Shown here one piece after another: positions 1 through 57,007 of a DNA stretch of 57,007 bases. The notes beneath the pieces are model-generated. The model saw only the letters and a program-made list of their open reading frames with translations. It was not told where the DNA came from and searched no databases. Origin of the DNA: a virus (taxonomy: Duplodnaviria; Caudoviricetes); the IMG/VR virus record IMGVR_UViG_3300043786_001636, positions 1 through 57,007 of that record; one strand, 5' to 3'. How positions within the stretch are numbered: the stretch's first letter is position 1; each line of letters opens with the position of its first letter. The position numbers were made by a program, and so were the translations under genes.

Positions 1-127
1 CCTGTGGGCGGGAGCGTGGCCACCGGGCCAACAGATGCCACCTTGTTGTTGCGTCTCGACCCGTTGCCGACGCGCCCCTGTACCATCGAAATTACGTTTT
101 CGCAAGCTCCGCCGACGTTGACGGTTG
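1..127. repeat. Terminal direct repeat, copy 1 (circular assembly overlap)
   Basis: Bases 1-127 are identical to 56881-57007. 127 is a common assembler k-mer size, and an ORF reads through the junction. Confidence 0.95.
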
Positions 128-351
128 CGGCGATGTGGGATGACAGCCTGTTGCCCGTCGAAGATCACCGCGTTCATTCCATCCTCATCCCGCTGTTCCG
201 GGCCGAACTGCTGGTCACGACGCTGTGGGCCAAGCCAGAGCTCGCTCAAATGGTTGTGGCCAACCAACAAGCCGCACTCAACCGGCTCATGCGCCTGCCT
301 ACTAATTTCGGTTCGTCCTCTGTGCGCATCGGCACTTCACTCGGTTACTGA
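1..351 (+). CDS. 3' part of an origin-spanning virion protein (putative head-tail adaptor/ring protein, about 310 aa, starts at 56299)
   Basis: Same frame as the ORF starting at ATG 56299. The segment LRLDPLP...LLPVEDHRVHSILIPL resembles the upstream adaptor-like gene. Confidence 0.65.
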   Translation, partial: PVGGSVATGPTDATLLLRLDPLPTRPCTIEITFSQAPPTLTVAAMWDDSLLPVEDHRVHSILIPLFRAELLVTTLWAKPELAQMVVANQQAALNRLMRLPTNFGSSSVRIGTSLGY

Positions 352-354
352 CCC

Positions 355-1212
355 ATGTTCTCCCGCAACGGCAAACTTTCTTCTCCGTCCGCCAAGTCAG
401 ACCACGTCTGGCGCCGCGAAAGCAGTGGTGCGGTCTACCCGATCACGCCAGAGGTTTCCTTGCCGGGCGTTTGGACGTCGGACGGCGTCATGGTGACGCC
501 CGCATTCAACCCAGCGGACGGGTCCGCTGCCGACCCGGCCTGGTCTGGCTACGAGACCGGCGAAATTGCACCGACTGCTGATTATTCCGTCACGGGACAA
601 ATTGATGAAATCCCGAGCGGCGCGAAGAACGGCAGCAACAAGGTGTTTACGTTGACGGAGTCTCCGGTCAGCATCAACCGGCTTTATGTAGAGTTGCGGG
701 GCACACTTTTGACCAAAGTGCTCGACTACGTGCTAGTGGACAACACCCTGACCCTCACCGCCAACGTGACTGCCCCCGCCGCCACCGATTCTTTTTGGGC
801 AACTTATTTTACCGCCGCCGAGATCCAATCAGCCGAACCGGGTCCAATTGCTCCCGTGACACCCCTTGGCAACGATGTCTTGGGTGTTTTTACCGCCGGA
901 GCTTCTTTGAGCGGCGGTCGTTTCGTCTACGTCATCGGCACCACGGTCACCTATGCCAACGCTGCCACGTTGGTCCCGGCCATGGGATTTATTGTGCAAG
1001 CCGTGGCCAACGCAGATGCAATTACGGTCTACAAAGAGGGCATCCTCACCGGCCTGACCGGACTCATTGCTGAGACAGATTACTTCTTGGGCGGCAACGG
1101 CCAAATCACCGCTGCCCCAGGCACCAGTTCCGGCATCATTCAGTTTGTCGGTCGATCTATTTCCACCACCAGCTTGCTTGTAGAAATCGACTCTCCAATC
1201 TTAATCCAATAA
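355..1212 (+). CDS. Virion structural protein with a C-terminal decoration/cement-like domain
   Basis: 285 aa, rich in Thr/Gly/Ala and beta-type. Contains an NGSNKVFTL motif. C-terminus is similar to the next gene. Confidence 0.6.
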   Translation: MFSRNGKLSSPSAKSDHVWRRESSGAVYPITPEVSLPGVWTSDGVMVTPAFNPADGSAADPAWSGYETGEIAPTADYSVTGQIDEIPSGAKNGSNKVFTLTESPVSINRLYVELRGTLLTKVLDYVLVDNTLTLTANVTAPAATDSFWATYFTAAEIQSAEPGPIAPVTPLGNDVLGVFTAGASLSGGRFVYVIGTTVTYANAATLVPAMGFIVQAVANADAITVYKEGILTGLTGLIAETDYFLGGNGQITAAPGTSSGIIQFVGRSISTTSLLVEIDSPILIQ

Positions 1213-1215
1213 GTT

Positions 1216-1731
1216 ATGCCAGCAGAAAAATACCAAACATTTGACGGCGGCCAAAAACTCAAACCGTTCCTCCAGACCTCAGCCGGAGCAGCGGACGCCG
1301 GAAAACCAGTCGCCCTTAATAACAGCGGCGAAATCGATTCGTCCATGCTTCCCAATCAGGATGCCGATTCGACGACCCTGCCAGCAAGCGAAAACCTCGC
1401 AGCGGGCGACCTCGTGAATATTTGGTCTGACTCCGGCACGCTCAAGGCGCGAAAAGCTGACGCAACCAGTTCAGCCAAACGGGCTGACGGCTACGTTCTT
1501 GCTGGAGTTACCAGCCCGGCGAACGCTGAGGTCTTTCATGACGGAGCCATCACCGGCCTGACTTCGCTGACCGTTGGCGGGCGCTACTACCTGTCCGCGA
1601 CTGCTGGAGGGTTGACCATCGAGGCTTCGGTTCCAACGACGACCGGAAACTTGATCCAGTTCGTTGGTCAGGCAGTGTCGGCCACCAAACTGCTCTACCA
1701 GCCCGACACGAACCCTCCGGTCATCGCCTAA
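1216..1731 (+). CDS. Virion structural/decoration-like protein
   Basis: 171 aa with motifs ASENLAAGDLVN, ARKADA, GGRYYLS and QFVGQA typical of a widespread phage structural family. Tightly packed in the operon. Confidence 0.6.
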   Translation: MPAEKYQTFDGGQKLKPFLQTSAGAADAGKPVALNNSGEIDSSMLPNQDADSTTLPASENLAAGDLVNIWSDSGTLKARKADATSSAKRADGYVLAGVTSPANAEVFHDGAITGLTSLTVGGRYYLSATAGGLTIEASVPTTTGNLIQFVGQAVSATKLLYQPDTNPPVIA

Positions 1732-2624
1732 TGCCAGATCTGAACCATGTCTGGACCGGCAGCGGCTTTGCCTTAAAAGCTGCTACCGGAACGGATGTCA
1801 AACTTTACACCGCCGGCGACACCTGGGTGAACCCTTCGCCAGATGTCGCGAAACGGGTTTTCGTTCGGCTAGTTGGCGGAGGCGGAGGCGGCGGGTCTGG
1901 TCGGAAGGGCGCGGCTGGAGAAATTCGCTGCGGCGGCGGCGGCGGCGCTGGCGGATGCGTCGTCGAGGGCTGGCTGCTAACGACCGACATCAACGACGAA
2001 GGAGGCATCTCCGTTACGGTTGGCGCAGCGGGCCTGGGCGGTGAGTCCGTCACCAGCAGCTCAACTAACGGCAATGCGGGGACCGCTGGCGGCGCGACTA
2101 TTTTTTCGCATTACCAAGCCTCTGGCGGAGGCGGCGGCGGCGGCGGGACGACCAGTGCGGGAACCGCGGGCGCTGCGGTAAGCAACGGAAACAACATTGG
2201 CCTTACGTTTTTGAATAGCATTCCTGGCGGCGCTGCTTCTGGCACCGGGACCGCTGGAGCGGCTCCGGCAGCGACTGCGCTGTCCCTGCCAACTGGCGGC
2301 GGTGCGGGCGGCGGTATCACTGCCGCGAATGCGACCTCAAACGGAGGCGCGGGCGGTCAAAGCGGAAATTCAACGCTAGGACAGCTAAACGGGGGTTCGG
2401 GTGGAACAACAGGAAACGGTGGCGCTGGCAACCCAGGAAAGGGCGCGGGAACAGGCGGCGGCGGCGGGGCTTCGCGCAGGACCGGGGCTGCCCCAAACGG
2501 CGGAGCGGGTGGCGGATTTGGCGGCGGCGGCGGCGGCGGAGGCGCGGGCGAAAATAGCGGCGCGAACAGCGGCGCGGGAGGAAACGGTGCCTCGGGTTAC
2601 GCTCTTATTATTACCTATTTATGA
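1731..2624 (+). CDS. Glycine-rich tail fibre/receptor-binding-type protein
   Basis: VRLVGGGGGGGSG...GAGGNGASGYALI glycine-rich domain. Start overlaps the upstream stop. Confidence 0.7.
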   Translation: MPDLNHVWTGSGFALKAATGTDVKLYTAGDTWVNPSPDVAKRVFVRLVGGGGGGGSGRKGAAGEIRCGGGGGAGGCVVEGWLLTTDINDEGGISVTVGAAGLGGESVTSSSTNGNAGTAGGATIFSHYQASGGGGGGGGTTSAGTAGAAVSNGNNIGLTFLNSIPGGAASGTGTAGAAPAATALSLPTGGGAGGGITAANATSNGGAGGQSGNSTLGQLNGGSGGTTGNGGAGNPGKGAGTGGGGGASRRTGAAPNGGAGGGFGGGGGGGGAGENSGANSGAGGNGASGYALIITYL

Positions 2625-3004
2625 AGCGAGTCGCACACATTGCTGACGGCCAAATCGTTAACGTCAGTCTGGCCAGCGACGACTGGACGCCGCCCGAAAA
2701 CGGCACCCAGATGCTTGAGGAGGACGCGATTGCGGCGGGCATCCCTCGATGGGCTCGCCCGACCGTTTTTGAGCCTGCACCAAGCTGGAAAGTTAAGGTG
2801 TGGTTGATCCGCCAAGGCGTAGACTTAGCCGACATCCCGCAAATCTTGGCGCAGCAAATTCCAATGGGCCCCGAACTAGAAGAAGCGCTTTTGCGTTGGG
2901 AGCACGCGCCCGAAGTGCCGTTCAATCACCCTTTGGTTGGCCTCATTTCATCCGCCCTGAACCTCGACCCGGAAAATGCATGGCCGCAGATCTTGGCGAT
3001 TTGA
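2621..3004 (+). CDS. Hypothetical protein, possibly tail fibre assembly
   Basis: 127 aa, overlapping the stop of the Gly-rich gene. N-terminus MKRVAHIADGQIVNV is typical of fibre-associated proteins. Confidence 0.5.
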   Translation: MKRVAHIADGQIVNVSLASDDWTPPENGTQMLEEDAIAAGIPRWARPTVFEPAPSWKVKVWLIRQGVDLADIPQILAQQIPMGPELEEALLRWEHAPEVPFNHPLVGLISSALNLDPENAWPQILAI

Positions 3005-3017
3005 CACCTTAAAAACA

Positions 3018-3359
3018 ATGAGCAACCAACCTATCATTCGCGACAAAGCCGTCACCGGCACTAGCCCAAGGACCGTTTTGGTGCGAGCGGGCGCCTATTT
3101 TATTGAGGCCAAAGATACAAATTCCGGCACAATCAAAATCAAACGAGGCGACGCCGCCGTGTTTGCGACTGGCCAAACGTCGTTTTCAAGAAACCTGCCA
3201 GCGGTCAACACCGTGCAACGCACCCATCCTGACACTTGGATTGAATTCTCCAGCGGATCTGGAATCGTCACTGCCGAGTACGACAAAGACTGTGGGGACA
3301 TTTACGTCTACGGCGCAACCGTGGCAATTGCGGACGCTGCCGTCGCTCTGAAAAGTTGA
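3018..3359 (+). CDS. Hypothetical structural protein
   Basis: ATG at 3018 after an A-rich leader; lies in the structural operon. Confidence 0.55.
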   Translation: MSNQPIIRDKAVTGTSPRTVLVRAGAYFIEAKDTNSGTIKIKRGDAAVFATGQTSFSRNLPAVNTVQRTHPDTWIEFSSGSGIVTAEYDKDCGDIYVYGATVAIADAAVALKS

Positions 3360-3422
3360 ATTTTAAAATTTCTGTCCCCAAGGCTTGCGACCTTTGCCCA
3401 AAGAACAGCAGCAACACCACAA

Positions 3423-4661
3423 ATGAACGACTACATTGACTTCAAAAATCGCGGCGCCGACCAGGCTCTGCATCGGGAACCGGGAGCGTCCACCGCTCTG
3501 CGGATTCAGGCTAGGGACGGCAAATTGTTCGCGCAAACTCGCGACAATGACGCCTCCGTCATTGCGGACCTCTCCAAATCTGCCTCGGATCTTGCCGAGA
3601 CTGTGCGCTACATCCCGACCATTGACACGCAGGGAAGCATTAACGCGAAGACCACGATTAAAATCGTGGCCCAGACGCCAAGCGGCAAACCCGTGCGGCG
3701 CTCCGCCCATCGTCTTCGGGTCCGCGTTCACGATGCTGGAACAGTCACGCTTGCCGAAAGCGCAACAATGGCTGTGGCCAACGCAACAACGTTGCTGACA
3801 AACCTCGACAGCAACAAAGACATCCTCATTGAAGAGGCCGCTGTGGCCAGGTTGACCACCGCATTGACTGGCGCCAACAACGATCTCGTCTACACGTCGG
3901 TCCTTGCTGGAGCCAGCGGCAACGCCACGACCGTGGCCTACGTCAACCCCGGCACCGCTTCCGCTGCGTTGTCTGTAGCCGTCACGGGTCAGGCGATCAC
4001 GGTCAACCTCGCCACCAATGCCGGGACGGCCCAAGTTGAAACCGCCACTGTGGTTGCCGCGGCTGGCGCAACTGAGAACGGCACCTTGCACGTCACGGTG
4101 ACCTCGGCAGCTATTTCGGGGTCGCCGGTCATTGTCCCGGTTTCCCTCACGACCGCCGATGACACCGCCGCAAAAGTGGCCACTGCCATCCGCGCGGCCC
4201 TCACTGCCAACACTGCCACCGCGGCAGCGTTCACGGTTGGCGGATCTACTGCCGCAGTCACTTTGACCGCTAAAATCGCCGCAGCAAACGACAGCACACT
4301 GAACATCGTTTGGACGGACGCCGTTGCCGGTGTGGCCGAGGTTACTGCTTCAACCAACACCACCGCAGGCGCGGCCCCAGCAATCACCTCCACCGCCGCT
4401 CAGGTCGAAACCGCAATCGAGGCGTCAACCGCTGCCAGCGCTTTGGTCACGGTCGCAAATGCTTCCGGCAATGACGGCACCGGCATTGTCACGGCTTTGG
4501 CGCCAACCAACCTCGCGGGCGGCAACGCAAGCGGAGACGTGTTCTGGCTCGAATTGACCAAAGGTTCGGCTGGTACCGTCACCATCGAAACGGGTCCGGC
4601 TCCCTTTGGGGAAATCACTTTGGGAGATTTCAGCACCAAACTGAACGTGACCCACGCTTAA
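3423..4661 (+). CDS. Ala/Thr-rich virion protein with nested sheath-like beta domains
   Basis: 412 aa. AGASGNATTVAY...ITVNLAT...TNLAGG motif set interrupted by a second QVETATV...TTAG domain. Confidence 0.6.
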   Translation: MNDYIDFKNRGADQALHREPGASTALRIQARDGKLFAQTRDNDASVIADLSKSASDLAETVRYIPTIDTQGSINAKTTIKIVAQTPSGKPVRRSAHRLRVRVHDAGTVTLAESATMAVANATTLLTNLDSNKDILIEEAAVARLTTALTGANNDLVYTSVLAGASGNATTVAYVNPGTASAALSVAVTGQAITVNLATNAGTAQVETATVVAAAGATENGTLHVTVTSAAISGSPVIVPVSLTTADDTAAKVATAIRAALTANTATAAAFTVGGSTAAVTLTAKIAAANDSTLNIVWTDAVAGVAEVTASTNTTAGAAPAITSTAAQVETAIEASTAASALVTVANASGNDGTGIVTALAPTNLAGGNASGDVFWLELTKGSAGTVTIETGPAPFGEITLGDFSTKLNVTHA

Positions 4662-4693
4662 TTTCCCGTCCTGCCGACGGGCCATCCCACACA

Positions 4694-4723
4694 AATCCCG
4701 CCCCGGTTCGCTGGGGCGGGATT
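4694..4723 (+). terminator. 13-bp GC-rich stem-loop with a TTCG loop; possible terminator or mRNA stabiliser
   Basis: AATCCCGCCCCGG-TTCG-CTGGGGCGGGATT, intergenic, no clear U-tract. Confidence 0.5.
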
Positions 4724-4729
4724 CGGGCC

Positions 4730-4858
4730 ATGAAATTCGCCGTGTTTCTTTTTTTGTTCCTTTGGTTGGCTTTCTTGGGAACTGAGATCACCGAGCCCAA
4801 TGTTGTCCTCGGCATTGCGGCAATGTCCTGCGCCATGTTTTTCTTCGGCAAACTATGA
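4730..4858 (+). CDS. 42-aa small membrane protein (not in the ORF track)
   Basis: MKFAVFLFLFLWLAFLGTEITEPNVVLGIAAMSCAMFFFGKL, two hydrophobic stretches. Its TGA overlaps the ATG at 4855. Confidence 0.55.
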   Translation: MKFAVFLFLFLWLAFLGTEITEPNVVLGIAAMSCAMFFFGKL

Positions 4859-5586
4859 GCAACAGACCACAAGCCGAGCAGGACGATTTCTTCCCGCTTC
4901 TGGCGGCGCCCGTGCATCCTATCTACGCAAAGAAGATGCACCCCACGGCGCTGCATGGCATCGCCATGCACAACCATCGCTGCCAAGTCCACACGCAGTC
5001 CGTCGCTCAACAACTCCAAAACAAAGTTGCCGGGTTGTCGTTGGAATATTTCGTCGATGGAAAAGGGCAAAAATGGGCTGCGCTCATGCGCCCGGCGGGC
5101 GGAGGGGCAGTGACGCGACGTCCGTTGACTTTGTATTCGACGCAAGTAAACAACCAAGAACGGATTGCAATTCAACCGGGAACGGTGAGCCTTGGCACGG
5201 AGGATCTCAGCATCTCCGACGACGGAGACGTCTTGACGGTGTCCGTGCCGGCGCAAAGCAAAGATCTGGTGCTGCGCCTTGATTTGGTTCCCGGTGCAAT
5301 GGCGCTTGCGTATCTTGCCGATCCTCAGACGGTTCGATACTACGCACAAGGAGTCGCCAGCGTTGTTGATTGGGCAATAAATTGGGAAACTCCAAACCAA
5401 CAATCCGAGCGGGCTGAGGTTGACCCTGTGAGCGGCGAGCCAATCGTGACCGGCACTTATTACGTCCGCATCGGGCGCGCAACGGTGAACGGAGAAACCG
5501 TCACTTTGACAAACTACAAATACGGACCGCTCGCCATAAACCTTTGCGCCAACGGCGATCTGGTCATTGCGCAATTGGAGCCATGA
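4855..5586 (+). CDS. Hypothetical virion/tail protein
   Basis: 243 aa, ATGA-coupled at both ends. Confidence 0.6.
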   Translation: MSNRPQAEQDDFFPLLAAPVHPIYAKKMHPTALHGIAMHNHRCQVHTQSVAQQLQNKVAGLSLEYFVDGKGQKWAALMRPAGGGAVTRRPLTLYSTQVNNQERIAIQPGTVSLGTEDLSISDDGDVLTVSVPAQSKDLVLRLDLVPGAMALAYLADPQTVRYYAQGVASVVDWAINWETPNQQSERAEVDPVSGEPIVTGTYYVRIGRATVNGETVTLTNYKYGPLAINLCANGDLVIAQLEP

Positions 5587-6416
5587 ATTGCGGTTGTTGT
5601 CGAGTCGTAAGCGAAGGCGAAGTGATTGCCGCCATCAGCGGCACCGTTGCAGGCGGGTGGGCAACTGTTCTTCCAGGCTTCGGAAGCAGCTTTGAGGCCG
5701 ATGGCTTCCCTGATCCCCCCCCCGGCGGCGTGATCAGTGCCTATGCAATCACCCGGGTCTACCAGCAATACCGCACGAGCAACAACGAGTTAATCGGGGA
5801 GGTGGACGGCGTCCAAACGAATGGGACGATTGATCCCCTCCAAATTTGGCTCCCAAACGAATTCGGCGGATTCGACCAAATCAAAGCGCCTGGAGACCCG
5901 GAAATTGAAGAGACAGGCAACAATCCCACCAATGACGGGGAATTCTATTACGTTTACCTGCACGACCGCTGGGACACGGGAACCTGGACCACTGTTTCTA
6001 CAACCACAACCACAGAAACCGTTGCCATCGAAACGTCTGGCGGGCAAACCTACATCGACGAAGAGCGCCTCAACGGTGGACTGGTCTATCGCAAGGTTTG
6101 GGGGCCGATCATCGGGACCGTAGACCACGATGCAATCATGCAGACGCATGCCCATTTAGAGTTTCCTGTCCGCAACTTAACCAATGATTTCGATTGCGCT
6201 GGCGTAGACCTTGGCACCGTGCTTTCCGTGCATGACGAGGTTGCAAACGAAAGCGTTTTGCAAACTGTGGTCATGGACCAACAACAGGTCACCATACCGT
6301 TGCCGACCACCATGAGCGAGGAGGTCGATGGGGTTTCAGGCGCGCTGAACAATTGGGGTTTTGCTTCCCGCTCAATCAATCATTGCCGCAAACTGGGGGC
6401 GCCGGCAATCCTTTAA
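5583..6416 (+). CDS. Hypothetical acidic virion/tail protein
   Basis: Starts MNCGCC at ATG 5583, coupled to the upstream stop. Its end overlaps the giant gene's stop by 4 bp. Confidence 0.6.
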   Translation: MNCGCCRVVSEGEVIAAISGTVAGGWATVLPGFGSSFEADGFPDPPPGGVISAYAITRVYQQYRTSNNELIGEVDGVQTNGTIDPLQIWLPNEFGGFDQIKAPGDPEIEETGNNPTNDGEFYYVYLHDRWDTGTWTTVSTTTTTETVAIETSGGQTYIDEERLNGGLVYRKVWGPIIGTVDHDAIMQTHAHLEFPVRNLTNDFDCAGVDLGTVLSVHDEVANESVLQTVVMDQQQVTIPLPTTMSEEVDGVSGALNNWGFASRSINHCRKLGAPAIL

Positions 6417-9400
6417 TCTTCCAACGGCACCATGTATGCACCCGGCTTTACCGGAGGATTCTGGCCGGGCAACGGCAAATTGTAGCCGCCCTGTTGTTCT
6501 TCTGCCGCTTGTTGTTTGCGCAACCGCAACACCTCTGGCCAAATGTCGCGAATCGCAGTCTGCTTCATGGCCAACCATTCTTTTGTCAGCTTTTCGACGC
6601 TGGCCCGTTCCACCGGACTGATTTCCTTCAGGAAACGCGCCCGCCGATCCTCGCCCTTCTCACCCTTTTCTCCGCGCAAATTGCTCAATGGGTCGCGCGA
6701 ATCGATGATCTCGGCAAATTGTTTGGCCGTGAGAACGGCGTTTGGAGCTTTTCTGTCTTTGGCGCCGATCCGCCCCAGCGCATCAAGCTCGCGTTGCACG
6801 GCCCGAGGGTTGTTGTTCAGGATTGCCTGATAGATCCGTTGCCGAGCTCGCCCAATCCGATCCGTGTCGCCGCCTGGCTCTGGACCGAGGCCGATGCCGT
6901 TCCTCTGCGCCCAACGGTTGGCAATACGCCACACCTGCGGGGTTGCGTTGCGGATGTCGATGCCGGTCCAAGAGCGCAACACGTCGCCGCCTGCAGTGCG
7001 CTTGGCCATGGTGGACCGCTGGACGTTGCCCAAATCCATTCGTTGCGCCAAGTCCTTCAACGGCGATTGCGGCGGCAACAAATTCACGCCGAGGTCAGCA
7101 GTCCGAGGCACGGCGCCCGAACTCGTGATCGGCGCCGGCGCAAGGGTGTTGTAGAGCGCTTTCAAAATTGCGCCAGCTTGTTCCCACCAGCGCATCTCGG
7201 AATGGATCACCGGCTTGTCCGTGAACACGTCGCGGTTCATGAGCGTCGCGATTGCCATTGAGGTCATCGGGCTGGACAACCAACCGCGGCCCAGACGAAC
7301 CAGCATGGGGTCAGGTTCGCGCCCTTCCTCGACTCTCATGCCAACCGATGATGCGTATGGGTTGACGTTCGTCAGGTCGATTTGCTGCAGTTCTCCGTTC
7401 ACCACGAACGGCATCGACATGTAGAAATCAAGCGGGCCGAGTTTCTGGTGACCGCGCAATTCAGCTTGCACCGCTTCCTTGTCGTCGTCGTCGTAGCCCA
7501 GCAAAGTCAACCCGATGTGCGTCAGCAGCGTCGGCATTGCCATGTACTTCAAAAAAGTGGCGGGCCGGTAGCGAATGGCGTTGTTCGCGATCCGCATGGA
7601 TTCTGCGTAGAACGAGTAGAACGGCATGATCGTGCGCTTCAGAGTGCGCACCGTGCCGCTCTGGGCGACCTCGTCGTAGTAGGGAAACCATTGCCGCACG
7701 TATTCCGCGGCGGCTTTTGGCGAAAGCCCCGATTTCCGGGCTTTCACGTAGGCCGCAGCTTTGAACAGGGCGTCCTCAACTTGGTAGGCGTTGTTGACGT
7801 TCTCACGCAGTTTGCCCAAAACGGCTGCAAACCCGGTCAGATTGGGGCTAGGCCCCATCAGAGCTTGGATGGCGGTTGCAAATTCCTGCTGGCCGATGTC
7901 TGCCCCAAGCACGCCTTGGTCGTAAAGCTCGGCGTAGTTCACCGACCCGGCGGCCTGGCGTTTGACCACCAACGTCCAAGCGTCGCTGTAATACCCCCAG
8001 TTCGCGGGGCTCACCGGAGACACGCCGGCAAAGTCCGCAAACATGATGTTGCCGAGAATATTGCGCCCGTGTGTGGCCGGGTTCCAGACCGTTTTTCCTT
8101 CCTTCCACGCAGCCATCAACGCATCGTAAATCTTGACCGCATCATCCCCCGCTTTCGCCAAGGTGTAGAGGTCGCGTGCTAGGTTTTCCTCCACGTATTT
8201 TCCAGCAATTGCCCCGAGGGCTTTGTTGTCGCCCATGCGCACAAACCCGGGGCGCAACGTGTCGCTGACCAGTTCCGGGTTGACTGCCATTTTTGCAAAC
8301 ATTTGCGCAAGCGCAATGTCGTGGTCCATGACGCTGACGATTTTGCCGACAACGTAGCCCGGGTCGCGGATCAACCCCATTGCCGTCAATTCAGCGTCGG
8401 TCTTCGGCTCGATCAATTCGTATTCGTCAGCAATTTGCTGCCGCACGTTGCGGATCTGACTGCGCAATCCAATTTCCAAACGGTCGGCCTGTTTGACCAT
8501 GTTCGGCGTGATGTCCATTCGCCGAGCCGTCTGCTCATCGAGGAAATTGGCAAACCACGCATCGCGTTCAGCAGCGCTGTCAAAGCGCCATCTGCCGTCT
8601 GCGGAGTGCGGCACGGGTTTGGGTTTTGCGCCCGGGATCACCACGGCGTAAGCATCCGAGAGGCGCGCCATGGTGTATTCCAGGTTCATTTTGTTTTTGA
8701 GCATCTTCCGGTCGTTGTGCCGTTCCAACGCATCGCCGATGATCCCCATGAGCCCGTAGCGGTTGGCTTCATGCTTCAGGTAAAATCGCCGCAGGTAAGT
8801 TCCGAGACCTGCGGCGACTGTGGTTGGGTTGAGGATGCCCGCTTTGGCAGCCTGCCTTGACAAAACGTCGATGGTGCGGCGCGCGGCCTGCGCCACGGGC
8901 CGAGCCTCTGGCGGCACCGCAGCAATCGGAGCATCGCCAACGAGGTAATCGAAGATGGCACGCTGCGCGACTGGGTCTTGCGCAATGGCTTTCGGTAAAT
9001 GCAACCCCAATACCTCCGAAGTTCCGCCCTCGCGAAACAAACGCAGCCATTCTTTGCCGCGCATGTTTGCCCGGCTCATGCCGATGTTCGCCTCGCGTTG
9101 CGCCGCAACCGCTTCCGCTGCAACGCCCCAGTGCGGAATGAGTTCGGCGGGCGCCTTTTCCAACACCATCTTGGCGATGGGTCCGATCATGGGGATGCGC
9201 TCGACAATGTTTGCTGCGGTCTCCAAGCCTTTTGCAATGTTGCGCTGGATTTCCGGGTTTGCCGGGTCGGTCGAGGCCAACGCCGAGGAGATGACGCGGC
9301 CCGTCGTCTGGTTCAGCGCGCGCTCCAAGCCGATGCCGCCCATGCCGAGGGCGACTGGCGTTCTGAGGTTGGCTGCAAGAGTTTGCGCGTCGCGGGCTTC

Positions 9401-12400
9401 AATCTCGCCTGCGTAGGCGCGCAGTGCGCCCCCCTGTGAGGCGCGGGATTCAGGGAAGCGGACGGAAAGTGGGATGACTTGGCCGGATTCGTCGCGGAGT
9501 ACCGGGTCGGCGGATTTGATTTGGTTAAGGGCAACAACGAGTAATGAATTGTGGGCCTTTCCAGAAGGTGATTCGTCATCAAATTCAAGCGCATCAAAAC
9601 CCGACGCAATAACCTTCTTTTGAATTGAAGAATAATTTACCGCCTCCGCGATATTGCCGCCAGCAGTGTTTTCCCAATCTACCCCGCGAACATCATCAAG
9701 ATTGGCGACCTTCCCATTAAAGTAAAAAGACTGCACAAGCCCATTGTCGGCGTCATTTGCGTAATCACGAGCTACATCAGTGTCATCCGTTAAAAAGATC
9801 GGCCTGTCTTGCCTTGCGATTTTTTCACCTCCATGAAACCATTTTACAAACCCCGCAGCCTTCGCCGCTGCATCCACCATCCGTTGCGCCGTCTCTAAAT
9901 CCCCACGCGCCACGGCATCCAAATATTCCCGATCCGCGTCAGTAAGGCCGATAGGTTCCAAGTCGCTGGACCTGAGGACATTCCTTTGCTTCACTGCATC
10001 TGCCAGCCAGTTTTCTGCCTCATCAATTGCGTTTGCGACGCTTTCCAGAGGCATTTGTTTTTCGGTCAAAAAGTAAGCGTCTAAAAACCCATGAACCTGT
10101 TGCCATTTTTCGGTGGGTTCATGGTCGCGCACACTGAACCGAAACCTGTTTGCGTCCGAATCATCTCCAGCTTGGTCGAAATACCCCTCGCCGTAGAGAC
10201 TTTGCGAACGCCTGAAATCCCCTAATTGCCCTTGTCCGCTGGTATCAAAAGAAAACCCGTGAACTCCTGGCGGAACCACAAAAGTGTCTTTCAACTCCCA
10301 AAGCGATTGCTCCCAAGAGCTTTCATCTTTAAAATTTTCGTCCCTTTTTGCTGTGTTAACTTCGTCCTCAACGTATGCCGCCGCCTCTCTGAACGTATCG
10401 GCGATCCCTTCAAATTCTTCAGATCCGACTGACCCATAGTATCCGAAACGATTTCCATCTTCAAAAATCGTCAACCAATCCCCGTCGCGAGTGCGAGCGT
10501 TCCAATATCCTTCATCGTCCCCATTTTCCCATTTCAGCGACCCAAAACTGGCATTTTCGTTTTCTTTGCTTTGCTCAACAATCCTTGATCGCTCTTGCTG
10601 CGCTTCTTTTTTGGCAGCATAAAAAGCATTCCATGCCCGGTCCGCGTCAGTGAGGCCGCCCTGCGGAGTCGGTGAATTCTGGGCGGCCCCGTCGCCGGTA
10701 GCCATGCCGCCACTTTGTGCTGATGGCACAAAATTGTCAAGGCCCGTCGGTTCCGCATTGCTGGACCTGAGGATGGAGTCACTGCTCAGGTCGAACCGCT
10801 GGCTCAACGGCACGCCCGTGGAGGCTGCGGCACTCTTGATCTGGTTCGGTCGCAGCACAGCCACGCTGTCCGTCATCGTTCCGTCGGCCTCAAGCTCTGA
10901 TTCGTTGCGGTAGATCAACCCGTCGTAGCCAACAGCTTCAAGCGCGCCTTGCATCCCGCGCAGCGTCCCGTCATGTGCAATGCCCTGCCGAGTCAATTCA
11001 GGGCCAAGCGTTTCCTCCGTCCACGAGCCAAGGTCCGGCACCCGCAGAGGGTTGCGCAGGTCAAGGAAATACCGGGCCGTGTTGCGTTCGCGCTCCTCGG
11101 CCAGCCTGCGGTTTTCGCGGGCTGCGTTTGGCCCAAAAGCGAGCGTCACGCCTTTGGCGATCTGCCGAGACTCCGCTTGGCCTTTAGTGCCGAAATGAAT
11201 TCCGAGTTCCCCCGGATTTGCACGGAAGACGTCGAAACTTCCGGTCTTCGGCGAGTAATGGTAGCCTTCGCGCAAGCCTCGTTGCTTCGCCACCTCGTTC
11301 ACCAAGCGTTGCGCGGTGGCCAGGTCGCCCCGGTTGACCGCTTCCATGTGCGCTGCGTCCGCTCTTGCCGTATTTATCGGTGACGGCGCGGCTTCGCTGG
11401 CGTACAAAATGTTGCTTTTGCCGTTGGCGTCCACGTCGGGTAAACTCTCATCCAATGAGATCCTCTTATTCCGCAGATATGTGGACCGCTCTTTACGTTT
11501 TGAATTGGCGGTATTCGCCACGGAGGTGCGGCGATTTTCAGCTTCGACGCGCGTTTTGCGAACTAGCCGGTCGATGGCTTTGGCCGGGTCTGTGTCCGGC
11601 CCAACGAGTGTTCTTGCTGATAAGATTTTGCCAGTTCCAAGCAGAAGCAGTTCGCCGTAAGGGCGATGTTCGGCATCTGTGTCGATGGCCCCGATTGCTG
11701 CGATTTCCTCTGGGCGTATGTGGGCGGTCACCAATTCTGTTTGTGACCCCGGCTCGCGCACTAGGGGCATTGTTTGGCGACCAAGTGGCGCGTTGGCATC
11801 AGCGAAGGCAACGACGGACATCCCGCTCTCCAACTTGCGCTCCTTGAGGCCGCCTTTCATTGGCGGGGATTCCATATCCCGATTTCGGATTTTCAAGTCA
11901 AGGCCAACGATCCGACCTTGCTGTGCGCGGTTCTTGACGATTTGCTTGGCCAATTTTTCGCCAAGCACTGCCGGCAAATCTGCTGCTTTGTAACTTTGAT
12001 CAACCCTCCAGAGCGATGTGCCTGCGATTCTGAAAGCCACATTGACATTGTCGCCGCGCTTGCTCCAATCGACACCATCGACCTGGGTGCCAAAGTCTGG
12101 AACCCTGGCCCGCACCCCGATCACGGTCTGGTCGCCGTAGGCAGCGCGGAACATCGCTTGGTGAACCTCAATCGCAGCCATCAAAGCGCGACCGTTTTCG
12201 CCGTCTTCCTCGACCGCCTGATCCCAATCGGCGCGCACCTGTTGAATGAAATTTCGACCGCGGAACCACCGTGCAAAGAGATCTTTGGCCCAAGCCACGG
12301 CGGACGGGTCAATTCCTCGTTGTTGCGCGAGCCTGTCCAATTCGCGGTCGCGCAAGGCCACGACTGAGTCTCCCTGTCCATGCTGCGCTCCTGCGATGCG

Positions 12401-15400
12401 CGTTGACTCCTCAGCGGTAAAAGCCGCAGCCGACTCGGCGCTGCTGCGCTTAATCGGGGTTGCGCCAGATGCGCGGAGGATGGAGTCAGATTCGGGGTTG
12501 AAGCGCTCGTCTAGAGGGACTCCCGTGAAGGCGTCGGCGGATTTGATTTGGTTAAGGGCAACAACGAGTAATGAATTGTGGGCCTTTCCAGAAGGTGATT
12601 CGTCACTAAATAAAAGCGCATCAAAACCCGACGCAATAACCTTCTTTTGAATTGAAGAATAATTTACCGCCTCCGCGATATTGCCGCCAGCAGTGTTTTC
12701 CCAATCTACCCCGCGAACATCATGAAGATTGGCGACCTTCCCATTAAAGTAAAAAGACTGCACCAGCCCATTGTCGGCGTCATTTGCGTAATCACGAGCT
12801 ACATCAGTGTCATCCGTTAAAAAGATCGGCCTGTCTTGCCTTGCGATTTTTTCACCTCCATGAAACCATTTTACAAACCCTACGGAATACCCCGCAGCCT
12901 TCGCCGCCTTCTCCACCAAAGCCTCCGCCTCTTTGCGCTCCGCCTCGGTGATCGTCCCGGCGTTGTGCTTCGCCTCAAGCTCCGCGTGCCGCGCAGACAT
13001 GGCGGGCTCGGCGCTGCTGGCGCGAAGGGTTTGCAGCGCGTCAAGATTCACCACGGCAACCTCTTTACCCATGGCAATCGCATCGTATCCGGCCTCGCGC
13101 AGCGCTTGATTCAACCGCTCAGGGTATTGACCTCCCCGGGTAATCTCAAATGGCGCGATACCTGACGGAACCCTTTCAATGGCGTCCGCAGTGAGCCGAT
13201 AACGCTGACCGGCATCTGGCAAGATCGCATCGAGTTGATCCGCCACTTGGCGCAACCTGTCGATTTCTGCTTGATCCGTCTCGTCGATCTGCAACAATTG
13301 AGGGTTCGCCGCGACAAAGTCCTTCCACTCTTTTGAAAGTTTGCGCGGGTCTTTCTCCGTAGTCGATACATTCAAATCCGATGCCACATCAAGCATCCGC
13401 TCAGGGATCTCAGCAGCGACCACGCGCACGCCGCGCAACGGAACCCCGCGAGTCTGCATGAAAAGCGATGCGTCCGTTGCTTGTTGCGGGCCGCGCCAGA
13501 AATAGGCCACGCCCCCAATGTATCCTCTGTTCCCCGAGGTTTGACCGATTGATTTCTCCGAAAACGTGTCGAACTCCCGATCAGTGCCGTGACTCATCCT
13601 GCGCTCAATCGGGATGGCGGCAGATGCTTTTAGGTTCGACAGCGCTTCGATTGCTTTCTTTGTTGCGCTGTCAGTGACCTCAATGCCCTCTTGTCGCACG
13701 AGCAACGCGATGCGCTGGGCGTGATCTCCGAGGAGCTCTCGGGAATCGTCGGCGTTGTTGACGCCGTTGATGCCCTCCATGCGGTTGGTCCCGGTGTGGA
13801 GTCGGATCCCTCCGATGGTCTTGTTGCCCGTCGGCGGGAGGAGGAGCCAGTAATCGACGCGCGAGAGGTAGTCGCGGGCCATGCTTTCGCCGTTGGTGCA
13901 CCAGCTATCGGGGCTGAGCGCCATCAGGGCTTTCACGGCGTCATCCTCTATGGATGGCACTTCTTCGAATCCGATCTTGTTTAGTTCTTCGTCAACAAGG
14001 ACCGACGCTGCTGCGTTGGCCGCAGACTCCTTGTCTGAATATGTATTACCAAGATCATAGGTCTCCCATCTGGTATGACGAAAAACCCACTGCCCTTGGT
14101 ATTCCGCGATAAAGTCTTGAGCCTCTTCCTCTGTGTCGAAGGTCTTGACGGCTTCATCGCCGTCGGGGTCTGCGGACGAGTTGACCGTAAACCCAAAATC
14201 ATCCTCTTCGGCGTAGAACAAATCAGACACCTGAGCCACTTCGATTTCGGAAAAATCCAAATACCCTTCGATCACATCACGGGCCTTATACTCAGCTTCT
14301 ACGCGATCCGATCCAACGACCTTGCTCCCGTCGGCAAAAGTCACGAACACAGAGGTGCCTGAATTCTTATTCCCCGGCACGAACACCCACCGATGCCCGT
14401 CGCCCGCCTTGATCGTGCGCAAGCCCTTCGTCGCCGCCTTGGCCCGCTCCTCGTCGTAGATGGCTAACGGCGACAGCCCGGGCTCACTCCCTGTCGATTG
14501 CAAGGGAGTCCGGGTTCGCGCGTTGGGTGGGTATTTTGCATCGTAGGCAGCCGCGATCTCCAGCTTCTTCGCACTGGGATTTGACTGCTTGAAGCTGCGA
14601 GCAAAAACGCGAAATGGCGGGCGGGATGTGTCGGTGTAGCTTTCAAGAGGGATCACCTCATCTGCATCCGTCTCATCTGCAATCACCTTGTCCGAATTCT
14701 TTCGGATTTCCTCCATGGTGGATTCAAGGACTTCCGGGTTCAATTCGCGAGGCCGCCCGAACCCATGGTTGTCGCGGGCGCCGATGCTGTGTTCGAGAAT
14801 GTCCCACGCTAGGTTGCGGGCGTATGGGTCGGTGATCTCGCGAATCTTGCCGCGCAATTCCTCAAGCTTGGCGATCTTTTGGGCGAAGTATGCGTCACCC
14901 CATCCCTTTGGACGTTCGGCCATTTCTGCCGCCAGCTTCGCCTCTTCTGCGCGAAGCTTCGCGACCTCGCCCTGCGAATCGTCGAGCATGTTCGCCCACG
15001 CCTCCGCCGCCTCGCGCCTCGGGCGGTTGACGTTCTGCTCCACCCACGCTTGCCATCCTGCTTCCGTAGTGACCAATCCTTCGCCCTTTGAGCGAGCCAA
15101 TTCCGCACGCTCATATTCAGCGTAGGCGTCTTCAAATCGCGTCCACGCCTCGTTTGTCCCAAGTCGTTGCGCTTCAGCCTCAAGCCGTTCGTGTTTTCGC
15201 TTCAACGCGGCAATCGCCCTAAGTTCGGCCTGTTCTCGCGCGATTGATTCGGCGTCCGGAGTGTGCAAAAGGTCCAGCGTATTGCGCCCCTCGGCAATCC
15301 CATACTTGACTTGCTTCTCAGCCGCCGCACGCACTGCTGGCTCCAAATGACGGACGTCTTCCGGGTCAACTTGAAAACGGTTCTGCGAACGGCGTTGAAA

Positions 15401-18400
15401 CTCCGCCTCGGCGAATGCGTCAAGGTCCGCCCGGGTCTTGATCTTCAGCGTGTTGATCCGTCCCCGGCGTCGGCTCAGGAACGCAAAGACGAAGGGCTCG
15501 CTTTGACGGTCCACGTTAAAGCGTCGGGCCATAGCCGAGGGAACCGCCGCGCTGGCTCCGAGGGTGTCGTTCTCTGGCGGCGTGACCGGGTCGGCTTGCG
15601 GCGGGGTGAAAGACTGCTCGGATGGGGTGGTCAGTCCCCCAGAACGTGCGATTCCTTGTCGAACTCCAGATCGTACGCTTCCCTTAGCGTCAGCTTTCTT
15701 CCCATCAGCTTTTCCAGATACGGAAGGCTTTCCTGAAGGGCGCGGACCACTTCCGGCGTCAAATCGAGCCCACTCAGGGTGTCGGATTCCGAGGCCGATG
15801 ATTTGTTGGCGGGTGGATTCGGCATCAGTAGAATTTGCCCACATTTGTGTGACTTGTCCAACGAATGCTTTGGAGCGTTTCAAGTCGTCGGTAAAGAGTC
15901 CACGGACTGCCTCCCAAGTGACCGACTGCATTTGGCGCGGCATAATCCCACGTTCTTCGGCGGCTTGCCGGTAAGCTTCGTGGAACATCCAGTAGATGCC
16001 TGAGTTCCCGCCGCCAGCGACACCGGCATCACCGAAGCTCAACCCGACCAAGTATCCTTTGTTGCCCATAGGATACAACGCCGATGCGTTGACTGCGTGC
16101 GTGTCGATTGTGGCATCGCCAGCAGGGCTGTTTGGGGCGATGATGTTGTTGTAGAAATTGCGGATTTTATGCTCGTTACCCAGTGTCGCCGAGATGTTTT
16201 CCGGTGATCCGTCGTAGGCGACGGAAAGCCCCTTGAGGATGAAAACGTCAGCCTGCCAAACCATCTTCTTAGTGCTTCCGTCGAGGTTCCGGCGCAATCC
16301 TAGGTTTTCTCCTTCTGGGGAAAGGACTTGGTGTTCCAGACCGTGGAAGTGCTGTGAGAGCAGGCGGGTCGCTACTGCGGCGAGGCGTTTGTCGACAAGA
16401 TCGCCGGATGCCCACAGATCGTCGATAGAACGACCCTCCAGTAGCTTGAACTCCTTGCGCCGCTTGGCTGCGTCTTGCGCCGAGTCAAGCATGCCGCGCA
16501 TCGTCTTGCTGAACTGCTTTCGCGTGATTACGACGTCACGGTGATTGGCGAAAACATCCGCCATTCTCTGCGCCATAGCGACATTCTGAAACCAATCTTT
16601 CATTGGTGACAGCACCGCCATGATTCCAGCAGCCTGCTCGTTTGTGATGCCGTTATCGGACGCAATCGACTCTGCGATCAGTCGCGCCCCATCATACCAA
16701 TGTGTTGACCGCACCGTCAGGTTGTGACCCAACGTGTCGAACGCATCGTAAAGAGCAAGGATGTTGCCCTTAAAGAAATCGATGAGGACGTCACGACGAG
16801 TTTCTGGGTCGGTGCTCTCCATCAAATAGGACGGCAAAGGAACGTCATCAACAAAGTGCGTGATTTTGGGCATTTGCTTCGCTAGACCTGCGGCATTCAC
16901 GGAGTGAATGCCGTCGTTGGTGTCGCGGGTTGTCGGCTTGACCTTGCCTTGCCATGCGGTGCCAACTCGACTGAAATCGTGCCTGCCGCTCGGGCGACTG
17001 ATCGGGGTGTTTGCATTAAGGGTTGGCACGGCGGCGGACGCCATCAACATCTCGTTTTCGGGCGGCGTTACCGGGTCGGCTTGCGGCGGGGTGAAGGATT
17101 GCTCGGATGGAGCAAACGTATCCTTGCCTGCATCGACAAGAAGCGCCATCGCTCGCGGATTGTCGCGATTCTTGAGTAGAACAGATTGCGCCGCTAGGGT
17201 GATCTGGTCGGCCTGCATTTGTTGCGACAACGGGATCCCCTTGTCCGCCTCGCGTTTGATAAACGCTCGCGCTTTTTGGACTGCATCCCGTAAACCTTGC
17301 GGGTCTAGTTCGCGTGCAAGGGCGATGATGGCCGGGGCCGTGATCGGTTGCGAAGGAGTTGCGCCGGATGCGTTGAGCGTCTCGTTCTGCCCGTCTTCCT
17401 TCGGCTTCGGCGCGGTGAAGGATTGCTCGGATGGGGTCAGTAGGTCGCCCTGTCCGGCCTCGCGGTCGATTTCGGATTGAGTCCGGGAATCGGGTTCAAC
17501 GAACTCCGTCCCTCGCGTGTTCTGTCCCGTGAGTCGGAATCCTGAGTCCTGCCCGGTGGCGTCCAAGAAATCCTTGTCACGGAAGTCGATTGGCTTTGCG
17601 GGAGTCTCACCCTTGAGTTCCGCAATGGTCGCCGGATCGCCGTAGAATCGTTGAAACCGGGCTTTGTCGGATTCAAGAGATTCAATCCGGGATTGCACCG
17701 CTGCCGGGTCGCGAACGTCCACCCCTAGCTTACGGGCGGCTTCCGGGTTGCGCGCCGCGCCTTTGACCGCGCGGATCTGTTCGTCAATCTCGCGAATCCG
17801 TTTCTGCGATTCTTTGACTAGCGCCACCGCGCTGTTGAGGTTTGCGTCATCGAACCCGAACATGTCGCCCTGCTGGCCTTGTTCGTTCGTGTTCCGAGTC
17901 GCTCGGATCAACTGCGTGAGGGCTTCCGGGGAGAGTTCCCCAGCGTAGCGAAGCCCGACCGCTTGGAGCGCGGCATCGCCCGGAGCGGCTTCAGCTATTG
18001 CGGCGGCTTTGGCGTCCGCGATTCGTCCTGCTGAATGGAGAGCGTAGAGATCAGGGCTGCCGTCTCGGCCAATCGCGAAGCCGGAGCGTCCTTTAGCCCT
18101 TGCAAGAAGACCGCGCGCCACCGCTTCCTCGCGCGTGATTCCTGCGGCTCGGAAGTAAGTTGCGAAGTCGGAGATTGAGCCTTTTTCATCTCGGATATTA
18201 AGCTCAGCGTCTAAGATTTGCGCGTCAAATTTCGTGAATCCATCCGATTCGTTAAAAATTTGCGTCGGGATCGTCTTTTCGCCGTTGCGGCGGAACAAAT
18301 CCAACCGATGCCGCCCGCTGATGACCTCCACGTCCCCGTTGAGCCTGCGCCACGCAATCACTGGTCCCAGTCCGCGCCGATCCACTTTGCCTTCCAATCG

Positions 18401-21400
18401 TTCACCGCGAACGACGCCGGTTTCCGGGTCTGCATTCTCTTTGAAGTTGGGGACGTCCTTCGACAGCTTGAGTTTTGCGACTGGGAACTCAGGCTCAAAT
18501 TCAAACTCAAACGCAACCGCGGTCGCAACATCAGCAACATCAGCAACATCAGCAACATCAGCAACATCAGGCGCAGCGATCAACATCTCTTTCATGGTCG
18601 CGTCCACGTTGCTCACGAAACGCTCCAATGCGATAGACGTCACAACGTCCTCCGCGCTCAGGTCGCGCAACAAGCGGTTCAGCGCCGCCTTTACCCACCG
18701 CAGGATTTTGCTGAAGACCAAGCGCAGTTCCGATTGGCGAATCAAATCCTCTGAAATTTGCCCGCCTGGAATCCTGCCTTCTACCACCATGCGCACCAAT
18801 TCCGATGCCATGTGGAAATCCGTGGCCAATCCTGCGGCGATAGCAGCTTGTTTTGCTTCCTTGGTCTGAAAGTATTCTTTGTTGACCAAAGTTTGCAGCT
18901 TGCGCCCGGCCTCGCTCTTGCCCAATTCGGACCAAACTGCCGCGACTTGCTCTTGCGTGAATTCGCCCTTTGCAATGGCGCGAATCATCGCGTGGTGGAT
19001 GAACTCATGGCGCACGGTTTGCGCCACGTAATCGCGGCGCCCACGTTCCAACTGAGACAAAATAACGCCTCGGTGCAGCACCAACGCCTGCTGCTTCATG
19101 TCGTATTCCATCGGCGGCCCGGTTTTTTCATCGGTCACCACAACTTTTGGAAACGACCGCAACATCGGCGCGACTTCTGGTGCCACTTGCGCCAACCACG
19201 CAATCTGCGCCTCGTTTGGCGATGGCTGCGTTTGCGTTGCTGCAGGAGCAATTTGCTCTTCGACGATGCTCGTGCCTTTAGCAATCGTTGCGCCCTCTCG
19301 CGCAAAAGCCGCAGCAACGTCCTCGTTCGATTGTTGCTCTGCGTAGTCTTTCGTCAGCGTGCGCCCGTCATTGGTCTGAATGGTGTAGCGGAATACCGCC
19401 GCATCCTCCGAGGAAGATGCGGCGGCGTCCTGCCGCCCTTGGCTTTGCGCTTCAGGAGTGCCCACCCCTGAAATTCCAGAAACATTTTCCTGCGCCCTCG
19501 TTTGCGCAGTGGCGCGATTGCCATCCCAGTCGCGCGCTTGTTGCTCAGTCATGGCGCTAAGTTGCGCCACTGCTGGCGACGTTTGCTGCAACCAGGCTAG
19601 GCCAGCGTCGGTGACGATGTTTGCCGTTTGGCCAGCTTCCAAAAACGGCGTATTGATGACGGCTTGCACCGCGCCTATCGCCGCCATTTCCGCTTCTGTG
19701 GCCTGCCCGCCATTGAGGATGCGACCGAGCCCGCGGGCCGCTGCGCGATTCTGTTGCCCTTCTCGGGCGGCTTGCATCTGCGGCGACGCTTCTACGTCCT
19801 GCGGTGCGATCCCTGCCTCCAAAGCCTGCTGGCGAGCCTCTGTGATGGCAGTCACGTCCAAAACCGGATCGGTCTCCTGCGCAGCAGCAACAATCGCCCG
19901 CGCCCGGTCTTGCGTGCGCTGCACCGCCTCGGCAACACTGCGCTCAAAATTCGCAGGGTCATTCAACAAAGCGACTGCGGCCAGCGCCTCGTCGCCGTCG
20001 CGGCTTTGGCCAAACATGCTTTCTGCACGTTGTAACGCTTCCTGCGTTACACCGAGTTCATTTGCCAGACGCGCAGGAGCGATGCGTTGCGCGAGCTCCA
20101 TGTTTGCCCGCAGCACTCGCACCATCGGCTCATTGCTTTCTTCAAGAAGCTTGCGCTGCGCCGTTTGCGCTGCCGGCGTCGTCAAATCCAGACGCGCTTG
20201 ATTGTTGGCGAGGTATTCAAATCGCGATGCTGCGTTTTTGATCTTCGCCGCCCGCGCTGCGATCTGCGGCGTGTAACCGGCGGCAACGAGTTGCTCTGCT
20301 GAGGCTTCAGCCACGGTCGGCAACGAGGCCGCCAGTGCTGCTTTCAGATTCGGGTCTGCGACGTTGTTGAGATCGAAAGTTCCGCGCCCGAGGGCATCAG
20401 CCCTGCGCCCACTGCCGTAGACCATCGGCCCGGACATCATCAATATGCCCATGAGCATTTGCGGGGTCATAGCCACAAACTGCTTCATGTCCGATTGAAA
20501 CCGCGCGCCGATGTCGCCGCGGTCAGCCCCAAACAATTCGGCCACAAGGTCGGCTCCGTAGGGCGTCACCTGTTGCACGACTTCCTCAAGGTATTCTTCC
20601 CCGATCCGCAGGCCGAGGCGGCGACCGAACGAAGCCATGGGTCGCACGCCCACGCGAGCCATGCGAGCCGCAAGCGCTCCTCCCGCGGGGCCTAAACCAA
20701 CTTTGAGCGCTTTGCCCAAAAACCTTTCCACGGCGCCCTGCACCGTGCCGACGAGCACCGCATCCACCAGTTTCTCGGTTGCGGTCATTCGGCGGTATGG
20801 GGGCGGGTTCTCCCCGTTCGCAACTGCCGCGCGATGCTTCAGTTGGTTGTCGCCCTCGATTTGTTGGAGTTGATCTAAACGCTCCCCAGCAAAAGCTGCA
20901 GCCATAAGCGGCACGCCGGCAAAGGGAATGGCGCCGAGACCCATGTAGGGCGCCGAATCGATGACGACTTTGGAGCTTTTCTCAAGGAACCCTTCCGTGG
21001 GCTTGATGAATTTGTCCGCAAACGATCCTTTTGTCGGTTCCCACAAGCGTCCAGTCTGCAGCGCCGAAGGACTCCATTCGCCTTGCTGCAAGTCTTTCAA
21101 GCCCCGAATGAACATGTCGTCCAATGACGCTTGTTTCGCTTGTCTCTGTATGGCTTCGGCTTCCGCTGGCGTGGCCTTGCGCTTGGCGGAGCCTGTGCCG
21201 TAATTGCCCCAAGTGGAACTCATGGGCAATTTGGGCGCGTTTTCGTCATCGACCCACAAAGTCCCGCCTTCCAGCACTTGATCGCGGACTGGTTGTTCAG
21301 CAGCGAGTTGCAACTGACTCAGCACGTTGCCGATGGCGTTTTCGGCGTCGGTCACAACACCTTTGGCGGATTGTTCGGTCTGGCCAAACTCGCCCGCCAA

Positions 21401-23152
21401 CTCCTCGCGCAGAAGCGCCAGAGCCTGGTTGACCTCGGCTTCGGAACCAAAATCAGCTTTCTCGCGCAGACTCGTGATGATTTCCGTGAGCTTTTCTGCG
21501 CCAATTGGACCAACCGCCTTGCGATCCTCCACAACAAATTTGCGAATGTCGTCTGCCATGGCTTTCACCTTGGGTCGCAACGACTCAATCAATTCCTTGT
21601 CTTGCGCTTGCGGCAACCGGATGACGCCTCCCATGCCGGCGGTTCGGTAGATCTCCGTGGCTCGGAACAGATCGGCGCCGCTGTCATAGCCAAGTTCTTT
21701 CGCGACTGGGTCCAACGTCGCAATCTGTTTCGAGCTTGCAACGTCTTCGGCTTTTGCGTCTGGCCCCAAAGCTGCAGCAGCTTTTTGCGTAGCATTTAAC
21801 AGGTCTGCAGAAACGCCTTGTTGCACGGCTTCGCTCATGCTCGGCACCGTGATTTCGCGCAATCGTTGCGTAAACTGTTCCGGCGTCAGTTTTCCTTCCT
21901 TGCGCAGTTTGCGCAATTCCTGCACCTGCGCTTCGACGTTTTTGCGTAGTTGTTCTTGTTCGGTTGCGATCTGCGCAGCCCTTGGGCTTGGCGCTGGCGC
22001 AGGAACAGAGGCTTGAGGAGCGGTTGTTGGGGCCGTAGGAGCCGGAGCAGAAGATGCTGGCGCAGACGAGCTTGGCGCCGGCAATTCGGGAGTCGTTGTC
22101 TCCCCAATTTGAGATTTGGCAGTCACTGACTCCCGAATCTCAGGAGCAGCAGAGGATGCTGGCGCAGACGAGCCTGGCACCTGCGCGTTGAACGCATTGA
22201 CTCGACGGTTTTGCGCTTCAATGCCTGCCATGATTTCAGCCTGCTCGGCCATCAATTGGTCTTGGCCTTGCTTTGCCAAGGCCGCCGCTTTGTTCAAGGC
22301 AATGACTCGATCCAGATCCAGTTGCCTCGACTCCCGCGGGCGAAGGCGGCCAGCTTTTGCTTCAGCGTATCGCCGCTCAATTTCCTGCGCGTCTTGTGCG
22401 ACCTTGGCGTCGAACTGCTTTTGTTTTTGCTCAAACGCTTGCAACCTGGTCTCGGTTGCTTTCGTCGCCTCATCGATTTCTAACTGCTCGTTGATCCGCT
22501 CCCCAGCGCTTGGGGCTTGCTGCACCGGAAAACTCTTTGCCGCAATCTCCGACTGGTTGGCCGAGTCCTGCGCCTTTTTTCGGGCGTCCTCAATGCGTTG
22601 ATACTCTGTCTGCTGCTCGGGCGTGCCGTATTGCGAAATCGTGCTTTCGTCCAACCCTTGTTTCTTCAGGAACTCATCCCGCTGTTCTGCGGCTTGGCGC
22701 GCATAGGTCTTTGCCAATTCCGCAGCAGCATCCAAAGATTGCTGTTGTTCCTTTTTGGTCCTTTGTTGTTGCTCTGCTGCAGCTTTCTCCAAGGCCAATC
22801 GGCGTTGATTTGCTTGGTCGGTGAGGTCTTGCTGTTTGCGCTGCAGTTCTTCTTCTGAGGGGAACTCTACGAAGGGTTGCCCGCTCAGGTCTTTCTGAAC
22901 AGGCAAACCAGTGATTCGCGACGTCTCCTGCACCGAATCGTTCCATTTCGCGCGTTGTTCCTCCGCTTCCCTGCGCAATCGTTCTTGCTTCCGCGCTTCG
23001 CGTTCTGCCTCCTGCGCGGCAAAACCTTGCGCGACCATGCTCATGTCGCGCATGTAATCCTCGCGCGCCTGACGCGACGACTCTCCCAAGTTGGGCGGCG
23101 TGTAGAGCAGGACCGGAGGTTTCTGACGAGGCGGGCGAAGCGGGCTGGCCAT
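6413..23152 (-). CDS. Giant polyvalent / DNA-ejection (DarB-like) protein, 5579 aa
   Basis: One open frame of 16.7 kb. It has an N-terminal coiled coil, a Gly/Ala hydrophobic segment, zincin HEFIH (about 18995-19009) and ParB-like ISGRHR (about 18305-18322). It also has an HhH/DUF7178-like module (WY..VLSP..W..N..TIDTHA..QSVTW), four ART-PolyVal-like modules and a C-terminal helical region typical of large polyvalent proteins. Confidence 0.85.
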   Translation of the reverse strand: MASPLRPPRQKPPVLLYTPPNLGESSRQAREDYMRDMSMVAQGFAAQEAEREARKQERLRREAEEQRAKWNDSVQETSRITGLPVQKDLSGQPFVEFPSEEELQRKQQDLTDQANQRRLALEKAAAEQQQRTKKEQQQSLDAAAELAKTYARQAAEQRDEFLKKQGLDESTISQYGTPEQQTEYQRIEDARKKAQDSANQSEIAAKSFPVQQAPSAGERINEQLEIDEATKATETRLQAFEQKQKQFDAKVAQDAQEIERRYAEAKAGRLRPRESRQLDLDRVIALNKAAALAKQGQDQLMAEQAEIMAGIEAQNRRVNAFNAQVPGSSAPASSAAPEIRESVTAKSQIGETTTPELPAPSSSAPASSAPAPTAPTTAPQASVPAPAPSPRAAQIATEQEQLRKNVEAQVQELRKLRKEGKLTPEQFTQRLREITVPSMSEAVQQGVSADLLNATQKAAAALGPDAKAEDVASSKQIATLDPVAKELGYDSGADLFRATEIYRTAGMGGVIRLPQAQDKELIESLRPKVKAMADDIRKFVVEDRKAVGPIGAEKLTEIITSLREKADFGSEAEVNQALALLREELAGEFGQTEQSAKGVVTDAENAIGNVLSQLQLAAEQPVRDQVLEGGTLWVDDENAPKLPMSSTWGNYGTGSAKRKATPAEAEAIQRQAKQASLDDMFIRGLKDLQQGEWSPSALQTGRLWEPTKGSFADKFIKPTEGFLEKSSKVVIDSAPYMGLGAIPFAGVPLMAAAFAGERLDQLQQIEGDNQLKHRAAVANGENPPPYRRMTATEKLVDAVLVGTVQGAVERFLGKALKVGLGPAGGALAARMARVGVRPMASFGRRLGLRIGEEYLEEVVQQVTPYGADLVAELFGADRGDIGARFQSDMKQFVAMTPQMLMGILMMSGPMVYGSGRRADALGRGTFDLNNVADPNLKAALAASLPTVAEASAEQLVAAGYTPQIAARAAKIKNAASRFEYLANNQARLDLTTPAAQTAQRKLLEESNEPMVRVLRANMELAQRIAPARLANELGVTQEALQRAESMFGQSRDGDEALAAVALLNDPANFERSVAEAVQRTQDRARAIVAAAQETDPVLDVTAITEARQQALEAGIAPQDVEASPQMQAAREGQQNRAAARGLGRILNGGQATEAEMAAIGAVQAVINTPFLEAGQTANIVTDAGLAWLQQTSPAVAQLSAMTEQQARDWDGNRATAQTRAQENVSGISGVGTPEAQSQGRQDAAASSSEDAAVFRYTIQTNDGRTLTKDYAEQQSNEDVAAAFAREGATIAKGTSIVEEQIAPAATQTQPSPNEAQIAWLAQVAPEVAPMLRSFPKVVVTDEKTGPPMEYDMKQQALVLHRGVILSQLERGRRDYVAQTVRHEFIHHAMIRAIAKGEFTQEQVAAVWSELGKSEAGRKLQTLVNKEYFQTKEAKQAAIAAGLATDFHMASELVRMVVEGRIPGGQISEDLIRQSELRLVFSKILRWVKAALNRLLRDLSAEDVVTSIALERFVSNVDATMKEMLIAAPDVADVADVADVADVATAVAFEFEFEPEFPVAKLKLSKDVPNFKENADPETGVVRGERLEGKVDRRGLGPVIAWRRLNGDVEVISGRHRLDLFRRNGEKTIPTQIFNESDGFTKFDAQILDAELNIRDEKGSISDFATYFRAAGITREEAVARGLLARAKGRSGFAIGRDGSPDLYALHSAGRIADAKAAAIAEAAPGDAALQAVGLRYAGELSPEALTQLIRATRNTNEQGQQGDMFGFDDANLNSAVALVKESQKRIREIDEQIRAVKGAARNPEAARKLGVDVRDPAAVQSRIESLESDKARFQRFYGDPATIAELKGETPAKPIDFRDKDFLDATGQDSGFRLTGQNTRGTEFVEPDSRTQSEIDREAGQGDLLTPSEQSFTAPKPKEDGQNETLNASGATPSQPITAPAIIALARELDPQGLRDAVQKARAFIKREADKGIPLSQQMQADQITLAAQSVLLKNRDNPRAMALLVDAGKDTFAPSEQSFTPPQADPVTPPENEMLMASAAVPTLNANTPISRPSGRHDFSRVGTAWQGKVKPTTRDTNDGIHSVNAAGLAKQMPKITHFVDDVPLPSYLMESTDPETRRDVLIDFFKGNILALYDAFDTLGHNLTVRSTHWYDGARLIAESIASDNGITNEQAAGIMAVLSPMKDWFQNVAMAQRMADVFANHRDVVITRKQFSKTMRGMLDSAQDAAKRRKEFKLLEGRSIDDLWASGDLVDKRLAAVATRLLSQHFHGLEHQVLSPEGENLGLRRNLDGSTKKMVWQADVFILKGLSVAYDGSPENISATLGNEHKIRNFYNNIIAPNSPAGDATIDTHAVNASALYPMGNKGYLVGLSFGDAGVAGGGNSGIYWMFHEAYRQAAEERGIMPRQMQSVTWEAVRGLFTDDLKRSKAFVGQVTQMWANSTDAESTRQQIIGLGIRHPEWARFDAGSGPRPSGKPSVSGKADGKKADAKGSVRSGVRQGIARSGGLTTPSEQSFTPPQADPVTPPENDTLGASAAVPSAMARRFNVDRQSEPFVFAFLSRRRGRINTLKIKTRADLDAFAEAEFQRRSQNRFQVDPEDVRHLEPAVRAAAEKQVKYGIAEGRNTLDLLHTPDAESIAREQAELRAIAALKRKHERLEAEAQRLGTNEAWTRFEDAYAEYERAELARSKGEGLVTTEAGWQAWVEQNVNRPRREAAEAWANMLDDSQGEVAKLRAEEAKLAAEMAERPKGWGDAYFAQKIAKLEELRGKIREITDPYARNLAWDILEHSIGARDNHGFGRPRELNPEVLESTMEEIRKNSDKVIADETDADEVIPLESYTDTSRPPFRVFARSFKQSNPSAKKLEIAAAYDAKYPPNARTRTPLQSTGSEPGLSPLAIYDEERAKAATKGLRTIKAGDGHRWVFVPGNKNSGTSVFVTFADGSKVVGSDRVEAEYKARDVIEGYLDFSEIEVAQVSDLFYAEEDDFGFTVNSSADPDGDEAVKTFDTEEEAQDFIAEYQGQWVFRHTRWETYDLGNTYSDKESAANAAASVLVDEELNKIGFEEVPSIEDDAVKALMALSPDSWCTNGESMARDYLSRVDYWLLLPPTGNKTIGGIRLHTGTNRMEGINGVNNADDSRELLGDHAQRIALLVRQEGIEVTDSATKKAIEALSNLKASAAIPIERRMSHGTDREFDTFSEKSIGQTSGNRGYIGGVAYFWRGPQQATDASLFMQTRGVPLRGVRVVAAEIPERMLDVASDLNVSTTEKDPRKLSKEWKDFVAANPQLLQIDETDQAEIDRLRQVADQLDAILPDAGQRYRLTADAIERVPSGIAPFEITRGGQYPERLNQALREAGYDAIAMGKEVAVVNLDALQTLRASSAEPAMSARHAELEAKHNAGTITEAERKEAEALVEKAAKAAGYSVGFVKWFHGGEKIARQDRPIFLTDDTDVARDYANDADNGLVQSFYFNGKVANLHDVRGVDWENTAGGNIAEAVNYSSIQKKVIASGFDALLFSDESPSGKAHNSLLVVALNQIKSADAFTGVPLDERFNPESDSILRASGATPIKRSSAESAAAFTAEESTRIAGAQHGQGDSVVALRDRELDRLAQQRGIDPSAVAWAKDLFARWFRGRNFIQQVRADWDQAVEEDGENGRALMAAIEVHQAMFRAAYGDQTVIGVRARVPDFGTQVDGVDWSKRGDNVNVAFRIAGTSLWRVDQSYKAADLPAVLGEKLAKQIVKNRAQQGRIVGLDLKIRNRDMESPPMKGGLKERKLESGMSVVAFADANAPLGRQTMPLVREPGSQTELVTAHIRPEEIAAIGAIDTDAEHRPYGELLLLGTGKILSARTLVGPDTDPAKAIDRLVRKTRVEAENRRTSVANTANSKRKERSTYLRNKRISLDESLPDVDANGKSNILYASEAAPSPINTARADAAHMEAVNRGDLATAQRLVNEVAKQRGLREGYHYSPKTGSFDVFRANPGELGIHFGTKGQAESRQIAKGVTLAFGPNAARENRRLAEERERNTARYFLDLRNPLRVPDLGSWTEETLGPELTRQGIAHDGTLRGMQGALEAVGYDGLIYRNESELEADGTMTDSVAVLRPNQIKSAAASTGVPLSQRFDLSSDSILRSSNAEPTGLDNFVPSAQSGGMATGDGAAQNSPTPQGGLTDADRAWNAFYAAKKEAQQERSRIVEQSKENENASFGSLKWENGDDEGYWNARTRDGDWLTIFEDGNRFGYYGSVGSEEFEGIADTFREAAAYVEDEVNTAKRDENFKDESSWEQSLWELKDTFVVPPGVHGFSFDTSGQGQLGDFRRSQSLYGEGYFDQAGDDSDANRFRFSVRDHEPTEKWQQVHGFLDAYFLTEKQMPLESVANAIDEAENWLADAVKQRNVLRSSDLEPIGLTDADREYLDAVARGDLETAQRMVDAAAKAAGFVKWFHGGEKIARQDRPIFLTDDTDVARDYANDADNGLVQSFYFNGKVANLDDVRGVDWENTAGGNIAEAVNYSSIQKKVIASGFDALEFDDESPSGKAHNSLLVVALNQIKSADPVLRDESGQVIPLSVRFPESRASQGGALRAYAGEIEARDAQTLAANLRTPVALGMGGIGLERALNQTTGRVISSALASTDPANPEIQRNIAKGLETAANIVERIPMIGPIAKMVLEKAPAELIPHWGVAAEAVAAQREANIGMSRANMRGKEWLRLFREGGTSEVLGLHLPKAIAQDPVAQRAIFDYLVGDAPIAAVPPEARPVAQAARRTIDVLSRQAAKAGILNPTTVAAGLGTYLRRFYLKHEANRYGLMGIIGDALERHNDRKMLKNKMNLEYTMARLSDAYAVVIPGAKPKPVPHSADGRWRFDSAAERDAWFANFLDEQTARRMDITPNMVKQADRLEIGLRSQIRNVRQQIADEYELIEPKTDAELTAMGLIRDPGYVVGKIVSVMDHDIALAQMFAKMAVNPELVSDTLRPGFVRMGDNKALGAIAGKYVEENLARDLYTLAKAGDDAVKIYDALMAAWKEGKTVWNPATHGRNILGNIMFADFAGVSPVSPANWGYYSDAWTLVVKRQAAGSVNYAELYDQGVLGADIGQQEFATAIQALMGPSPNLTGFAAVLGKLRENVNNAYQVEDALFKAAAYVKARKSGLSPKAAAEYVRQWFPYYDEVAQSGTVRTLKRTIMPFYSFYAESMRIANNAIRYRPATFLKYMAMPTLLTHIGLTLLGYDDDDKEAVQAELRGHQKLGPLDFYMSMPFVVNGELQQIDLTNVNPYASSVGMRVEEGREPDPMLVRLGRGWLSSPMTSMAIATLMNRDVFTDKPVIHSEMRWWEQAGAILKALYNTLAPAPITSSGAVPRTADLGVNLLPPQSPLKDLAQRMDLGNVQRSTMAKRTAGGDVLRSWTGIDIRNATPQVWRIANRWAQRNGIGLGPEPGGDTDRIGRARQRIYQAILNNNPRAVQRELDALGRIGAKDRKAPNAVLTAKQFAEIIDSRDPLSNLRGEKGEKGEDRRARFLKEISPVERASVEKLTKEWLAMKQTAIRDIWPEVLRLRKQQAAEEQQGGYNLPLPGQNPPVKPGAYMVPLED
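9506..9853. repeat. 348-bp direct repeat, copy 1 (core of an ART-like domain)
   Basis: Matches 12533-12880 with about 6 mismatches by manual comparison. Confidence 0.95.
12533..12880. repeat. 348-bp direct repeat, copy 2 (core of an ART-like domain)
   Basis: Matches 9506-9853. Confidence 0.95.
15576..15625. repeat. 50-bp linker repeat encoding PSEQSFTPPQADPVTPP
   Basis: 47/50 identical to 17061-17110. A partial third copy lies at about 17414-17437. Confidence 0.9.
17061..17110. repeat. 50-bp linker repeat encoding PSEQSFTPPQADPVTPP
   Basis: 47/50 identical to 15576-15625. Confidence 0.9.
18525..18569. repeat. Tandem repeat (GCAACATCA)x5 encoding (DVA)n
   Basis: Five perfect 9-bp units, in frame within the giant gene. 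Confidence 0.95.
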
Positions 23153-23218
23153 TGGTCGTTTGTGGAAGAGAGCGACGTGCTGCGTTTAGGCTACGACAGG
23201 AGGTTTTTTGGGCGCAGG

Positions 23219-24535
23219 CTAAGGCTGGGACGGAGGCTTCAATGGAGTGCTGCGGTAGCGGGAATTGTAGATTTTGCGATTCGCTCCTACATAATCCTGC
23301 CCCAACACTTGCCCGCGCACTTGCATTTCGGCTTGGGACAAATTGCCGAACCGACGATTGTATTCCGACTGGAGCTTATTGAATTTCTTTGTCTTGCCCG
23401 CACTTTGCAATTCGCGGCCTTGGTTCTGCATCGATTGCTGCATCGCCAATTCCGCTCGCCATTGCCGCACGTCGTCGGCGTCGTAGTTACCGCCATATCC
23501 GACTCCCTTGATGTCTGTGCGCGGTGCAGGATTGGGATATCCATTGCTGTTGATACCCCGAGTGATGTGACCGACTCCGATCTGCCGGTCCAATGCGGCA
23601 TTTTCGGCGGTTTGTTTTTTTGCTGCGTCGATTGCTTCCTTCGGCGAAACTCCATTGATGCGCGGAGTCACCTTTTGCTTCGTGGCCCGATCGACAACTG
23701 TTTCGCCGGGTCCGGTAGGCCGCCGATTCCCGCCGTTCCAATTCGCCCTGTAGAAATCCGGTTGCACTGGCTGCGTGCCATAGGCTCGGCGAAACGCTTC
23801 ATCGTGCGCGCCCCGGCGCTGTTGCATGGCGACCTTGCCCGCTTGATTCATGTCGTATTCGGCTTGGTTGCCAGCCCAGTTCGCTTGGATGTTCTTCACG
23901 CGGTCAATTTGGCGACGTTCGTAATCGCTCATGCCTGGCGTGTATTCCGGGCGGGACATAGGGTCATCCACAGCATTTTTTGAGGCCCCGGCACTCAACG
24001 AATTCAATGCTGGTTGTCCGGCCATCCAATAGGGCGCCGTTTGTTGTTTTTTGCGTCCGCCTTGTTTAGGACCGCGGATGGGCCCTGCTGGAGTGGTGGC
24101 TGCGGGAGTGGCGCCTCGTGACGTCAAATTTGGATTTGCTTTTCCAGCGCGCCCACCTTTGCCGTTTGCTGACGCGAACATGGCCCCGCTCAAGGCCGCG
24201 TCGTAACGACCTTTGATTGCCCGGTCCATCGGCCCCAAAACGTCTTCCCCTTGCGCCTTGCGAGTGAATTCGTTTTTCTCCTCTCCCGAGAGAGCAGCGT
24301 AATCCTCGCGAAATTTCGCGTTTGCTTTGCTAGGGTGCATGCCTCTGTAGCGCCCAGCCTGCATGCGCAATCTGCCGTTGCGCAATTCAGCGCCGCCAGC
24401 CATTGCTTCGTCCTGAGCAAATTCGTAACCCATTTTTGGCGGGCGCATCAGCGGAGTGGATTGCTGCCTCCCCTTACCTCTTGTTTGCTCATACAGACGC
24501 TCGTTTACATTTTCAAGAATTTCGCCCTCATCCAT
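23219..24535 (-). CDS. Putative internal virion/ejection protein
   Basis: 438 aa, basic and rich in Gln/Gly/Arg, probably disordered. Directly upstream of the giant gene. Confidence 0.55.
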   Translation of the reverse strand: MDEGEILENVNERLYEQTRGKGRQQSTPLMRPPKMGYEFAQDEAMAGGAELRNGRLRMQAGRYRGMHPSKANAKFREDYAALSGEEKNEFTRKAQGEDVLGPMDRAIKGRYDAALSGAMFASANGKGGRAGKANPNLTSRGATPAATTPAGPIRGPKQGGRKKQQTAPYWMAGQPALNSLSAGASKNAVDDPMSRPEYTPGMSDYERRQIDRVKNIQANWAGNQAEYDMNQAGKVAMQQRRGAHDEAFRRAYGTQPVQPDFYRANWNGGNRRPTGPGETVVDRATKQKVTPRINGVSPKEAIDAAKKQTAENAALDRQIGVGHITRGINSNGYPNPAPRTDIKGVGYGGNYDADDVRQWRAELAMQQSMQNQGRELQSAGKTKKFNKLQSEYNRRFGNLSQAEMQVRGQVLGQDYVGANRKIYNSRYRSTPLKPPSQP

Positions 24536-24705
24536 AACGGATGATTCATCCTGACAATCTGCATCTTATCCACTGCAATTTTAATGGGCGATTGAACTCA
24601 TTGGAACTTAATGAAAATCACTCTGTTTTTTCTTGTTAATTCCATAACAAAGCAATATGATTTCTATAGATTAACTTTTTGCTAAATCCCCACGTATGCC
24701 CCGCC
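24536..24705. promoter_or_regulatory. AT-rich divergent intergenic region between the ejection genes and the terminase operon
   Basis: Clearly AT-rich stretch between divergently oriented ORFs. Confidence 0.5.
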
Positions 24706-25074
24706 ATGAAAACAGAATTCGCCGACGAAACGCAGCGTGATCTTCACAACGAGATCAATGCCCTCAAGACGTCGTTGCTGGAGACAAAGCGACAGCTTTA
24801 CGCGCACAGCAAATTGATCATGGAGGCCCTTGAGCTTCAGCGACAAATCGATTTGCTAAAAACCGTCATTCGTGATCTCCGCAACAACGGCACTGCAACA
24901 ATTGTCTGGATCAAGGCTGCGGACGCAGCCCTCCTTGGCGGAGGCATTAGCCTGAACCAGTTGCGCTCTGACAGGCGCAACGGCATCATCCCGCTGCACG
25001 GTTGGCGCAAGAAAAATAGCCGCGTCTACGAATACCGGCAGGACATCATTTGTTCCCTGTTCCTTCACCCGTGA
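24706..25074 (+). CDS. Coiled-coil plus HTH-like DNA-binding protein (regulator or alternative small terminase)
   Basis: Heptad-like N-terminus and a C-terminal WIKAADAA..ISLNQLRSDRRNG winged-helix-like motif. Its stop overlaps the GTG of terL. Confidence 0.5.
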   Translation: MKTEFADETQRDLHNEINALKTSLLETKRQLYAHSKLIMEALELQRQIDLLKTVIRDLRNNGTATIVWIKAADAALLGGGISLNQLRSDRRNGIIPLHGWRKKNSRVYEYRQDIICSLFLHP

Positions 25075-26891
25075 GCATTTCGCGCAGTTTTCGTGCGTTG
25101 CTGCAGCAGGCTGTCCGCGGTCCCTACGGTTGCCGCGCATGGATCGCCCAGCACGCATGGATTCTGAACAAGGACGGCGAGCTTGAACGATTCGCTCCAA
25201 ACCCGTTGCAGTCGCGCATCTTGGAAGCGCTAGAATTATGCTTGGCGAATAACTGGCCCGTGCGGATTCTCGGCCTAAAGAAGCGCCAAGGCGGTCTCAC
25301 TACGGTGTGCGCTGCGATTCAGTATTGGTTGCTGAACGTCCGCACCACGAACGCCATGGTGATGGGCGGTCTCAAATGGCAATCGGGGAACGTCTGGAAA
25401 TACATCCGTTTTTTCAAGGACCACGACACGTTCGATTGGGGCAACACGTTCAAGTTGGGCGAGGAAATCGGCGCGGTGTCCAATGGGTCTGCTTTGCAGA
25501 AAGGAACCGCTAAACAACCGGAAAGCTGCCGATCTGCAGCGCTGCGCTCCCTGCACTGCACCGAGGTTGCGCGGTGGGCCACCGACGGCGTGGCGAACGC
25601 CGAGCGCATCCTCACGGGCGCCATGGCTTCATTGCCGAAACTCCCGTGGACGTTTGCGATCTGGGAATCGACCGCCGCCGGGCCGACCGGGATGTTCTAC
25701 AAACGCTGGTCTAAAGCGTTGTCCCTTGAGGAAGTCAAAGCCGGACGGAAACCGCGGCCTGGTCAATTCATCAAGGTTTTTGCCGGGTGGCACGAACATG
25801 AAGACAGCCGGCTGTCGATGACCCCCGACGAGCGATCCGAGTTTGAGCGATCGCTCTCCGAGGAAGAACGAGCCTTGATGAATCGGTTTGACCTCAGCTT
25901 GGAACACCTGTTTTTTCGCAGGGTGACCATCGAAGAAGAGTGCAACGGCGACCCGCAAATTTTCAAGCGGGAATACCCGTTCACGCCAGAGGAGGCGTTT
26001 TCGGCGTCCTCCGCTAGTTTCTTCCCCAGCGCAGGTCTGGCGCACCTTCGCAAGCTGGCCGAGGCCGCCGAGCCCGAGCGGCGCGACGTGTTGCTGCACC
26101 GCGAAAACGCATCAGACCGGGTGCTGGCGCTGCCGGTCGAGGCAAAACAGGCTACGGTTTGGATTTATGAACCGCCCTCCCCCGGAAGCGCATACCATAT
26201 TTCGGCTGATTTCATGGAGGGGCTCGCTGCAGACGAAAAGGGGGATGACCGAGACCACCATGTCGTGCAAGTCTGGCGGGGCGGGTTCTTCGCCGCCGAC
26301 GGGCGGTGGCGCCCGCCTAGGGAGGTAGCCCGAACGGTGAAGCCATGCCGCTTCGCGCCAGACATCGTCGAGGATCTCATTGAGAACCTTGCCGCCTATT
26401 ACGGTGACTGTTTGGTCATCCCTGAAAACAACCGGGACGACGGAATCATCCGCAACCTGGTCAACCGCAACGTGCGCGTCTTTCAGGCTACGGTAGGCGT
26501 GGACGAACGAGGAGATGCCGTGACTGCGCGCCCCTCGGGCCGTTACGGTTTCCGCACCACCGGCGGTGACGGAGAGAGCAGTCGCAAAACCATTCTCAAC
26601 GAGCTTGCTGCTGCCGTCCGTCAATTCACTGACGCTGGCAACGGAGTGGAACTCACGCTGACCACGGTCGAGGAAATGGAGGTCTTTTGCCGCAATTTGC
26701 GCGGCAAGCCGGAGGCGATTGCCGGCCACCATGACGACAGCGTCATCGCTGCCGCCATCGGGTTTTTTTTCCGTGACCTCGGAACGCGCTACACGCCGCG
26801 AAAACACGATTTGGCAGCGTTCCTCAGCAACGATCCGCTTTTGCGCAGACAGCAATCACCGCAGCGCGTCGGTGGTGCGTTCGGGTTGTGA
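25071..26891 (+). CDS. terL: Terminase large subunit
   Basis: PNPLQ adenine-binding motif, Walker A LKKRQGGLTT, Walker B LHCTE, coupling motif EST, nuclease SAD, IPENN and HHDDSVIAAAI. Confidence 0.92.
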   Translation: MSISRSFRALLQQAVRGPYGCRAWIAQHAWILNKDGELERFAPNPLQSRILEALELCLANNWPVRILGLKKRQGGLTTVCAAIQYWLLNVRTTNAMVMGGLKWQSGNVWKYIRFFKDHDTFDWGNTFKLGEEIGAVSNGSALQKGTAKQPESCRSAALRSLHCTEVARWATDGVANAERILTGAMASLPKLPWTFAIWESTAAGPTGMFYKRWSKALSLEEVKAGRKPRPGQFIKVFAGWHEHEDSRLSMTPDERSEFERSLSEEERALMNRFDLSLEHLFFRRVTIEEECNGDPQIFKREYPFTPEEAFSASSASFFPSAGLAHLRKLAEAAEPERRDVLLHRENASDRVLALPVEAKQATVWIYEPPSPGSAYHISADFMEGLAADEKGDDRDHHVVQVWRGGFFAADGRWRPPREVARTVKPCRFAPDIVEDLIENLAAYYGDCLVIPENNRDDGIIRNLVNRNVRVFQATVGVDERGDAVTARPSGRYGFRTTGGDGESSRKTILNELAAAVRQFTDAGNGVELTLTTVEEMEVFCRNLRGKPEAIAGHHDDSVIAAAIGFFFRDLGTRYTPRKHDLAAFLSNDPLLRRQQSPQRVGGAFGL

Positions 26892-27260
26892 AGTTGCGCT
26901 CATTGCGTCAACGCGCGCCACAGCCTCCTCGCGTTTCGCCATGCGTTGCGCCAGCTTCTTCTGTTTGTCCTCAACGCTGTCGGGAATTTCCAGACGCTCA
27001 ATCGTCCACAATTGCGCCCGGGCGTGGAGCCGACCTTCAGCCAGCAACTCGTTGAACTGCCGCAGCAGATCGGCGTCCGCCATGACCTCGTCAAACTCCG
27101 CCGCTGTCAACGCCCGCCCCCGAAAAACGTAACATTTCCGCACCGGGTCGCCCACCCACGGTTCACGCGCGGCGCCGATAGTCACGAGGGCCCGCAGCGT
27201 TTCTCGGTCGCGGCCTGCAGCGAAGCGGCGAAAACTGCTCTTGATTACGTAATGCGTCAT
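26856..27260 (-). CDS. Hypothetical protein downstream of the major capsid gene
   Basis: 134-aa ORF in the head operon, overlapping the terL 3' end. Confidence 0.55.
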   Translation of the reverse strand: MTHYVIKSSFRRFAAGRDRETLRALVTIGAAREPWVGDPVRKCYVFRGRALTAAEFDEVMADADLLRQFNELLAEGRLHARAQLWTIERLEIPDSVEDKQKKLAQRMAKREEAVARVDAMSATSQPERTTDALR

Positions 27261-27267
27261 AACGCAA

Positions 27268-27295
27268 GACGGTGCGAGGAAAGCCTCGCACCGTC
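27268..27295 (-). terminator. Stem-loop after the major capsid gene
   Basis: Perfect 12-bp stem GACGGTGCGAGG-N4-CCTCGCACCGTC, followed by TTGCGTT on the minus strand. Confidence 0.55.
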
Positions 27296-27323
27296 AAGGT
27301 CCATCATCCAAATCCTGGCAAGC

Positions 27324-28829
27324 TCACAAGCTCTTGAACTGCGGGTAGCGAGCCGCAGAGATCAGAACCCGGAAACCCTGCATGCGCCCGGCCACGTCGT
27401 AAGTCGGGGCTTGACCGAAATACTGCGAGATGTATTTGCGGTAGACCAGACCGTTGAAGCGTTCTTGTTCGCGCTGGATGCCGAGGCCGTAAGCCCGCAT
27501 GAGAGAGCGAGCCCCCATGACCAAGTTCCCCACGTAGGTCGTGCCAGCCGCCGTGCAAGGCAGGACAGCGGACCCGATTGGGTGAGCGTCAGTGTTTTTC
27601 GTCGCATCCCACGTCACCGACCCAAGGGTGGTGACTCGGATGCCTGAAGCGGCGGAACCAAGACGGGACGTCACGGCCAACTGCTCTCCAGCGTGGTTGT
27701 TCGCGAATTCATACATGCCCCATTTGCCCTTGTCTGCCCCGGTCAGGTTGATCACCTTGACGTAGAGAGGGCGCTTGGCCCAAGTGTCCACATCAAGCGC
27801 GACTGCGGTCGGGTCAAACGTCTCAAACGAGTTGAACTTGTAGGCATGCCCCGGGAAGAAACGGAACGGTTGCGTTTCTGGGATGGTCGCCCAGTTGGCG
27901 TTGCCGTTGCCGACAATGTTGAAGGTCGCCGTCCCTGCCGCAATGGCCGCGCCGAGTTTGGCATGAGGCGCGAGCGGAACCCCCAACGGGCCCGCCATGG
28001 CCTCATCAACCGCATCGCGCTCCATGATGGTCTGGCCGCGCAGGTCGAGCCAGCCGCCGGCGAAGACAAAATTTTCGGCCCCGCGGATGTCCGCCTGCGT
28101 GATCATATTGCTGTTTATCAATTCCTTCTCAAGGTCACCGAGACCAGGCGTCGGGCAGACAAACAGGTAGTTCTTCACCGTGTTGCGACCGCGGCGTCGG
28201 ATTTGCGCGGGACGCACGTAGCTTTTCATGATCTCCTTCGCGTCGATGACGTCGTCGTAAGACAGCGTGTCGCCAAACGACAGAGTAGACCACGTCTTGT
28301 TGCCAGCAAACTGCGTGTTCACGCCGCTTGCTTTCAAGGCCATGGTGATCTCGGTCAGTTCCGACTTCTTGCGGCCCATCCACTCGCCCTGCAACTCGTG
28401 CTCGTTGGACTGGATCTCGTTGCGCATGCCGTTGATCTCCTCAACGTAATCGCTGCTGGAAAGCGCGTGGCGGATCAGGTCCACCCGCACCTGCCACGGC
28501 AGGATGGTCGGAGTCTCAAACGATTCGGCGTCAAGGAAGAGCGAGTCCCCCATTTTGCCCGCTTTCACGTAGCGCATCATCTCCTTGAAGGTGACGACGG
28601 TGCCCCTGCCATTGGCAGCGCTTTTGTCCACTTGAACGAGGTCGTCGAGTCCCGTGCCCTCCATTTGCATGTAGGGATCTTCGTTGCGCTCGCCGAAACG
28701 GAATCCGTTTGCCCATTGTTTCCGAACTGCGTCCGGTGCCATCGACGCGAGGTTCGCCCCGGTGATGGTGTTGATTTCGAAGGTGCCGTTGCCCGACAGG
28801 GTCGGTTGCGGTCCAGGTGTAATGCTCAT
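27324..28829 (-). CDS. Major capsid protein (N4 gp56/DUF4043-like, HK97 fold)
   Basis: 501 aa after the scaffold. Motifs VRKQWA, GRGTVVTF, VRVDLIRHA and F.GG..D..G resemble N4-type capsids. Confidence 0.8.
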   Translation of the reverse strand: MSITPGPQPTLSGNGTFEINTITGANLASMAPDAVRKQWANGFRFGERNEDPYMQMEGTGLDDLVQVDKSAANGRGTVVTFKEMMRYVKAGKMGDSLFLDAESFETPTILPWQVRVDLIRHALSSSDYVEEINGMRNEIQSNEHELQGEWMGRKKSELTEITMALKASGVNTQFAGNKTWSTLSFGDTLSYDDVIDAKEIMKSYVRPAQIRRRGRNTVKNYLFVCPTPGLGDLEKELINSNMITQADIRGAENFVFAGGWLDLRGQTIMERDAVDEAMAGPLGVPLAPHAKLGAAIAAGTATFNIVGNGNANWATIPETQPFRFFPGHAYKFNSFETFDPTAVALDVDTWAKRPLYVKVINLTGADKGKWGMYEFANNHAGEQLAVTSRLGSAASGIRVTTLGSVTWDATKNTDAHPIGSAVLPCTAAGTTYVGNLVMGARSLMRAYGLGIQREQERFNGLVYRKYISQYFGQAPTYDVAGRMQGFRVLISAARYPQFKSL

Positions 28830-28860
28830 GTCGTTCTATTTTTTTGGTTGTACTGCTCTG

Positions 28861-29847
28861 TCATCGGCGCCCTCCGGTCAGGGCCCGTTGGACCTCCAGG
28901 TAGACCTGGTCGTCGTTCGCGGCCTGCTCGAGGAGCGTCGAAAAGTTTGTGCTGATGGGCCCGGATGCGGCTCCGCTGTAGGGGCCGGGACCACGGCCCG
29001 GCACCAAGGTGCTGGAGGCGACAGGGCGACCGGAGGCCGCCGGAGTCACGGAGGACAGCGACGGCGCCAGCCCAAGGGCAAGGGCGACCTTGTTGGCAAT
29101 GTATTTCGGCCCGTCTGCTGCAAAAACGTTGGCGTCGCCCAGGGCTTCCAGCTTTTGCTGCATTTCCGCCATCGCCGCAAACTCGGGCGTCCCTTTGACA
29201 AACAAGTTGGGATACATTTCGCGGACCTGCTCTTCTGCGTCTGTCCATTGCTCGACGAAGCGTTCGTCAGCGCGTTGCTGCTCAAGCAGGTCGGAGCGGG
29301 TTTTTGCCGCAACCGCGTTGGCGTGAGCGAGCAGCAGCTCTCGCTGCTGGTCGATCAGTGCAGAGAGTTTTTCCGGGTCGTAATCATCAACAGCAGTCTT
29401 CCGAATGTCGTCGATCTCGCGCAATCTGGTTTCAATCGCCTCCAGATCGGGGGCGCTTGGTTCATTCGCCGACTCCGGTTCTTGAGCAGGAGCAGGCGCG
29501 ACGGGCGCGGACTCGGTCAAACCCAGCGCAATCCGGGCGCGCGTCAGGGCGACATCGGCCTCGATGGGGCGCCCGAGCGCTGCCGCCAAGTCTGCCAAGC
29601 GTTGCGCCTCGGCAAACACGTTTGGCACCTCGGGGACGACATTGGCGGGAAGCTCAACCGGAGCAGGTGCAACGGTATCAGACACGACCGGCGAAGCGGG
29701 CTCAACACCTGCGACCCGGTGCCCCGCCTGCAGCAAATCTTTGCTGCTTGCGTAGATTTGCTCATCGAATCCGTCTTCAATGAGCGTAGTGTGGAAGTTC
29801 CCAGGATGCTCTGGGACGTGCGTTGTAATGACCTGATCTGACTGCAT
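28861..29847 (-). CDS. Putative capsid scaffolding protein
   Basis: Acidic, Pro/Ala-rich and helical; directly upstream of the capsid gene. Confidence 0.65.
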   Translation of the reverse strand: MQSDQVITTHVPEHPGNFHTTLIEDGFDEQIYASSKDLLQAGHRVAGVEPASPVVSDTVAPAPVELPANVVPEVPNVFAEAQRLADLAAALGRPIEADVALTRARIALGLTESAPVAPAPAQEPESANEPSAPDLEAIETRLREIDDIRKTAVDDYDPEKLSALIDQQRELLLAHANAVAAKTRSDLLEQQRADERFVEQWTDAEEQVREMYPNLFVKGTPEFAAMAEMQQKLEALGDANVFAADGPKYIANKVALALGLAPSLSSVTPAASGRPVASSTLVPGRGPGPYSGAASGPISTNFSTLLEQAANDDQVYLEVQRALTGGRR

Positions 29848-29996
29848 TTTGCGAGAGAAACTGGCGGGCAAACCATTCTCGCAAAGCCTTTTTCTGCGGG
29901 CGGCAGAAACTCGTCGCAACTTGTGCGACCTTTTTCAGGTTTGCAAACAATTTAGTTGAATTAAATTTGCAAACGGGGATGATGCGGAGCCTGCCC

Positions 29997-31124
29997 ATGA
30001 AACCAGTCAAAATTGCGATTCTCATTTGTTCCGGCATTCTCACAGCGTTATCGGTCACCCTAATTGCCGCGATTCACCTCCACGGAAACCATGCTATCGG
30101 CGCCGACGGCACCGATTTTCAGTCATGGGTTGCCGTGGGCGTCACCGTGGTGACCTGCCTGTCCACCCTTCTGCTCGCCATCGTCCTCTGCAATTGTCGG
30201 ACCTTGCTCGGCAACGCCTACTGGCGCGTGGCTTTGGGCGGCGGCGTGTTGCTGCTGTGCTGCGAGGTTGCAACTTTTGCTTGGCTGCGCGCTGGGTTGG
30301 AGCATTCGATGGTTGCGCGGGATCAAACAGCAATTGCCGCGGCGCAAACCCAAGCGTGGGACGAGATTGAGGCGAAATTGCAGACCGCAGTTGCGCAAGC
30401 GCAAGCTGACCCATCAGACGCAATCTCATTGCGGGCCGAGGTCCAGACGACTCGAAATGAAATCGCCGACCTCGCCGCGCAGGCTGCAACGCTGGATAAT
30501 GATGGAATCCGCAACGATGGTCAAATTCCCGGCCTGCTGGCTGCTGCAGAAAGCAGGAAAGCCGATCTTGCCAATTTGGAGTCGCGGTTGGCGGCTGCTC
30601 TGGACAGAAAAGCCTCCGCCGTTGCCGAGGCGGCGGAGGCCCTCCAGCAGCACCAAAAATCCCGGGCCGAGGTTTTAACGGTCATGGCCGCAGCGCAAAC
30701 CCAACGCCATCAATTCGTGAGGTGGGCTGGCGATTTGCGCTCGTTGTTTCCCAAACTCTCGGAGCCCTTTTGCTTGCAGGTGGTGCTTTCGGCTGTGGCT
30801 TTCAGTCTCATGGTCCCCCAATACGCAGGACTGGCCGGGGTCTCTGCTGCGCTGAAAATGCAAACCGGAGTTCCCGCGCAACCGGCGGCGCCGTCAAATC
30901 GCCGGCGGCGGAAACCGATGAACGTTATCGATGGAAAATTCCTGCCTGAGGATCGGGCGAGTTTGCACTGGCTGGCTCAGAAAGCACGCGAGCTCGGTGT
31001 CATTCGGAACTGCAAAACGTCGTTGGGCAAATATGCAACGCGCAATTTGCGCACGCTGGTGCGCAACGCGCAAAGCAATTCAAGGTTCAGATCAGAGTGC
31101 GAGAATTTCCGCCGGGCCGGCTGA
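29997..31124 (+). CDS. Membrane protein with three N-terminal TM segments, a coiled coil and a C-terminal TM segment (DUF4407-like architecture)
   Basis: Hydrophobic helices followed by a long Ala-rich coiled coil. Antisense to the surrounding head genes. Confidence 0.6.
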   Translation: MKPVKIAILICSGILTALSVTLIAAIHLHGNHAIGADGTDFQSWVAVGVTVVTCLSTLLLAIVLCNCRTLLGNAYWRVALGGGVLLLCCEVATFAWLRAGLEHSMVARDQTAIAAAQTQAWDEIEAKLQTAVAQAQADPSDAISLRAEVQTTRNEIADLAAQAATLDNDGIRNDGQIPGLLAAAESRKADLANLESRLAAALDRKASAVAEAAEALQQHQKSRAEVLTVMAAAQTQRHQFVRWAGDLRSLFPKLSEPFCLQVVLSAVAFSLMVPQYAGLAGVSAALKMQTGVPAQPAAPSNRRRRKPMNVIDGKFLPEDRASLHWLAQKARELGVIRNCKTSLGKYATRNLRTLVRNAQSNSRFRSECENFRRAG

Positions 31125-31359
31125 GTTGCTGGTCAAGCACGTCAAGTTGTCCCGGCGCCCATTGCACGACCCAGAGCAAAGCGTCCCGTCGCGCCCGCAG
31201 AGCGGGGACTTCCTCCGGTTTGCAATGCTCTAAAAGAGCGTTTTCGATGGTGCCGATGGCGGCGTCCAACGCTTCCTGCAGACGAGCGTAACCTGGCGTG
31301 GCCACGAACTTCGTGAGGTCGTCGTGTCGCTTTGCGTCTTCGGGCGTGAATCGGTTCAT
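31087..31359 (-). CDS. Small helical protein downstream of portal
   Basis: 90 aa, coupled to the portal stop, at a position typical of podovirus head operons. Confidence 0.6.
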   Translation of the reverse strand: MNRFTPEDAKRHDDLTKFVATPGYARLQEALDAAIGTIENALLEHCKPEEVPALRARRDALLWVVQWAPGQLDVLDQQLSRPGGNSRTLI

Positions 31360-33530
31360 ACGCTGGGCTCCACCGCCATGAGGGGTGATGTGACCGGCGC
31401 AGACGGCAACGGAGCTCCCTGCGGCGGGATAGGTGCCGATTGCTCAAGCAGTTCGATTGCCATTTCGGCGTTCGGCGTTTCAAACAGTCGCAATTGCCGC
31501 AACGTCAGCGCTCGGATCGCCGCTTTGACTTCGGGTGGTTGCGCCGCAAAATCTTTGAGCATGGCAATGGCCGCGAGGTTTTGCTGGCTCTGCGCCTCGG
31601 CCCGGAACCGGCTGATTTCGAGGCGCAAATCGAAATCGAATTCCTCGACATTCGCTCGCTCAATGGTTGCCACGGCCACCTCGTTGCCGGCCAGGTAACG
31701 GAAGGTTTCTTTTTCGTCCATGTTCTGCAGCAGCAATTTTATCGCGGTGTGCGTGGCGGCTTCAATGCCTTCGGAGAGTTGGGCAATGAACGGAGCGAAC
31801 TGTTCTTGGTTGGACCGCTCAAGGTGCCGAATGCCAGTGGCCAAATTAGCGGTCTCAAGGCCGGCCATCTGCGCGTCGTTGCTGCTGCTGACGCCTGACA
31901 TGTTCGTCATCATTTGCGTGAGGAACTCAATCATTGCCTGCAGGTTGTTCTGCTTTATGTCAACGATGGGTGTCGCCGTGAACCCGACTTTGCCAGTCGA
32001 GTTTGGCAAACGAGTGTAAACGTGCCCTCCGTTTAAAGCCACGTTGACCGGGTTGGGCTGGCCCTCGAAGTCGCGGTAGACCGACGGGTCCATTTCGTAG
32101 AAGTAGCCGCTGCGCTGGTTGCTCAGGTTGATCCGGTTGAACTGCAGATCGATGCTGCTGTTGAGTTGCCAGCAATCCTCCACCGCCGATTGACCGTGCC
32201 AGCGGTTGTCCACCGGATTGACGCGCACGCAGTGGAACGGTCTGCCGGGGGCGTAGTTGGCGAGGTAATCGTAGAAGATTGGGCGCATGTTCGCCTTGTC
32301 TAAGAGCACGACGATGTTCTGGGTCTGCCCGCGGCCCAGCGCGTCGTAATGCAAGTAGCACTCGGCGATTTCCATGTTCGGTTCCACCGTCAAAGAACTG
32401 TCGTTGGAGGAGACCTGCCCGCTGTAGCCTGGGCTGTAAGTGATTTCGCCCAGGTCGGCCCGGGGAGATCGCTCCGCCGTCCATTGCCTTCTTTGGCCGC
32501 CTTGGTTGCGCAACAATTCGATGATCTTGGGGAGGTTGTCGGCTTGCCCGCTGCGCTGCAAATGCGCCATGTACTCGCCAGCCACGTCAATTGCGGGACG
32601 CGAATAGAGGTGCGCGATGAATTTGGCATCGTCAATGCTGCGTTCGCGCGGGCTGAGAAGGACGTCCTTGTAATTGGGAATTGCGAGGTCAAGCCCGTTA
32701 AATTGGATTTTTTCGCGGTGGATCAGGCGGTAATCAAACACCAGGTTGGCCTCGTCGCCTTCCGCCCAGTTTGGCAAGGCCGTTGTTGTTGACCGGCTCA
32801 AAACCCGGTAGGTCTGTGTCTCGTCCCATTCCCAGTAATCGCTTGGGAAAATGTAATCGCCGTCATCTGCCACGAGGGGTTCGCCATCCACGTCAATGGC
32901 GACCTCGGCGTATTGCTGGTAGTATTCCGATTGCTTGCGCCAGGTAGACTTGACCAAGGCTTCGCCGCGGATAAAAGCGAAAGCGATTGCTTGCGCCAGA
33001 ATGGGTTGAATTTTGGCACGGTTAAAGGCCCATTTGGTCCAGTCGTCCACCAGACGCGCAGTCTCCGCGTCATCTGCGCCTGCAGGAGAGATCGTATACC
33101 ACGGGTCGGTGCCAAAAAAATACCCCTGCGCCCGGGAAATCTGCTGCTTCACGATCCGGTGCGAAAGAGGAATGTGTATGTTGCTCTCTCGGAAAATGGG
33201 CGCCGAGAATTGCCGCCACTCAAGCTGCATCGCGTAGATCATGTCCCACTTTTCTCTTTTCCCGAAAAAGGAATTCATGGGGTCTTGCTCCTGATTGTCC
33301 GTGCTTGACGCATGCTGGCGCCACCAACCTGGTTCGTTGACAATGTTGCGACCCATCTCCGCTTCCAGACCGGCGATTTGCTGGCCGATGTGGAGCATGA
33401 GTTGGTCTTCCTGTTCTCGCGTGAGTTCCAGCGCTGAGGCGAACACGGTGCGGGGCGCGTCTGGCGGCAAGGAAACCTCTAGTCGGCCAGGCAGGGTTGA
33501 CAGGAACGCGTCAAGTTGGTTGCTTTTCAT
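31356..33530 (-). CDS. Portal protein
   Basis: About 724 aa. FFGTDPW, IRGEALVKSTW, RWHGQS and MSGVS..MAG..LATGI motifs of P22/N4-like portals. Confidence 0.85.
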   Translation of the reverse strand: MKSNQLDAFLSTLPGRLEVSLPPDAPRTVFASALELTREQEDQLMLHIGQQIAGLEAEMGRNIVNEPGWWRQHASSTDNQEQDPMNSFFGKREKWDMIYAMQLEWRQFSAPIFRESNIHIPLSHRIVKQQISRAQGYFFGTDPWYTISPAGADDAETARLVDDWTKWAFNRAKIQPILAQAIAFAFIRGEALVKSTWRKQSEYYQQYAEVAIDVDGEPLVADDGDYIFPSDYWEWDETQTYRVLSRSTTTALPNWAEGDEANLVFDYRLIHREKIQFNGLDLAIPNYKDVLLSPRERSIDDAKFIAHLYSRPAIDVAGEYMAHLQRSGQADNLPKIIELLRNQGGQRRQWTAERSPRADLGEITYSPGYSGQVSSNDSSLTVEPNMEIAECYLHYDALGRGQTQNIVVLLDKANMRPIFYDYLANYAPGRPFHCVRVNPVDNRWHGQSAVEDCWQLNSSIDLQFNRINLSNQRSGYFYEMDPSVYRDFEGQPNPVNVALNGGHVYTRLPNSTGKVGFTATPIVDIKQNNLQAMIEFLTQMMTNMSGVSSSNDAQMAGLETANLATGIRHLERSNQEQFAPFIAQLSEGIEAATHTAIKLLLQNMDEKETFRYLAGNEVAVATIERANVEEFDFDLRLEISRFRAEAQSQQNLAAIAMLKDFAAQPPEVKAAIRALTLRQLRLFETPNAEMAIELLEQSAPIPPQGAPLPSAPVTSPLMAVEPSV

Positions 33531-33717
33531 TGCGCAGGAAGGATTCAATGGCTTGCGCGGCTTTCAAGGCTCGCCTGTAAGCTCGGCCTCGATTGCCGTG
33601 CGCGCTGTCGCCGAAAAACAACCGCAGCCGTTTGCCTTGCCGAGCAAAAGCAACTTGGTAGCCGTGTGGCCCGCGGATGACATGGCTGAATGTGCGCACC
33701 GATGGGTTTCTTGGCAT
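33511..33717 (-). CDS. Small AP2-like DNA-binding protein
   Basis: GYQVAFARQGKRLRLFFGDSAHGNRGRAYRRA resembles the AP2/integrase-type three-stranded DNA-binding fold. Confidence 0.55.
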   Translation of the reverse strand: MPRNPSVRTFSHVIRGPHGYQVAFARQGKRLRLFFGDSAHGNRGRAYRRALKAAQAIESFLRNEKQPT

Positions 33718-33817
33718 GATTGGTTGGCAAATGCACCTGCAAAAAACGCTCCGCGCGGAACTCTGTTGAAGTTGGCGGAACAAAACTCAAGGTTTTGCGG
33801 GTGAATGCAGATTTCGG

Positions 33818-33845
33818 TTGCAGCATGTAAAAAACGTGATACTTA
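33818..33845 (+). promoter_or_regulatory. Putative promoter TTGCAG-N16-TACTTA with extended TG
   Basis: Same motif and spacing as 46136-46163 (TTGCAGC-N5-AAAAACGTGATA). Confidence 0.5.
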
Positions 33846-33852
33846 CCCGTAG

Positions 33853-33907
33853 CGAAACGCTCTTGGGCGTCGCCGGGAGCGTCCTCCCCGGCCTGATGAG
33901 ACAGGAC
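33853..33907 (+). ncRNA. Hammerhead ribozyme, type II, with a loop I pseudoknot
   Basis: C-GAAA (33853-57), stem III ACGCU-CUUG-GGCGU, cleavage triplet GUC (C33871), stem I GCCGGG/CCCGGC, CUGAUGA-G (33893-900). Loop GUCCU (33881-85) is complementary to AGGAC (33903-07). Confidence 0.8.
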
Positions 33908-33953
33908 AACGGCCCGGCGGAACCGGGATCATCAAACGCAAAAGCGAGAGAGA

Positions 33954-34256
33954 ATGAAATATAGAATGGATGACGGGACCGTAGTTGACACAGACCGCGC
34001 GTCAAATCACTGGAACGAAGACACGTTCTGGGACGGCAACAACCACATCAGCCGGGCAACGGGTTCGCAGTGGAATCACCAAACCCTCTACCAATCCCGA
34101 AAGGGGCGCTACTACGTGGAAAGCACGAGTCAATGGCAAGGATCGCGCGACCATGTCGAATGGGTCAGCCGGGAAGAGGCCGCCCGATGGTTACTGGCGA
34201 ACGAGCACCAGTTGCCGGAAGATCTGGCAAATCTCGAAGACGAGATTACTGAGTAA
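33954..34256 (+). CDS. Small hypothetical phage protein (stand-alone unit)
   Basis: 100 aa, Trp-rich, with a QTLYQSRKGRYY..S.WQG..VSREEAARWL motif and a purine-rich leader. Confidence 0.75.
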   Translation: MKYRMDDGTVVDTDRASNHWNEDTFWDGNNHISRATGSQWNHQTLYQSRKGRYYVESTSQWQGSRDHVEWVSREEAARWLLANEHQLPEDLANLEDEITE

Positions 34257-34266
34257 CTGAGTAATT

Positions 34267-34359
34267 TGCCGAAAGGCATTGGCGGCGCGCATAGCGTCAA
34301 CTACCACGGACCCGCGTCAGAGCAATCTGGCGCGGGTCTCTCCGCCTTTAGATTAGGCG
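34267..34359 (+). other. Cluster of four hairpins (3' structured RNA or bidirectional terminator)
   Basis: TGCC-GAAA-GGCA; TTGGCG/CGTCAA; GGACCCGCGTCAGA-GCAA-TCTGGCGCGGGTCT; CGCCT/AGGCG. Confidence 0.55.
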
Positions 34360-34363
34360 AACG

Positions 34364-35038
34364 TCACCCCCGCAAATCAGCCGTCATCTTCCGCAACATT
34401 CTTGCCGAGATGCCGTCTTCGCAGAGGTGCGGTTTGGGGTAAACTTTTCCCCCCTCGACGACGTAGTCGGGGCGCTGTATGTAGACTTGGGCGCTGGGGC
34501 GAGTCGATTTGGATCGTTCACGACGATCGCATTCATCCAACCAGGCAGCTTGTTCGGCTGGCGTGCGCAATCCGACGTGCGACCCCGCGGCCCGGAACAC
34601 CTGTTTGATTTGCGCTGCGGACATGGTTGCGGGGTCGGCCATAATGGTATCGGTTTTCCCGTCGGGTCCGCGCAACAGCAACTGCACTCGCTCGTTCATG
34701 ACCTTTTCCTGTTCTGCGACCGGCAACCTAGCCATGAGTGTCGCCACGCGCCCCCGCAGAAACACCGCCTGTGGCGTCAAGTGCCCTTCTCCGACGGCCT
34801 GCAGTCTGCGGAACACGTCCTGCGTGGCCGCCGGAACCGCAGCCAGCAACTCCTCGCGACCCTCATCGCTCATCTTGCAGAGCATTTTGCCGACCTCAAG
34901 GAGGTCTGCAGACATGGAATTTATGCGAGCCAAAATCTGCTCTGCCAAAGCGCGATCCGCTTTAGACATATGTGTCAGAGCGTAGCCAAGGGGCGATTCA
35001 AGCTCCATCGGAGCCGCTGTCGTGATCGTTCGTTTCAT
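34364..35038 (-). CDS. Hypothetical protein
   Basis: Likely start MKRTITT at 35038; helical, 224 aa. Confidence 0.65.
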   Translation of the reverse strand: MKRTITTAAPMELESPLGYALTHMSKADRALAEQILARINSMSADLLEVGKMLCKMSDEGREELLAAVPAATQDVFRRLQAVGEGHLTPQAVFLRGRVATLMARLPVAEQEKVMNERVQLLLRGPDGKTDTIMADPATMSAAQIKQVFRAAGSHVGLRTPAEQAAWLDECDRRERSKSTRPSAQVYIQRPDYVVEGGKVYPKPHLCEDGISARMLRKMTADLRG

Positions 35039-35255
35039 TTTTTCTAGGGTTGATTCCTGCAATCGCTGCCTCCACATTTGCTTCATGCTGCTCGGCCCGG
35101 CGCGCCCTTGTTCGATCCGTCTGTTGCGCTCGGTGTTTCTTCGAGGCTTCAGCGCGGTGATCAAGGAAGGTCTCGTCGTCCCGGTTCCGTTCATACCATC
35201 GGGCGGTTGCCGCTCGCACCGCCAACCGTTGACGTTCTTTGTCTCTGTAAGGCAT
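34998..35255 (-). CDS. Small basic hypothetical protein
   Basis: N-terminus MPYRDKERQR..WYERNR is common in phage proteins. Confidence 0.5.
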   Translation of the reverse strand: MPYRDKERQRLAVRAATARWYERNRDDETFLDHRAEASKKHRAQQTDRTRARRAEQHEANVEAAIAGINPRKNETNDHDSGSDGA

Positions 35256-35393
35256 GCCTTGCCAAAGAATCACGCACTAGCAGGCTCGCAACGGCGTCCG
35301 CGTTTTGTCCGCACGTTTTCTTCATGACATGATCACTCCAGAGTCAAAACCGCCCTTTTTCCCCGATGACAACAACCGAACTGACCGAAGAAA

Positions 35394-35419
35394 CACAGGT
35401 TCAAATCCTGTACCGCGCA
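35394..35419 (+). mobile_element. attP: attP core candidate (3' end of a tRNA, possibly tRNA-Val)
   Basis: ACAGG-TTCAAAT-CCTGT T-arm, then ACCGCGC acceptor strand and discriminator A. No 5' tRNA half. About 90 bp upstream of the integrase. Confidence 0.8.
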
Positions 35420-35508
35420 TTTCCTCGGACCGCATTCTCAATGCCACGAAAAGTCAAACCTAACAGTGCGTTGACAAATCTGTCCGCAGATTGTCCGCGA
35501 GTTTGACC

Positions 35509-36612
35509 ATGCTGAAACCCGGAGAGGTCCACATCCGCGAAATTGGTCCCGGCACAGACAAATTTGACCGAGGCTACAGAGCGGTTGCAACCTTTCGGGC
35601 AAAGAAGAAACGGAAGACGAAATATTTCGCGTCCTTGCGTCAGGCGAAGCTTTGGGCGACGCAATGGCAAGCGCAGGTCATGGCTTCTGGGGCCGCCACC
35701 CCACTGAGCGTTGAGGAGGTTGCGGCAGTGGCGTCGGCCCGCGCAGAAATCGCCGCTTTAAAAAGCACGCTTTCCGAAGTCATCGATGCTGGACTGCCTA
35801 TCGTTCGGGCGCGCAGACTCGGGATCAGCGTGGCGAATTTGGCAGATTTGCGCATAAACAACATGAGATCGCAGGGCGGCAGCAAAGCGCATCTCGCAAA
35901 CTCCATTGCGAGGTTGCACAAATTTGCACAAGCGTTTGGGTCGCGGTCGGCAGCTTTGCTGAGCACAGCAGAAATCGATGCGTGGCTCACTGCGTTGCCA
36001 TGCTCACCGCGGACTCGATTTAATTTCCGGGACTCCATCAGCGCAATGTACGCAAACGGAATCCGCCTCGGACTGCTTGAGCAAAACCCCGTGGTCCGAA
36101 CTCTGCGACCCATTCTGCGGCAAGGGAAGATTGCCATTTTTACGCTGCCTCAGGTCCGCACGTTGCTGAGGATTGCGCCGACCGTCAACGGTTTGGGCTA
36201 CGTCGTGCTGGGTTTGTTTGCCGGCTTGCGGTCCTCTGAAACCATGCGGTTGAAACCAACCGATTTTGGCCCCGGGTGGGTGCGCATTGAATATGGCAAG
36301 ACGCGCGGATCGCGGCGCGTCGTCCGTCTCAATGAGACAGCCTTGGCTTGGTTGCCAGCCGACCCGCTGGCCGACCACGGCGACAAACGCCGCATCAAAC
36401 TGCATGCAGCCATGCCCTTCCCGTGGCCGATCAACGGATTGCGTCACTCGTTTGCCTCCTACCACTTGGCGCATTTTCGCGACCTTACCACGCTCGCTGC
36501 GGACATGGGGTCGTCGCCCGCGGTTGTGCGGCGCGACTACGCCGAATTGGTTTCCCCAGCCGACGCCGCTGAATTTTGGGCATTGCGCCCAACCGATTCG
36601 ACGACTGAGTGA
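35509..36612 (+). CDS. int: Tyrosine integrase
   Basis: Arm-binding N-terminus, core-binding domain, and catalytic GLRSSE, KT, NGLRHSFASY and MGSS..RRDY motifs. Confidence 0.9.
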   Translation: MLKPGEVHIREIGPGTDKFDRGYRAVATFRAKKKRKTKYFASLRQAKLWATQWQAQVMASGAATPLSVEEVAAVASARAEIAALKSTLSEVIDAGLPIVRARRLGISVANLADLRINNMRSQGGSKAHLANSIARLHKFAQAFGSRSAALLSTAEIDAWLTALPCSPRTRFNFRDSISAMYANGIRLGLLEQNPVVRTLRPILRQGKIAIFTLPQVRTLLRIAPTVNGLGYVVLGLFAGLRSSETMRLKPTDFGPGWVRIEYGKTRGSRRVVRLNETALAWLPADPLADHGDKRRIKLHAAMPFPWPINGLRHSFASYHLAHFRDLTTLAADMGSSPAVVRRDYAELVSPADAAEFWALRPTDSTTE

Positions 36613-37277
36613 AAGACCTCCGGGTTGACGTCTTTGGCGGTCTCCAACAATGCCCGCAGGGTCGCCGGGTCAGACAACCAAGAAGGGTCGGTTTCCTCGG
36701 GCGCGGTCACCGCTTGGTGCTCAATCCGCTGCGCGGGGCGCCCGATGAGATACTCGGCGTAATACATCATAGCTTTGTGCCTGGCGGCCCAGTCAGGGAA
36801 TTCATGCTGCTCACCGTCCTTAGTCAGCATGACCTTGGTTGCCTGCAACATGGAGCGCATGGTTTGCGCGACCTCATGCACGCTCACCGCAGCGTCGAGG
36901 CTGGAGCTCAAGGCTTCGCCGGCGCGCTTGGGGTCAACGATGACAAGGGCCGGCGCCTCTGCAACAAGGCCGTTTGGCATATGTTGGCCGCCGTAGTCAA
37001 TCAACGTAGCTTGCCCGCTGGCGATCTTGCCGGCAATCGCACAGGCTTGCTTTTCTCCAAAAGCCCCGACGCACTCAACCGGGGTTTTGGGAGGAGGATC
37101 GCCTCGCTCTATAGCGTAGTAGGCAATGACCCAAGGGTCAGAGGTTCCCCGCAAAAGCCCTGCTTCCCGGGCCGCGGCGCCGTTGTAGACCACGACGCGG
37201 TCGAGCGAGGCCGCCACAATGCGTTCCCAGACCCATCCGGGGTCCGTCCTGTAGAGGTGCTGTTTTCGTGGTTTCAT
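36537..37277 (-). CDS. Hypothetical protein, possible terminase small subunit
   Basis: C-terminal PDWAARHKA..YLIGRPAQRIEH resembles TerS-like proteins. Coupled to the upstream regulator. Confidence 0.45.
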   Translation of the reverse strand: MKPRKQHLYRTDPGWVWERIVAASLDRVVVYNGAAAREAGLLRGTSDPWVIAYYAIERGDPPPKTPVECVGAFGEKQACAIAGKIASGQATLIDYGGQHMPNGLVAEAPALVIVDPKRAGEALSSSLDAAVSVHEVAQTMRSMLQATKVMLTKDGEQHEFPDWAARHKAMMYYAEYLIGRPAQRIEHQAVTAPEETDPSWLSDPATLRALLETAKDVNPEVFHSVVESVGRNAQNSAASAGETNSA

Positions 37278-37558
37278 TGAGCTAATGCGATTTTGAGGAG
37301 GTGCGTCATGACGACGCGCACGCTGGTCTTGTTGGTTTCCGCCAAAACCTGCACGGTTTCGCGCAACGCTTCGTTGCGAATGAACAATTGCGAAGGTTGC
37401 AGCGGCGCCGGCAATTCGCCGAGGCTTGGCGGCAAATGCTGCACTGCTGCGGCGCAATGATGGGCGACCCAATTTGCAAGTGGGCGCCCCTCGACGTCGG
37501 CTCGTTGTTGCGCTCGTTGCCGCATGGCAGATTCTACTTGGAAACTAATAATCTTCAT
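37274..37558 (-). CDS. Putative ribbon-helix-helix (tandem) transcriptional regulator
   Basis: Two RHH-like units (ISFQVES..RADVEGRPLANW and QLFIRNE..LAETNKTSV). Divergent from the MarR-like gene. Confidence 0.55.
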   Translation of the reverse strand: MKIISFQVESAMRQRAQQRADVEGRPLANWVAHHCAAAVQHLPPSLGELPAPLQPSQLFIRNEALRETVQVLAETNKTSVRVVMTHLLKIALAQ

Positions 37559-37670
37559 TGTTTAACAATTGACAAATCCAAAATGACAAGGCATTGGGTC
37601 AAATGTGCATCGCGCACATTTTTTGTCAAAACCCTTTGACTTGTAACGTAATTCAACCAGTCTTCAGAAA
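37559..37670. promoter_or_regulatory. Divergent promoter/operator region (candidate lysis-lysogeny switch)
   Basis: AT-rich, with several TTGACA/TGTCAA boxes and the inverted repeat AAATGTGC-N5-GCACATTT. Confidence 0.6.
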
Positions 37671-37979
37671 ATGGTATCAGACACGACAGTCGCGACAGTC
37701 GCACGGTTTCAGGTGCTGAAGAAAGCCGGAGTCAACAGCATCTCGTCAGCAACAGTTCTGTTGCTGACGGCGAAGCAGAAAAACGCTTCGCTCACAATGC
37801 TGTCCCGCCAAATCGGGCACACCACCGCAGCCATTACCGGCGTAGTCGATGCCCTAGAAAGGGCGGGATTGGTCACGAGGGTGACTTCTTGCTGCGACCG
37901 CCGAGTCACCCTGCTCGCCCTAACGCAAAAGGGCGAAGCTGTAATCGCTGAATTTTATGAAGACACCACCATCGCCTGA
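37671..37979 (+). CDS. MarR-family winged-HTH regulator
   Basis: LSRQIGHTTAAITGVVDALERAGLVTR...DRRVTLLALTQKG is a MarR signature. Confidence 0.85.
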   Translation: MVSDTTVATVARFQVLKKAGVNSISSATVLLLTAKQKNASLTMLSRQIGHTTAAITGVVDALERAGLVTRVTSCCDRRVTLLALTQKGEAVIAEFYEDTTIA

Positions 37980-38199
37980 AATCGTCGTGGACGATTTCGC
38001 CCCGGACCCTGACCTGCTGCAGTGGGTCGAACAAAGTCAAATTCTGCTGGGCAATCCCGGCAATCACAACCCTCACGCCCTCTACTTTTGGGGGCGCTAC
38101 ACGGAATCGCTTATGCAACGATTCGCCGATGACGAGGAAAATCTCGCGTTTATGGACGCGCACCTTGAGGAATTGCGAGAAGAAAGGAGGGTCGCGTGA
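37957..38199 (+). CDS. Hypothetical protein
   Basis: 80 aa, coupled to neighbours, with a GGAGG RBS for the next gene at its end. Confidence 0.6.
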   Translation: MKTPPSPEIVVDDFAPDPDLLQWVEQSQILLGNPGNHNPHALYFWGRYTESLMQRFADDEENLAFMDAHLEELREERRVA

Positions 38200-39023
38200 G
38201 CGAAATCATTCCCGTAGGCCAAGAGAAACTTCTCGCCGACACGATAATGCCGGGCGCATCGATGCCCGAGTTAAAATTTTTTGCAGAAGTGTGCAACCGG
38301 ATGGGGCTTGACCCTTTCCGGCGCGAAATCCACGCAGTGAAACGCCGCGTCCAAGAAGGCGGTTCGTGGGTGGAACGATACGTTTTCCAAACCGGCATCG
38401 ACGGGTATCGGAAACGGGCGGCGGGCACTGGAGCTTACGCAGGCTCCGATGTGATTACCGAACCAGCCGATGCACCGATCCCAGCCATTGCGCGGGCCAC
38501 AGTCTGGCGCATGGTTTCCGGCCAACGGGTGGCCTTCACGGCATCCGCTCGTTGGAGCGAATACGTTCAAACGTCCAGAGAAGGCAAGCCAACCGCGATG
38601 TGGGCCAAGATGCCCCACACGATGCTGGAGAAGGTGGCGGAGGCCAAGGCTTTGCGGCGGGCCTTCCCCGACGAACTCAGCGGTCTTTACGCAGAGGAGG
38701 AAATGCAACAGGCCAGCAACCCGCCGTCGGCCCCGGCAACTCCAGCCCCGGTTGACTTGGTTGCGACCGTCAATGCCGCCACTCCTAAGCCTCAGCCCGC
38801 ACCCGCCAAAGCTCCGGCTGCCGCGAACCGGAGCGAGGCCGAGGACCTCATCAACCGCCGCATGGAGGAGGATGGAATTTCGGAGTCCGCCCTCAACGCT
38901 TGGGTTGAAAGCCAAACCAAGGGCGCCGTGGATCGCTGGCAAGACCTCCCCGACAAGCACCTGTGTGCTTTGGCCGGAGATGCCAAATGGTCTCAATTCA
39001 CCTCAACCCTTCCTGCAGCATGA
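38196..39023 (+). CDS. bet: Single-strand annealing recombinase Bet/RecT
   Basis: GLDPFRREIH, TGIDGYRKRA and W.KMPHTMLEKVAEAKALRRAFP motifs. Confidence 0.9.
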   Translation: MSEIIPVGQEKLLADTIMPGASMPELKFFAEVCNRMGLDPFRREIHAVKRRVQEGGSWVERYVFQTGIDGYRKRAAGTGAYAGSDVITEPADAPIPAIARATVWRMVSGQRVAFTASARWSEYVQTSREGKPTAMWAKMPHTMLEKVAEAKALRRAFPDELSGLYAEEEMQQASNPPSAPATPAPVDLVATVNAATPKPQPAPAKAPAAANRSEAEDLINRRMEEDGISESALNAWVESQTKGAVDRWQDLPDKHLCALAGDAKWSQFTSTLPAA

Positions 39024-40162
39024 AGGAGGAACACGCATACCTCGCCCCGTTTTTTGCTCCGGGCGGCAAAAGCTGCCTGATCCCCGACATGCATGCCTCG
39101 GAATACCGGGCCGTCCCGGGGATCAACCCGAGCCTCGTGAAAAAAGTCCGCTCTTCGGGGCTCTACGCAGCCCTTGCGGACATGCGCCGGGAGGATCACC
39201 TCGCCCGGGGGTTGGCTGACCCCTACCTGTCGCTGCACAAGCGCAGCGAGGGCACGCCGGCCCACTTTGAGATCGGGACGTTGATCCATTCGCTGGTTCT
39301 TGAACCGGACAAAATTGACCGGGATTACGCTGTTGTGAGCGATTCCATGCTGCGTGACATCATGGCCGCCGCCAAGGGACGCCTCGCTGCGGAACTAGTT
39401 TACAATGCGAATTGGTCCGAGGCCAAGGCGTGGAAATCGGCGCACGGGGTCAACCCGGCAAGCGATGCCGAAAAGGCAGAGGTCATCGCGTCTCGCGTGG
39501 TCAACCTTCTCGCCGGGGAGAAAGCCAGCGAGCAACCGGAGTTCATTGCGTGGAGCGCAGAACAAAAAGCCATCAACAAAACGGTGATATGGCAATCGCG
39601 GCTGGATCAGATCCGCAACGTGGTTGACCGAGCCTTGTCCTACCCGGTCAACCGCCAGGTGTTTGAGTTGCTTGGCAATCAGGGGGCGCTTATTGAGCCA
39701 AGCATTTTTGGAGTCCTTGATGCGGCGCGGACCAAAGGACGGGCGGACTTCGTGACTGCTCCGGTCCTCGGGTCCGTGAAGACCTTGGGCAAAGGCAAGC
39801 GTCTGGAAGCGTTCGACCGTGAAACTGCTCTGTTGGGATACGATATCGCCGAGGGAGCCTACATCGGAATGCTCCGCGATTGCGGGGTCAAGATCGACTA
39901 CGTGGTCTATCTGGTCCTCGAAACGGAAATCCCCTACCGTTCAGTGAGTTGGGTTGAAAGCCTCAACGCCAGCGAAGGCAAGCGGTTCGAGTGGGGCGAA
40001 GACCAGTTCCGTCGAACGGTTGCTGAGATGGCAAAGGCGCACGAGACCGGCGTCCTCGATCCTATGCTGGCGAGCAATGTGCCGCTCCCGCTTCCCGACC
40101 CACGTCCTGGCTACCGTTGCCAATTTGAACCTGAACTTGAACCTGATCATGAAATCGATTGA
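39020..40162 (+). CDS. RecE/ExoVIII-like PD-(D/E)XK exonuclease
   Basis: EYRAVPGINPS, GTLIHSLVLEP, KGRAD..VKT and GYD..Y motifs; adjacent to bet. Confidence 0.8.
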   Translation: MKEEHAYLAPFFAPGGKSCLIPDMHASEYRAVPGINPSLVKKVRSSGLYAALADMRREDHLARGLADPYLSLHKRSEGTPAHFEIGTLIHSLVLEPDKIDRDYAVVSDSMLRDIMAAAKGRLAAELVYNANWSEAKAWKSAHGVNPASDAEKAEVIASRVVNLLAGEKASEQPEFIAWSAEQKAINKTVIWQSRLDQIRNVVDRALSYPVNRQVFELLGNQGALIEPSIFGVLDAARTKGRADFVTAPVLGSVKTLGKGKRLEAFDRETALLGYDIAEGAYIGMLRDCGVKIDYVVYLVLETEIPYRSVSWVESLNASEGKRFEWGEDQFRRTVAEMAKAHETGVLDPMLASNVPLPLPDPRPGYRCQFEPELEPDHEID

Positions 40163-40331
40163 GCAAACAAACTATTACCTCGCCATGCTCAGGCTGGGCG
40201 AAGTGCTGGAGGTCGTCGAGGAGTCTCTGAGCCTTGCAGAGACTCTCAGAGAACCGGAAGCCGCCGACATGGTGAGCTTGGCCAAGGGCATGGTTTTGAA
40301 CGCATTGACCATTATCAACGAAATCAAATGA
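40149..40331 (+). CDS. Hypothetical protein
   Basis: 60 aa, overlapping neighbours in the early operon. Confidence 0.55.
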   Translation: MKSIEQTNYYLAMLRLGEVLEVVEESLSLAETLREPEAADMVSLAKGMVLNALTIINEIK

Positions 40332-40576
40332 CGCTCTACACACACACCGAGCGCTTCGGCGCCACGCGGTTTTACGTTCGGATTGCAGACGGAATTCTTG
40401 TTGTCATGGACGATGACGAGGAAAGGCTCGTCCACGTTCCGCTCGGGACGAGCCACGATGATGCGACCCTGCAGGACGCGATTGCCGATGTCATCAATGC
40501 GGTTGCTGGCCGAGCGCGGCAAAACGCATTGGACGATGCGTGGGAGGCGGCCAGCAACGCGATTTCAGGTCTATGA
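40328..40576 (+). CDS. Hypothetical protein
   Basis: 82 aa, ATGA-coupled. Confidence 0.6.
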   Translation: MTLYTHTERFGATRFYVRIADGILVVMDDDEERLVHVPLGTSHDDATLQDAIADVINAVAGRARQNALDDAWEAASNAISGL

Positions 40577-40827
40577 ACACCATGAACACCGACACACCGT
40601 TGACGGACGGCTACGAGGGCGAATGCCCACTTGGGTTTCGCCCGGTCTCCTTCTGTCGGGAATTGGAACGGGAAAGAAACCGTCTGGAAGAAGACCGACT
40701 CTCCTTGCTGGAAGAGTTGGCTCTTCTGCGCGCGGAATCCAGTCGATTCCGGGCCGGGCTGCCGATGCGCGAGCCGCGCAAGGTAACCTCCATTGCGGAA
40801 CTCTTTGGAGAGTTGTTTGCGTCATGA
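40573..40827 (+). CDS. Hypothetical protein
   Basis: TDTPLTD..FCRELERE motif common in phage early genes; ATGA-coupled. Confidence 0.6.
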   Translation: MNTMNTDTPLTDGYEGECPLGFRPVSFCRELERERNRLEEDRLSLLEELALLRAESSRFRAGLPMREPRKVTSIAELFGELFAS

Positions 40828-41321
40828 AACTATACGACACCAACGAAACGGAAGACCTGTGGACCCTCGCCGAAGCGCGGGAAGCCGCGAAAGCCGGGAT
40901 GGAGCAAGCCGCCGAAACATGCGGCGACCCGTGGCTGGACTACGCGCACGGTTTCATCCTCGACCATTTGGACCGCCGCCAGTTTCTCCACGTTGATGAT
41001 TTGTGGGAGACGGGGCTTGACGTTCCGGCCAACCTCAAGGGACTTGGCCAAGTCATCGCTCGGCTGAAGCGCGAGGGGCACATTCAGCCGATTCGGATCG
41101 CAAACATCCCTCACGCCTTTGCGGCCCGCCCTTCGGTCCGAAGCAACGGGCAGGTGAAACTGGTCTGGAAATCGATGCGCTACCGAGGACCGATGCGGGA
41201 AGCTGGTGAGCTTCACGAGCTTTTAGCTGACATGCGGGAGGCGTTGACGGCGCTCATGCCGTCGGCCCCGGACAAAGATGCCGTGGCAAAGTTGATCGTG
41301 CGAGCGGGAGGGCAACCATGA
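40824..41321 (+). CDS. Hypothetical protein (winged-helix-like)
   Basis: ATG 40824 coupled to the upstream stop; LGQVIARLKREGHI..VWKS motif. Confidence 0.6.
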   Translation: MKLYDTNETEDLWTLAEAREAAKAGMEQAAETCGDPWLDYAHGFILDHLDRRQFLHVDDLWETGLDVPANLKGLGQVIARLKREGHIQPIRIANIPHAFAARPSVRSNGQVKLVWKSMRYRGPMREAGELHELLADMREALTALMPSAPDKDAVAKLIVRAGGQP

Positions 41322-41325
41322 ATTT

Positions 41326-41625
41326 ATGAAACCGATACGAATCAAAATCAATCTCAGCAAGCTCGACAAGGGCGCATTTTTCGAAAGCACATCCGGCGAC
41401 AAATGGCTCGACCTCGTGGCCTGGCCGACAAAAGAGAGTCGCTACGGCGAAACCCACTCCCTCAAACAAAGCTACCCAGCAGGAGACGATCGCGCGAAAG
41501 GTTCGCCGTTCGTCGGAAGTTTGACTTTGCCAGACGCTCAGCCATCCGGTCAGCCATCTACCCGTCAAGCCAGCCAGCCGATCCCGTTCGACCAACCCAC
41601 TCAAACCGATGACATCCCGTTCTAA
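41326..41625 (+). CDS. ssb: Single-stranded DNA-binding protein
   Basis: Short OB-like core, disordered linker and acidic DDIPF tail. Confidence 0.7.
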   Translation: MKPIRIKINLSKLDKGAFFESTSGDKWLDLVAWPTKESRYGETHSLKQSYPAGDDRAKGSPFVGSLTLPDAQPSGQPSTRQASQPIPFDQPTQTDDIPF

Positions 41626-41639
41626 AGCGACGGCGGTTG
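41603..41639. repeat. 37-bp direct repeat, copy 1
   Basis: AAACCGATGACATCCCGTTCTAAAGCGACGGCGGTTG; 35/37 identical to 42406-42442. Confidence 0.9.
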
Positions 41640-42415
41640 AGCCCTCAGGAAGGGTTTTATGCCGCTTCTCCTGCGGTGCCGCTTCCGCTGTCGCTACCAA
41701 GCTGGCAATTGAGAAATACGGCACGGTAGAAATCAACTACTCTGACACTGGCAGCGAACACCCAGACAATGCCCGATTCATCGCGGACTGCGAGCGATGG
41801 TTCGGCCAGAAGGTCACGATCACCAAAAGCGACAAATACCGCGACATCTGGGAAGTGTTCGAGAAAAAGCGGTTCCTCGTCTCGCACCAAGGAGCGCCAT
41901 GCACGGCTGAAATGAAACGCATTCCCGGCGATTCCGTTTGGACAATCGGCGACCGGGAGATTTTCGGGTATACCGTCGAAGAGCGCCATCGGGTGGAGCA
42001 ATGGAAGCGTCAGAATTTTGAGCGGATAATCGAGACCCCGCTGATTGAGCGAAACCTGACTAAAGAAGATTGTTTTGGCATCCTGGACCGCGTAGGAATT
42101 GAGCTTCCGGCGATGTATAAACTAGGGTTTCGTAATAACAACTGCATTGGATGCGTGAAGGCCCGCGACAATCTGGACTACTGGAAAAGGGTGCGGAAGC
42201 ATTTCCCCGAAATCTTCGAGCGCATGGCAAAGCTGGAAAGAGACATCGGAACGACAATCAACCGTATCACAAAGGCCGGGGAACGCTCGCCAATCTTCCT
42301 CGACGAAATCGAAGAAGGAGACCCGAAAGGCTTGGACCCGAACATCCAGTGCGGGTTGTTTTGCATGGCCGAGGCCGACCAATTTGACCGACCAGCAACC
42401 GACCGAAACCGATGA
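41609..42415 (+). CDS. PAPS-reductase-like PP-loop protein with an Fe-S-type Cys cluster
   Basis: FSCGAASA PP-loop variant, EHPDN.RF, PC, LGFRNNNCIGCVK and CGLFC motifs. Confidence 0.8.
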   Translation: MTSRSKATAVEPSGRVLCRFSCGAASAVATKLAIEKYGTVEINYSDTGSEHPDNARFIADCERWFGQKVTITKSDKYRDIWEVFEKKRFLVSHQGAPCTAEMKRIPGDSVWTIGDREIFGYTVEERHRVEQWKRQNFERIIETPLIERNLTKEDCFGILDRVGIELPAMYKLGFRNNNCIGCVKARDNLDYWKRVRKHFPEIFERMAKLERDIGTTINRITKAGERSPIFLDEIEEGDPKGLDPNIQCGLFCMAEADQFDRPATDRNR

Positions 42416-42442
42416 CATCCCGTTCTGAAACGACGGCGGTTG
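42406..42442. repeat. 37-bp direct repeat, copy 2
   Basis: AAACCGATGACATCCCGTTCTGAAACGACGGCGGTTG. Confidence 0.9.
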
Positions 42443-42610
42443 TTACCGGCCCGAAACTTTAATAAGAAACCCTGTTATTAAAGAAAACAAAACCAGATTT
42501 TAATGTAAATTGCTCCACTTGTTTCGTTGAGGCCAATCCAGTTTGACGAAAAGTTGCGCTCCTTTATTTTTAGAACCGCTTCGGCACTGCCGTTGCGAAG
42601 CATCGACTCG

Positions 42611-44710
42611 GTGAAAAGACTGTTTACAACAAGCCAACGGCTTGCCTTGGTTATCGCCCAAGGTGGGTGCTGCGCAATTTGCGGCGCTCGTTTGGATCGG
42701 ACCTTTCACGCCGATCATAGAATCCCTTTTTCCAAAGGCGGAAAAACGGAGCTTCGCAACGGACAGGCCGTTTGCGCGACCTGTAACCTCAAAAAATCAA
42801 ACAAAATGATTCAAGCCGAAGCTCTGCCTTCAGTTTATACGTTTAAATCTTTACCTGCTCACCGCTTCTGGCAGGATGAGTGCCTCAGTCAGTTTATCCG
42901 TCATGCGCACCGCGACGACGGGCAAAACTTTTCTATTATGGCATGGCCTGGAGCTGGGAAGACGCGCTTGGCTTTGGCGGCATTTCTGACGGCGCGGAAA
43001 CTCAAGCTGGTCAAAAAATGTCTGTGGGTGGTTCCCTCTACCACGCTGCGCATTGATATCGGCCGTGAAGATGGAGGGGGCAACCGGCGCGAGGATTGCT
43101 CTGACGCTGTGTGGGAAGGCAAGCATTCCTCCCCTCCTTGGGGAGTGAAGTGTAATGTCGGCAACGCGGCGATGAAGGCGATGGAAGCTTTCCAGACTGG
43201 TCACTGGCCCGGCGGGGATGACATCGCGCTGTGGGTGATAACCTACGGTCAGCTTCACGCAGAAGCCGATATGTTTGCCGCCCTATGTGGCGCTCATGAG
43301 ACGATGCTAATTCTTGACGAAGTCCACCACGTTCAAGATGAAGGCAAGTGGGGGCAGTCGGTGCGTATTGTGGGCGAAGAATGCGTTTTAAGAATCCCGA
43401 TGTCGGGGACGCTTTTTACTACGACCGGATCGCCGATCCCGTTTGTAAACTACGACGACGGGACCAATGACAACGGGCAAACCGTTCGGGTATTCAAGCC
43501 CAGCTATTCGTTCGGGATGTCCAAAGCGCTCAAGGCGCAGCCCGGAGAAATCACGCCATCCATCCGCCCCGTCACCTTTATCAAGGTCAACGGCGAGGGT
43601 GAGTTGATTCTGCGCAAACCTGGGAGCGGCGAACTCTATACCAAGACCATCGAGATCAGCGAAGATGGCAACGCATCGGAAAAGGTCTCCTATCTCCTGC
43701 ACCGCGATTCTGCCATGGTGGAAGTCATGTTGACGCAGGGGGTAAAGGAACTCAATCGCTACCGGAACGTCGAGATGGACGGCAGTGCTGGCGGACTGAT
43801 TGTCTGCAAGGATGGCGATCATGCGCGGGCTATCTGCGAGGTGTTGCGAACCAAGTTCAATGAAGAGCCGATTCTTGTGTTGCATGACACACCCGGATCG
43901 GCGGAAGCGATTTCTGATTTCAGGACCGGGCGCAACCGCTGGTTGGTCACGGTCCGAATGGTCTCCGAGGGCGTAGACATCCGGCGTTTGCGAGTGCTGG
44001 TCTATTTGACCAACTATATGACTCAGCTTTTTCTGATTCAGGTTTTGGGCCGGATTTGGCGCTGGGATCCAAAGCTCAACGGAGGGCAAGACGGGACCGC
44101 GATTATTTACGCGCATCCCCAGCTCATGAAGTGGGTCGCCGAAATGGAGGAGATGACCTACGAGGCCATTGTCAAAGAAGGCTCTGGGCCGGAAGGCGAT
44201 GACGACAACGAAAACGACGATCCTCCGTGGTGCGGTCCTGGGCCTGAGCGTCACGAGCTAATTGATGCCACGACTGCGGCCGAAATCGCAGGCGGCTACG
44301 TACAAGGCGGCGTTGACTACGATGAACTGATGCGGGTTGAAGCCAATGAGGTTCATGCGGCATTGAATACGGTCAATCCCGGGATTGGCATTAATACCAT
44401 TATCTCGGTATTAAAGGCCCGGAAGGTTGCTTCAGGTGAATTGTTTTCCTTGGTCGGCACCTCAAAGCAACCCACCCGCAGGCAAACAAATTTGGAAGCG
44501 TTGGTGGGGCGGGCAGCGTCCGAGATCCGCGCCAATCCCCCGGCCGATCTTGGGGAAGAGAATCCTTTTGCCTACGTCAATCGCAAGATTAACGCTCAAA
44601 TGGGCGTCTCTCAGTGGCGCGGCGAGATCGCCAGTCGTGCGGAATTTGATAAACGCCGCGACCTGCTCAAAACCATGCTCATTCGCCTGAAAGATGGAAG
44701 CTGGAACTGA
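42611..44710 (+). CDS. HNH endonuclease fused to an SF2 (Res/SSL2-like) helicase
   Basis: HNH motif CAICG..HADHRIPFSKGG..N..C..CN; helicase motifs PGAGKT, DEVHH, SGT, EGVD and QVLGRIWR. Likely GTG start at 42611. Confidence 0.85.
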   Translation: MKRLFTTSQRLALVIAQGGCCAICGARLDRTFHADHRIPFSKGGKTELRNGQAVCATCNLKKSNKMIQAEALPSVYTFKSLPAHRFWQDECLSQFIRHAHRDDGQNFSIMAWPGAGKTRLALAAFLTARKLKLVKKCLWVVPSTTLRIDIGREDGGGNRREDCSDAVWEGKHSSPPWGVKCNVGNAAMKAMEAFQTGHWPGGDDIALWVITYGQLHAEADMFAALCGAHETMLILDEVHHVQDEGKWGQSVRIVGEECVLRIPMSGTLFTTTGSPIPFVNYDDGTNDNGQTVRVFKPSYSFGMSKALKAQPGEITPSIRPVTFIKVNGEGELILRKPGSGELYTKTIEISEDGNASEKVSYLLHRDSAMVEVMLTQGVKELNRYRNVEMDGSAGGLIVCKDGDHARAICEVLRTKFNEEPILVLHDTPGSAEAISDFRTGRNRWLVTVRMVSEGVDIRRLRVLVYLTNYMTQLFLIQVLGRIWRWDPKLNGGQDGTAIIYAHPQLMKWVAEMEEMTYEAIVKEGSGPEGDDDNENDDPPWCGPGPERHELIDATTAAEIAGGYVQGGVDYDELMRVEANEVHAALNTVNPGIGINTIISVLKARKVASGELFSLVGTSKQPTRRQTNLEALVGRAASEIRANPPADLGEENPFAYVNRKINAQMGVSQWRGEIASRAEFDKRRDLLKTMLIRLKDGSWN

Positions 44711-45326
44711 AGACTACACCTTGACCCCGGCGCAAGTGATGGAGCTGTATCATCGCGAATCTGCGTCCACCTTAAACTGCCTCCGGGCTTTGCCTACGAC
44801 CATCATTCTCATGATGACCAAGACGCACCCGGACGGCACGCCATGGTGGCAACGAGTGGAGTTTCCCGACCGGTCCTTTACCTACAAGTCCAAGATCGAC
44901 TTCGTGCGGTCCAACTCGCGTGGAGGGCTTGGCATGACCGTGGAGGTACTCACAAACATGCTGGACTCTGCCGCCGAACTGGTGAGCCGGGCCGATGTGG
45001 AGAAGGCCCGTAGGCTGATCTTTGAGGCGGAGGATGTGATCCCGCACAAGCCTGGGCCAAATGGTGACAATGTAAGCATCTCGCAACACGGCAACTCCGC
45101 CGAATACCTGCGCCGTCGATTGAAGCGGGACGCTCCGGCGCTCTGGGAAGACGTGGTGAGCGGAGTCAAAAGCGCCAGAGCGGCAGCCATTGAAGCCGGG
45201 ATCGTGAAGGTCAAGACGCCAGTGGAGGTTGCGACTGCCAGCCTTGCCAAGCTGACGGACGAGGAGTTTGCAACGGTGGTCGCCATTGAATGGCAGCGGC
45301 GAGGACTTGCGAATCAAGCCATTTGA
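44694..45326 (+). CDS. Hypothetical DNA-binding protein
   Basis: C-terminal HGNSAEYLRRRLKRDAP..SARAAAIEAGI helical motif; overlaps the helicase stop. Confidence 0.65.
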   Translation: MEAGTEDYTLTPAQVMELYHRESASTLNCLRALPTTIILMMTKTHPDGTPWWQRVEFPDRSFTYKSKIDFVRSNSRGGLGMTVEVLTNMLDSAAELVSRADVEKARRLIFEAEDVIPHKPGPNGDNVSISQHGNSAEYLRRRLKRDAPALWEDVVSGVKSARAAAIEAGIVKVKTPVEVATASLAKLTDEEFATVVAIEWQRRGLANQAI

Positions 45327-45438
45327 CGCCCTCTACGCTTGCAATTCACGCGCGTGCGCAAACTGCGGGACACCGCAGCCTTCATGCGAGGACGAGCCAA
45401 AACTTTGCAACTCACGCAAATGAAGTAAATTGCCAGCA

Positions 45439-46032
45439 ATGCCCGGGAAGCCAGCAAAACAAACACCGAAACGCGATTCGGTCTATTATTCCGACGAGGA
45501 AATGGAACTGATACTGTCGGCCATATCCCGCCGCACCAAGACTGGGTTGCGCGACCGGGCCGCCGTGCTGGTCATGTGGCGCGGCATGCTGCGCGTGAAC
45601 GAATGTTTGCAGGTGCGTATAGCTGACATCGATTTTAAGACTCGCGAATTGCGAGTGCTGCACGGGAAAGGCGACCGCGCCCGCACCGTGGCGCTGCCAC
45701 CATCTGCGATTGAGGCGATTCAAGCCTGGCTAGAGGTCCGCAAGAAACTCCCAGCCACAAAACTGGACCCGTTGTTTTGCTCGTTATACGGCAAATGTTT
45801 AGACCCGTCTCATTTTCGACATAAACTTCCGCGGATCGCCGCTAAAATTGACCTCGGCAAACGACTTCACGCGCACGGGTTCCGCCATTCCGGGGCCGTA
45901 AGAATGAAACGCCGCGGCATCAACACCATGCAGATATCGTCCGGCCTAGGTCACGCCAACATACAAACGACGGAGACCTATTTGCACCACTTGCGCAACG
46001 ACGATGTCATTGCAATCATGCGCGAGGAATGA
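45439..46032 (+). CDS. Minimal tyrosine recombinase (catalytic domain only)
   Basis: About 197 aa with the complete catalytic set: MLRVNE, GKG, HGFRH and LGH..TTETY. Confidence 0.9.
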   Translation: MPGKPAKQTPKRDSVYYSDEEMELILSAISRRTKTGLRDRAAVLVMWRGMLRVNECLQVRIADIDFKTRELRVLHGKGDRARTVALPPSAIEAIQAWLEVRKKLPATKLDPLFCSLYGKCLDPSHFRHKLPRIAAKIDLGKRLHAHGFRHSGAVRMKRRGINTMQISSGLGHANIQTTETYLHHLRNDDVIAIMREE

Positions 46033-46088
46033 CCTTGTGCTTATCAAAATGGCTAGAATTGCAAGAATTTGCAGCCCATAACTTTCAT

Positions 46089-46122
46089 ATGAAACACGTT
46101 TCTGTCAAAAAACGTGTTTCAT
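46089..46122. other. 34-bp 13-8-13 inverted repeat (lox-like site or operator)
   Basis: ATGAAACACGTTT-CTGTCAAA-AAACGTGTTTCAT with perfect arms, starting 57 bp after the recombinase stop. Confidence 0.6.
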
Positions 46123-46135
46123 TTGCACGTTGGAA

Positions 46136-46163
46136 TTGCAGCCAGAGAAAAACGTGATAGTTT
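46136..46163 (+). promoter_or_regulatory. Putative promoter TTGCAG-N16-TAGTTT with extended TG
   Basis: Shares TTGCAGC-N5-AAAAACGTGATA with 33818-33841. Confidence 0.55.
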
Positions 46164-46187
46164 CGGGTATCAGACACGACCACGACC

Positions 46188-46433
46188 ATGAACATTGAAA
46201 GCATTGAAAGCACCATGTTTATCGAGCGAGACGACTTCGACATCGAAGTCGTCATCACCGCCGAATACGAGCCGGGTTGTCCCGGCCAACGGTGGGACCG
46301 AAATTTTGGCGGCACTCCACCTGCCCCACCTTGCTTGTGGGGTGTCGCGGCAACTTACGCTGGGAAAAAGATTGTCCTCTCTGCTCGCGAAATGGAGCGA
46401 GCCGAAGAAATTCTGTGGGAAAAGGTGGCATGA
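46188..46433 (+). CDS. Hypothetical protein
   Basis: 81 aa, acidic; YEPG..G..D..PP.PP motif common in small phage proteins. Confidence 0.65.
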   Translation: MNIESIESTMFIERDDFDIEVVITAEYEPGCPGQRWDRNFGGTPPAPPCLWGVAATYAGKKIVLSAREMERAEEILWEKVA

Positions 46434-47059
46434 GAAACGTGAACCTGCCCAAAGCCCGCGTATGGGTCCGCCGAGACGCTTTCGGCGAAAGCCCCAACGA
46501 GTTTGAGCCGGCCTGGCTTATCTCCGCAAGGGCATTGCGCAACCGCCCGTTCGCGTTTCAGGTCTGGGCCGACAGATTCGCGGCCTGCTACGACAAAATC
46601 CCACCGCACTGCCTCTACTGGAGGCTGCCGGAAGGTGGCGATGAAGCGTTGCCGCTGCACAAGGTGCAAATGTGGGAATGCCTCAGCGGCTCCATTGAGT
46701 GCTGGCAGAAAACGCAACTAGCTGACGTCCCGGTCATCGTCAATTTGGGTGGTGGCCAGCGCATCGGCGGCCACTATTGGTTCACGCTTGACTTCATACC
46801 TGAGGGCCAGGGGCAGGGTATGATTGACGTCGGCGAAGCCGACATCCTTGAAGAACACAAGGAGGCCAACGTCATCCGGCTTGAGAACGGGCAGGTCGCC
46901 ATTTACCCAAACAACAGACTCAAATGGCTTCCGCTTTCTCTGACTCCACCAGGCGCCGCCACCGCAGTGCCGGGATGGAAGGTCGCAACCAATGCCCAGT
47001 GGGACGATTGGTGGGACGACTCAGCCGAGATCTTGGGCGACCAAGATTTCGCCTATTGA
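46430..47059 (+). CDS. Conserved hypothetical phage protein
   Basis: Motifs QMWEC, YWFTLD, EHK and NGQVAIYPNNRLKW; ATGA-coupled. Confidence 0.7.
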   Translation: MRNVNLPKARVWVRRDAFGESPNEFEPAWLISARALRNRPFAFQVWADRFAACYDKIPPHCLYWRLPEGGDEALPLHKVQMWECLSGSIECWQKTQLADVPVIVNLGGGQRIGGHYWFTLDFIPEGQGQGMIDVGEADILEEHKEANVIRLENGQVAIYPNNRLKWLPLSLTPPGAATAVPGWKVATNAQWDDWWDDSAEILGDQDFAY

Positions 47060-47336
47060 TCAATCGACTTCGCGAAAGTTTGAAAAGGCAAAACAGAGAT
47101 CCATTGCGGTTTTTGGCAACTCAGCTTTGGCTGAGAAACCGCGCCCATGCTTTTGCCCGCCTATTTTTGCAATGTGAGGATTTCCGCTTGCGGAAAAGCT
47201 CACGTTGTTGAGTGTGCCAAAAACCAAAAGGGGCGCCCTGTTTTGACCCCGGGCGCCCCTCAACCGATGATGAAGACATTACACCGGGACCGGAGTCCCG
47301 TCAACTTTGCGTCTCGTTTTTGCAAAGGGAGGCGCC

Positions 47337-47564
47337 ATGCGTGACCGCGTCACGGTCCTCATGGAAATCGTCCGCGCCTTGCAGGACGATCTTCGCGCCG
47401 CGCAAAAGGAGCGCGACACCGCCTGCAGTCTGCTGCAACGACTGATCGGCCTGGCAAATTACGCTGCCGAGGAAGACCCGGACCCAAACATCCTTGAGCG
47501 TCAAGGCCGCATTCTCGTCGAGGACGCCAAGAATTTCACCCAACACCACAACCATGAACAATGA
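47337..47564 (+). CDS. Hypothetical coiled-coil protein
   Basis: GGGAGG RBS upstream of ATG 47337. Confidence 0.6.
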   Translation: MRDRVTVLMEIVRALQDDLRAAQKERDTACSLLQRLIGLANYAAEEDPDPNILERQGRILVEDAKNFTQHHNHEQ

Positions 47565-47826
47565 CCTACTATTTGCCCTCCCTGAATGCCCCTCTCCAAG
47601 GATGCGCTGGAAAGAGAAACACCGGGTTGATCAGCGACTTCTCCCCGACGGGCGCATCCGCTGGATCGGCACGTTCCCGCTGACGGGCGGGTTCCTTCTG
47701 CGGCCCGACAAGGTTTACGAAACCGAGGCCAGGTGGTCGGTCGTCGTCTCCCCGGAGACCGATGAAATTGATGCCCTTTTGGAACTCGCTCTTGCTGCAG
47801 GAGCCAAACTCTGGAACGAGCTATGA
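47554..47826 (+). CDS. Hypothetical protein
   Basis: 90 aa, coupled to the replication gene. Confidence 0.6.
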   Translation: MNNDLLFALPECPSPRMRWKEKHRVDQRLLPDGRIRWIGTFPLTGGFLLRPDKVYETEARWSVVVSPETDEIDALLELALAAGAKLWNEL

Positions 47827-48806
47827 GCGGCTGGATCAAAATGAGGACATGCTTGTCCCGAACCCCGGAGGTCTACCAGCTTGCCCGGGAAACCGGACTG
47901 GACCGTTTCGCTGTCGTGGGCCGTCTTCTGGAGGTGTGGGCGTGGTTCGACACCATGACGGAGGATGGTAACGCTGTCGGCGTTACTTTTGTAACGCTCG
48001 ATGATGTCGCATGTAACGCTGGCTTTTCGCAAGCAATGTCAAATTGCGGATGGTTGATCGAAACAGAGGCCGGTTTGAGCGTTCCGAAGTTTGAAAAACA
48101 CAACTCCGAGACCGCCAAAAAAAGGGCAAATACGGCCAACCGAGTGGCCCGCCATCGGGCAAAAAATGAGAAACCGACGCCAAATTCGGCTGTAACGCTC
48201 GACGAAAAAAATGTAACGCCAACAGCGTTACCTAGAATAGAGAAGAGAAGAGAAGAAAAAGAATGTACCCCCATACCCCCAAGGGGGCGCACAGACAGCA
48301 GCACTTTGTTCGACTTGCCGACAACGCCGGGGACGGCAAAGGTTGCGCCACCAGCAAAAGCCGAGGTCGCCAACCTGTTCGAAATCCTCTGGGAAATGTG
48401 CCCCACAAAAAAAGGCCGTGGAGCCGCCCAGAAGGCATGGGCAAGGGTGGTCCGCTGTCATGACCCTCGGGACATCGTGCGACGCCTCACAAGGTATCTG
48501 GCGTGCGAACAAGAGCGGTATTCGGCGCGACCCGACGATTACCAGGCGCTGCATCTGTCAACTTGGCTCAACCAAGAGAGGTTTTTGGACGAGCCGACCC
48601 GGGTGCCGGTTCCCCCCGCCCGCTTGTTGCAATCCGCGTGGGTTGCCAGCGGACGCAACGGGTCCGGGCCACCAAAATGGGAGGTTCTGGCGCAACAACC
48701 GGAGGTCGTCGCTGACATGCAGCGCTCGAGTCTCGCGTTCAACCTGTTCCTCGAGGGGCTCGAGGAATGCGTGCGGATCGTTTACCCCAACGCCGAAATC
48801 GTATGA
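47823..48806 (+). CDS. Phage replication initiator
   Basis: WIKMR..VVGRL..VW.W N-terminus, linker ending EKRREEK, and W..P.K..A..AW..TWLNQERF C-domain. Upstream of dnaB. Confidence 0.8.
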   Translation: MSGWIKMRTCLSRTPEVYQLARETGLDRFAVVGRLLEVWAWFDTMTEDGNAVGVTFVTLDDVACNAGFSQAMSNCGWLIETEAGLSVPKFEKHNSETAKKRANTANRVARHRAKNEKPTPNSAVTLDEKNVTPTALPRIEKRREEKECTPIPPRGRTDSSTLFDLPTTPGTAKVAPPAKAEVANLFEILWEMCPTKKGRGAAQKAWARVVRCHDPRDIVRRLTRYLACEQERYSARPDDYQALHLSTWLNQERFLDEPTRVPVPPARLLQSAWVASGRNGSGPPKWEVLAQQPEVVADMQRSSLAFNLFLEGLEECVRIVYPNAEIV

Positions 48807-50173
48807 TCAACGAGACTGCGGAAAAGGGGTTTGTCTCCTGCGTCTTGCAGGGGGCTCGTGACGTCCCCACGGTCGGCCCCGACTGGTTCGTGAACACAAC
48901 CTATTGGACCTTGTTGCAGGAATGGCAAAATGCGGACCAACCCGGTCTGGTCGCCCTCGTGGCGCGGCTGCAGCAGCAGGGTCTGCTGGAGCAGATTCCT
49001 GCCGCGCTAGTCAACGAGCTCTGGTTCTTTGCGCCGGCGGCGACCGAACTGCGCTACTACCACAAAGCGCTTGCGAAGGCGCGACTGAAGCGTCGGCAAC
49101 AGACGTTTGCCGCAGAGGTGCTACGGTCTGTCGCGTCTGATACCGACCCGGACCAACTTGCTGCCGATATGGAGGTCAAAGTTTTGGCTCTGCGCGACGA
49201 CCTCAGCGCGCAAGCTGCGGGCGTGCCGTCGCTGAGAGAGGCGGCAATGCAGACGTTCGACGACCTCGAAAAGCGCGTCGTGGCCAAGCGCAAAGGGGTG
49301 TGGCCCGGGATTCCGTCCGGCATCGCCCCGCTCGACGATTTGACCAGCGGGTTCCAAGCTGGGCGAGTCTATGTGTTTGGTGCCCGACCCGGCATGGGCA
49401 AGACATCGCTGCTACGCCAGATCATGCTGCGGGCCGCCGCTTCTGAGTTTCCGGTTTACTTCCTCAACCTTGAAATGTCTGCGGCGCAGACGTTTGAGGC
49501 GTTGCTGGCCACCGAAGGGAAAGTCGATTCCGGGGCGATGCAGGCGGGTGAATTGACGGCCTCTGACATGGCGCGAATTCAGCACACTGCTGAACGCCTC
49601 CTAAAAATGCCCATCTTCGTCGATGATCGGTTTTTGACCGTGCCACAAATTGAGGCGACCGTTCGTCGCATGGTGCGGGAGCACAAAATCAAGATGTTCT
49701 GTCTGGACTACATCCAGCTCGTCCCGGCCAGCAACAGCGAGGAGGAGCGCAACACGCTCATGCGCATCTCGGCTGCGTCGCACGCCATGGTCCGCATCGC
49801 CAAGCAGAACAACATCCCGGTCATAGTGCTGGCCCAACTTAACCGCGAGGCCGTGGTCGATTCCGCGCGCAACCTCACCACGAGGCACATACGCGATTGC
49901 GGCCAGATTGAGCAGGACGCTTGGTTCATCGGCCTCATGGGCCCCGGCGATGACGCGGCGAAAGAGGAGAAGAAAGAACAGGTGGACCGATACGGAAACA
50001 AAGTCGCCACCTCTGTGCCTGTTGAGAAACAAACCAACGGTTCCCCCGACAACCGGATCGGCATGAATGTGGTCAAGAACCGCACGGGAAAATCCTCTGC
50101 CTTTTTCGAGATGACGTTCAACGGTCCTCACCTGCGATTTTCTGTCTGTGAAGAAACCAACAAAAACCGATGA
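48803..50173 (+). CDS. dnaB: Replicative DnaB-like helicase
   Basis: GARPGMGKT, LEMS, DYIQL, LAQLNR, IEQDA and KNR.G motifs. Confidence 0.93.
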   Translation: MINETAEKGFVSCVLQGARDVPTVGPDWFVNTTYWTLLQEWQNADQPGLVALVARLQQQGLLEQIPAALVNELWFFAPAATELRYYHKALAKARLKRRQQTFAAEVLRSVASDTDPDQLAADMEVKVLALRDDLSAQAAGVPSLREAAMQTFDDLEKRVVAKRKGVWPGIPSGIAPLDDLTSGFQAGRVYVFGARPGMGKTSLLRQIMLRAAASEFPVYFLNLEMSAAQTFEALLATEGKVDSGAMQAGELTASDMARIQHTAERLLKMPIFVDDRFLTVPQIEATVRRMVREHKIKMFCLDYIQLVPASNSEEERNTLMRISAASHAMVRIAKQNNIPVIVLAQLNREAVVDSARNLTTRHIRDCGQIEQDAWFIGLMGPGDDAAKEEKKEQVDRYGNKVATSVPVEKQTNGSPDNRIGMNVVKNRTGKSSAFFEMTFNGPHLRFSVCEETNKNR

Positions 50174-50174
50174 T

Positions 50175-50435
50175 ATGGAAAAGACACTAACGGAACGACG
50201 CCGCCTAGCTGGATACATCCAAACCCACCCAGAACGATTCGTGGTCTGCCTCGGCTGCGATTCTATCTTGGCGCGCAGCCGGGTTGACAAGAAAGACGCA
50301 AACGGCTGGGGGCAGGGATTGTGCCACTACTGCGCCTCCTACAGGTTCGACCACGACATTGCGCGCATTTGCGCCCAGGCCCAAGTGAACGGCGAGCAAG
50401 AGTCAGCTATGCCGGAAGTTTGCGGATCGCATTAA
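50175..50435 (+). CDS. Small zinc-ribbon protein
   Basis: CLGC...CHYC. Confidence 0.6.
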   Translation: MEKTLTERRRLAGYIQTHPERFVVCLGCDSILARSRVDKKDANGWGQGLCHYCASYRFDHDIARICAQAQVNGEQESAMPEVCGSH

Positions 50436-50439
50436 CCTC

Positions 50440-50730
50440 ATGAACAACAACCCAAAAGATTTGGCTGTCCTTGGCGCCTTTTCATTGGTTGCCCAAGACA
50501 AAACCACCGGCGAACTGGAATCGGTTATTTGCGCGTCGGAGGACTCCGCTGTCTCGTGCGTCTCACGAAAACGCATTGCCCGGAAAAACAGGTGGTTGCA
50601 CCTTTACGATCCGTCTCTCGCCCTGCGCCGATATGCCAACGGCGACCAAAACCCACTCCGCTGGGTCTGTCGCGGCGTTTCGCCCCACAGGGATAGCGGC
50701 GGGTCACTTGCCGGCCCTCTGCGCGACTGA
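50440..50730 (+). CDS. Hypothetical protein
   Basis: 96-aa ORF following the zinc-ribbon gene. Confidence 0.5.
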   Translation: MNNNPKDLAVLGAFSLVAQDKTTGELESVICASEDSAVSCVSRKRIARKNRWLHLYDPSLALRRYANGDQNPLRWVCRGVSPHRDSGGSLAGPLRD

Positions 50731-50843
50731 TTGCAGGAGACAACAGTTTTTTGCGGCCAAAAAAACGCCTAGGTGCAACAACTTCGGCAAGCCTGCAAAA
50801 AAACGGATGACGCAGATGCATCGACCGTCAACGCTTGGCGGCG

Positions 50844-51557
50844 ATGCAATCTTCCGTGACCGCGGCCTTGGGTTTTTTAGCCTCCACCGATTCTGCGCCA
50901 GATCGGTCGCGCGGGTTCGCATCGTATCGCGTCCTGCCCCCGCCCCTGCCGCCTGTGCGGCTTGAGGAAGTGCCGGGGGAAAGCGGACGGTTCCGGGTGA
51001 CGGCTCCCTACGTATTCACAGCGCCGTGGGGCGCGAACTACGAAATCCCCGCCGGGTATACGACCGATTTGGCGTCGTCCCCGCGCGCCCTTTGGTCGCT
51101 GCTGGCGCCACACGAGCTTGGCTTCACGGCGACGACAATCCACGATTTTCTGCGAGACAAGGGGCCCGGCCTCGGCGTGACGCGCGCCGAGGCCGACGCA
51201 GCTTTTGAGGCGGTGCTGGAACGGCAACTCGTGGACCCGACCAAAGCCCTGCGCGCCATTGCCGCTGTGCGTCTGTGGTCTCGGTTCCGCAGCGCCGAAG
51301 AACGTCTGACGCAGCATCTTGCCGCCTCCGGGTCTTGGCAGACGCTGCGCATGACAACCAAAACCTTGGCACCGATCGTGTTGGCGGCCCTGCGCTCACG
51401 CCGCGTTGGGCTCGTGAGCGAAGCCTGGCGCATCGGCAAACCGCTCCTTGCCGAATTTCTGCACCGTCGGGGAAAAGCTCCACAACGCAAAGCCATCAAA
51501 GACATCGGCGATCTCATGGCTTTGCCTAGCAACGACGAATTCACCATCGACCTTTAA
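50844..51557 (+). CDS. DUF1353-family protein
   Basis: IPAGYTTDLASSPR..IHD..TRAEADAAF..AVR motif. Confidence 0.75.
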   Translation: MQSSVTAALGFLASTDSAPDRSRGFASYRVLPPPLPPVRLEEVPGESGRFRVTAPYVFTAPWGANYEIPAGYTTDLASSPRALWSLLAPHELGFTATTIHDFLRDKGPGLGVTRAEADAAFEAVLERQLVDPTKALRAIAAVRLWSRFRSAEERLTQHLAASGSWQTLRMTTKTLAPIVLAALRSRRVGLVSEAWRIGKPLLAEFLHRRGKAPQRKAIKDIGDLMALPSNDEFTIDL

Positions 51558-51559
51558 AC

Positions 51560-51949
51560 GTGAGCGCACGCACGACCGAACAATCACTTTCCCAAAAGGT
51601 CGCCGTTTTGACTCACGACGTCACCGTCCTCTCGCGGAACGTCGATAGTTTGGCCAGCCTCATTCGCGAAAACAGCACGTCCCTTTCAGACCACATCGCA
51701 AAATTGAGCGACCGGATCAATGTTGCCGAACGCGGCCACGGCCCGACATGGACCGGCATTGCGCAGGTGGCAACGCTCATTGCCACCTACACCGTGCTGT
51801 TGTCGGCCTTGGTTGCCCTCTACGTCCGCGGAGAAATCACCGCTGCCGATGCCGTGCATGAGCAATGGCGCAAGGATACCAGCACGGCCATCACCAGGTT
51901 GCAGGCGCAAAACGAAATTGTGTTCAACGCTTCACCTCAAACACCGTAA
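51560..51949 (+). CDS. Coiled-coil protein with a single TM segment (holin-like candidate)
   Basis: Heptad N-terminus followed by hydrophobic WTGIAQVATLIATYTVLLSALVALYV. Confidence 0.45.
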   Translation: MSARTTEQSLSQKVAVLTHDVTVLSRNVDSLASLIRENSTSLSDHIAKLSDRINVAERGHGPTWTGIAQVATLIATYTVLLSALVALYVRGEITAADAVHEQWRKDTSTAITRLQAQNEIVFNASPQTP

Positions 51950-53973
51950 TGCCTGACATTGTCACTCCGCAAATCGTCCCTCCGCAGGATTCTCAAGGAA
52001 ACAACCTTGGCGGAACGTGGGGAACGCCCACACGGCCATGGGGCGCTGGCTTTTTCCACGCCATGTTCGTTCGCGGCAAAGCTGTCGCCACGGTCGATTC
52101 GCCGCGGTTCGTGGGAACTCCCACCGCGCAGACCCCGAATTCAAACGACAACTCGGAGAGGATCGCCAACACCTCGTGGGTGCGCTCGTTTGTGGCAAGC
52201 GTGCAACTGGGCGCCTCAAACATCACCGGCTTGGCGGCAGGCGTGTTGGCCTGGTTGCAAACGCCCTCGTCTGCGAACCTGTTTGCGGCCATGACCACCA
52301 AGACCGGGACCGGCAATTTGGTGTTTGGCACTTCGCCAACTCTGGTCACCCCGGTTTTAGGCGCCGCCACAGCCACTAGCGTCAACGGCGTGGCGATCAA
52401 CCCTGCCGCTGGCGCAACACTTAACCTAGCAAACAACTCGGCTCTTGCTCTTGCTGGCGGTCACGGACTGACGCTGAACACCACCGGAAGCACTACGCTG
52501 ACCTTGCCGACCTCCGGCACGGTCGCCACGCTGAACGCAGACACCATGCTGGCCAACGGCACCGGCAACCAAGTCACCGCCGCAGATTTGCGCACGCACC
52601 TAGACGACGTGACGAAACACCGCTCAATCAACGACAGCACGGTTGCGACGACTTCGCTGTGGAGCTCGTCGAAAATCAATGGCGAACTGGCAACGATCAA
52701 CACGACCATCGGCCAGCTTCCCGCAGCGCCGACCAACGGCGCCATCATCAATACCATTGCCGCCGCTCTGCAGAGCGGCGGAGGAATCACTTGGTCCTCG
52801 GTTTCCAACACCTCTATCACCCCCAACACCAGCGGACTCCTCAAAGCGGATGGGACGGTGCCGGGCACGGGCCGCCAAGAATTGCTGCGACTCAATTTCA
52901 CCGATTGGACGACCCTGACCATTGCTGCGGGCTCCGTCACCTCGACGCGCACGCTCCACACGGTTGCCGCTGAGGCTGGAACCGCCGACGACCTGACCAC
53001 CATTGAAAGCGCAGAGACCGGCGATTTGTTGATCCTACGGGCAGACGCCGGCGACACCATCACCCTGCGCCACGGCACCGGCAACATCCTTTGCGCTGGC
53101 GGCGCAGACCTCACGTTGGATGGCGCCAAGGTGGCCTATTTGATTCGGCACACCAGCGGGTGGCTGGCCTCGGTGCCAGTCAACGCAACCGGCGCGGGCA
53201 CTGGCGACGTAGTCGGCCCTGCCTCGTCCGTCGATGGCAACCTTGTCGCCTTCAACGGGTCAAGCGGCAAAGCCATCAAGACGGCAGCTACGACGGGGAC
53301 CGGCAACGTGGTCTTGGCCACCTCGCCAACCTTGGTCACTCCAGCGATTGGGACGCCTTCGGCGGGCGTCTTGACGAACTGCACCGGACTTCCCTTGGCC
53401 ACAGGCATTTCTGGACTTGCTGCCGGCGTGGCTGCGCTGCTTGAAACGCCAACCAGCGCCAACCTCCGCACCGCCATCACCGACGAAACCGGCACCGGAT
53501 CTCTCGTTTTTGCCCAATCGCCGACTCTGGTCACCCCCGTGTTGGGCACCCCAGCCAGTGGCAACCTGTCCAATTGCACCAACCTTCCCGGGGCGCAGAT
53601 CGTCGGGCAACGAGAGGTCATTATCATCGCTGCGTCCGATGAAGTCACCAACCTGACGACCGGATCGGCTAAGGTGACGTTCCGCATGCCGTTTGCGATG
53701 ACAGTGTCAAGCGTCCGCGGGTCGCTTTCAACCGCGCAAGGCTCGGGCAATTTGCTGACGGTGGACGTGAACGAAAACGGAACGTCGATTTTGGGACAAA
53801 ATACCAAGCTCACGTTCGACAACAACGAAAAAACCACCACAACAGCAGCTACTGCTGTGGGCTTGTCCGACACGTCGCTCGCCGACGACGCCGAGATCAC
53901 CGTGGACATTGATCAGGTCGGGGCCGCAGGCGCGCGCGGTCTCAAAATCACCCTCATCGGAACAAGAACATGA
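51949..53973 (+). CDS. Long tail fibre/virion fibre protein
   Basis: 674 aa. SP.F.GTPTA..IANT.WV fibre motif and three TGTG.LV...SPTLVTP.LG repeats. Confidence 0.75.
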   Translation: MPDIVTPQIVPPQDSQGNNLGGTWGTPTRPWGAGFFHAMFVRGKAVATVDSPRFVGTPTAQTPNSNDNSERIANTSWVRSFVASVQLGASNITGLAAGVLAWLQTPSSANLFAAMTTKTGTGNLVFGTSPTLVTPVLGAATATSVNGVAINPAAGATLNLANNSALALAGGHGLTLNTTGSTTLTLPTSGTVATLNADTMLANGTGNQVTAADLRTHLDDVTKHRSINDSTVATTSLWSSSKINGELATINTTIGQLPAAPTNGAIINTIAAALQSGGGITWSSVSNTSITPNTSGLLKADGTVPGTGRQELLRLNFTDWTTLTIAAGSVTSTRTLHTVAAEAGTADDLTTIESAETGDLLILRADAGDTITLRHGTGNILCAGGADLTLDGAKVAYLIRHTSGWLASVPVNATGAGTGDVVGPASSVDGNLVAFNGSSGKAIKTAATTGTGNVVLATSPTLVTPAIGTPSAGVLTNCTGLPLATGISGLAAGVAALLETPTSANLRTAITDETGTGSLVFAQSPTLVTPVLGTPASGNLSNCTNLPGAQIVGQREVIIIAASDEVTNLTTGSAKVTFRMPFAMTVSSVRGSLSTAQGSGNLLTVDVNENGTSILGQNTKLTFDNNEKTTTTAATAVGLSDTSLADDAEITVDIDQVGAAGARGLKITLIGTRT

Positions 53974-54569
53974 GCGTGATTATCGTCAACCCATTCGCGG
54001 TCGCTGCCGCAGTCGCGCCAAACCAACCGGGCAGCATCACCGTCTACGCTGGGGACGCTGCCGCCTTGGTCGCGTGGACCGATTCCTCAAGCAACGAAAC
54101 CGGGTTTGAGCTTGAGCGCTACGACATCGACAACGGGTGGAGCCTTGTGGCTTCCCCCGCCGCAAACGCGGTTTCGTTTGAGGAATTTTCCCTTACAAAC
54201 AACACGACCTACTACTACCGCGTCAGAGCCGTGGGCGAAGCCGGCAATTCCTCATGGACGACAAGCTCGTCTTTCACCCCTCAGGCAGGCGCAAGTTTTT
54301 TGGGGACGCCTCAAGATTTCAGCGGCGGCACGACCTTCAGTGACGCTTCGCTGTCGTGGAGCGCAGTGCAATGGGCCACCAGTTACAGCCTTGAATCAAG
54401 CACCGACAACAACACGTTCACCGGGGTCACCGAAACCAGCAGCACAAACGCCACGCATTCGGGTTTGACTAGCAACACCACCTATTACTACCGTGTCAAA
54501 GCCAATCGCTCGGGCCACAATTCGGGCGATTGGGCTTTGTTGACTTTGACCACGCAATCACCACCATGA
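53970..54569 (+). CDS. Fibronectin type III (two-domain) virion protein
   Basis: W.D.S.NETGF and LT.NTTYYYRV.A repeated twice. Confidence 0.85.
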   Translation: MSVIIVNPFAVAAAVAPNQPGSITVYAGDAAALVAWTDSSSNETGFELERYDIDNGWSLVASPAANAVSFEEFSLTNNTTYYYRVRAVGEAGNSSWTTSSSFTPQAGASFLGTPQDFSGGTTFSDASLSWSAVQWATSYSLESSTDNNTFTGVTETSSTNATHSGLTSNTTYYYRVKANRSGHNSGDWALLTLTTQSPP

Positions 54570-54745
54570 TGAACAACTCAGATTTGCCACCCAACACTTT
54601 TGCCGCTCATCTCGCCGCCGATGAGGACTTGCATGACGAATTGCTGCAGTTGGCCGAGGACATCGTGCGCTACTGCCCTTCCCTTACGCAGCTTCTGCTT
54701 GCCATGGGCACCCCCAACGACAACCCGATCTACGGAGCCAACTGA
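54566..54745 (+). CDS. Hypothetical protein
   Basis: 59 aa, coupled to both neighbours. Confidence 0.55.
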   Translation: MMNNSDLPPNTFAAHLAADEDLHDELLQLAEDIVRYCPSLTQLLLAMGTPNDNPIYGAN

Positions 54746-55173
54746 TGGAATACCTGCGCAACGCCGACGACGTCGCTTTTGCAGTCGCTGCCGTGCTGCG
54801 GGGCGGCAATGCCGGCATGTTTGAGGTTCAGGCCAACGGCATCACTGCGCAATGGGGCGCAGATGGGGTCGTCACGTTCACGGGCATTTTGATTCGCGAA
54901 CTCAACGCCACCGCGCTGCTGACGGAGACCGTCGAACCGCAGGTTGTCACGACCACCCGGGAAGAACGCCCCGAAATCATCACGACCAACGAGCAAACTC
55001 AGGATGCGTCAACCGAGGTGACCTTGGAGCAGCGAGCAGCAAGCGTCAGCGAAGTGCGGCAAGATCAAAGCGACGAGGAGCAAACCAACGGCCCGACGGA
55101 AACAACCTCGCAGACCACGCTGGGCAGCGACGAAACGACCCAAGACACAGATTACCAGCAAATCGGAATTTGA
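54745..55173 (+). CDS. Hypothetical protein with an acidic Thr-rich C-terminus
   Basis: 142 aa in the structural operon. Confidence 0.6.
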   Translation: MEYLRNADDVAFAVAAVLRGGNAGMFEVQANGITAQWGADGVVTFTGILIRELNATALLTETVEPQVVTTTREERPEIITTNEQTQDASTEVTLEQRAASVSEVRQDQSDEEQTNGPTETTSQTTLGSDETTQDTDYQQIGI

Positions 55174-55202
55174 TTCCCATAGCAATTCTAATTTGAAACG
55201 TC

Positions 55203-55556
55203 ATGGCAGACCCCGGAGAATTTGTACCTTACAAAACCAGCACCCGCCAAACAAGAGGGAGCGGTCAAACCAGCACGACCCAACGCGGCGGCTTGAGTTC
55301 AACCAGGAACTCAAACAGCACCCAGCGCACCGTCGAAACACCTGGCAACCAGACGACGACTCGTCAAAACCCGGCCACGGTGCAGCGGACCAAAGAAACC
55401 ACGCCCGCAAACGTCGTCACAACGACGCAAACCAAACCAGCAACGACCACTGTGCAGCGGCAATTCGCGCATGTCGGCGTCCAATTCTCGTTCTCAATCC
55501 GGGTCACATCGCTGCACCCGGTCGATCCAAACGGAGGGTCCGGGTTGGTTTGTTAA
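55203..55556 (+). CDS. Hypothetical basic Thr-rich protein
   Basis: 117 aa in the structural operon. Confidence 0.55.
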   Translation: MADPGEFVPYKTSTRQTRGSGQTSTTQRGGLSSTRNSNSTQRTVETPGNQTTTRQNPATVQRTKETTPANVVTTTQTKPATTTVQRQFAHVGVQFSFSIRVTSLHPVDPNGGSGLVC

Positions 55557-55609
55557 TCTGAGTTGACAATTCGTTTGCACAAATTGTCCTGTCTGATACC
55601 AGTGACGTC

Positions 55610-56302
55610 GTGACGGGGATGGAGGCAAGGGATTTTCTGCTTCGGGCTTTGTACCAGCCCAACGCTGCGGCTGCGCCCGCAACCTTCCACCAAGACGCTG
55701 CCTACGCCCTCAACGCTGCCATGCAGGAAATCGCGGCGTCTCCGTTGGGCAACGCCTGGAACCGCCGGGTCTGGACGTTTGCCACCGTGCCCGGCGTGCC
55801 CGACTACACCCTTTCCCGGGAAATCGCCAACGTGATCGGCGACGTGCGGTGCGACGGCAGGCAGGTTTCGGAGTCTCGGTTTGAGGCGGAGTTTGCCGAG
55901 ATCGGCAAACGCTACCAAGTGCCGGACAAGGGACGCCCTCAATACTACCTTTTGAATCGTCTGCGCAGCGATCTCAGTCAAAAAGACGCCATCACCCTGC
56001 AGATGAAATTGTGGCCCGTTCCGCGGCGCCCCCACACCATTGATTTTGACGCCGCTTTGCAGGCGACCGAGGTCTCAGCCTGCGACCTAAACAACCCGGC
56101 CACGGTGCTTCCCGTCCCCAACGAGCAGGCGCAATCAATTCTGCTGCCGATAGCCATGCATTACCTGTTGCTCACTGCCTTGCATGTGAACGAGCAGGTG
56201 CGGCGGGACACGAAAGAAAAGGTGCAAGAAGCTCGAGCCATGTTGGGTTACTCAGAGCCAAGTCCTGGCCGCAGGCAACCGAGGGAGGTGATTGCGTCAT
56301 GA
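55610..56302 (+). CDS. Putative head-tail adaptor/ring protein
   Basis: ALNAAMQEI, TVPGVPDYTL, GRPQYY and LWPVP motifs typical of podovirus adaptor proteins. Confidence 0.7.
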   Translation: MTGMEARDFLLRALYQPNAAAAPATFHQDAAYALNAAMQEIAASPLGNAWNRRVWTFATVPGVPDYTLSREIANVIGDVRCDGRQVSESRFEAEFAEIGKRYQVPDKGRPQYYLLNRLRSDLSQKDAITLQMKLWPVPRRPHTIDFDAALQATEVSACDLNNPATVLPVPNEQAQSILLPIAMHYLLLTALHVNEQVRRDTKEKVQEARAMLGYSEPSPGRRQPREVIAS

Positions 56303-57007
56303 CCGTACTTCAAATGCTTGTGCAATCCCTCGACGGCACCAAAACGCCCGACCCGGCGGCTTTGACGCTCGACCAGCAGGGTGTGGTCATGGCTTCGCTC
56401 AACGCGGCCCTGCAAGCCTATTACGAGGCCGCGCCGGACATTTACAAACGGACGACCGGATGGCAGCCCGTCGGGGCACCCCGCGAAGCGGTCGGGTTGT
56501 CCATCGCGGCGCAATCCACACTGAACACCGGCACTCCGTTTCCGGCAGCAGACCGAGGGAAAACCATTCGGCTTGGCAACCAATACAACGAGATCGCCGG
56601 AGCGGCTGAGTTGGTCCGACCCAACGACAACGCAACGACCATCACGCAAGGGACCATTTACGACGACACCATCGCTTTTTTTGACGTGTCCGCAGAGCGA
56701 ATCGTGGGAGACCCTCGGTGCATTGCGGGGTCGGAAACTTGGCCCTTGCACCGCATTGAGGGCAACAGAGCGCGGGCGTATTACGGCTACCAGTCCGCCT
56801 CGGGATTCAATCGTCTCACCGCCAACTTCGGATGGCAGGACCGCATTGCCGGAGATCGACCGGCTTTCTATTCCATTTTGCCTGTGGGCGGGAGCGTGGC
56901 CACCGGGCCAACAGATGCCACCTTGTTGTTGCGTCTCGACCCGTTGCCGACGCGCCCCTGTACCATCGAAATTACGTTTTCGCAAGCTCCGCCGACGTTG
57001 ACGGTTG
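56299..57007 (+). CDS. 5' part of the origin-spanning adaptor/ring-like protein (continues to 351)
   Basis: ATG 56299 overlaps the upstream TGA. Open frame MTVLQMLVQSL..SLNAALQAYY..RPAFY runs through the junction. Missing from the ORF track. Confidence 0.7.
   Translation, partial: MTVLQMLVQSLDGTKTPDPAALTLDQQGVVMASLNAALQAYYEAAPDIYKRTTGWQPVGAPREAVGLSIAAQSTLNTGTPFPAADRGKTIRLGNQYNEIAGAAELVRPNDNATTITQGTIYDDTIAFFDVSAERIVGDPRCIAGSETWPLHRIEGNRARAYYGYQSASGFNRLTANFGWQDRIAGDRPAFYSILPVGGSVATGPTDATLLLRLDPLPTRPCTIEITFSQAPPTLTV
56881..57007. repeat. Terminal direct repeat, copy 2 (circular assembly overlap)
   Basis: Identical to 1-127. Confidence 0.95.

Follow-up and report, generated by a model that had tools for sequence, protein, structure and literature searches.

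The window analysed here, a stretch of 57,007 nucleotides, represents a whole viral genome that carries terminal repeats and in which one open reading frame encodes a giant protein (Table 1). The genome also encodes a portal of the P22/SU10 type, a PAPS reductase and, in agreement with the Bet/RecT system recognized in a preliminary description of this DNA, a RecT-like annealing protein together with a RecE-like exonuclease. The giant gene is covered by independent metagenome contigs and, among the matches listed, contigs with zero differences bridge at least 6 of the 9 junctions described below. With its ART-PolyVal-type domains and a DUF7178 domain, the product belongs to the "polyvalent proteins" as Iyer et al. 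2017 (PMC5512222) use the term, and 41 giant homologs carry LPD-type domains. Identity as a DarB homolog was ruled out, because family searches found no methylase or helicase domain in the giant protein. From the position of the gene and from related proteins of this class, we infer that the product would be a virion protein and its modules injected anti-host effectors, as the preliminary description had it.

The central 2,660 residues consist of nine cassettes (c1 to c9), each preceded by a junction peptide. The flanking N-terminal block begins with a coiled-coil-like part rich in Q/E/K/A, contains one hydrophobic segment (aa 737-755) and gave zero family matches in Pfam, PHROG or NCBIfam, while the C-terminal block is common to P0003 (58.5% identity) and P0043 (33%). 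Cassette c2 shares 97.8% identity with a cassette of P0002 along its entire length and is absent from P0004; c3 is common to P0002, P0003 and P0004 (44-79% identity per aligned block). In P0003, c5 aligns end to end with the sixth cassette, and the counterpart of c6, which is the first, lies directly behind a c3-like part. Cassette c4 is possibly ART-PolyVal-like, as a lead only, its Atlas features lying at 0.94 to clusters, 22-35% of which carry PF18760. Some cassettes are AT-richer, as had been noticed, with a GC of 0.504 (c8), 0.524 (c9) and 0.528 (c5) versus 0.56-0.62 in the others. The 300-nt direct repeat, absent from the preliminary description, is a duplicated ART core; one metagenome contig (X4) joins 12532 to 9506, through either an ambiguity of the assembly or a join of the duplication type.

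Table 1. Features of the giant gene and recombination genes in the window (for the junction motifs, the higher coordinate is the first codon base and aa gives the start residue).
Feature	Position	Strand	Remarks
Giant ORF, polyvalent multi-effector protein	6413..23152	-	5,579 aa; 29% of the 57,007-bp genome
N-terminal block	17378..23152	-	aa 1-1925; without junction motif; contains HExxH domain
HExxH...E domain, candidate embedded metallopeptidase	18593..19315	-	aa 1280-1520; HEFIH at aa 1382, 18995-19009
Junction motif 1, LNASGATP	17354..17377	-	aa 1926; between N-terminal block and c1
Cassette c1	17048..17377	-	aa 1926-2035, 110 aa; homolog in P0004; P0002 without c1
Junction motif 2, LMASAAVP	17024..17047	-	aa 2036
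Cassette c2, DUF7178	15563..17047	-	aa 2036-2530; PF23802, 91.5 bits (cut-off 27)
Junction motif 3, LGASAAVP	15539..15562	-	aa 2531
Cassette c3	13634..15562	-	aa 2531-3173, 643 aa; no family match
Junction motif 4, LKASAAIP	13610..13633	-	aa 3174
Cassette c4	13028..13633	-	aa 3174-3375; without Pfam match
Junction motif 5, LRASSAEP	13004..13027	-	aa 3376
Cassette c5, ART-PolyVal copy A	12479..13027	-	aa 3376-3558; PF18760, E 2.4e-6, 28.8 bits (cut-off 31.2)
Junction motif 6, LRASGATP	12455..12478	-	aa 3559
Cassette c6	11408..12478	-	aa 3559-3915; end-to-end match to P0003 c1
Junction motif 7, LYASEAAP	11384..11407	-	aa 3916
Cassette c7, divergent ART-PolyVal-like domain	10772..11407	-	aa 3916-4127; PF18760, E 3.5e-5, 25.0 bits
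Junction motif 8, LRSSNAEP	10748..10771	-	aa 4128
Cassette c8	9977..10771	-	aa 4128-4392; lowest cassette GC 0.504, GC3 0.49
Junction motif 9, LRSSDLEP	9953..9976	-	aa 4393; weakest instance
Cassette c9, ART-PolyVal copy B	9425..9976	-	aa 4393-4576; PF18760; 78.9% identical to c5
Degenerate junction LRAYAGEI	9401..9424	-	aa 4577; below PSSM threshold; precedes C-terminal block
C-terminal block	6416..9400	-	aa 4585-5579; without motif; no family match
59-nt repeat copy, codes Pro-rich pre-linker PSEQSFTPPQADPVTPPEN	15567..15625		92% identical to 17052-17110
59-nt pre-linker repeat, second copy	17052..17110		third copy 17376-17434, 61% identity
300-nt direct repeat copy 1, ART core of c9	9506..9805		98% identical to copy 2
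300-nt direct repeat copy 2, ART core of c5	12533..12832		3027 nt (1009 codons) from copy 1
RecT/Bet-like single-strand annealing protein	38196..39023	+	phrog_2780, E 3e-44
RecE-like exonuclease VIII	38963..40162	+	phrog_412, E 2.1e-21

A recurrent peptide at the cassette boundaries

The motif L-x-[AS]-S-x3-P occurs nine times, all within aa 1926-4400, and nowhere else in the protein; the nine instances listed in the preliminary description are all real, each within about 17 nt of where it had been placed. Residue shuffles of the whole protein contained on average 0.23 motifs (maximum 4 in 2000 shuffles) and those of the central 2,680 aa 0.10 (maximum 2), so that the motif is commoner than expected for an Ala/Ser-rich protein, and it recurs in three giant relatives (9, 7 and 7 copies). 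Since the pattern had been set after viewing the sequence, all gapped 8-mers were additionally counted blind. In the giant protein L.AS.A.P ranks first, with 7 seen against 0.022 expected (statistic 33.3, at most 15.6 across 12 shuffles), and the same motif comes top in P0001 to P0004 with 7, 9, 6 and 7 copies, each exceeding all 12 shuffles. The peptide is present far above chance.

Over the 32 motif instances of the four proteins, conservation reaches positions -3 to +7 and gives an extended junction peptide of 11 residues, [N/D/S]-[E/S/D]-[I/T]-L-x-A-S-[G/A]-A-x-P, within an otherwise variable linker; P/E/S/D/N/G/T/Q/K make up 65% of the 20 residues upstream versus 51% overall. Motif 9 has a PSSM score of 17.0 (shuffle 95th percentile 12.7, shuffle maximum 18.8), and at the position aligned with LRAYAGEI P0003 carries a full motif, LQSSGQEP.

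Cassette gain, loss and reordering fall exactly at this peptide. In the four giant proteins, 55 of 212 endpoints of homology blocks (HSPs) fall no further than 12 aa from a motif versus 8.7 expected (maximum 21 in 2000 randomisations), and the relatives have or lack entire cassettes or carry them in another order: the present phage has c1-c2-c3, P0002 has c2-c3 and P0004 has c1-like-c3, the order in P0003 differs as well, and the flanks of the nearly identical c2 in P0002 are unrelated or much less similar. The central region is therefore an in-frame cassette array bounded by the motif, as had been proposed, and the counter-argument raised with that proposal, of breakpoints in homologues away from the motif, fails because the whole-cassette differences of the relatives break at it. 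In the giant product, swappable effector modules thus follow one another, with the same short peptide before each.

Other giant relatives carry recurrent junction peptides of their own, namely NYSI(G) (five copies), FSPxR (five and four), A[AP]EQRV (five), VSEQR (five), T[LS][YF]SPAD (four) and LxATERP (four). The junction peptide is lineage-specific, like the sites of viral polyproteins.

Codons and repeats at the junctions

What is conserved in the motif is the peptide and not the underlying DNA, and it is kept by amino-acid selection. Its invariant Ser is encoded four times by TCY (TCC/TCT) and five times by AGC, its Leu by CTC, TTG, CTA or CTT and its Pro by all four codons, with a third-position identity of 0.33-0.375. 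In-register exact runs of at least 12 nt occur in 3 of the 36 junction pairs (26, 14 and 13 nt), whereas runs in the remaining 33 pairs are 3-8 nt long, so that the DNA microhomology formerly described as common to the linkers does not hold. Among the individual repeats named with it, that near 15576/17061 extends to 59 nt at 92% identity and differs only synonymously, because the encoded residues are identical; the pair brackets c2 exactly, at a spacing of 1485 nt (495 codons). The sequence GCTGGACCTGAGGA is exact at both 9965 and 10760, and GAGGATGGAGTCA at both 10769 and 12476. The repeat near 9932 and 10641 exists (26 nt, 88% identity, 9925-9950 and 10633-10658), but its offsets from the motif are unequal.

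If recombination came first, the junctions would be patches of DNA homology for in-frame swaps of the RecT/RecE type and the peptide would be without a role. Such a reading agrees with the exact coincidence of cassette indels and reordering with the junctions, the bracketing of c2, the three longer exact runs and the presence of both recombination genes, as well as with islands of 55-86 nt (88-92% identity) at junctions of the present phage and P0002 that have at least one unrelated flank, and with a cassette GC3 varying from 0.49 to 0.72. We consider it unlikely, however, for only the peptide, in different codons, is common to all nine junctions and the great majority of pairs share so little DNA. 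Moreover, the ends of the 300-nt repeat, the latest internal tract of recombination (conversion or duplication), are not at motifs, contrary to the exchange via linkers formerly supposed: it begins about 65 codons past one motif and stops about 18 codons before the next. Contigs of four further metagenomes also show no cassette deletion at the motif.

A predicted processing site and its alternatives

We propose, with about an even chance of being right, that the motif is a predicted protease processing site and that in-frame recombination at the junctions is a by-product, a reading which would fit the amino-acid-level conservation better than DNA microhomology does. Many effector domains are made as one polypeptide, which, to judge by related proteins of its class, would be packaged into the head of a temperate, podovirus-like phage and enter the cell together with the DNA. 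The junction peptide would be the recognition site at which a protease cuts this polyprotein into single effectors, either inside the head or once injected. As no cassette could do without this common site, the junction-coding DNA of related phages would be similar over about 40-90 nt, and this similarity would let homologous recombination, for which the genome has RecT/RecE-like genes, shift cassettes without loss of frame; swappability would be a consequence of the site and not the reason for it.

Some observations count against processing, among them the uncleaved delivery of some polyvalent proteins described below. When the window was scanned in all six frames, 21 motif matches were obtained, the 9 known ones and 12 in short open frames (15-154 codons), none of the 12 inside an assignable gene; no other protein of the present phage carries the motif, and a corroborating substrate is therefore lacking. 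Ahead of the C-terminal block, moreover, stands the degenerate LRAYAGEI.

The preliminary description had suggested, as an alternative to cassette exchange, a protease site that is perhaps cut by the protein's own HExxH zincin. The HExxH is indeed present, and the HExxH...E domain at about aa 1330-1500 is one candidate protease, a trans-acting protease of the phage or the host being an equal candidate. H103, E104, H107 and E172 of the domain are invariant in six sequences, and in an AF2 model (mean pLDDT 81.4) the HExxH helix comes after three strands. The domain had no match in Pfam (polyvalent-protein peptidase models included), PHROG or NCBIfam, and neither a sequence match nor a significant fold match in the PDB (best E 0.48); against BFVD the matches were weak (the best with an E of 0.02, none reaching 0.001) and concerned phage proteins named polyvalent, MuF-C and 'lethal factor'. 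An exhaustive search of 1.84 billion representatives returned only 6 matches. With jackhmmer, the domain was found in all four motif-bearing proteins and in none of the 38 other giants; the exhaustive search added two giants with the domain, one with the variant L-x-A-T-E-R-P in four copies and one without the motif. P0043 combines domain and C-terminal block but lacks any recurrent motif, P0007 has DSILR[AS]S three times and no HExxH, and P0005/6 and P0037 have junction peptides of their own and no HExxH. The co-occurrence of domain and motif is thus imperfect, and it is confounded by relatedness.

Instead of being cut, the peptide could be a docking or handling signal in a one-chain protein (procapsid packaging, unfolded passage through the tail, or a chaperone), which would agree with its conservation at the amino-acid level within a linker context. 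Delivery at full length is described for some polyvalent proteins, N4 vRNAP, ArdC and TraC1 being given as uncleaved examples (Iyer et al. 2017, PMC5512222), and phi24B gp47 is discussed as a single very large ejection protein (10.64898/2026.04.10.717836). This seems improbable to us, since a handling signal is not obviously needed at every domain boundary and the peptide changes wholesale between lineages despite a conserved adjoining ART tail. Hitch-hiking, in which the motif would be the conserved end of a few duplicated linker or domain families without a function of its own, is very unlikely. A PSEQSFTPP... pre-linker recurs at three junctions and the ART tail ...IKSA..TGVPL..RF...SDSI at two, and the ART-type cassettes are duplicated, whereas the other four junctions keep the motif with unrelated flanks on both sides, the 32 junctions of the four proteins adjoin mostly non-homologous cassettes, and the codons have diverged with the residues unchanged. 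A chance or compositional artefact, which an Ala content of 13.6% might suggest, is refuted by the shuffles, the blind count and the recurrence in relatives.

Comparison with known systems

In polymorphic toxins (VENN in CdiA, PxxxxDPxGL in Rhs), a short conserved, processing-associated peptide marks the variable module and coincides with recombination breakpoints; these proteins are secreted by bacteria and have one C-terminal variable tip each. The demarcation of variable modules at breakpoints is the same here, whereas as many as nine junctions follow one another within a giant phage protein, and family searches of that protein gave no match to CdiA or Rhs systems. Polyproteins made by RNA viruses of eukaryotes likewise have a short lineage-specific peptide at domain junctions and a protease candidate in the same chain. 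The analogy is operational only, with zero common domains, and the cleavage is here a predicted one; the polyproteins hold a fixed replication set, in contrast to accessory effectors varying among close relatives.

Closer in setting are the giants of Bcep22-like and 933W/phi24B-like podoviruses, whose genomes also have a RecT-type recombinase. JC1 gp69 (4,515 aa, 'DarB-like') was found in virions by mass spectrometry, and its very large gene likewise ends the virion module, occupying 22% of the JC1 genome versus 29% here (PMC9144972). In phi24B gp47 (2,811 aa), LPD5, LPD1 and LPD38 are combined with a MuF-C peptidase, and its presence in the virion was found by mass spectrometry (preprint 10.64898/2026.04.10.717836). 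In the available text of these two sources no junction motif is reported. Unlike these giants, the present ART region and C-terminal block have no tblastn similarity to any GenBank phage; only the DUF7178 cassette was matched, in 6 records (best identity 36.3%, in three marine and unclassified phage records, the other three being short Microbacterium phage matches).

The polyvalent proteins of Iyer et al. 2017 (PMC5512222) share with the present one a giant multidomain polypeptide in the phage late or virion module, ART-PolyVal-type domains, an embedded HExxH domain, mosaic domains between relatives and, in relatives, LPD domains including LPD38. They differ in that one lineage-specific peptide stands here at every cassette boundary and in that the present HExxH domain fits none of the polyvalent peptidase models. 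Release of domains by an embedded peptidase was predicted there and the analogy with polyproteins drawn; its available text gives no motif for cleavage or junctions ('linker' does not occur, 'cleavage site' only in the reference list). The junction peptide supplies a candidate site for the peptidase processing thus predicted.

A cassette array bounded by one conserved peptide

All nine instances of the pattern L-x-[AS]-S-x3-P that the preliminary description listed in the giant protein are present (aa 1926, 2036, 2531, 3174, 3376, 3559, 3916, 4128 and 4393), and no further copy occurs elsewhere in the protein. Shuffled sequences carried on average 0.23 copies (maximum 4 in 2000 shuffles), counter to the possibility, raised in the same description, that the motif is no more frequent than expected by chance. 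Because the pattern had been picked after seeing the sequence, all gapped 8-mers were also counted blind, and L.AS.A.P came out as the top pattern, with 7 occurrences against 0.022 expected, its statistic being 33.3 compared with a maximum of 15.6 over 12 shuffles. The consensus drawn from 32 instances is [N/D/S]-[E/S/D]-[I/T]-L-[K/R/N/Q]-A-S-[G/A]-A-[V/E/T]-P, and the PSSM of these instances detected no additional site in the giant protein. In a six-frame scan of the window, no other phage protein was found to carry the motif as an extra substrate, the 12 further matches all lying in short open frames with no recognisable gene.

The nine copies delimit the cassettes c1 to c9, between an N-terminal and a C-terminal block. 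With a word-indexed search limited to protein lengths of 3,068-9,764 aa, 41 giant homologs were retrieved; the three closest, P0002, P0003 and P0004, contain 9, 7 and 7 copies of the motif, respectively, and the other 38 contain 0 or 1. BLASTP among the four motif-bearing proteins gave 53 HSPs with 212 endpoints. Of these, 55 are no more than 12 aa away from the centre of a motif, where random placement predicts 8.7 (maximum 21 in 2000); in the central regions alone the proportion is 47 of 166 against 11.6. When the four proteins were cut at the motifs and the pieces compared pairwise, c2 matched c2 of P0002 over residues 1-494 of 495 (97.8% identity), and end-to-end matches were obtained between c1 and c2 of P0004 (1-110 of 110 / 1-133 of 133) and between c5 and c6 of P0003 (1-183 of 183 / 1-252 of 252), while two HSPs jointly span c6 and c1 of P0003. 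Whole cassettes distinguish the proteins, the order being c1-c2-c3 in this phage, c2-c3 in P0002 and c1-like-c3 in P0004; in P0003 a c3-like part is followed directly by a c6-like cassette, and the c5-like cassette comes last, ahead of the C-terminal block. At the residue level, this phage and P0002 show no relation up to the motif; immediately past its Pro the identity rises to about 98% and holds across c2, becomes lower and patchy within c3, and vanishes again beyond the next motif. The preliminary description had named breakpoints away from the motif in homologs as a refuting outcome, and this outcome was not seen. These data show that the giant gene is a cassette array bounded by one conserved peptide, and that relatives exchange whole cassettes at this junction peptide.

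The invariant Ser of the nine junctions is encoded four times by TCC/TCT and five times by AGC, codon families that are not one synonymous step apart, Leu is encoded by CTC, TTG, CTA or CTT, and all four Pro codons are used. The pairwise third-position identity among junctions is 0.33 overall and 0.375 in conserved columns. With codons so different and third-position identity so low, it is the peptide that is conserved, and the junction is maintained at the amino-acid level. The linker DNA identities reported earlier are real, and they are confined to particular pairs: an in-register exact run of at least 12 nt occurs in 3 of the 36 junction pairs (26, 14 and 13 nt), the remaining pairs having runs of 3-8 nt. 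GC3 by cassette ranges from 0.49 (c8) to 0.72 (c7 and the C-terminal block). As judged from composition, the stretch upstream of the motif fits a linker, the residues P/E/S/D/N/G/T/Q/K making up 0.65 of the 20 residues preceding it against 0.51 overall; the AF2 model of c5 with both its junctions (A2, 4 rows) has a mean pLDDT of 44.3, too low to bear on motif disorder.

Protein class and genomic setting

Several features place the giant protein, on sequence grounds, among the polyvalent proteins, which are described as mosaic proteins of 2-15 domains delivered with the DNA (Iyer et al. 2017, PMC5512222). It has many domains, with nine motif-delimited cassettes in addition to the N- and C-terminal blocks, where the class has 2-15 unrelated domains. 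DUF7178 (PF23802) is recognised in c2 with 91.5 bits against a Pfam gathering cut-off of 27, and the signature domain of the class, ART-PolyVal (PF18760), on the C-terminal 2,021-aa piece with 40.8 bits against 31.2. Taken singly, c5, c7 and c9 score 28.8, 25.0 and 21.2 bits, each below the gathering score of 31.2; their E values (2.4e-6 to 5.3e-4) indicate relatedness as divergent ART-PolyVal members, and an ART-PolyVal-like c4, from a protein-language-model search, is a lead only. The gene lies downstream of the portal gene on the same strand with TerL nearby, a virion and packaging neighbourhood as in the class. The assignment is based on the PF18760 and PF23802 domains and on the 41 giant homologs, of which 27 contain PF18760 and 38 PF23802, several carrying LPD-type families (e.g., PF18857) and one being named 'LPD38 domain-containing protein' by NCBI. 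NCBIfam gave nothing meaningful on seven pieces of the giant protein, and PHROGs, searched with all ten pieces, matched c2 and c7 only, with unnamed families. A ParB-like reading of aa ~1560-1640, an impression from the sequence, found no support, phmmer of aa 1530-1720 against PDB sequences giving nothing usable.

Features of the virus record and of the giant gene
Feature	Position	Strand	Remark
Giant ORF	6413-23152	-	5,579 residues, 29% of genome; same strand as portal, downstream of portal, structural-module end
Portal, P22/SU10-type	31356-33548	-	PF23899, E 9.6e-20
Large terminase TerL	25050-26891		
Integrase-type gene	35491-36612	+	phrog_1
Integrase-type gene	45430-46032	+	phrog_1
RecT-like annealing protein	38196-39023		
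RecE-like exonuclease	38963-40162		
PAPS reductase	41609-42415	+	phrog_424, E 1e-48; adjoins RecT/RecE-like module
Adjacent ORFs, two	355-1212 and 1216-1731	+	both phrog_4368, same profile region
Minor-tail or tail-fiber-like gene	1731-2624		
Degenerate junction LRAYAGEI	9401-9424	-	aa 4577
300-nt repeat	9506-9805 / 12533-12832		98% identity, spacing 3027 nt (1009 codons)
9-nt tandem repeat	18524-18568	+	GCAACATCA x5, perfect; encodes (DVA)5 on - strand, aa 1529-1543
Hydrophobic segment	20888-20944	-	aa 737-755, N-terminal block; Kyte-Doolittle 1.69

The virus record (57,007 bp) is complete, with terminal repeats, and replication genes could also be assigned in the window. Two separate integrase-family genes are found within this one 57-kb genome. 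The two adjacent ORFs upstream of the tail-like gene appear to be tandem paralogs. The combination of PAPS reductase with a RecT/RecE-like module is that of Bcep22-like podoviruses, to which, however, the giant protein shows no tblastn similarity.

Contigs of four further lake/freshwater metagenomes (X3-X6) cover the giant gene, and six of the nine junctions are bridged by zero-difference contigs among those listed, X3 record 2 (9824-12562) alone bridging four. Since independent contigs cover the gene and bridge its junctions, neither the long frame nor the order of the cassettes is due to chimeric assembly in a single data set. The tabulated hydrophobic segment is the sole strongly hydrophobic 19-residue window in the 5,579 aa and could be a membrane-inserting segment, in keeping with an ejection protein. 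Right after the HExxH domain lies the (DVA)5 repeat, and contigs of X3 and X4 stop or go loose there (18533-18570); the number of copies may differ from one population to another, or assemblies may simply break at the repeat. Where the last ART cassette meets the C-terminal block, the junction is degenerate (LRAYAGEI), the aligned position of P0003 having the full motif; if the motif were a cut site, the last ART domain of this phage would stay joined to the C-terminal block.

Possible processing and recombination at the junction peptide

By its class membership, and by analogy with JC1 gp69 (4,515 aa), a giant of the same kind detected in virions by mass spectrometry (PMC9144972), and with phi24B gp47 (2,811 aa, containing LPD38 as well as a MuF-C peptidase), also detected by virion mass spectrometry (preprint 10.64898/2026.04.10.717836), the giant protein would be packed into virions and delivered to the host cell. 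The junction peptide could act as a protease site freeing the effectors. The same candidate recognition peptide stands at the domain junctions, as in a protease-processed polyprotein. By analogy with viral polyproteins, a protease site is favoured, since it explains most economically why an 11-residue peptide should be retained at each junction and yet differ by lineage, and we give this predicted role about an even chance.

Homologous recombination offers another account of the junctions. The DNA of P0002 was identified, by an exact match, as locus L006, and between this phage and L006 the N-terminal-block/c1 junction here resembles the N-terminal-block/c2 junction there over 55 nt at 91%, both flanks being unrelated, and the c1/c2 junction here resembles the c2/c3 junction there over 86 nt at 88%; moreover, 59-nt repeats bracket c2 exactly. 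Recombination of this kind is a plausible route for moving cassettes; it fails to explain why the junction residues are kept. Under the protease-site reading, a shared site would keep the junction DNA alike among related phages, by which the RecT/RecE-type system or host recombination could swap cassettes in frame. The largest repeat, a 300-nt tract missed in the preliminary description, corresponds to the core of an ART domain that has been duplicated. It starts ~65 codons past one motif and ends ~18 codons short of the next, and since it ends away from the motifs, the most recent internal exchange did not pass via them. No cassette deletion or swap at the motif was found in the contigs of X3-X6, which are contigs and not reads, so that rare variants would be lost. 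The sides of the X3 joints measure only 21-30 nt at 90% likeness, and these joints likely belong to other organisms; the lack of X4 cover at 12551-13108 proves nothing. In X4, a single contig of 1,714 nt at depth 7.3 runs from the left flank of repeat copy 2 straight into copy 1 and on through the right flank of copy 1 (12532 to 9506, back 3027). It reflects either a junction of the tandem-duplication or circle type that spans the 300-nt repeat, or an artefact of de Bruijn assembly.

The same blind pattern count, run on other giant homologs, returned peptides that each exceed all 12 shuffles: NYSI(G) five times in P0005, FSPxR five times in P0015 and four times in P0018, A[AP]EQRV five times in P0016, VSEQR five times in P0035, T[LS][YF]SPAD four times in P0042 and LxATERP four times in P0045. 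Most of the flanks of these peptides bear no relation to one another, and several of these peptides directly follow a conserved ART tail (...IKSA...F....D/S-I), the same place as L-R-A-S here. Shuffling does not control for repeated homologous domains, as is seen in P0037, where KSA..N.G is part of the ART tail itself, and lineage-specific junction peptides as a general rule are a preliminary conclusion from sequence comparison. Within c7 of P0002, at aa 3650-3925 (L006:15899-16726), an internal ART tail is followed by DDIRYSY, a junction of the type of other lineages (cf. DIRxSxR, DIR-FSPxR), which suggests an imported module with its former joint retained.

The enzyme could be sought within the giant protein itself, in the HExxH domain (aa 1280-1520) of the N-terminal block. 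The region of its HEFIH (aa 1382) aligns with P0002-P0004, and the H, E, H and a Glu 68 residues downstream do not vary among 6 sequences; AF2 models the domain with confidence (mean pLDDT 81.4), placing three strands ahead of the HExxH helix. No Pfam, PHROG or NCBIfam model matches this domain, Foldseek of the model against the PDB found nothing significant (best E 0.48) and phmmer against PDB sequences nothing usable. Its best matches in BFVD are weak, with E values of 0.02-0.05 and none reaching 0.001, and they are consistently phage polyvalent proteins, 'lethal factor'-named proteins and a MuF-C domain protein. An embedded zincin is a common, not a universal, trait of polyvalent proteins, and the candidate here has the invariant HExxH and Glu and a confident model, with no Pfam or PDB fold match and weak BFVD matches. 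By jackhmmer, the domain occurs in all four motif-bearing giants and in none of the 38 others, and when 1.84 billion representatives were searched exhaustively with phmmer, only 6 matches came up, two of them new giants, P0045 and P0043. The former, with the domain and the variant L-x-A-T-E-R-P four times, fits co-variation of domain and site, and the latter, with the domain and the C-terminal block and without a recurrent motif, speaks against it. DSILR[AS]S occurs three times in P0007, which has no HExxH anywhere, and in P0005/6 and P0037, likewise devoid of HExxH, the junctions carry peptides of their own. A zincin acting in cis is therefore possible, with no preference for it over a trans-acting protease; we regard the embedded HExxH domain as a candidate cis protease with considerable doubt. 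When the domain (A1, residues 31-241) was modelled in complex with Zn and a junction peptide of 41 aa, the outcome (score 0.01, mark 0.32) counted neither way. Concerning an enzyme in trans, Pfam recognised no prohead protease family among 10 further ORFs, including those of the structural module, which is absence of evidence only.

Comparison with known systems

By sequence, the giant protein is far from any GenBank phage: megablast and tblastn with the central region, c4-c8 and the C-terminal block gave no match, and in tblastn the DUF7178 cassette alone had matches, in 6 records and at no more than 36.3% identity. No IMG/VR locus related by the C-terminal block was found. An antirestriction protein of the P1 DarB type, with its dyad of adenine methylase and SF2 helicase, was rejected, since Pfam and NCBIfam scans found neither a methylase nor a helicase family in any part of the protein. 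Pfam scans detected no CdiA/Rhs polymorphic-toxin family (VENN, DPxGL junctions, carrier repeats or secretion domain), and the likeness to those toxins is functional only.

The polyvalent class, its mosaicism and the idea of processing by peptidases are already published. The 2017 work proposed that polyvalent proteins are cut into single effectors by embedded peptidases, predicting that zincin peptidases release the domains and drawing the analogy with RNA-virus polyproteins (Iyer et al. 2017, PMC5512222); its main text has no occurrence of 'linker', and 'cleavage site' appears in its reference list alone. The main texts searched name no processing site for polyvalent proteins, and the matches listed from a literal search for the junction peptides are all unrelated. 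As far as these main-text searches reach, the naming of a junction peptide, the finding that cassette breakpoints fall on it, its counterparts in other lineages and an HExxH family seen in only a handful of giants are new. A peptide present at every boundary, conserved as protein and varying by lineage, turns a long-standing prediction into a cheap and concrete experiment. It also provides a rule for dividing giant ORFs into functional units, many of them without a known family and candidates for new anti-defence activities, and the exchange of these units between phages as exact in-frame cassettes bears on how counter-defence repertoires evolve. In a wider and less probable reading, polyvalent proteins would be true polyproteins with a lineage-specific 'cleavage grammar', one short peptide per lineage, L-x-A-S-G-A-x-P here and NYSIG, FSPxR, VSEQR, TLYSPAD and others elsewhere, being matched to its own protease and doubling as an in-frame recombination joint. 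If this were true, the giant gene would be comparable to an effector integron in a single ORF, in which anti-defence modules are shuffled between phages and the frame is never broken.

Follow-up and report, generated by a model that had tools for sequence, protein, structure and literature searches.

A pseudoknotted type II hammerhead motif upstream of a conserved 100-aa gene in an uncultured phage

Introduction

Among the compact genetic units of lambdoid phages are the 'morons', autonomous promoter-gene-terminator cassettes inserted among the genes of the late operon, and we know of no ribozyme in their classical description. RiboJ, a synthetic ribozyme insulator, derives from the hammerhead of a plant satellite RNA; its original description is that of Lou et al., in 2012. 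This insulator increases transcript abundance about twofold (PMC6206723). A case from nature is that of the haloviruses HF1 and HF2, where a mapped transcript 5′ end lies no more than 3 nt from the cut site of the ribozyme named 'HHphage', which implies that the ribozyme defines the start of the mRNA there (PMC3088659). For phage hammerheads at large, the same paper goes no further than to suggest the processing of long transcripts (Perreault et al., 2011; PMC3088659), and a search that was not exhaustive found, beyond the papers cited here, no further one on what hammerheads next to phage promoters do. A copy with which a transcript of a single gene begins would make a clean natural case for asking two questions: does ribozyme cleavage set the 5′ ends and the stability of bacterial mRNAs, as RiboJ does, and can a competing hairpin render a natural hammerhead conditional?

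The locus described here comes from an uncultured phage (Duplodnaviria; Caudoviricetes), IMG/VR record IMGVR_UViG_3300043786_001636, positions 1-57,007; this whole stretch of 57,007 nt is called the window in what follows. By every sequence and structure criterion tested, the motif at 33852-33907 (+ strand) is a pseudoknotted type II hammerhead. As such it is a fairly ordinary find, one more case of a kind that was described by 2011 and in which phage contigs are rich.

Architecture and setting of the hammerhead

The ribozyme leads a conserved 100-aa gene of the + strand, from whose start codon it is separated by 53 nt; this gene is flanked by two genes of the − strand, the divergent portal gene on one side and a convergent gene for a 276-aa protein on the other. 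Its parts are as follows.

33852..33907, + strand: type II hammerhead motif; the Rfam match, to the full model, spans 33850-33910
33853-57, + strand: CGAAA core strand, with GAA at 33854-56, from direct reading
33857..33870, + strand: stem III, of 5 bp with U.G as the terminal one, and its CUUG loop; alone, it folds at −4.9 kcal/mol
33871..33872, + strand: predicted cleavage site, between C33871 (position 17) and G33872, from the position in the motif
33872..33892, + strand: stem I, 6 G-C-rich bp, and its 9-nt loop
33893..33907, + strand: CUGAUGA core (33893-99), then G33900, A33901, C33902 and AGGAC (33903-07)

An earlier note on this DNA had recognized the core elements in type II order on the + strand, and direct reading confirms them, all its coordinates being right. 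CGAAA comes first, followed by the stem III hairpin, the cut site, the stem I hairpin and CUGAUGA; stems I and III are capped by loops while stem II is open, which is the type II permutation. In stem III, A33857-U33861 pair with G33866-U33870, the U.G pair coming last and the CUUG loop occupying 33862-65. The GUC triplet ends at C33871. In stem I, GCCGGG (33872-77) pairs with CCCGGC (33887-92) around the loop AGCGUCCUC (33878-86).

The acceptance rule given in the Methods of Perreault et al. (2011; PMC3088659) combines the core bases with the pairs 10.1-11.1, 1.1-2.1 and 15.1-16.1. The bases required of Rfam family RF02276 (C3 U4 G5 A6 N7 G8 A9, G12 A13 A14, and H17, which is not G) are all found, as CUGAUGA at 33893-99, GAA at 33854-56 and C33871, and the three core-adjacent pairs are G33900:C33853 (10.1-11.1), G33872:C33892 (1.1-2.1) and A33857:U33870 (A15.1-U16.1). 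Loop I of most type II members pairs over at least 4 bp with bases located directly 3′ of stem II (PMC3088659); here the pseudoknot, correctly identified beforehand, has 5 bp and joins GUCCU of loop I (33881-85) to AGGAC (33903-07). Stem II, which had been described as about one G-C pair, indeed consists of a single pair (G33900:C33853) followed by a G33852.A33901 mismatch, or of 2 bp if A33901 bulges out, when G33852:C33902 is added. A minimal stem II is a documented feature of active members: it is often 2 bp long in type II hammerheads, and cleavage faster than 1.2 per min is reported for a construct whose stem II has 1 bp (PMC3088659).

As to the setting, the recorded start of the portal gene is at 33530 (− strand), the sequence below this position being portal coding. 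A 93-aa − strand ORF (33545-33826) seems to abut the ribozyme; it is probably no gene, with a negative codon score, and this reading is absent from the protein collection. The ribozyme is therefore located in an intergenic region of about 420 nt between divergent genes, and not among packed − strand genes. The whole unit is antisense to its neighbours, as had been proposed: it lies on the + strand, directed away from the portal gene and convergent with the next − strand gene.

Family membership against chance

The earlier note had advised a check against the Rfam models. It yielded a full-length match to RF02276 (Hammerhead_II), model positions 1-66 being aligned, at a score of 31.4 bits that remains under the gathering score of 37; at the gathering score there were no matches. 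The corresponding E-value is 7.1e-5 on 221 nt, 4.3e-6 on the whole genome with that family alone, and 0.018 when the whole window is compared with 4227 families, where it is the sole match with E<1; this Rfam search of the entire 57,007-nt window found no second hammerhead and no other ribozyme family. The pseudoknot is not scored by the covariance model. Bona fide phage hammerheads found in clusters range from 27.5 to 46.3 bits against RF02276, and 5 of the 12 matches in five phage records with such clusters fall below the gathering score (27.5-36.9 bits).

A score of this level may be thought to reflect a chance resemblance, with no evolutionary tie to hammerheads, and an E-value of 4.3e-6 per genome would indeed predict about one chance match of such score if some 250,000 windows were screened. 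We nevertheless hold this explanation to be very improbable. The pseudoknot, which contributes nothing to the score, is present at the position and with the geometry that characterize the family. A structural descriptor of the motif finds one match in the window and none in 400 simulated first-order Markov windows. When 68 matches to the sequence pattern were inspected (the window, the phage record L130, and 66 stretches found among prokaryote genomes amounting to 596 Gb), both stems were present in three, namely the window, L130 and a weak case, L156; among the 66 core-pattern matches of the 596 Gb there was a single one with both stems, and a weaker one. Finally, the motif occupies an intergenic place before a gene, like real hammerheads, and phage contigs abound in real hammerheads of type II.

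Comparison with those relatives makes the features of the present copy easier to appreciate. A narrow pattern retrieved at least 118 IMG/VR stretches with hammerheads, for 133 matches including the window's own. Their pseudoknot covaries (loop/tail combinations GUGGUG/CAGCCA, GUAGUG/CAGCUA, GUCGUG/CAGCGA and GUUGUG/CAGCAA), a covariation that is observed just across the family at large. A sub-form represented by L109, L123 and L047 has the geometry of the window, with a 6-bp stem I, a loop of 9-11 nt and a 5-bp pseudoknot, and the stem I of L123 is identical to that seen here. The G-A-C that follows the core is also met in L130, together with a 6-bp pseudoknot, in a copy that scores 35.2 bits, itself below gathering, and that is clustered with two hammerheads of 44.9 and 37.7 bits. 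Under the pattern used, an A at position 10.2, as a mismatch or a bulge, occurs in just one other IMG/VR record; this form of stem II is uncommon, and it may already stand in the supplementary material of Perreault et al. (2011). A gene-leading position is typical of phage hammerheads: 83 of 112 distinct ones are followed within 40 nt by an SD-like site and an ORF with its start codon, at a median distance of 25 nt as compared with 53 nt here. Many phages carry clusters of hammerheads, while this genome has a single copy.

A competing fold

The RNA of the motif can adopt another structure, which shares much of its sequence.

33857..33882, + strand: 10-bp alternative hairpin, 33857-66 paired with 33873-82

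This hairpin places the cut site in its loop and consumes stem III, the 5′ strand of stem I and two bases of the pseudoknot. The minimum free energy fold is at −22.8 kcal/mol and the hammerhead fold at −12.9, a gap of 9.9 kcal/mol in nearest-neighbour terms, which include neither tertiary contacts nor Mg2+; the pseudoknot, at roughly −5.4 kcal/mol, is too weak to make up for it. Stem III has a pairing probability of 0.02, when the median is 0.97 for 104 phage controls, three of which have a value of 0.05 or less and four an energy gap as large. The stability of the 100-nt region as a whole is about that of its shuffles (z −0.06). Because of this competing RNA fold, the activity of the ribozyme is uncertain.

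Conservation provides a second angle of view. The earlier note had advised to check whether homologues of the ORF also have an upstream hammerhead, and the answer was negative: none was found at 14 viral or metagenome loci and 40 genome loci (0/54). Around portal relatives (30-36% identity; 80 loci, 620,518 bases) there was neither a type II descriptor match nor the 100-aa ORF. Scans with single proteins (the portal, the 276-aa protein) found no close relatives in IMG/VR or in the genomes, and neither the DNA nor the ORF nor the portal had a match among GenBank phages. A close relative is on record as a 22.6-kb contig, which encodes P0001, a copy of the ORF with 98% identity that was not among the matches of the metagenome scan, and P0122, a portal; a 49-kb contig encodes P0124, a portal with 69% identity. 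Some candidates near ORF homologues were discarded: weak Hammerhead_II matches (17.8 bits) about 2 kb away in two records are not hammerheads, as they show nothing more than a word resembling CUGAUGA within sequence that is rich in GC and probably coding, and a descriptor match in L293, 1.3 kb downstream of an ORF homologue and with a 3-bp stem III, was taken as chance.

One may see in this ensemble an inactive or barely active relic, brought by mobile DNA, where the alternative hairpin dominates and the gene is expressed anyway. The gap of 9.9 kcal/mol and the stem III probability make the motif an outlier among the 104 controls; its stem III is weak, with 5 bp, a U.G pair and −4.9 kcal/mol, whereas control stems are mostly G-C-rich; it is present in a single copy, it scores under the Rfam gathering level, and it is missing before all 54 of the ORF homologues examined. 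We find this account unlikely all the same. The invariant core bases, the core-adjacent pairs and the 5-bp pseudoknot with the right geometry are all intact, and this counts against a relic, since decay would be expected there first. The nearest-neighbour energies, moreover, leave out precisely tertiary contacts and Mg2+, and 4 of the 104 controls, presumably functional, have gaps as large.

A more adventurous proposal, to which we would give a low probability, makes the alternative hairpin the useful part of the device: an insulator of natural origin, next to its promoter and equipped with its own switch, in which the hairpin at 33857-82 would hold the ribozyme off until some signal chooses the trimming of the accessory mRNA to its protected 5′-OH form. 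Four candidates may play this role: the speed of co-transcriptional folding, pairing with antisense RNA from the divergent operon of the portal, a change of temperature, or the action of a protein. If this were true, expression of the cassette would be tied to the late programme of the phage.

The promoter-like motif and the start of transcription

Immediately upstream of the ribozyme lies a motif that has a counterpart elsewhere in the genome.

33818..33845, + strand: promoter-like motif, TTGCAG (33818-23), a 16-nt spacer with TG, and TACTTA (33840-45)
46136..46163, + strand: second copy of the motif, 22/28 identical, with the same layout

The earlier note had described the first of these as promoter-like and ending at 33845, with an expected start of transcription around 33851-52. 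This is only partly borne out: the motif has 5/12 matches to the sigma-70 consensus, a value equalled at about 24% of + strand positions, and it was not called in a scan for consensus promoters; on the positive side, it recurs before another + strand ORF. The second copy is found 25 nt before the start of an 81-aa + ORF, just past the gene of a tyrosine recombinase, and the two copies share the −35, TG and −10 elements at promoter spacing, as well as a GTA where transcription is predicted to start. Among 1536 sampled 28-mers, 34 had a best non-self match of at least 22/28, and 23 of these reached at least 24/28. The repeat, which is itself only moderately unusual, lends moderate support to a promoter, and transcription may start at about A33851. 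The intergenic sequence had no further repeats. The spacer of the motif contains AAACGTG, which is also present in each arm of a perfect 12-nt inverted repeat (46090-46121) that looks like a protein-binding site. The product of the recombinase gene is short (200 aa), and it is the one indication that this phage may lysogenize. A look-up of the sequencing runs holding 29500-38500 listed no RNA run, from which we draw no inference.

These observations bear on a further possibility, that of a ribozyme which is active but not promoter-proximal, and which processes a longer + strand transcript coming from upstream, antisense to the portal gene; the motif at 33818-45 would then be an operator or some other site. 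The 5/12 match to sigma-70 and the AAACGTG shared with the inverted repeat are in keeping with it, and so is the context usually reported for phage and prophage hammerheads, which is inside long transcripts (L130; PMC3088659). Yet there is no convincing + strand gene upstream, the 169-aa + ORF having, like the 93-aa − ORF within the same interval (33295-33826), a negative codon score, and the sequence below 33530 coding for the portal; besides, both copies of the motif have −35, TG and −10 elements at promoter spacing. We regard this possibility as distinctly unlikely.

The cassette and its proposed mechanism

Downstream of the ribozyme, the unit is completed by the following features.

33913..33927, + strand: 5-bp hairpin CCCGG/CCGGG, between the ribozyme and the ribosome-binding region
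33946..33953, + strand: purine-rich SD-like stretch directly 5′ of the start codon, from direct reading
33954..34256, + strand: 100-aa ORF, of a widespread family (507 related protein clusters)
34267..34359, + strand: cluster of three hairpins (34267-78; 34308-39, with a 14-bp stem; 34343-59)

Both the ORF and the hairpin cluster, as first perceived, are real features. Codon usage supports the ORF, its family has 507 clusters, and the model of its protein has a pLDDT of 84.5; the protein has no match in Pfam or PHROG, nor any PDB fold at E<=0.001 (best E 0.38), and these searches lend no support to the early or lysogen-expressed effector that the earlier note had thought possible. The family is scattered over unrelated phages and over MAGs of many phyla, and it may be worth study in itself. 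The hairpin cluster, between the + ORF and the convergent 276-aa gene of the − strand, folds better on the + strand (z −4.68, none of 200 shuffles being as good) than on the − strand (z −2.29). It has no canonical U-run, and a scan lists just a weak site at 34332-45; the cluster is likely to be a terminator or a 3′ stabilizer.

The explanation that we prefer, and to which we would grant somewhat better than even chances, is that of a genuine phage type II hammerhead that leads an autonomous cassette and cleaves the leader of its own mRNA. The unit would be a 'moron'-like accessory cassette, in which a promoter, the ribozyme, a hairpin and a ribosome-binding site precede the gene and a terminator follows it. 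Transcription would start at about A33851, with the first bases of the ribozyme, and the RNA would cleave itself after C33871, releasing a piece of about 21 nt that carries the 5′-triphosphate and stem III. The 5′-OH end of the remaining mRNA would be buried within the stem I hairpin, and the mRNA would as a consequence have a defined, promoter-independent 5′ end and probably a longer life. The 10-bp alternative hairpin would probably slow cleavage or make it conditional. It is by analogy that a stabilizing role of the RiboJ type may be proposed.

Comparison with known systems

As it stands, the locus adds one more example, with an uncommon form of stem II, to a large known family. With the members of RF02276, as described by Perreault et al. 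(2011; PMC3088659), it shares the core, the permutation, the pseudoknot between loop I and the 3′ tail, and a minimal stem II, and like them it is located in a phage genome directly before a gene. It differs from them by its score of 31.4 bits, below gathering, by the A at position 10.2 and by its strong competing hairpin, and also by its single copy, with no gene-flanking array, and an orientation that opposes both neighbouring genes.

The likeness with the HHphage of HF1 and HF2 lies in a ribozyme with which a viral transcript begins, a placement that is here predicted from sequence. HHphage belongs to an archaeal virus, has a variant core and heads a polycistronic early transcript; the present motif has a canonical core and belongs to a single-gene unit.

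The unit resembles morons in that a small accessory gene, accompanied by promoter-like and terminator-like elements, is found among structural genes, and in that the family of this gene occurs here and there in unrelated phages and in MAGs of many phyla while it is absent from 80 of 80 portal-relative loci. The unit departs from them in having a ribozyme as one of its parts, and expression from a prophage is hypothetical here.

With RiboJ, the resemblance is one of layout: promoter, hammerhead, extra hairpin and ribosome-binding site follow one another, and cleavage removes, or here would remove, a leader derived from the promoter. RiboJ was engineered; the phage motif is natural, of type II and pseudoknotted, and insulation may be its role.

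Hammerhead architecture

The + strand of the window carries a type II hammerhead motif at 33852-33907, located before a real gene and antisense to the portal gene on one side and to a 276-aa gene on the other. Direct reading finds every element listed in the earlier note where that note had placed it:

33853-57, + strand: CGAAA
33857-61 with 33866-70, + strand: stem III, with a CUUG loop
33871, + strand: C, last base of the GUC triplet
+ strand: stem I, GCCGGG/CCCGGC, with the 9-nt loop AGCGUCCUC
33893-99, + strand: CUGAUGA, then G33900, which pairs with C33853
33881-85 with 33903-07, + strand: pseudoknot of 5 bp, GUCCU with AGGAC

The pairing of loop I with downstream bases had been claimed as a 5-bp pseudoknot, and so it is; stem II, put at about one G-C pair, does amount to a single pair, a second (G33852:C33902) being permitted only with A33901 bulged. 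Position 10.2 is occupied by an A.

This odd stem II is no problem, in view both of published features of short-stem-II members and of a comparison with IMG/VR. Perreault et al. (2011; PMC3088659) describe a stem II that often has just two pairs and a loop I that in most type II members pairs, by at least four pairs, with the bases directly 3' of stem II. One of their ribozymes, from a metagenome, has a single pair in stem II and still cleaves faster than 1.2 per min, for which it requires its pseudoknot. In IMG/VR a narrow pattern recovered at least 118 stretches, with 133 matches among those listed, the window's own included, and among these listed matches the pseudoknot covaries (loop/tail GUGGUG/CAGCCA, GUAGUG/CAGCUA, GUCGUG/CAGCGA and GUUGUG/CAGCAA). 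Three stretches (L109, L123 and L047) form a sub-form with a stem I of 6 bp, a loop of 9-11 nt and a pseudoknot of 5 bp, where three unpaired loop bases precede the pseudoknot and four bases lead from A9 to it; counting the GUCC/GGAC core, the window hammerhead has this geometry, and its stem I is identical to that of L123. Few hammerheads follow the core with G-A-C: with the pattern used, only one further IMG/VR record (L130) does so, with a 6-bp pseudoknot and with a stop codon on one side and a ribosome-binding site on the other. This copy scores 35.2 bits and is clustered with two other hammerheads (44.9 and 37.7 bits). Each phage fragment behind L130, L109 and L123 holds three to four type II hammerheads, within about 2 kb in the L130 and L123 fragments; that of L109 has two copies about 360 nt apart and a third about 3.5 kb off. 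Several of these array copies fall just under the gathering score (35.2-36.9 bits), and are thus real phage-array members missed by the Rfam cut-off.

Statistical support

A search with Rfam at gathering thresholds gave no match. With E-value thresholds, the hammerhead search proposed in the earlier note did return Hammerhead_II (RF02276) over its full model length, but at 31.4 bits, under the gathering cut-off of 37. The E-value is 7.1e-5 for 221 nt searched, 4.3e-6 for that family alone, and 0.018 for the whole window against 4,227 families, where it is the sole match with E below 1. Such a score is normal among real members, since 5 of 12 matches in five phage records with hammerhead clusters are also under the gathering score (range 27.5-46.3 bits). 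Chance is a poor explanation: a custom descriptor, which requires the core, the three pairs adjoining it, at least 5 bp in stem I and at least 4 bp in stem III, matches once in the window and in 0/400 first-order Markov windows. The sequence pattern alone, in its G-A-C form, occurs in 66 stretches from 596 Gb of prokaryote genomes, close to the number estimated for chance, and is accompanied by both stems in just one of them, the weak match L156. One chance match at this bit score would be expected if about 250,000 windows were scanned; the pseudoknot, invisible to the covariance model, and the placement before a gene argue that the window hammerhead is not that match. In evolutionary terms, it is very probably a real hammerhead.

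Competing fold

The folding result weakens this case. The hammerhead secondary structure reaches -12.9 kcal/mol, whereas the minimum free energy is -22.8 and comes with a 10-bp hairpin (33857-66 with 33873-82). This hairpin consumes the whole of stem III, one half of stem I and two bases of the pseudoknot, and its loop contains the cut site. A rough pseudoknot energy of -5.4 kcal/mol is insufficient to close the gap of 9.9 kcal/mol, which 4 of 104 controls (distinct phage hammerheads selected with that narrow pattern) equal or surpass. Stem III has a pairing probability of 0.02, the control median being 0.97 (0.05 or lower in 3/104), and the 100-nt region is about as stable as its shuffles (z -0.06). 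That the ribozyme cuts fast enough in vivo to be useful we would put at about even chances.

Downstream gene and genome context

The virus record is complete, at 57,007 bp and with direct repeats at its termini, and other products of the genome include a likely major head protein, a DnaB-like helicase and an HNH-helicase. Its main landmarks here are:

6413-23152, - strand: 5,579-aa ORF with ART-PolyVal (ADP-ribosyltransferase of polyvalent proteins) and DUF7178 matches
31356-33548, - strand: SU10-type portal by Pfam; recorded start at 33530
45430-46032, + strand: short tyrosine recombinase of 200 aa (Phage_integrase, E 2.6e-34)

The 100-aa ORF that the earlier note saw behind the ribozyme is real: its codon score is positive, and it has 507 related clusters with proteins about 101 aa long, 29 sequences sharing 28 invariant columns. 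It belongs to no Pfam or PHROG family; its structure model is confident (pLDDT 84.5) and mostly beta, with no fold match in the PDB at E<=0.001, and members of the family turn up in phages and in MAGs from many phyla. Two other frames were discarded, both with negative codon scores and absent from the protein collection: a 169-aa ORF on the + strand (33295-33804) and a 93-aa ORF on the - strand (33545-33826) that seemingly abuts the ribozyme. With the latter discounted, the ribozyme lies within a divergent, probably non-coding region of about 420 nt (33531-33953), from the portal start to the ORF. On its 3' side the ORF faces the 276-aa - strand gene convergently, and the hairpin cluster noticed between the two stands: its three hairpins give z -4.68 on the + strand (0/200 shuffles as good), against a much weaker z -2.29 on the - strand. 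The unit as a whole looks like an autonomous accessory cassette.

The 5,579-aa ORF, 29% of the genome, is by its two domain matches a giant polyvalent phage protein. The recombinase seemingly misses the usual N-terminal domain; it is the sole hint of a possibly temperate lifestyle. By codon score, + strand ORFs are favoured at 25098-26891, 29967-31124 and 35491-36612, within an apparent - strand structural block, so that the 23-37 kb region reads as a gene orientation mosaic and not as a single long - strand operon. Relatives of the 597-aa one among these + strand ORFs adjoin the portal in 3/80 related loci.

Promoter-like motif

By sigma-70 standards, the promoter-like motif that the earlier note placed before the ribozyme (33818-33845, + strand) is weak, agreeing at 5/12 bases, a level that about 24% of positions attain, and a sigma-70 scan does not call it; but it recurs. 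The genome has exactly two copies of TTGCAG-N10-AAAAACGTGATA(C/G)TT, each on the + strand and 22/28 identical to the other, with equal spacing and GTA common to both predicted starts. The second (46136-63) is intergenic, past the recombinase gene and 25 nt ahead of an 81-aa ORF. Among 1,536 sampled 28-mers, 34 have an equally good match, 23 of these at 24/28 or better. This repeat with the same layout gives moderate support to a phage-specific promoter, possibly also with an operator. Two further elements stand nearby:

46090-46121 (arms 46090-101 and 46110-121): perfect 12-nt inverted repeat, directly upstream of the second motif
29674-29688, 37673-37687 and 46166-46180, + strand: exact 15-mer GGTATCAGACACGAC, three occurrences

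AAACGTG is common to the inverted-repeat arms and the spacers of both motifs. The repeat, for which Rfam gave palindromic matches of chance level only, could serve as an operator or as the recombinase gene's terminator. The 15-mer, lying directly after the second motif, at the annotated start of a MarR-like gene and about 290 nt before the possible ORF 29967-31124, may be a common 5' leader or binding site; at the ribozyme-side copy, the hammerhead stands in its place.

Conservation

Conservation is the second point that weakens the case. The ORF has homologues of about 70% identity in 14 viral or metagenome loci (some mutual duplicates) and 40 genome loci. The suggestion that they too might have an upstream hammerhead failed: there is none in any of the 14 + 40 loci, and their upstream regions gave no alignment. 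The phages concerned are unrelated, the portal being present in 0/4 of the records searched for it. A portal profile collects 80 loci of distant relatives (30-36% identity), with the ORF in none and no type II descriptor match in their 620,518 bases. GenBank phages gave no match to ribozyme region, ORF or portal. One close relative exists, a 22.6-kb contig encoding both a 98% identical ORF protein (P0001) and a portal relative (P0122) that shares a 90%-identity cluster with the portal.

Proposed function and comparison with known systems

Transcription would start, with moderate support, at about A33851, and self-cleavage after C33871 would shed a leader of roughly 21 nt, leaving an mRNA with a 5'-OH end that presents the stem I hairpin first, then a hairpin at 33913-27, then the ribosome-binding region. 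5'-OH ends slow 5'-end-dependent decay. As an overall account we consider this the best explanation, with slightly better than even confidence. The uncommon features of this hammerhead, namely the antisense one-gene cassette, the A at 10.2, the strong competing hairpin and the likely promoter-adjacent position, are worth bench testing, yet they do not make a new ribozyme class.

Placement at the head of a gene is the norm among phage hammerheads, 83/112 of which have a start codon and a Shine-Dalgarno-like site within 40 nt; the ribozyme-to-start distance has a median of 25 nt among them, against 53 nt here. The order of ribozyme, hairpin and ribosome-binding site resembles the layout of RiboJ, a synthetic insulator credited in PMC6206723 with raising transcript abundance about twofold. 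Among viruses, haloviruses offer a precedent: according to PMC3088659, the 5' end of one of their transcripts was mapped to within 3 nt of a hammerhead cut site.

Follow-up and report, generated by a model that had tools for sequence, protein, structure and literature searches.

The nearest described systems to the locus reported here are the single-recombinase Xer modules, namely XerS/difSL of streptococci and lactococci, XerH/difH of epsilon-proteobacteria and the archaeal XerA/dif. Cre, which recombines loxP, serves phage P1 in dimer resolution and cyclisation, and FimB and FimE, which are recombinases without a core-binding domain, both require accessory factors. In TnpI/IRS of Tn4430 and Tn5401 and in res/tnpR of Tn3, the resolution sites are located beside the resolvase gene and regulate it. 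Each of the Xer modules combines one recombinase with one palindromic site that is linked to its gene, as outlined in PMC2731167, and the classification summarized in PMC8138268 treats the core-binding (CB) domain as part of every "simple" tyrosine recombinase. In SPbeta-like phages, a protein with the tyrosine-recombinase fold, SroF/YopR, binds specific DNA near regulated promoters; according to the account in 10.1101/2025.11.27.690993, SroF still consists of CB and CAT domains but no longer has the catalytic tyrosine, and a single monomer occupies its asymmetric operator of 24 bp.

The window, i.e., the whole stretch of 57,007 nucleotides analysed here, is a circular 57-kb phage genome from lake water with a terminal overlap of 127 bp. 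A tyrosine recombinase gene was located on the plus strand at 45439..46032, and direct reading of the sequence gave a start codon ATG at 45439 and a stop codon TGA at 46030-46032, hence a protein of 197 aa. With TTG at 45430 as the start codon, the protein would have 200 aa; the frame cannot exceed 202 aa, which leaves no space for an N-terminal domain. The sole Pfam match in the protein was PF00589 (residues 19-185, E=2.5e-34, 119 bits vs a gathering score of 27.1), and no core-binding domain, such as PF02899, was matched. The catalytic R-K-H-R-H/W-Y set was complete (R52, K77, H146, R149, H172 and Y181), and these residues were invariant or at least 90% conserved in an alignment of 25 short homologues (alignment A2). 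The earlier note had described a recombinase of about 197 aa with all catalytic residues but no N-terminal domain, and both the Pfam match and the frame limit bear this out. The ORF upstream of the gene (44694-45326) had no match in Pfam, NCBIfam or PHROG.

We annotated the protein as an Xer-like recombinase consisting of the catalytic domain only. Its AlphaFold2 model (mean pLDDT 87.6) matched best to XerA (TM 0.80 on the query) and to the XerH-difH complex; in XerA as in XerH, the match was confined to the C-terminal domain (TM on target 0.43-0.59), and the best sequence match among solved structures was to XerA residues 136-311. In both sequence and fold, the catalytic domain was closest to XerA, XerH and XerD, and the profile of alignment A2 matched Cre chains remotely (E about 1e-8), at ranks under the Xer proteins. 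The phage enzyme differs from the Xer recombinases, however, in that it has 197 aa vs about 280-360 aa and lacks the core-binding domain, and its scores were far under the NCBIfam equivalog cut-offs for XerA (117 vs 220) and XerC (112 vs 335) as well as under those of the further Xer models XerD (101 vs 330) and XerS (58 vs 267). The FimB/FimE invertases are of about equal size and share the architecture without a core-binding domain. The invertase model could be aligned end to end (recombinase residues 14-181 vs model positions 10-176 of 200, E=6e-19); the NCBIfam FimB/FimE models scored below cut-off (68.4 vs 221 and 48.9 vs 222) and were outscored by the Xer models. These invertases use two inverted sites around an invertible segment, whereas the phage has one site.

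The recombinase falls in a large clade of Xer-like recombinases of ~190-260 aa, which were found in phages and in MAGs of Planctomycetota, Actinomycetota and Myxococcota. Among the best 150 representatives at 50% identity, 110 were no longer than 260 aa (median 225), and the relatives fetched at 34% identity or more were mostly open frames of 190-260 aa. Like other members of this short clade, the phage protein has a length within 190-260 aa, a start at the CB-CAT linker and the motifs VLHGKGDRxRTV and HxHGFRH (alignment A2). It was placed inside the short clade on the tree, where a very long branch (1.83 substitutions per site) leads to the window clade, so that the function of the latter may have changed. 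The clade enzymes belong to phages and multi-copy mobile elements, whereas Xer is a chromosomal housekeeping gene at the replication terminus, and we know of no link between the short recombinase and FtsK. An exact-phrase search of the open-access literature, which is weak evidence, returned no description of small tyrosine recombinases or of tyrosine recombinases lacking the core-binding domain. The upstream neighbours of 68 loci compared were heterogeneous, with terminase domains in 5-6 of the 108 neighbour proteins scanned, and no conserved neighbour gene or partner protein was found among these loci.

Immediately downstream of the recombinase gene, we found a 34-bp palindrome at 46089-46122, the first base of which is the 57th past the stop codon. 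A repeat search delimited its left arm, ATGAAACACGTTT (46089..46101), a putative binding site of one recombinase monomer that contains the core CACGTTT, and its right arm, AAACGTGTTTCAT (46110..46122), the perfect reverse complement of the left arm. Between them is the asymmetric 8-bp spacer CTGTCAAA (46102..46109), a putative crossover region, across which the ACG-N14-CGT distance is the same as in the family dyads described below. The perfect 13-bp arms, the asymmetric spacer and the start 57 bp after the stop were all read from the sequence as the earlier note had them, and its comparison with loxP holds for the geometry. Like loxP, the palindrome has 34 bp, 13-bp inverted arms and an asymmetric 8-bp spacer and is a single site in a phage that encodes the recombinase, which would be a homomeric enzyme like Cre. 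The sequence of loxP is unrelated to that of the palindrome, however, and Cre has 343 aa with an N-terminal clamp domain, whereas the phage enzyme has no N-terminal domain.

The arms could not be extended as perfect repeats, and an imperfect continuation reached 86% over 22 nt. Perfect inverted repeats of 13 bp with a given spacing should arise about 57007 x 4^-13 = 8.5e-4 times in this genome, so the palindrome is not a product of chance. The arm sequence occurred in two exact copies in the 57-kb genome, both in the palindrome, and of the nine matches with at most 3 mismatches, all 7 outside the palindrome had 3 mismatches. A whole-genome pattern search recovered the palindrome only. No second or degenerate site was found in the phage with fewer than 3 mismatches per arm or by the full pattern, in agreement with the single copy noted before. 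Two other structures were considered and rejected. The palindrome was rejected as the target of a telomere resolvase (protelomerase), because the spacer CTGTCAAA is not self-complementary; the protein also has only 197 aa. Protelomerases are large multi-domain enzymes with targets that are palindromic through the centre. An inverted repeat of 19 nt with 84% identity that flanks the gene (45306-45324 / 46047-46065) was considered as cassette ends and was estimated to be at chance level, since it is built around the self-complementary TTGCAA.

Comparative analyses were performed on 68 non-redundant loci of the family, with a weight-matrix threshold of 7.0 and with the 14 seed loci scored leave-one-out. 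Strict WCG-N14-CGW dyads (at least 9 of 11 symmetric positions) occurred at 0.92 per kb in the upstream DNA (12 in 13.05 kb) vs 0.019 per kb away from it (5 in 263 kb). With the weight matrix, a dyad above the threshold was found at most 300 bp upstream in 33 of the 68 loci vs about 6.8 expected, comprising 13 of the 14 seeds and 20 of the 54 non-seeds, and no such upstream dyad was found in the other 35, including a 14-row clade dominated by Acidimicrobiia. Downstream dyads above the threshold were present in 6 of the 68 loci, which equals the chance expectation. The sequence type of the dyads followed the recombinase clades on the tree. In genome G001, 10 short recombinase genes were paired one-to-one with 10 sites, each about 50-120 bp upstream of its gene and accompanied by an extra direct half-site and a second palindrome, and no orphan, second or hybrid site was found there at up to 3 mismatches. 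The complete 122-kb phage G006 had exactly one site. At the family level, these fixed-geometry dyads, with their clade-specific types and the one-to-one pairing in G001, amount to the co-varying palindromes beside homologous genes that the earlier note had named as a check. The location of the family dyad in the upstream region of the recombinase gene itself is reminiscent of TnpI/IRS and res/tnpR, whereas the site of the phage is single and downstream of the gene.

Some relatives carried more than one site. In three Solirubrobacterales genomes, at least two sites, 0.4-5 kb apart, were observed at all five recombinase loci of that subfamily; these pairs or arrays enclosed short DNA modules, and ORFs lay between the sites. 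At locus L132, four sites with a common central orientation flanked short modules. Such pairs and arrays hint at real recombination and resemble the dif modules of Acinetobacter plasmids, as these are described in PMC6449649; the dif modules use the host XerC and XerD, whereas every Solirubrobacterales array comes with a minimal recombinase of its own. The one strong site in L023-L025 was 2.4 kb downstream of the gene, which indicated that a family site need not be upstream.

The palindrome of the phage keeps the geometry of the family, ACG-N14-CGT, and symmetry holds at 10 of the 11 positions. The L123 site shares its exact core, CACGTTT-N8-AAACGTG, and the CACGTTT of the arm is as far from the dyad centre as it is in the L123 and L132 sites. 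We estimated the probability of an exact L123-type core occurring by chance in a palindrome beside this gene at roughly 1e-3 to 1e-2. Only in the inner core CACGTTT was the family half-site consensus AGTnaCGcTTt matched, and the matrix score of the palindrome was 4.2, which is under the threshold of 7.0 and near the 99.9th percentile of the background; this low score is due to the replacement of the outer AGT of the consensus by AAA. The palindrome is also located downstream of the gene, whereas the enrichment in the family is upstream only. No better family-type dyad was found in the 57-kb genome, where the best other scores were within the chance range.

In the closest relatives, L002-L005 (78% identity), the corresponding position contained no more than a dyad of 8 bp with a single mismatch, TCACCTTT-N8-AATGGTGA (p estimated at about 0.06 per 150-bp region), and no site of the type seen in the window was found in their records, which include one complete genome. 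The palindrome is weakly conserved in these relatives, and the promoter-like motif stays beside it. A metagenome scan for further relatives of the window clade gave only the contig already represented by L003, so the co-variation test within the window clade draws on one lineage of 4 near-identical loci. It seems to us very improbable that the palindrome is unrelated to the recombinase, i.e., an operon-ending RNA hairpin or the site of an unrelated host or phage factor, with a likeness to the family dyads that arose by chance. The weak conservation and the low matrix score would fit such an origin, as would the position between two transcription units and the good fold of the region as RNA (-23.6 kcal/mol, z = -2.99). 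However, there is no T-run past the stem, the terminator scan was negative and Rfam gave only hairpin-like matches far under the gathering scores, by which the palindrome was rejected as a terminator, and the exact L123 core is difficult to attribute to chance at the probability estimated above.

Many distant relatives carry a palindrome of the same geometry by their genes, which suggests that the palindrome is probably the target of the recombinase. Since it also keeps the family geometry and has a core identical to the site of one relative, it is, on this comparison of sequences, most likely the recombinase's own core recombination site. The recombinase/target pair proposed in the earlier note thus stands as a candidate pair, supported by the linkage in the family, the shared geometry and the 14-base core in common with one relative; the proposed use of the palindrome in genome circularisation is unlikely, because it lies outside the 127-bp terminal overlap. 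As in the single-recombinase Xer modules, the replicon would have one gene-linked palindromic site.

We give an even chance to the reading in which the recombinase is active, with the palindrome as its core site, and acts between copies of the site in multimer resolution or DNA exchange. One recombinase monomer would bind each 13-bp arm, with key contacts around ACACG, and strands would be exchanged across the 6-8-bp asymmetric centre of the palindrome. We infer such binding, cleavage and strand exchange at the palindrome, as well as the biological role of the pair. The phage encodes a separate full-length integrase of 373 aa (phrog_1 E=1.8e-16), and the sequence 70 bp upstream of it reads like the 3' end of a tRNA, although neither ARAGORN nor Rfam recognised this partial tRNA. 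Chromosomal integration is probably handled by this integrase and the adjoining tRNA-like sequence. The presence of the separate full-length integrase favours multimer resolution or module exchange, possibly together with promoter control, as the role of the short recombinase. Given this integrase with its tRNA-like sequence and the single site per genome, the pair would be expected to act between two copies of the site, either on different molecules or in a multimer. The outcome would be the resolution of multimers of circular phage DNA formed by replication or recombination, or an exchange with an identical site elsewhere.

An alternative is that the palindrome is an attP and the recombinase a second integrase, which would insert the phage into a similar site of a host or a mobile element. 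A lone site by a recombinase gene in a free phage genome does have the look of an attP-int module. In G001, moreover, elements of 12-13 kb with terminase genes have the short recombinase as their final conserved gene; at least four such elements are on contig C9 (their extent was measured there only), with ten recombinase genes genome-wide, and on contig C423 of G012 the site pairs around gene-containing segments resemble attL and attR. We nevertheless regard a second integrase as improbable. The phage already has the 373-aa integrase with its tRNA-like sequence, all ten G001 sites are intact and single and lie within the elements, and a search of IMG/VR for the palindrome core gave no further exact match. 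Contigs from four other lake metagenome runs traversed the palindrome colinearly, and no joints or loose ends were seen at it in these contig sets, which is weak evidence because they are of low depth and consist of contigs only.

If the recombinase is active on the palindrome, a simple palindromic site would be recognised and recombined by a tyrosine recombinase that lacks the core-binding domain. Many natural pairs of about 200 aa and about 30 bp could then serve compact genome engineering, and a previously unrecognised layer of site-specific recombination would exist in phages, phage-like Planctomycetota elements and the cassette-like arrays of Solirubrobacterales. A broader proposal, which we put forward tentatively and at somewhat less than an even chance, is that the gene and its palindrome are one member of a widespread, undescribed system, in which recombinases of ~200 aa without a core-binding domain recombine their own 28-34-bp dyads without a clamp, and in which arrays similar to cassettes or dif modules in some actinobacteria are run by their own enzyme and not by the host XerCD. 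If this is true, the 0.7-kb unit of the phage would be a self-contained recombinase/target pair far smaller than Cre/loxP, with many natural specificity variants.

The region between the palindrome and the next ORF (ATG at 46188) contained several elements that may bear on gene control. An extra copy of CACGTT, which may be an accessory half-site or a chance occurrence, was found directly past the right arm (46126..46131). It is followed on the plus strand by TTGCAG-N13-TGATAGTTT (46136..46163), a promoter-like element of the extended -10 type for the downstream operon, and by the 15-mer GGTATCAGACACGAC (46166..46180), a repeated leader or control motif just ahead of the ORF. We infer a promoter at 46136..46163 from its sequence and from a 34-nt repeat of the element at 33818-33851; a generic sigma-70 scan did not call it. 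The recurrence of CACGTT/AACGTG in the adjacent promoter region, already remarked on in the earlier note, was confirmed by the copy at 46126-46131 and by AAACGTG at 46150-46156, which falls inside the promoter-like element. Occupancy of the palindrome and of these neighbouring copies could modulate the promoter of the downstream replication operon, and the palindrome may have such an operator role alongside recombination.

That it is an operator only, bound by the recombinase or by another phage regulator without strand exchange, is in our view unlikely, but to be taken seriously. The promoter-like -35 begins 14 bp after the end of the palindrome, the additional CACGTT/AACGTG copies extend into the -10 region, and a half-site-like AAACACGTTT is present at 29614-29623, upstream of another copy of the 15-mer. 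Most dyads of the relatives are in the promoter region of the recombinase itself, where binding would be autoregulatory, and SroF provides a precedent for a phage repressor with the integrase fold (10.1101/2025.11.27.690993). However, SroF, as portrayed there, has lost the catalytic tyrosine, and its long asymmetric operator is bound by a monomer, whereas the clade studied here keeps all catalytic residues; the phage enzyme lacks the CB domain, has kept Y181 and adjoins a perfect dyad. The arrays with sites 0.4-5 kb apart and ORFs between them, and the site 2.4 kb from its gene, are also unlike the layout of operators, and the heptamer CACGTTT is not over-represented in the genome (10 found vs 11.4 expected). 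Since the AAACGTGATA of the -10 region recurs in the promoter-like repeat at 33818, where there is no palindrome, it is better read as part of the promoter than as a half-site. Should the palindrome be an operator only, it would provide a second example of the recombinase fold in phage gene control, here with the catalytic residues kept. The 15-mer had three exact and two one-mismatch copies in the genome vs 0.93 expected, and it occurs inverted in relative L002.

The recombinase gene is in every respect as an earlier note had read it: the open reading frame at 45439-46032 (+) encodes 197 aa within a frame of at most 202 aa, all the catalytic residues are present (R52, K77, H146, R149, H172 and Y181), and Pfam recognizes the catalytic domain only (residues 19-185), in keeping with the proposed lack of an N-terminal domain. 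The AlphaFold2 model, confident at a mean pLDDT of 87.6, overlays the C-terminal domains of XerA and of difH-bound XerH, with structural TM values of 0.77-0.81 on the query and 0.43-0.59 on the targets. High query and low target values indicate that the N-terminal clamp domain is truly absent, and the start of the protein corresponds to the inter-domain linker of Xer proteins. The loxP-like geometry was also borne out: a perfect 13 + 8 + 13 bp palindrome (left arm 46089-46101, asymmetric spacer 46102-46109, right arm 46110-46122) starts at the 57th base after the stop codon and is unique in the window genome. A 42-aa ORF (46029-46157, +), which overlaps the recombinase stop at ATGA and extends through the palindrome, is probably spurious because it is not conserved in the closely related locus L003. 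A 19-nt inverted repeat (84%; 45306-45324 and 46047-46065), centred on the self-complementary TTGCAA, lies on both sides of the recombinase gene at an estimated chance level.

Word-based and exhaustive protein searches retrieved many relatives at 35-44% identity that were likewise short: among the 150 best 50%-identity representatives, 110 have no more than 260 aa, and maximal frames are 190-260 aa in most loci taken from IMG/VR and GTDB genomes. Judged from these sequences, the short recombinases are a clade and not one truncated gene. Their sources are phage contigs and MAGs of Planctomycetota (Phycisphaerae, Pirellulales), Myxococcota, Actinomycetota (Acidimicrobiia, Solirubrobacterales) and others; the nearest characterised proteins are Xer recombinases, with every NCBIfam score far under the cut-off. 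Several representatives of 430-870 aa (P0054, P0064, P0067, P0072, P0081, P0106 and others) match the query in two separate stretches and may be either two catalytic domains fused in tandem or merged gene calls.

Tyrosine recombinases whose genes adjoin a palindromic core site are already known, as in Cre/loxP. XerS/difSL and XerH/difH share this arrangement (PMC2731167). What appears to be new is that the core-binding domain is missing throughout a clade other than the FimB/FimE invertases, that the dyad geometry is conserved and that sites form arrays. Narrow phrase searching of the literature found no description of the short clade, and in the tyrosine-recombinase classification (PMC8138268) simple recombinases have both domains.

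The check for a palindrome beside the relatives' genes, as the earlier note had proposed, located one upstream in many of 68 non-redundant loci, the set left after clustering 89 short loci at 90% identity and removing 21 near-duplicates. In many loci the gene is closely preceded by a dyad that has 11-bp arms and a 4-10-bp centre and whose half-sites resemble AGTTACGCTTT; in 16 of the 17 sites read, 14 bases separate the conserved CG dinucleotides of the arms, independently of nominal arm and spacer lengths. Strict dyads, defined as WCG-N14-CGW symmetric at 9 or more of 11 positions, numbered 12 in 13.05 kb upstream of the genes, none in 41.7 kb within genes, 5 in 263 kb of other DNA (two of which look like genuine sites farther from the gene) and 1 in 13.5 kb downstream, namely the window's own. 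A weight matrix from 14 seed loci, with the threshold at 0.1 chance matches per region, gave an upstream dyad in 33 of 68 loci (13 of 14 seeds by leave-one-out and 20 of 54 non-seeds, five of these 20 being close kin of seed loci); downstream passes were at chance expectation (6 of 68). On a maximum-likelihood tree of the 68 proteins, half-site types follow the recombinase clades, with AGTTACGC-like half-sites in Phycisphaerae, GTCACGTT in Solirubrobacterales, GTGAYGC in one group of Acidimicrobiia and AGTTWCGG in Myxococcota. Part of this pattern comes from shared descent, and the arms are still recognisable where the neighbouring intergenic DNA is unalignable.

In a Phycisphaeraceae MAG (G001), ten short recombinase genes, one of which has an internal stop, pair one to one with ten sites: every gene has its own site 50-120 bp upstream, and a search allowing up to 3 mismatches left no site unpaired. 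Nine copies have GCAGGA as the 6-bp centre and the tenth has GTAGGA, all oriented alike with respect to the gene; the elements as a whole are only 75-88% identical. Exactly one family site was found in a complete 122-kb phage. Contig C9 of G001 (loci L170-L177) contains 12-13-kb elements (e.g. 2509-14582, 36874-49627, 90055-102633 and 128549-141648), mutually 75-88% identical, which each start with a short recombinase gene; next comes the dyad of that gene, accompanied by an extra direct half-site and a second palindrome, and then large and small terminase genes. These elements may be satellite-like or GTA-like.

In three Solirubrobacterales genomes, the gene-proximal site was joined by at least one more site 0.4-5 kb away in all five subfamily loci, and one more site pair had no nearby gene of that subfamily. 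Pairs or arrays of TCACG-N14-CGTGA, adjoining short recombinase genes, were observed in locus L132 (46, 714, 1765 and 2209) and in genomes G012 (contigs C423, C203) and G013 (C7, C9, C12). The four L132 sites share a central orientation (RTGGMS) at spacings of 668, 1051 and 444 bp, and no known family was found among the small ORFs between array sites. Arrays laid out in this way are not operator-like, which would be a sign that the dyads are recombination sites, and we infer that they resemble cassette-like products of repeated site-specific insertion. Integron cassettes are arrays made by such insertion. A comparable layout is seen in the dif modules of Acinetobacter plasmids (PMC6449649).

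The window palindrome shares the geometry of the family (ACG-N14-CGT, symmetric at 10 of 11 positions), and its core, CACGTTT-N8-AAACGTG, is exactly that of the L123 site and much like the other Solirubrobacterales sites, a coincidence with an estimated chance of 1e-3 to 1e-2 when several site types and registers are allowed for. Against this fit stand its matrix score of 4.2, under the threshold of 7.0 owing to AAA in place of the outer AGT, and its downstream position, whereas family enrichment is upstream. This placement is unusual but not unique, since the sole strong site of L023-L025 is 2.4 kb downstream of the gene. That the palindrome has nothing to do with the recombinase, as the low score might suggest and the shared core would argue against, seems improbable to us. 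The second-site scan, also proposed earlier, detected no other family-type dyad above chance in the genome.

Also against the fit, the window clade sits on a very long branch, and in its only other lineage, L002-L005 (78% identity), nucleotide similarity ends at the stop codon. The corresponding position there holds TCACCTTT-N8-AATGGTGA, a borderline dyad with 8-bp arms and one mismatch (p ~0.06, estimate); the window-type site is absent from these four records. ACACG is changed to TCACC symmetrically in both arms with the N14 spacing kept, which hints at constraint on the dyad. Genes downstream of the recombinase differ between the window and these relatives, and a 'ferredoxin'-PHROG gene follows the recombinase in the window and precedes it in L002-L005. 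A promoter-like CGTGATA motif adjoins the dyad in both, so tracking with the gene and tracking with the promoter are inseparable in this comparison.

An extended -10-type element, TTGCAG-N13-TGATAGTTT, begins 14 bp from the palindrome end. It belongs to a 34-nt repeat (TTGCAG-N13-TGATA(C/G)TT...; 33818-33851 and 46136-46169) that resembles an extended -10 phage promoter, and a generic sigma-70 scan did not detect it. CACGTT is directly 3' of the right arm and AAACGTG is inside the -10 region. Because the 33818 copy, which has no palindrome, contains AAACGTG too, this sequence probably belongs to the promoter. The 15-mer GGTATCAGACACGAC (29674, 37673 and 46166, +; 49130 and 55586, -), with three exact and two one-mismatch copies against 0.93 expected in the window genome, comes after the promoter-like element at 46166, and inverted after the same motif in L002; it could be a control site. 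Replication initiator and DnaB helicase genes lie just downstream of the locus, and protein on the palindrome and neighbouring copies could well influence the promoter into them. Resolution sites that lie next to resolvase genes (Tn3 res, TnpI/IRS) are known to have two such functions. A purely operator function, to which the adjoining promoter points and from which the arrays of relatives point away, is on balance unlikely. SroF, a pure repressor with an integrase fold, is different in having lost the catalytic tyrosine and binding as a monomer (10.1101/2025.11.27.690993).

We consider the chances about even that the palindrome is the recombinase's own recombination site, and within this reading multimer resolution is the favoured role. 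Each arm would be bound by one monomer, two per palindrome, Y181 would attack at the borders of the asymmetric centre, and strands would be exchanged between two synapsed sites. The phage also encodes a divergent 373-aa integrase (35491-36612; phrog_1 E=1.8e-16, weak PF00589 match), and about 70 bp upstream of it is a tRNA-like 3' part (35395-35419; T-arm and acceptor 3' strand), read by eye as a 5-bp stem, loop TTCAAAT, return stem, seven bases and discriminator; neither ARAGORN nor Rfam called it. A tRNA 3' part beside an integrase gene is the usual attP signature for a tRNA-gene target, and 35395-35419 is probably the core of an attP used for integration at a tRNA gene. That the palindrome itself, single and next to a recombinase gene, serves as attP is rather improbable, since chromosomal integration probably falls to the 373-aa integrase. 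Each phage genome having a single site as well, the palindrome would recombine either with a sister copy in a multimer or with an identical site on a different replicon. Multimers of this kind would be produced by the phage's RecT/exonuclease pair.

The window, 57,007 bp long, makes up a complete IMG/VR virus record with large terminase and portal genes, and several lake and freshwater metagenome runs contain contigs with near-identical sequence. An exact 127-bp direct repeat at the termini (1-127 and 56881-57007) is read as an overlap left by the assembly of a genome that is circular or circularly permuted, which would put the true length at ~56,880 bp. A 727-aa protein (42527-44710, +) combines a helicase core with an HNH nuclease motif at its N terminus, and its gene is directly upstream of an unknown 210-aa ORF and then the recombinase. 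One open frame of 5,579 aa (6413-23152, -) takes up ~29% of the genome and contains a 300-bp direct repeat of 98% identity (9506-9805 and 12533-12832).
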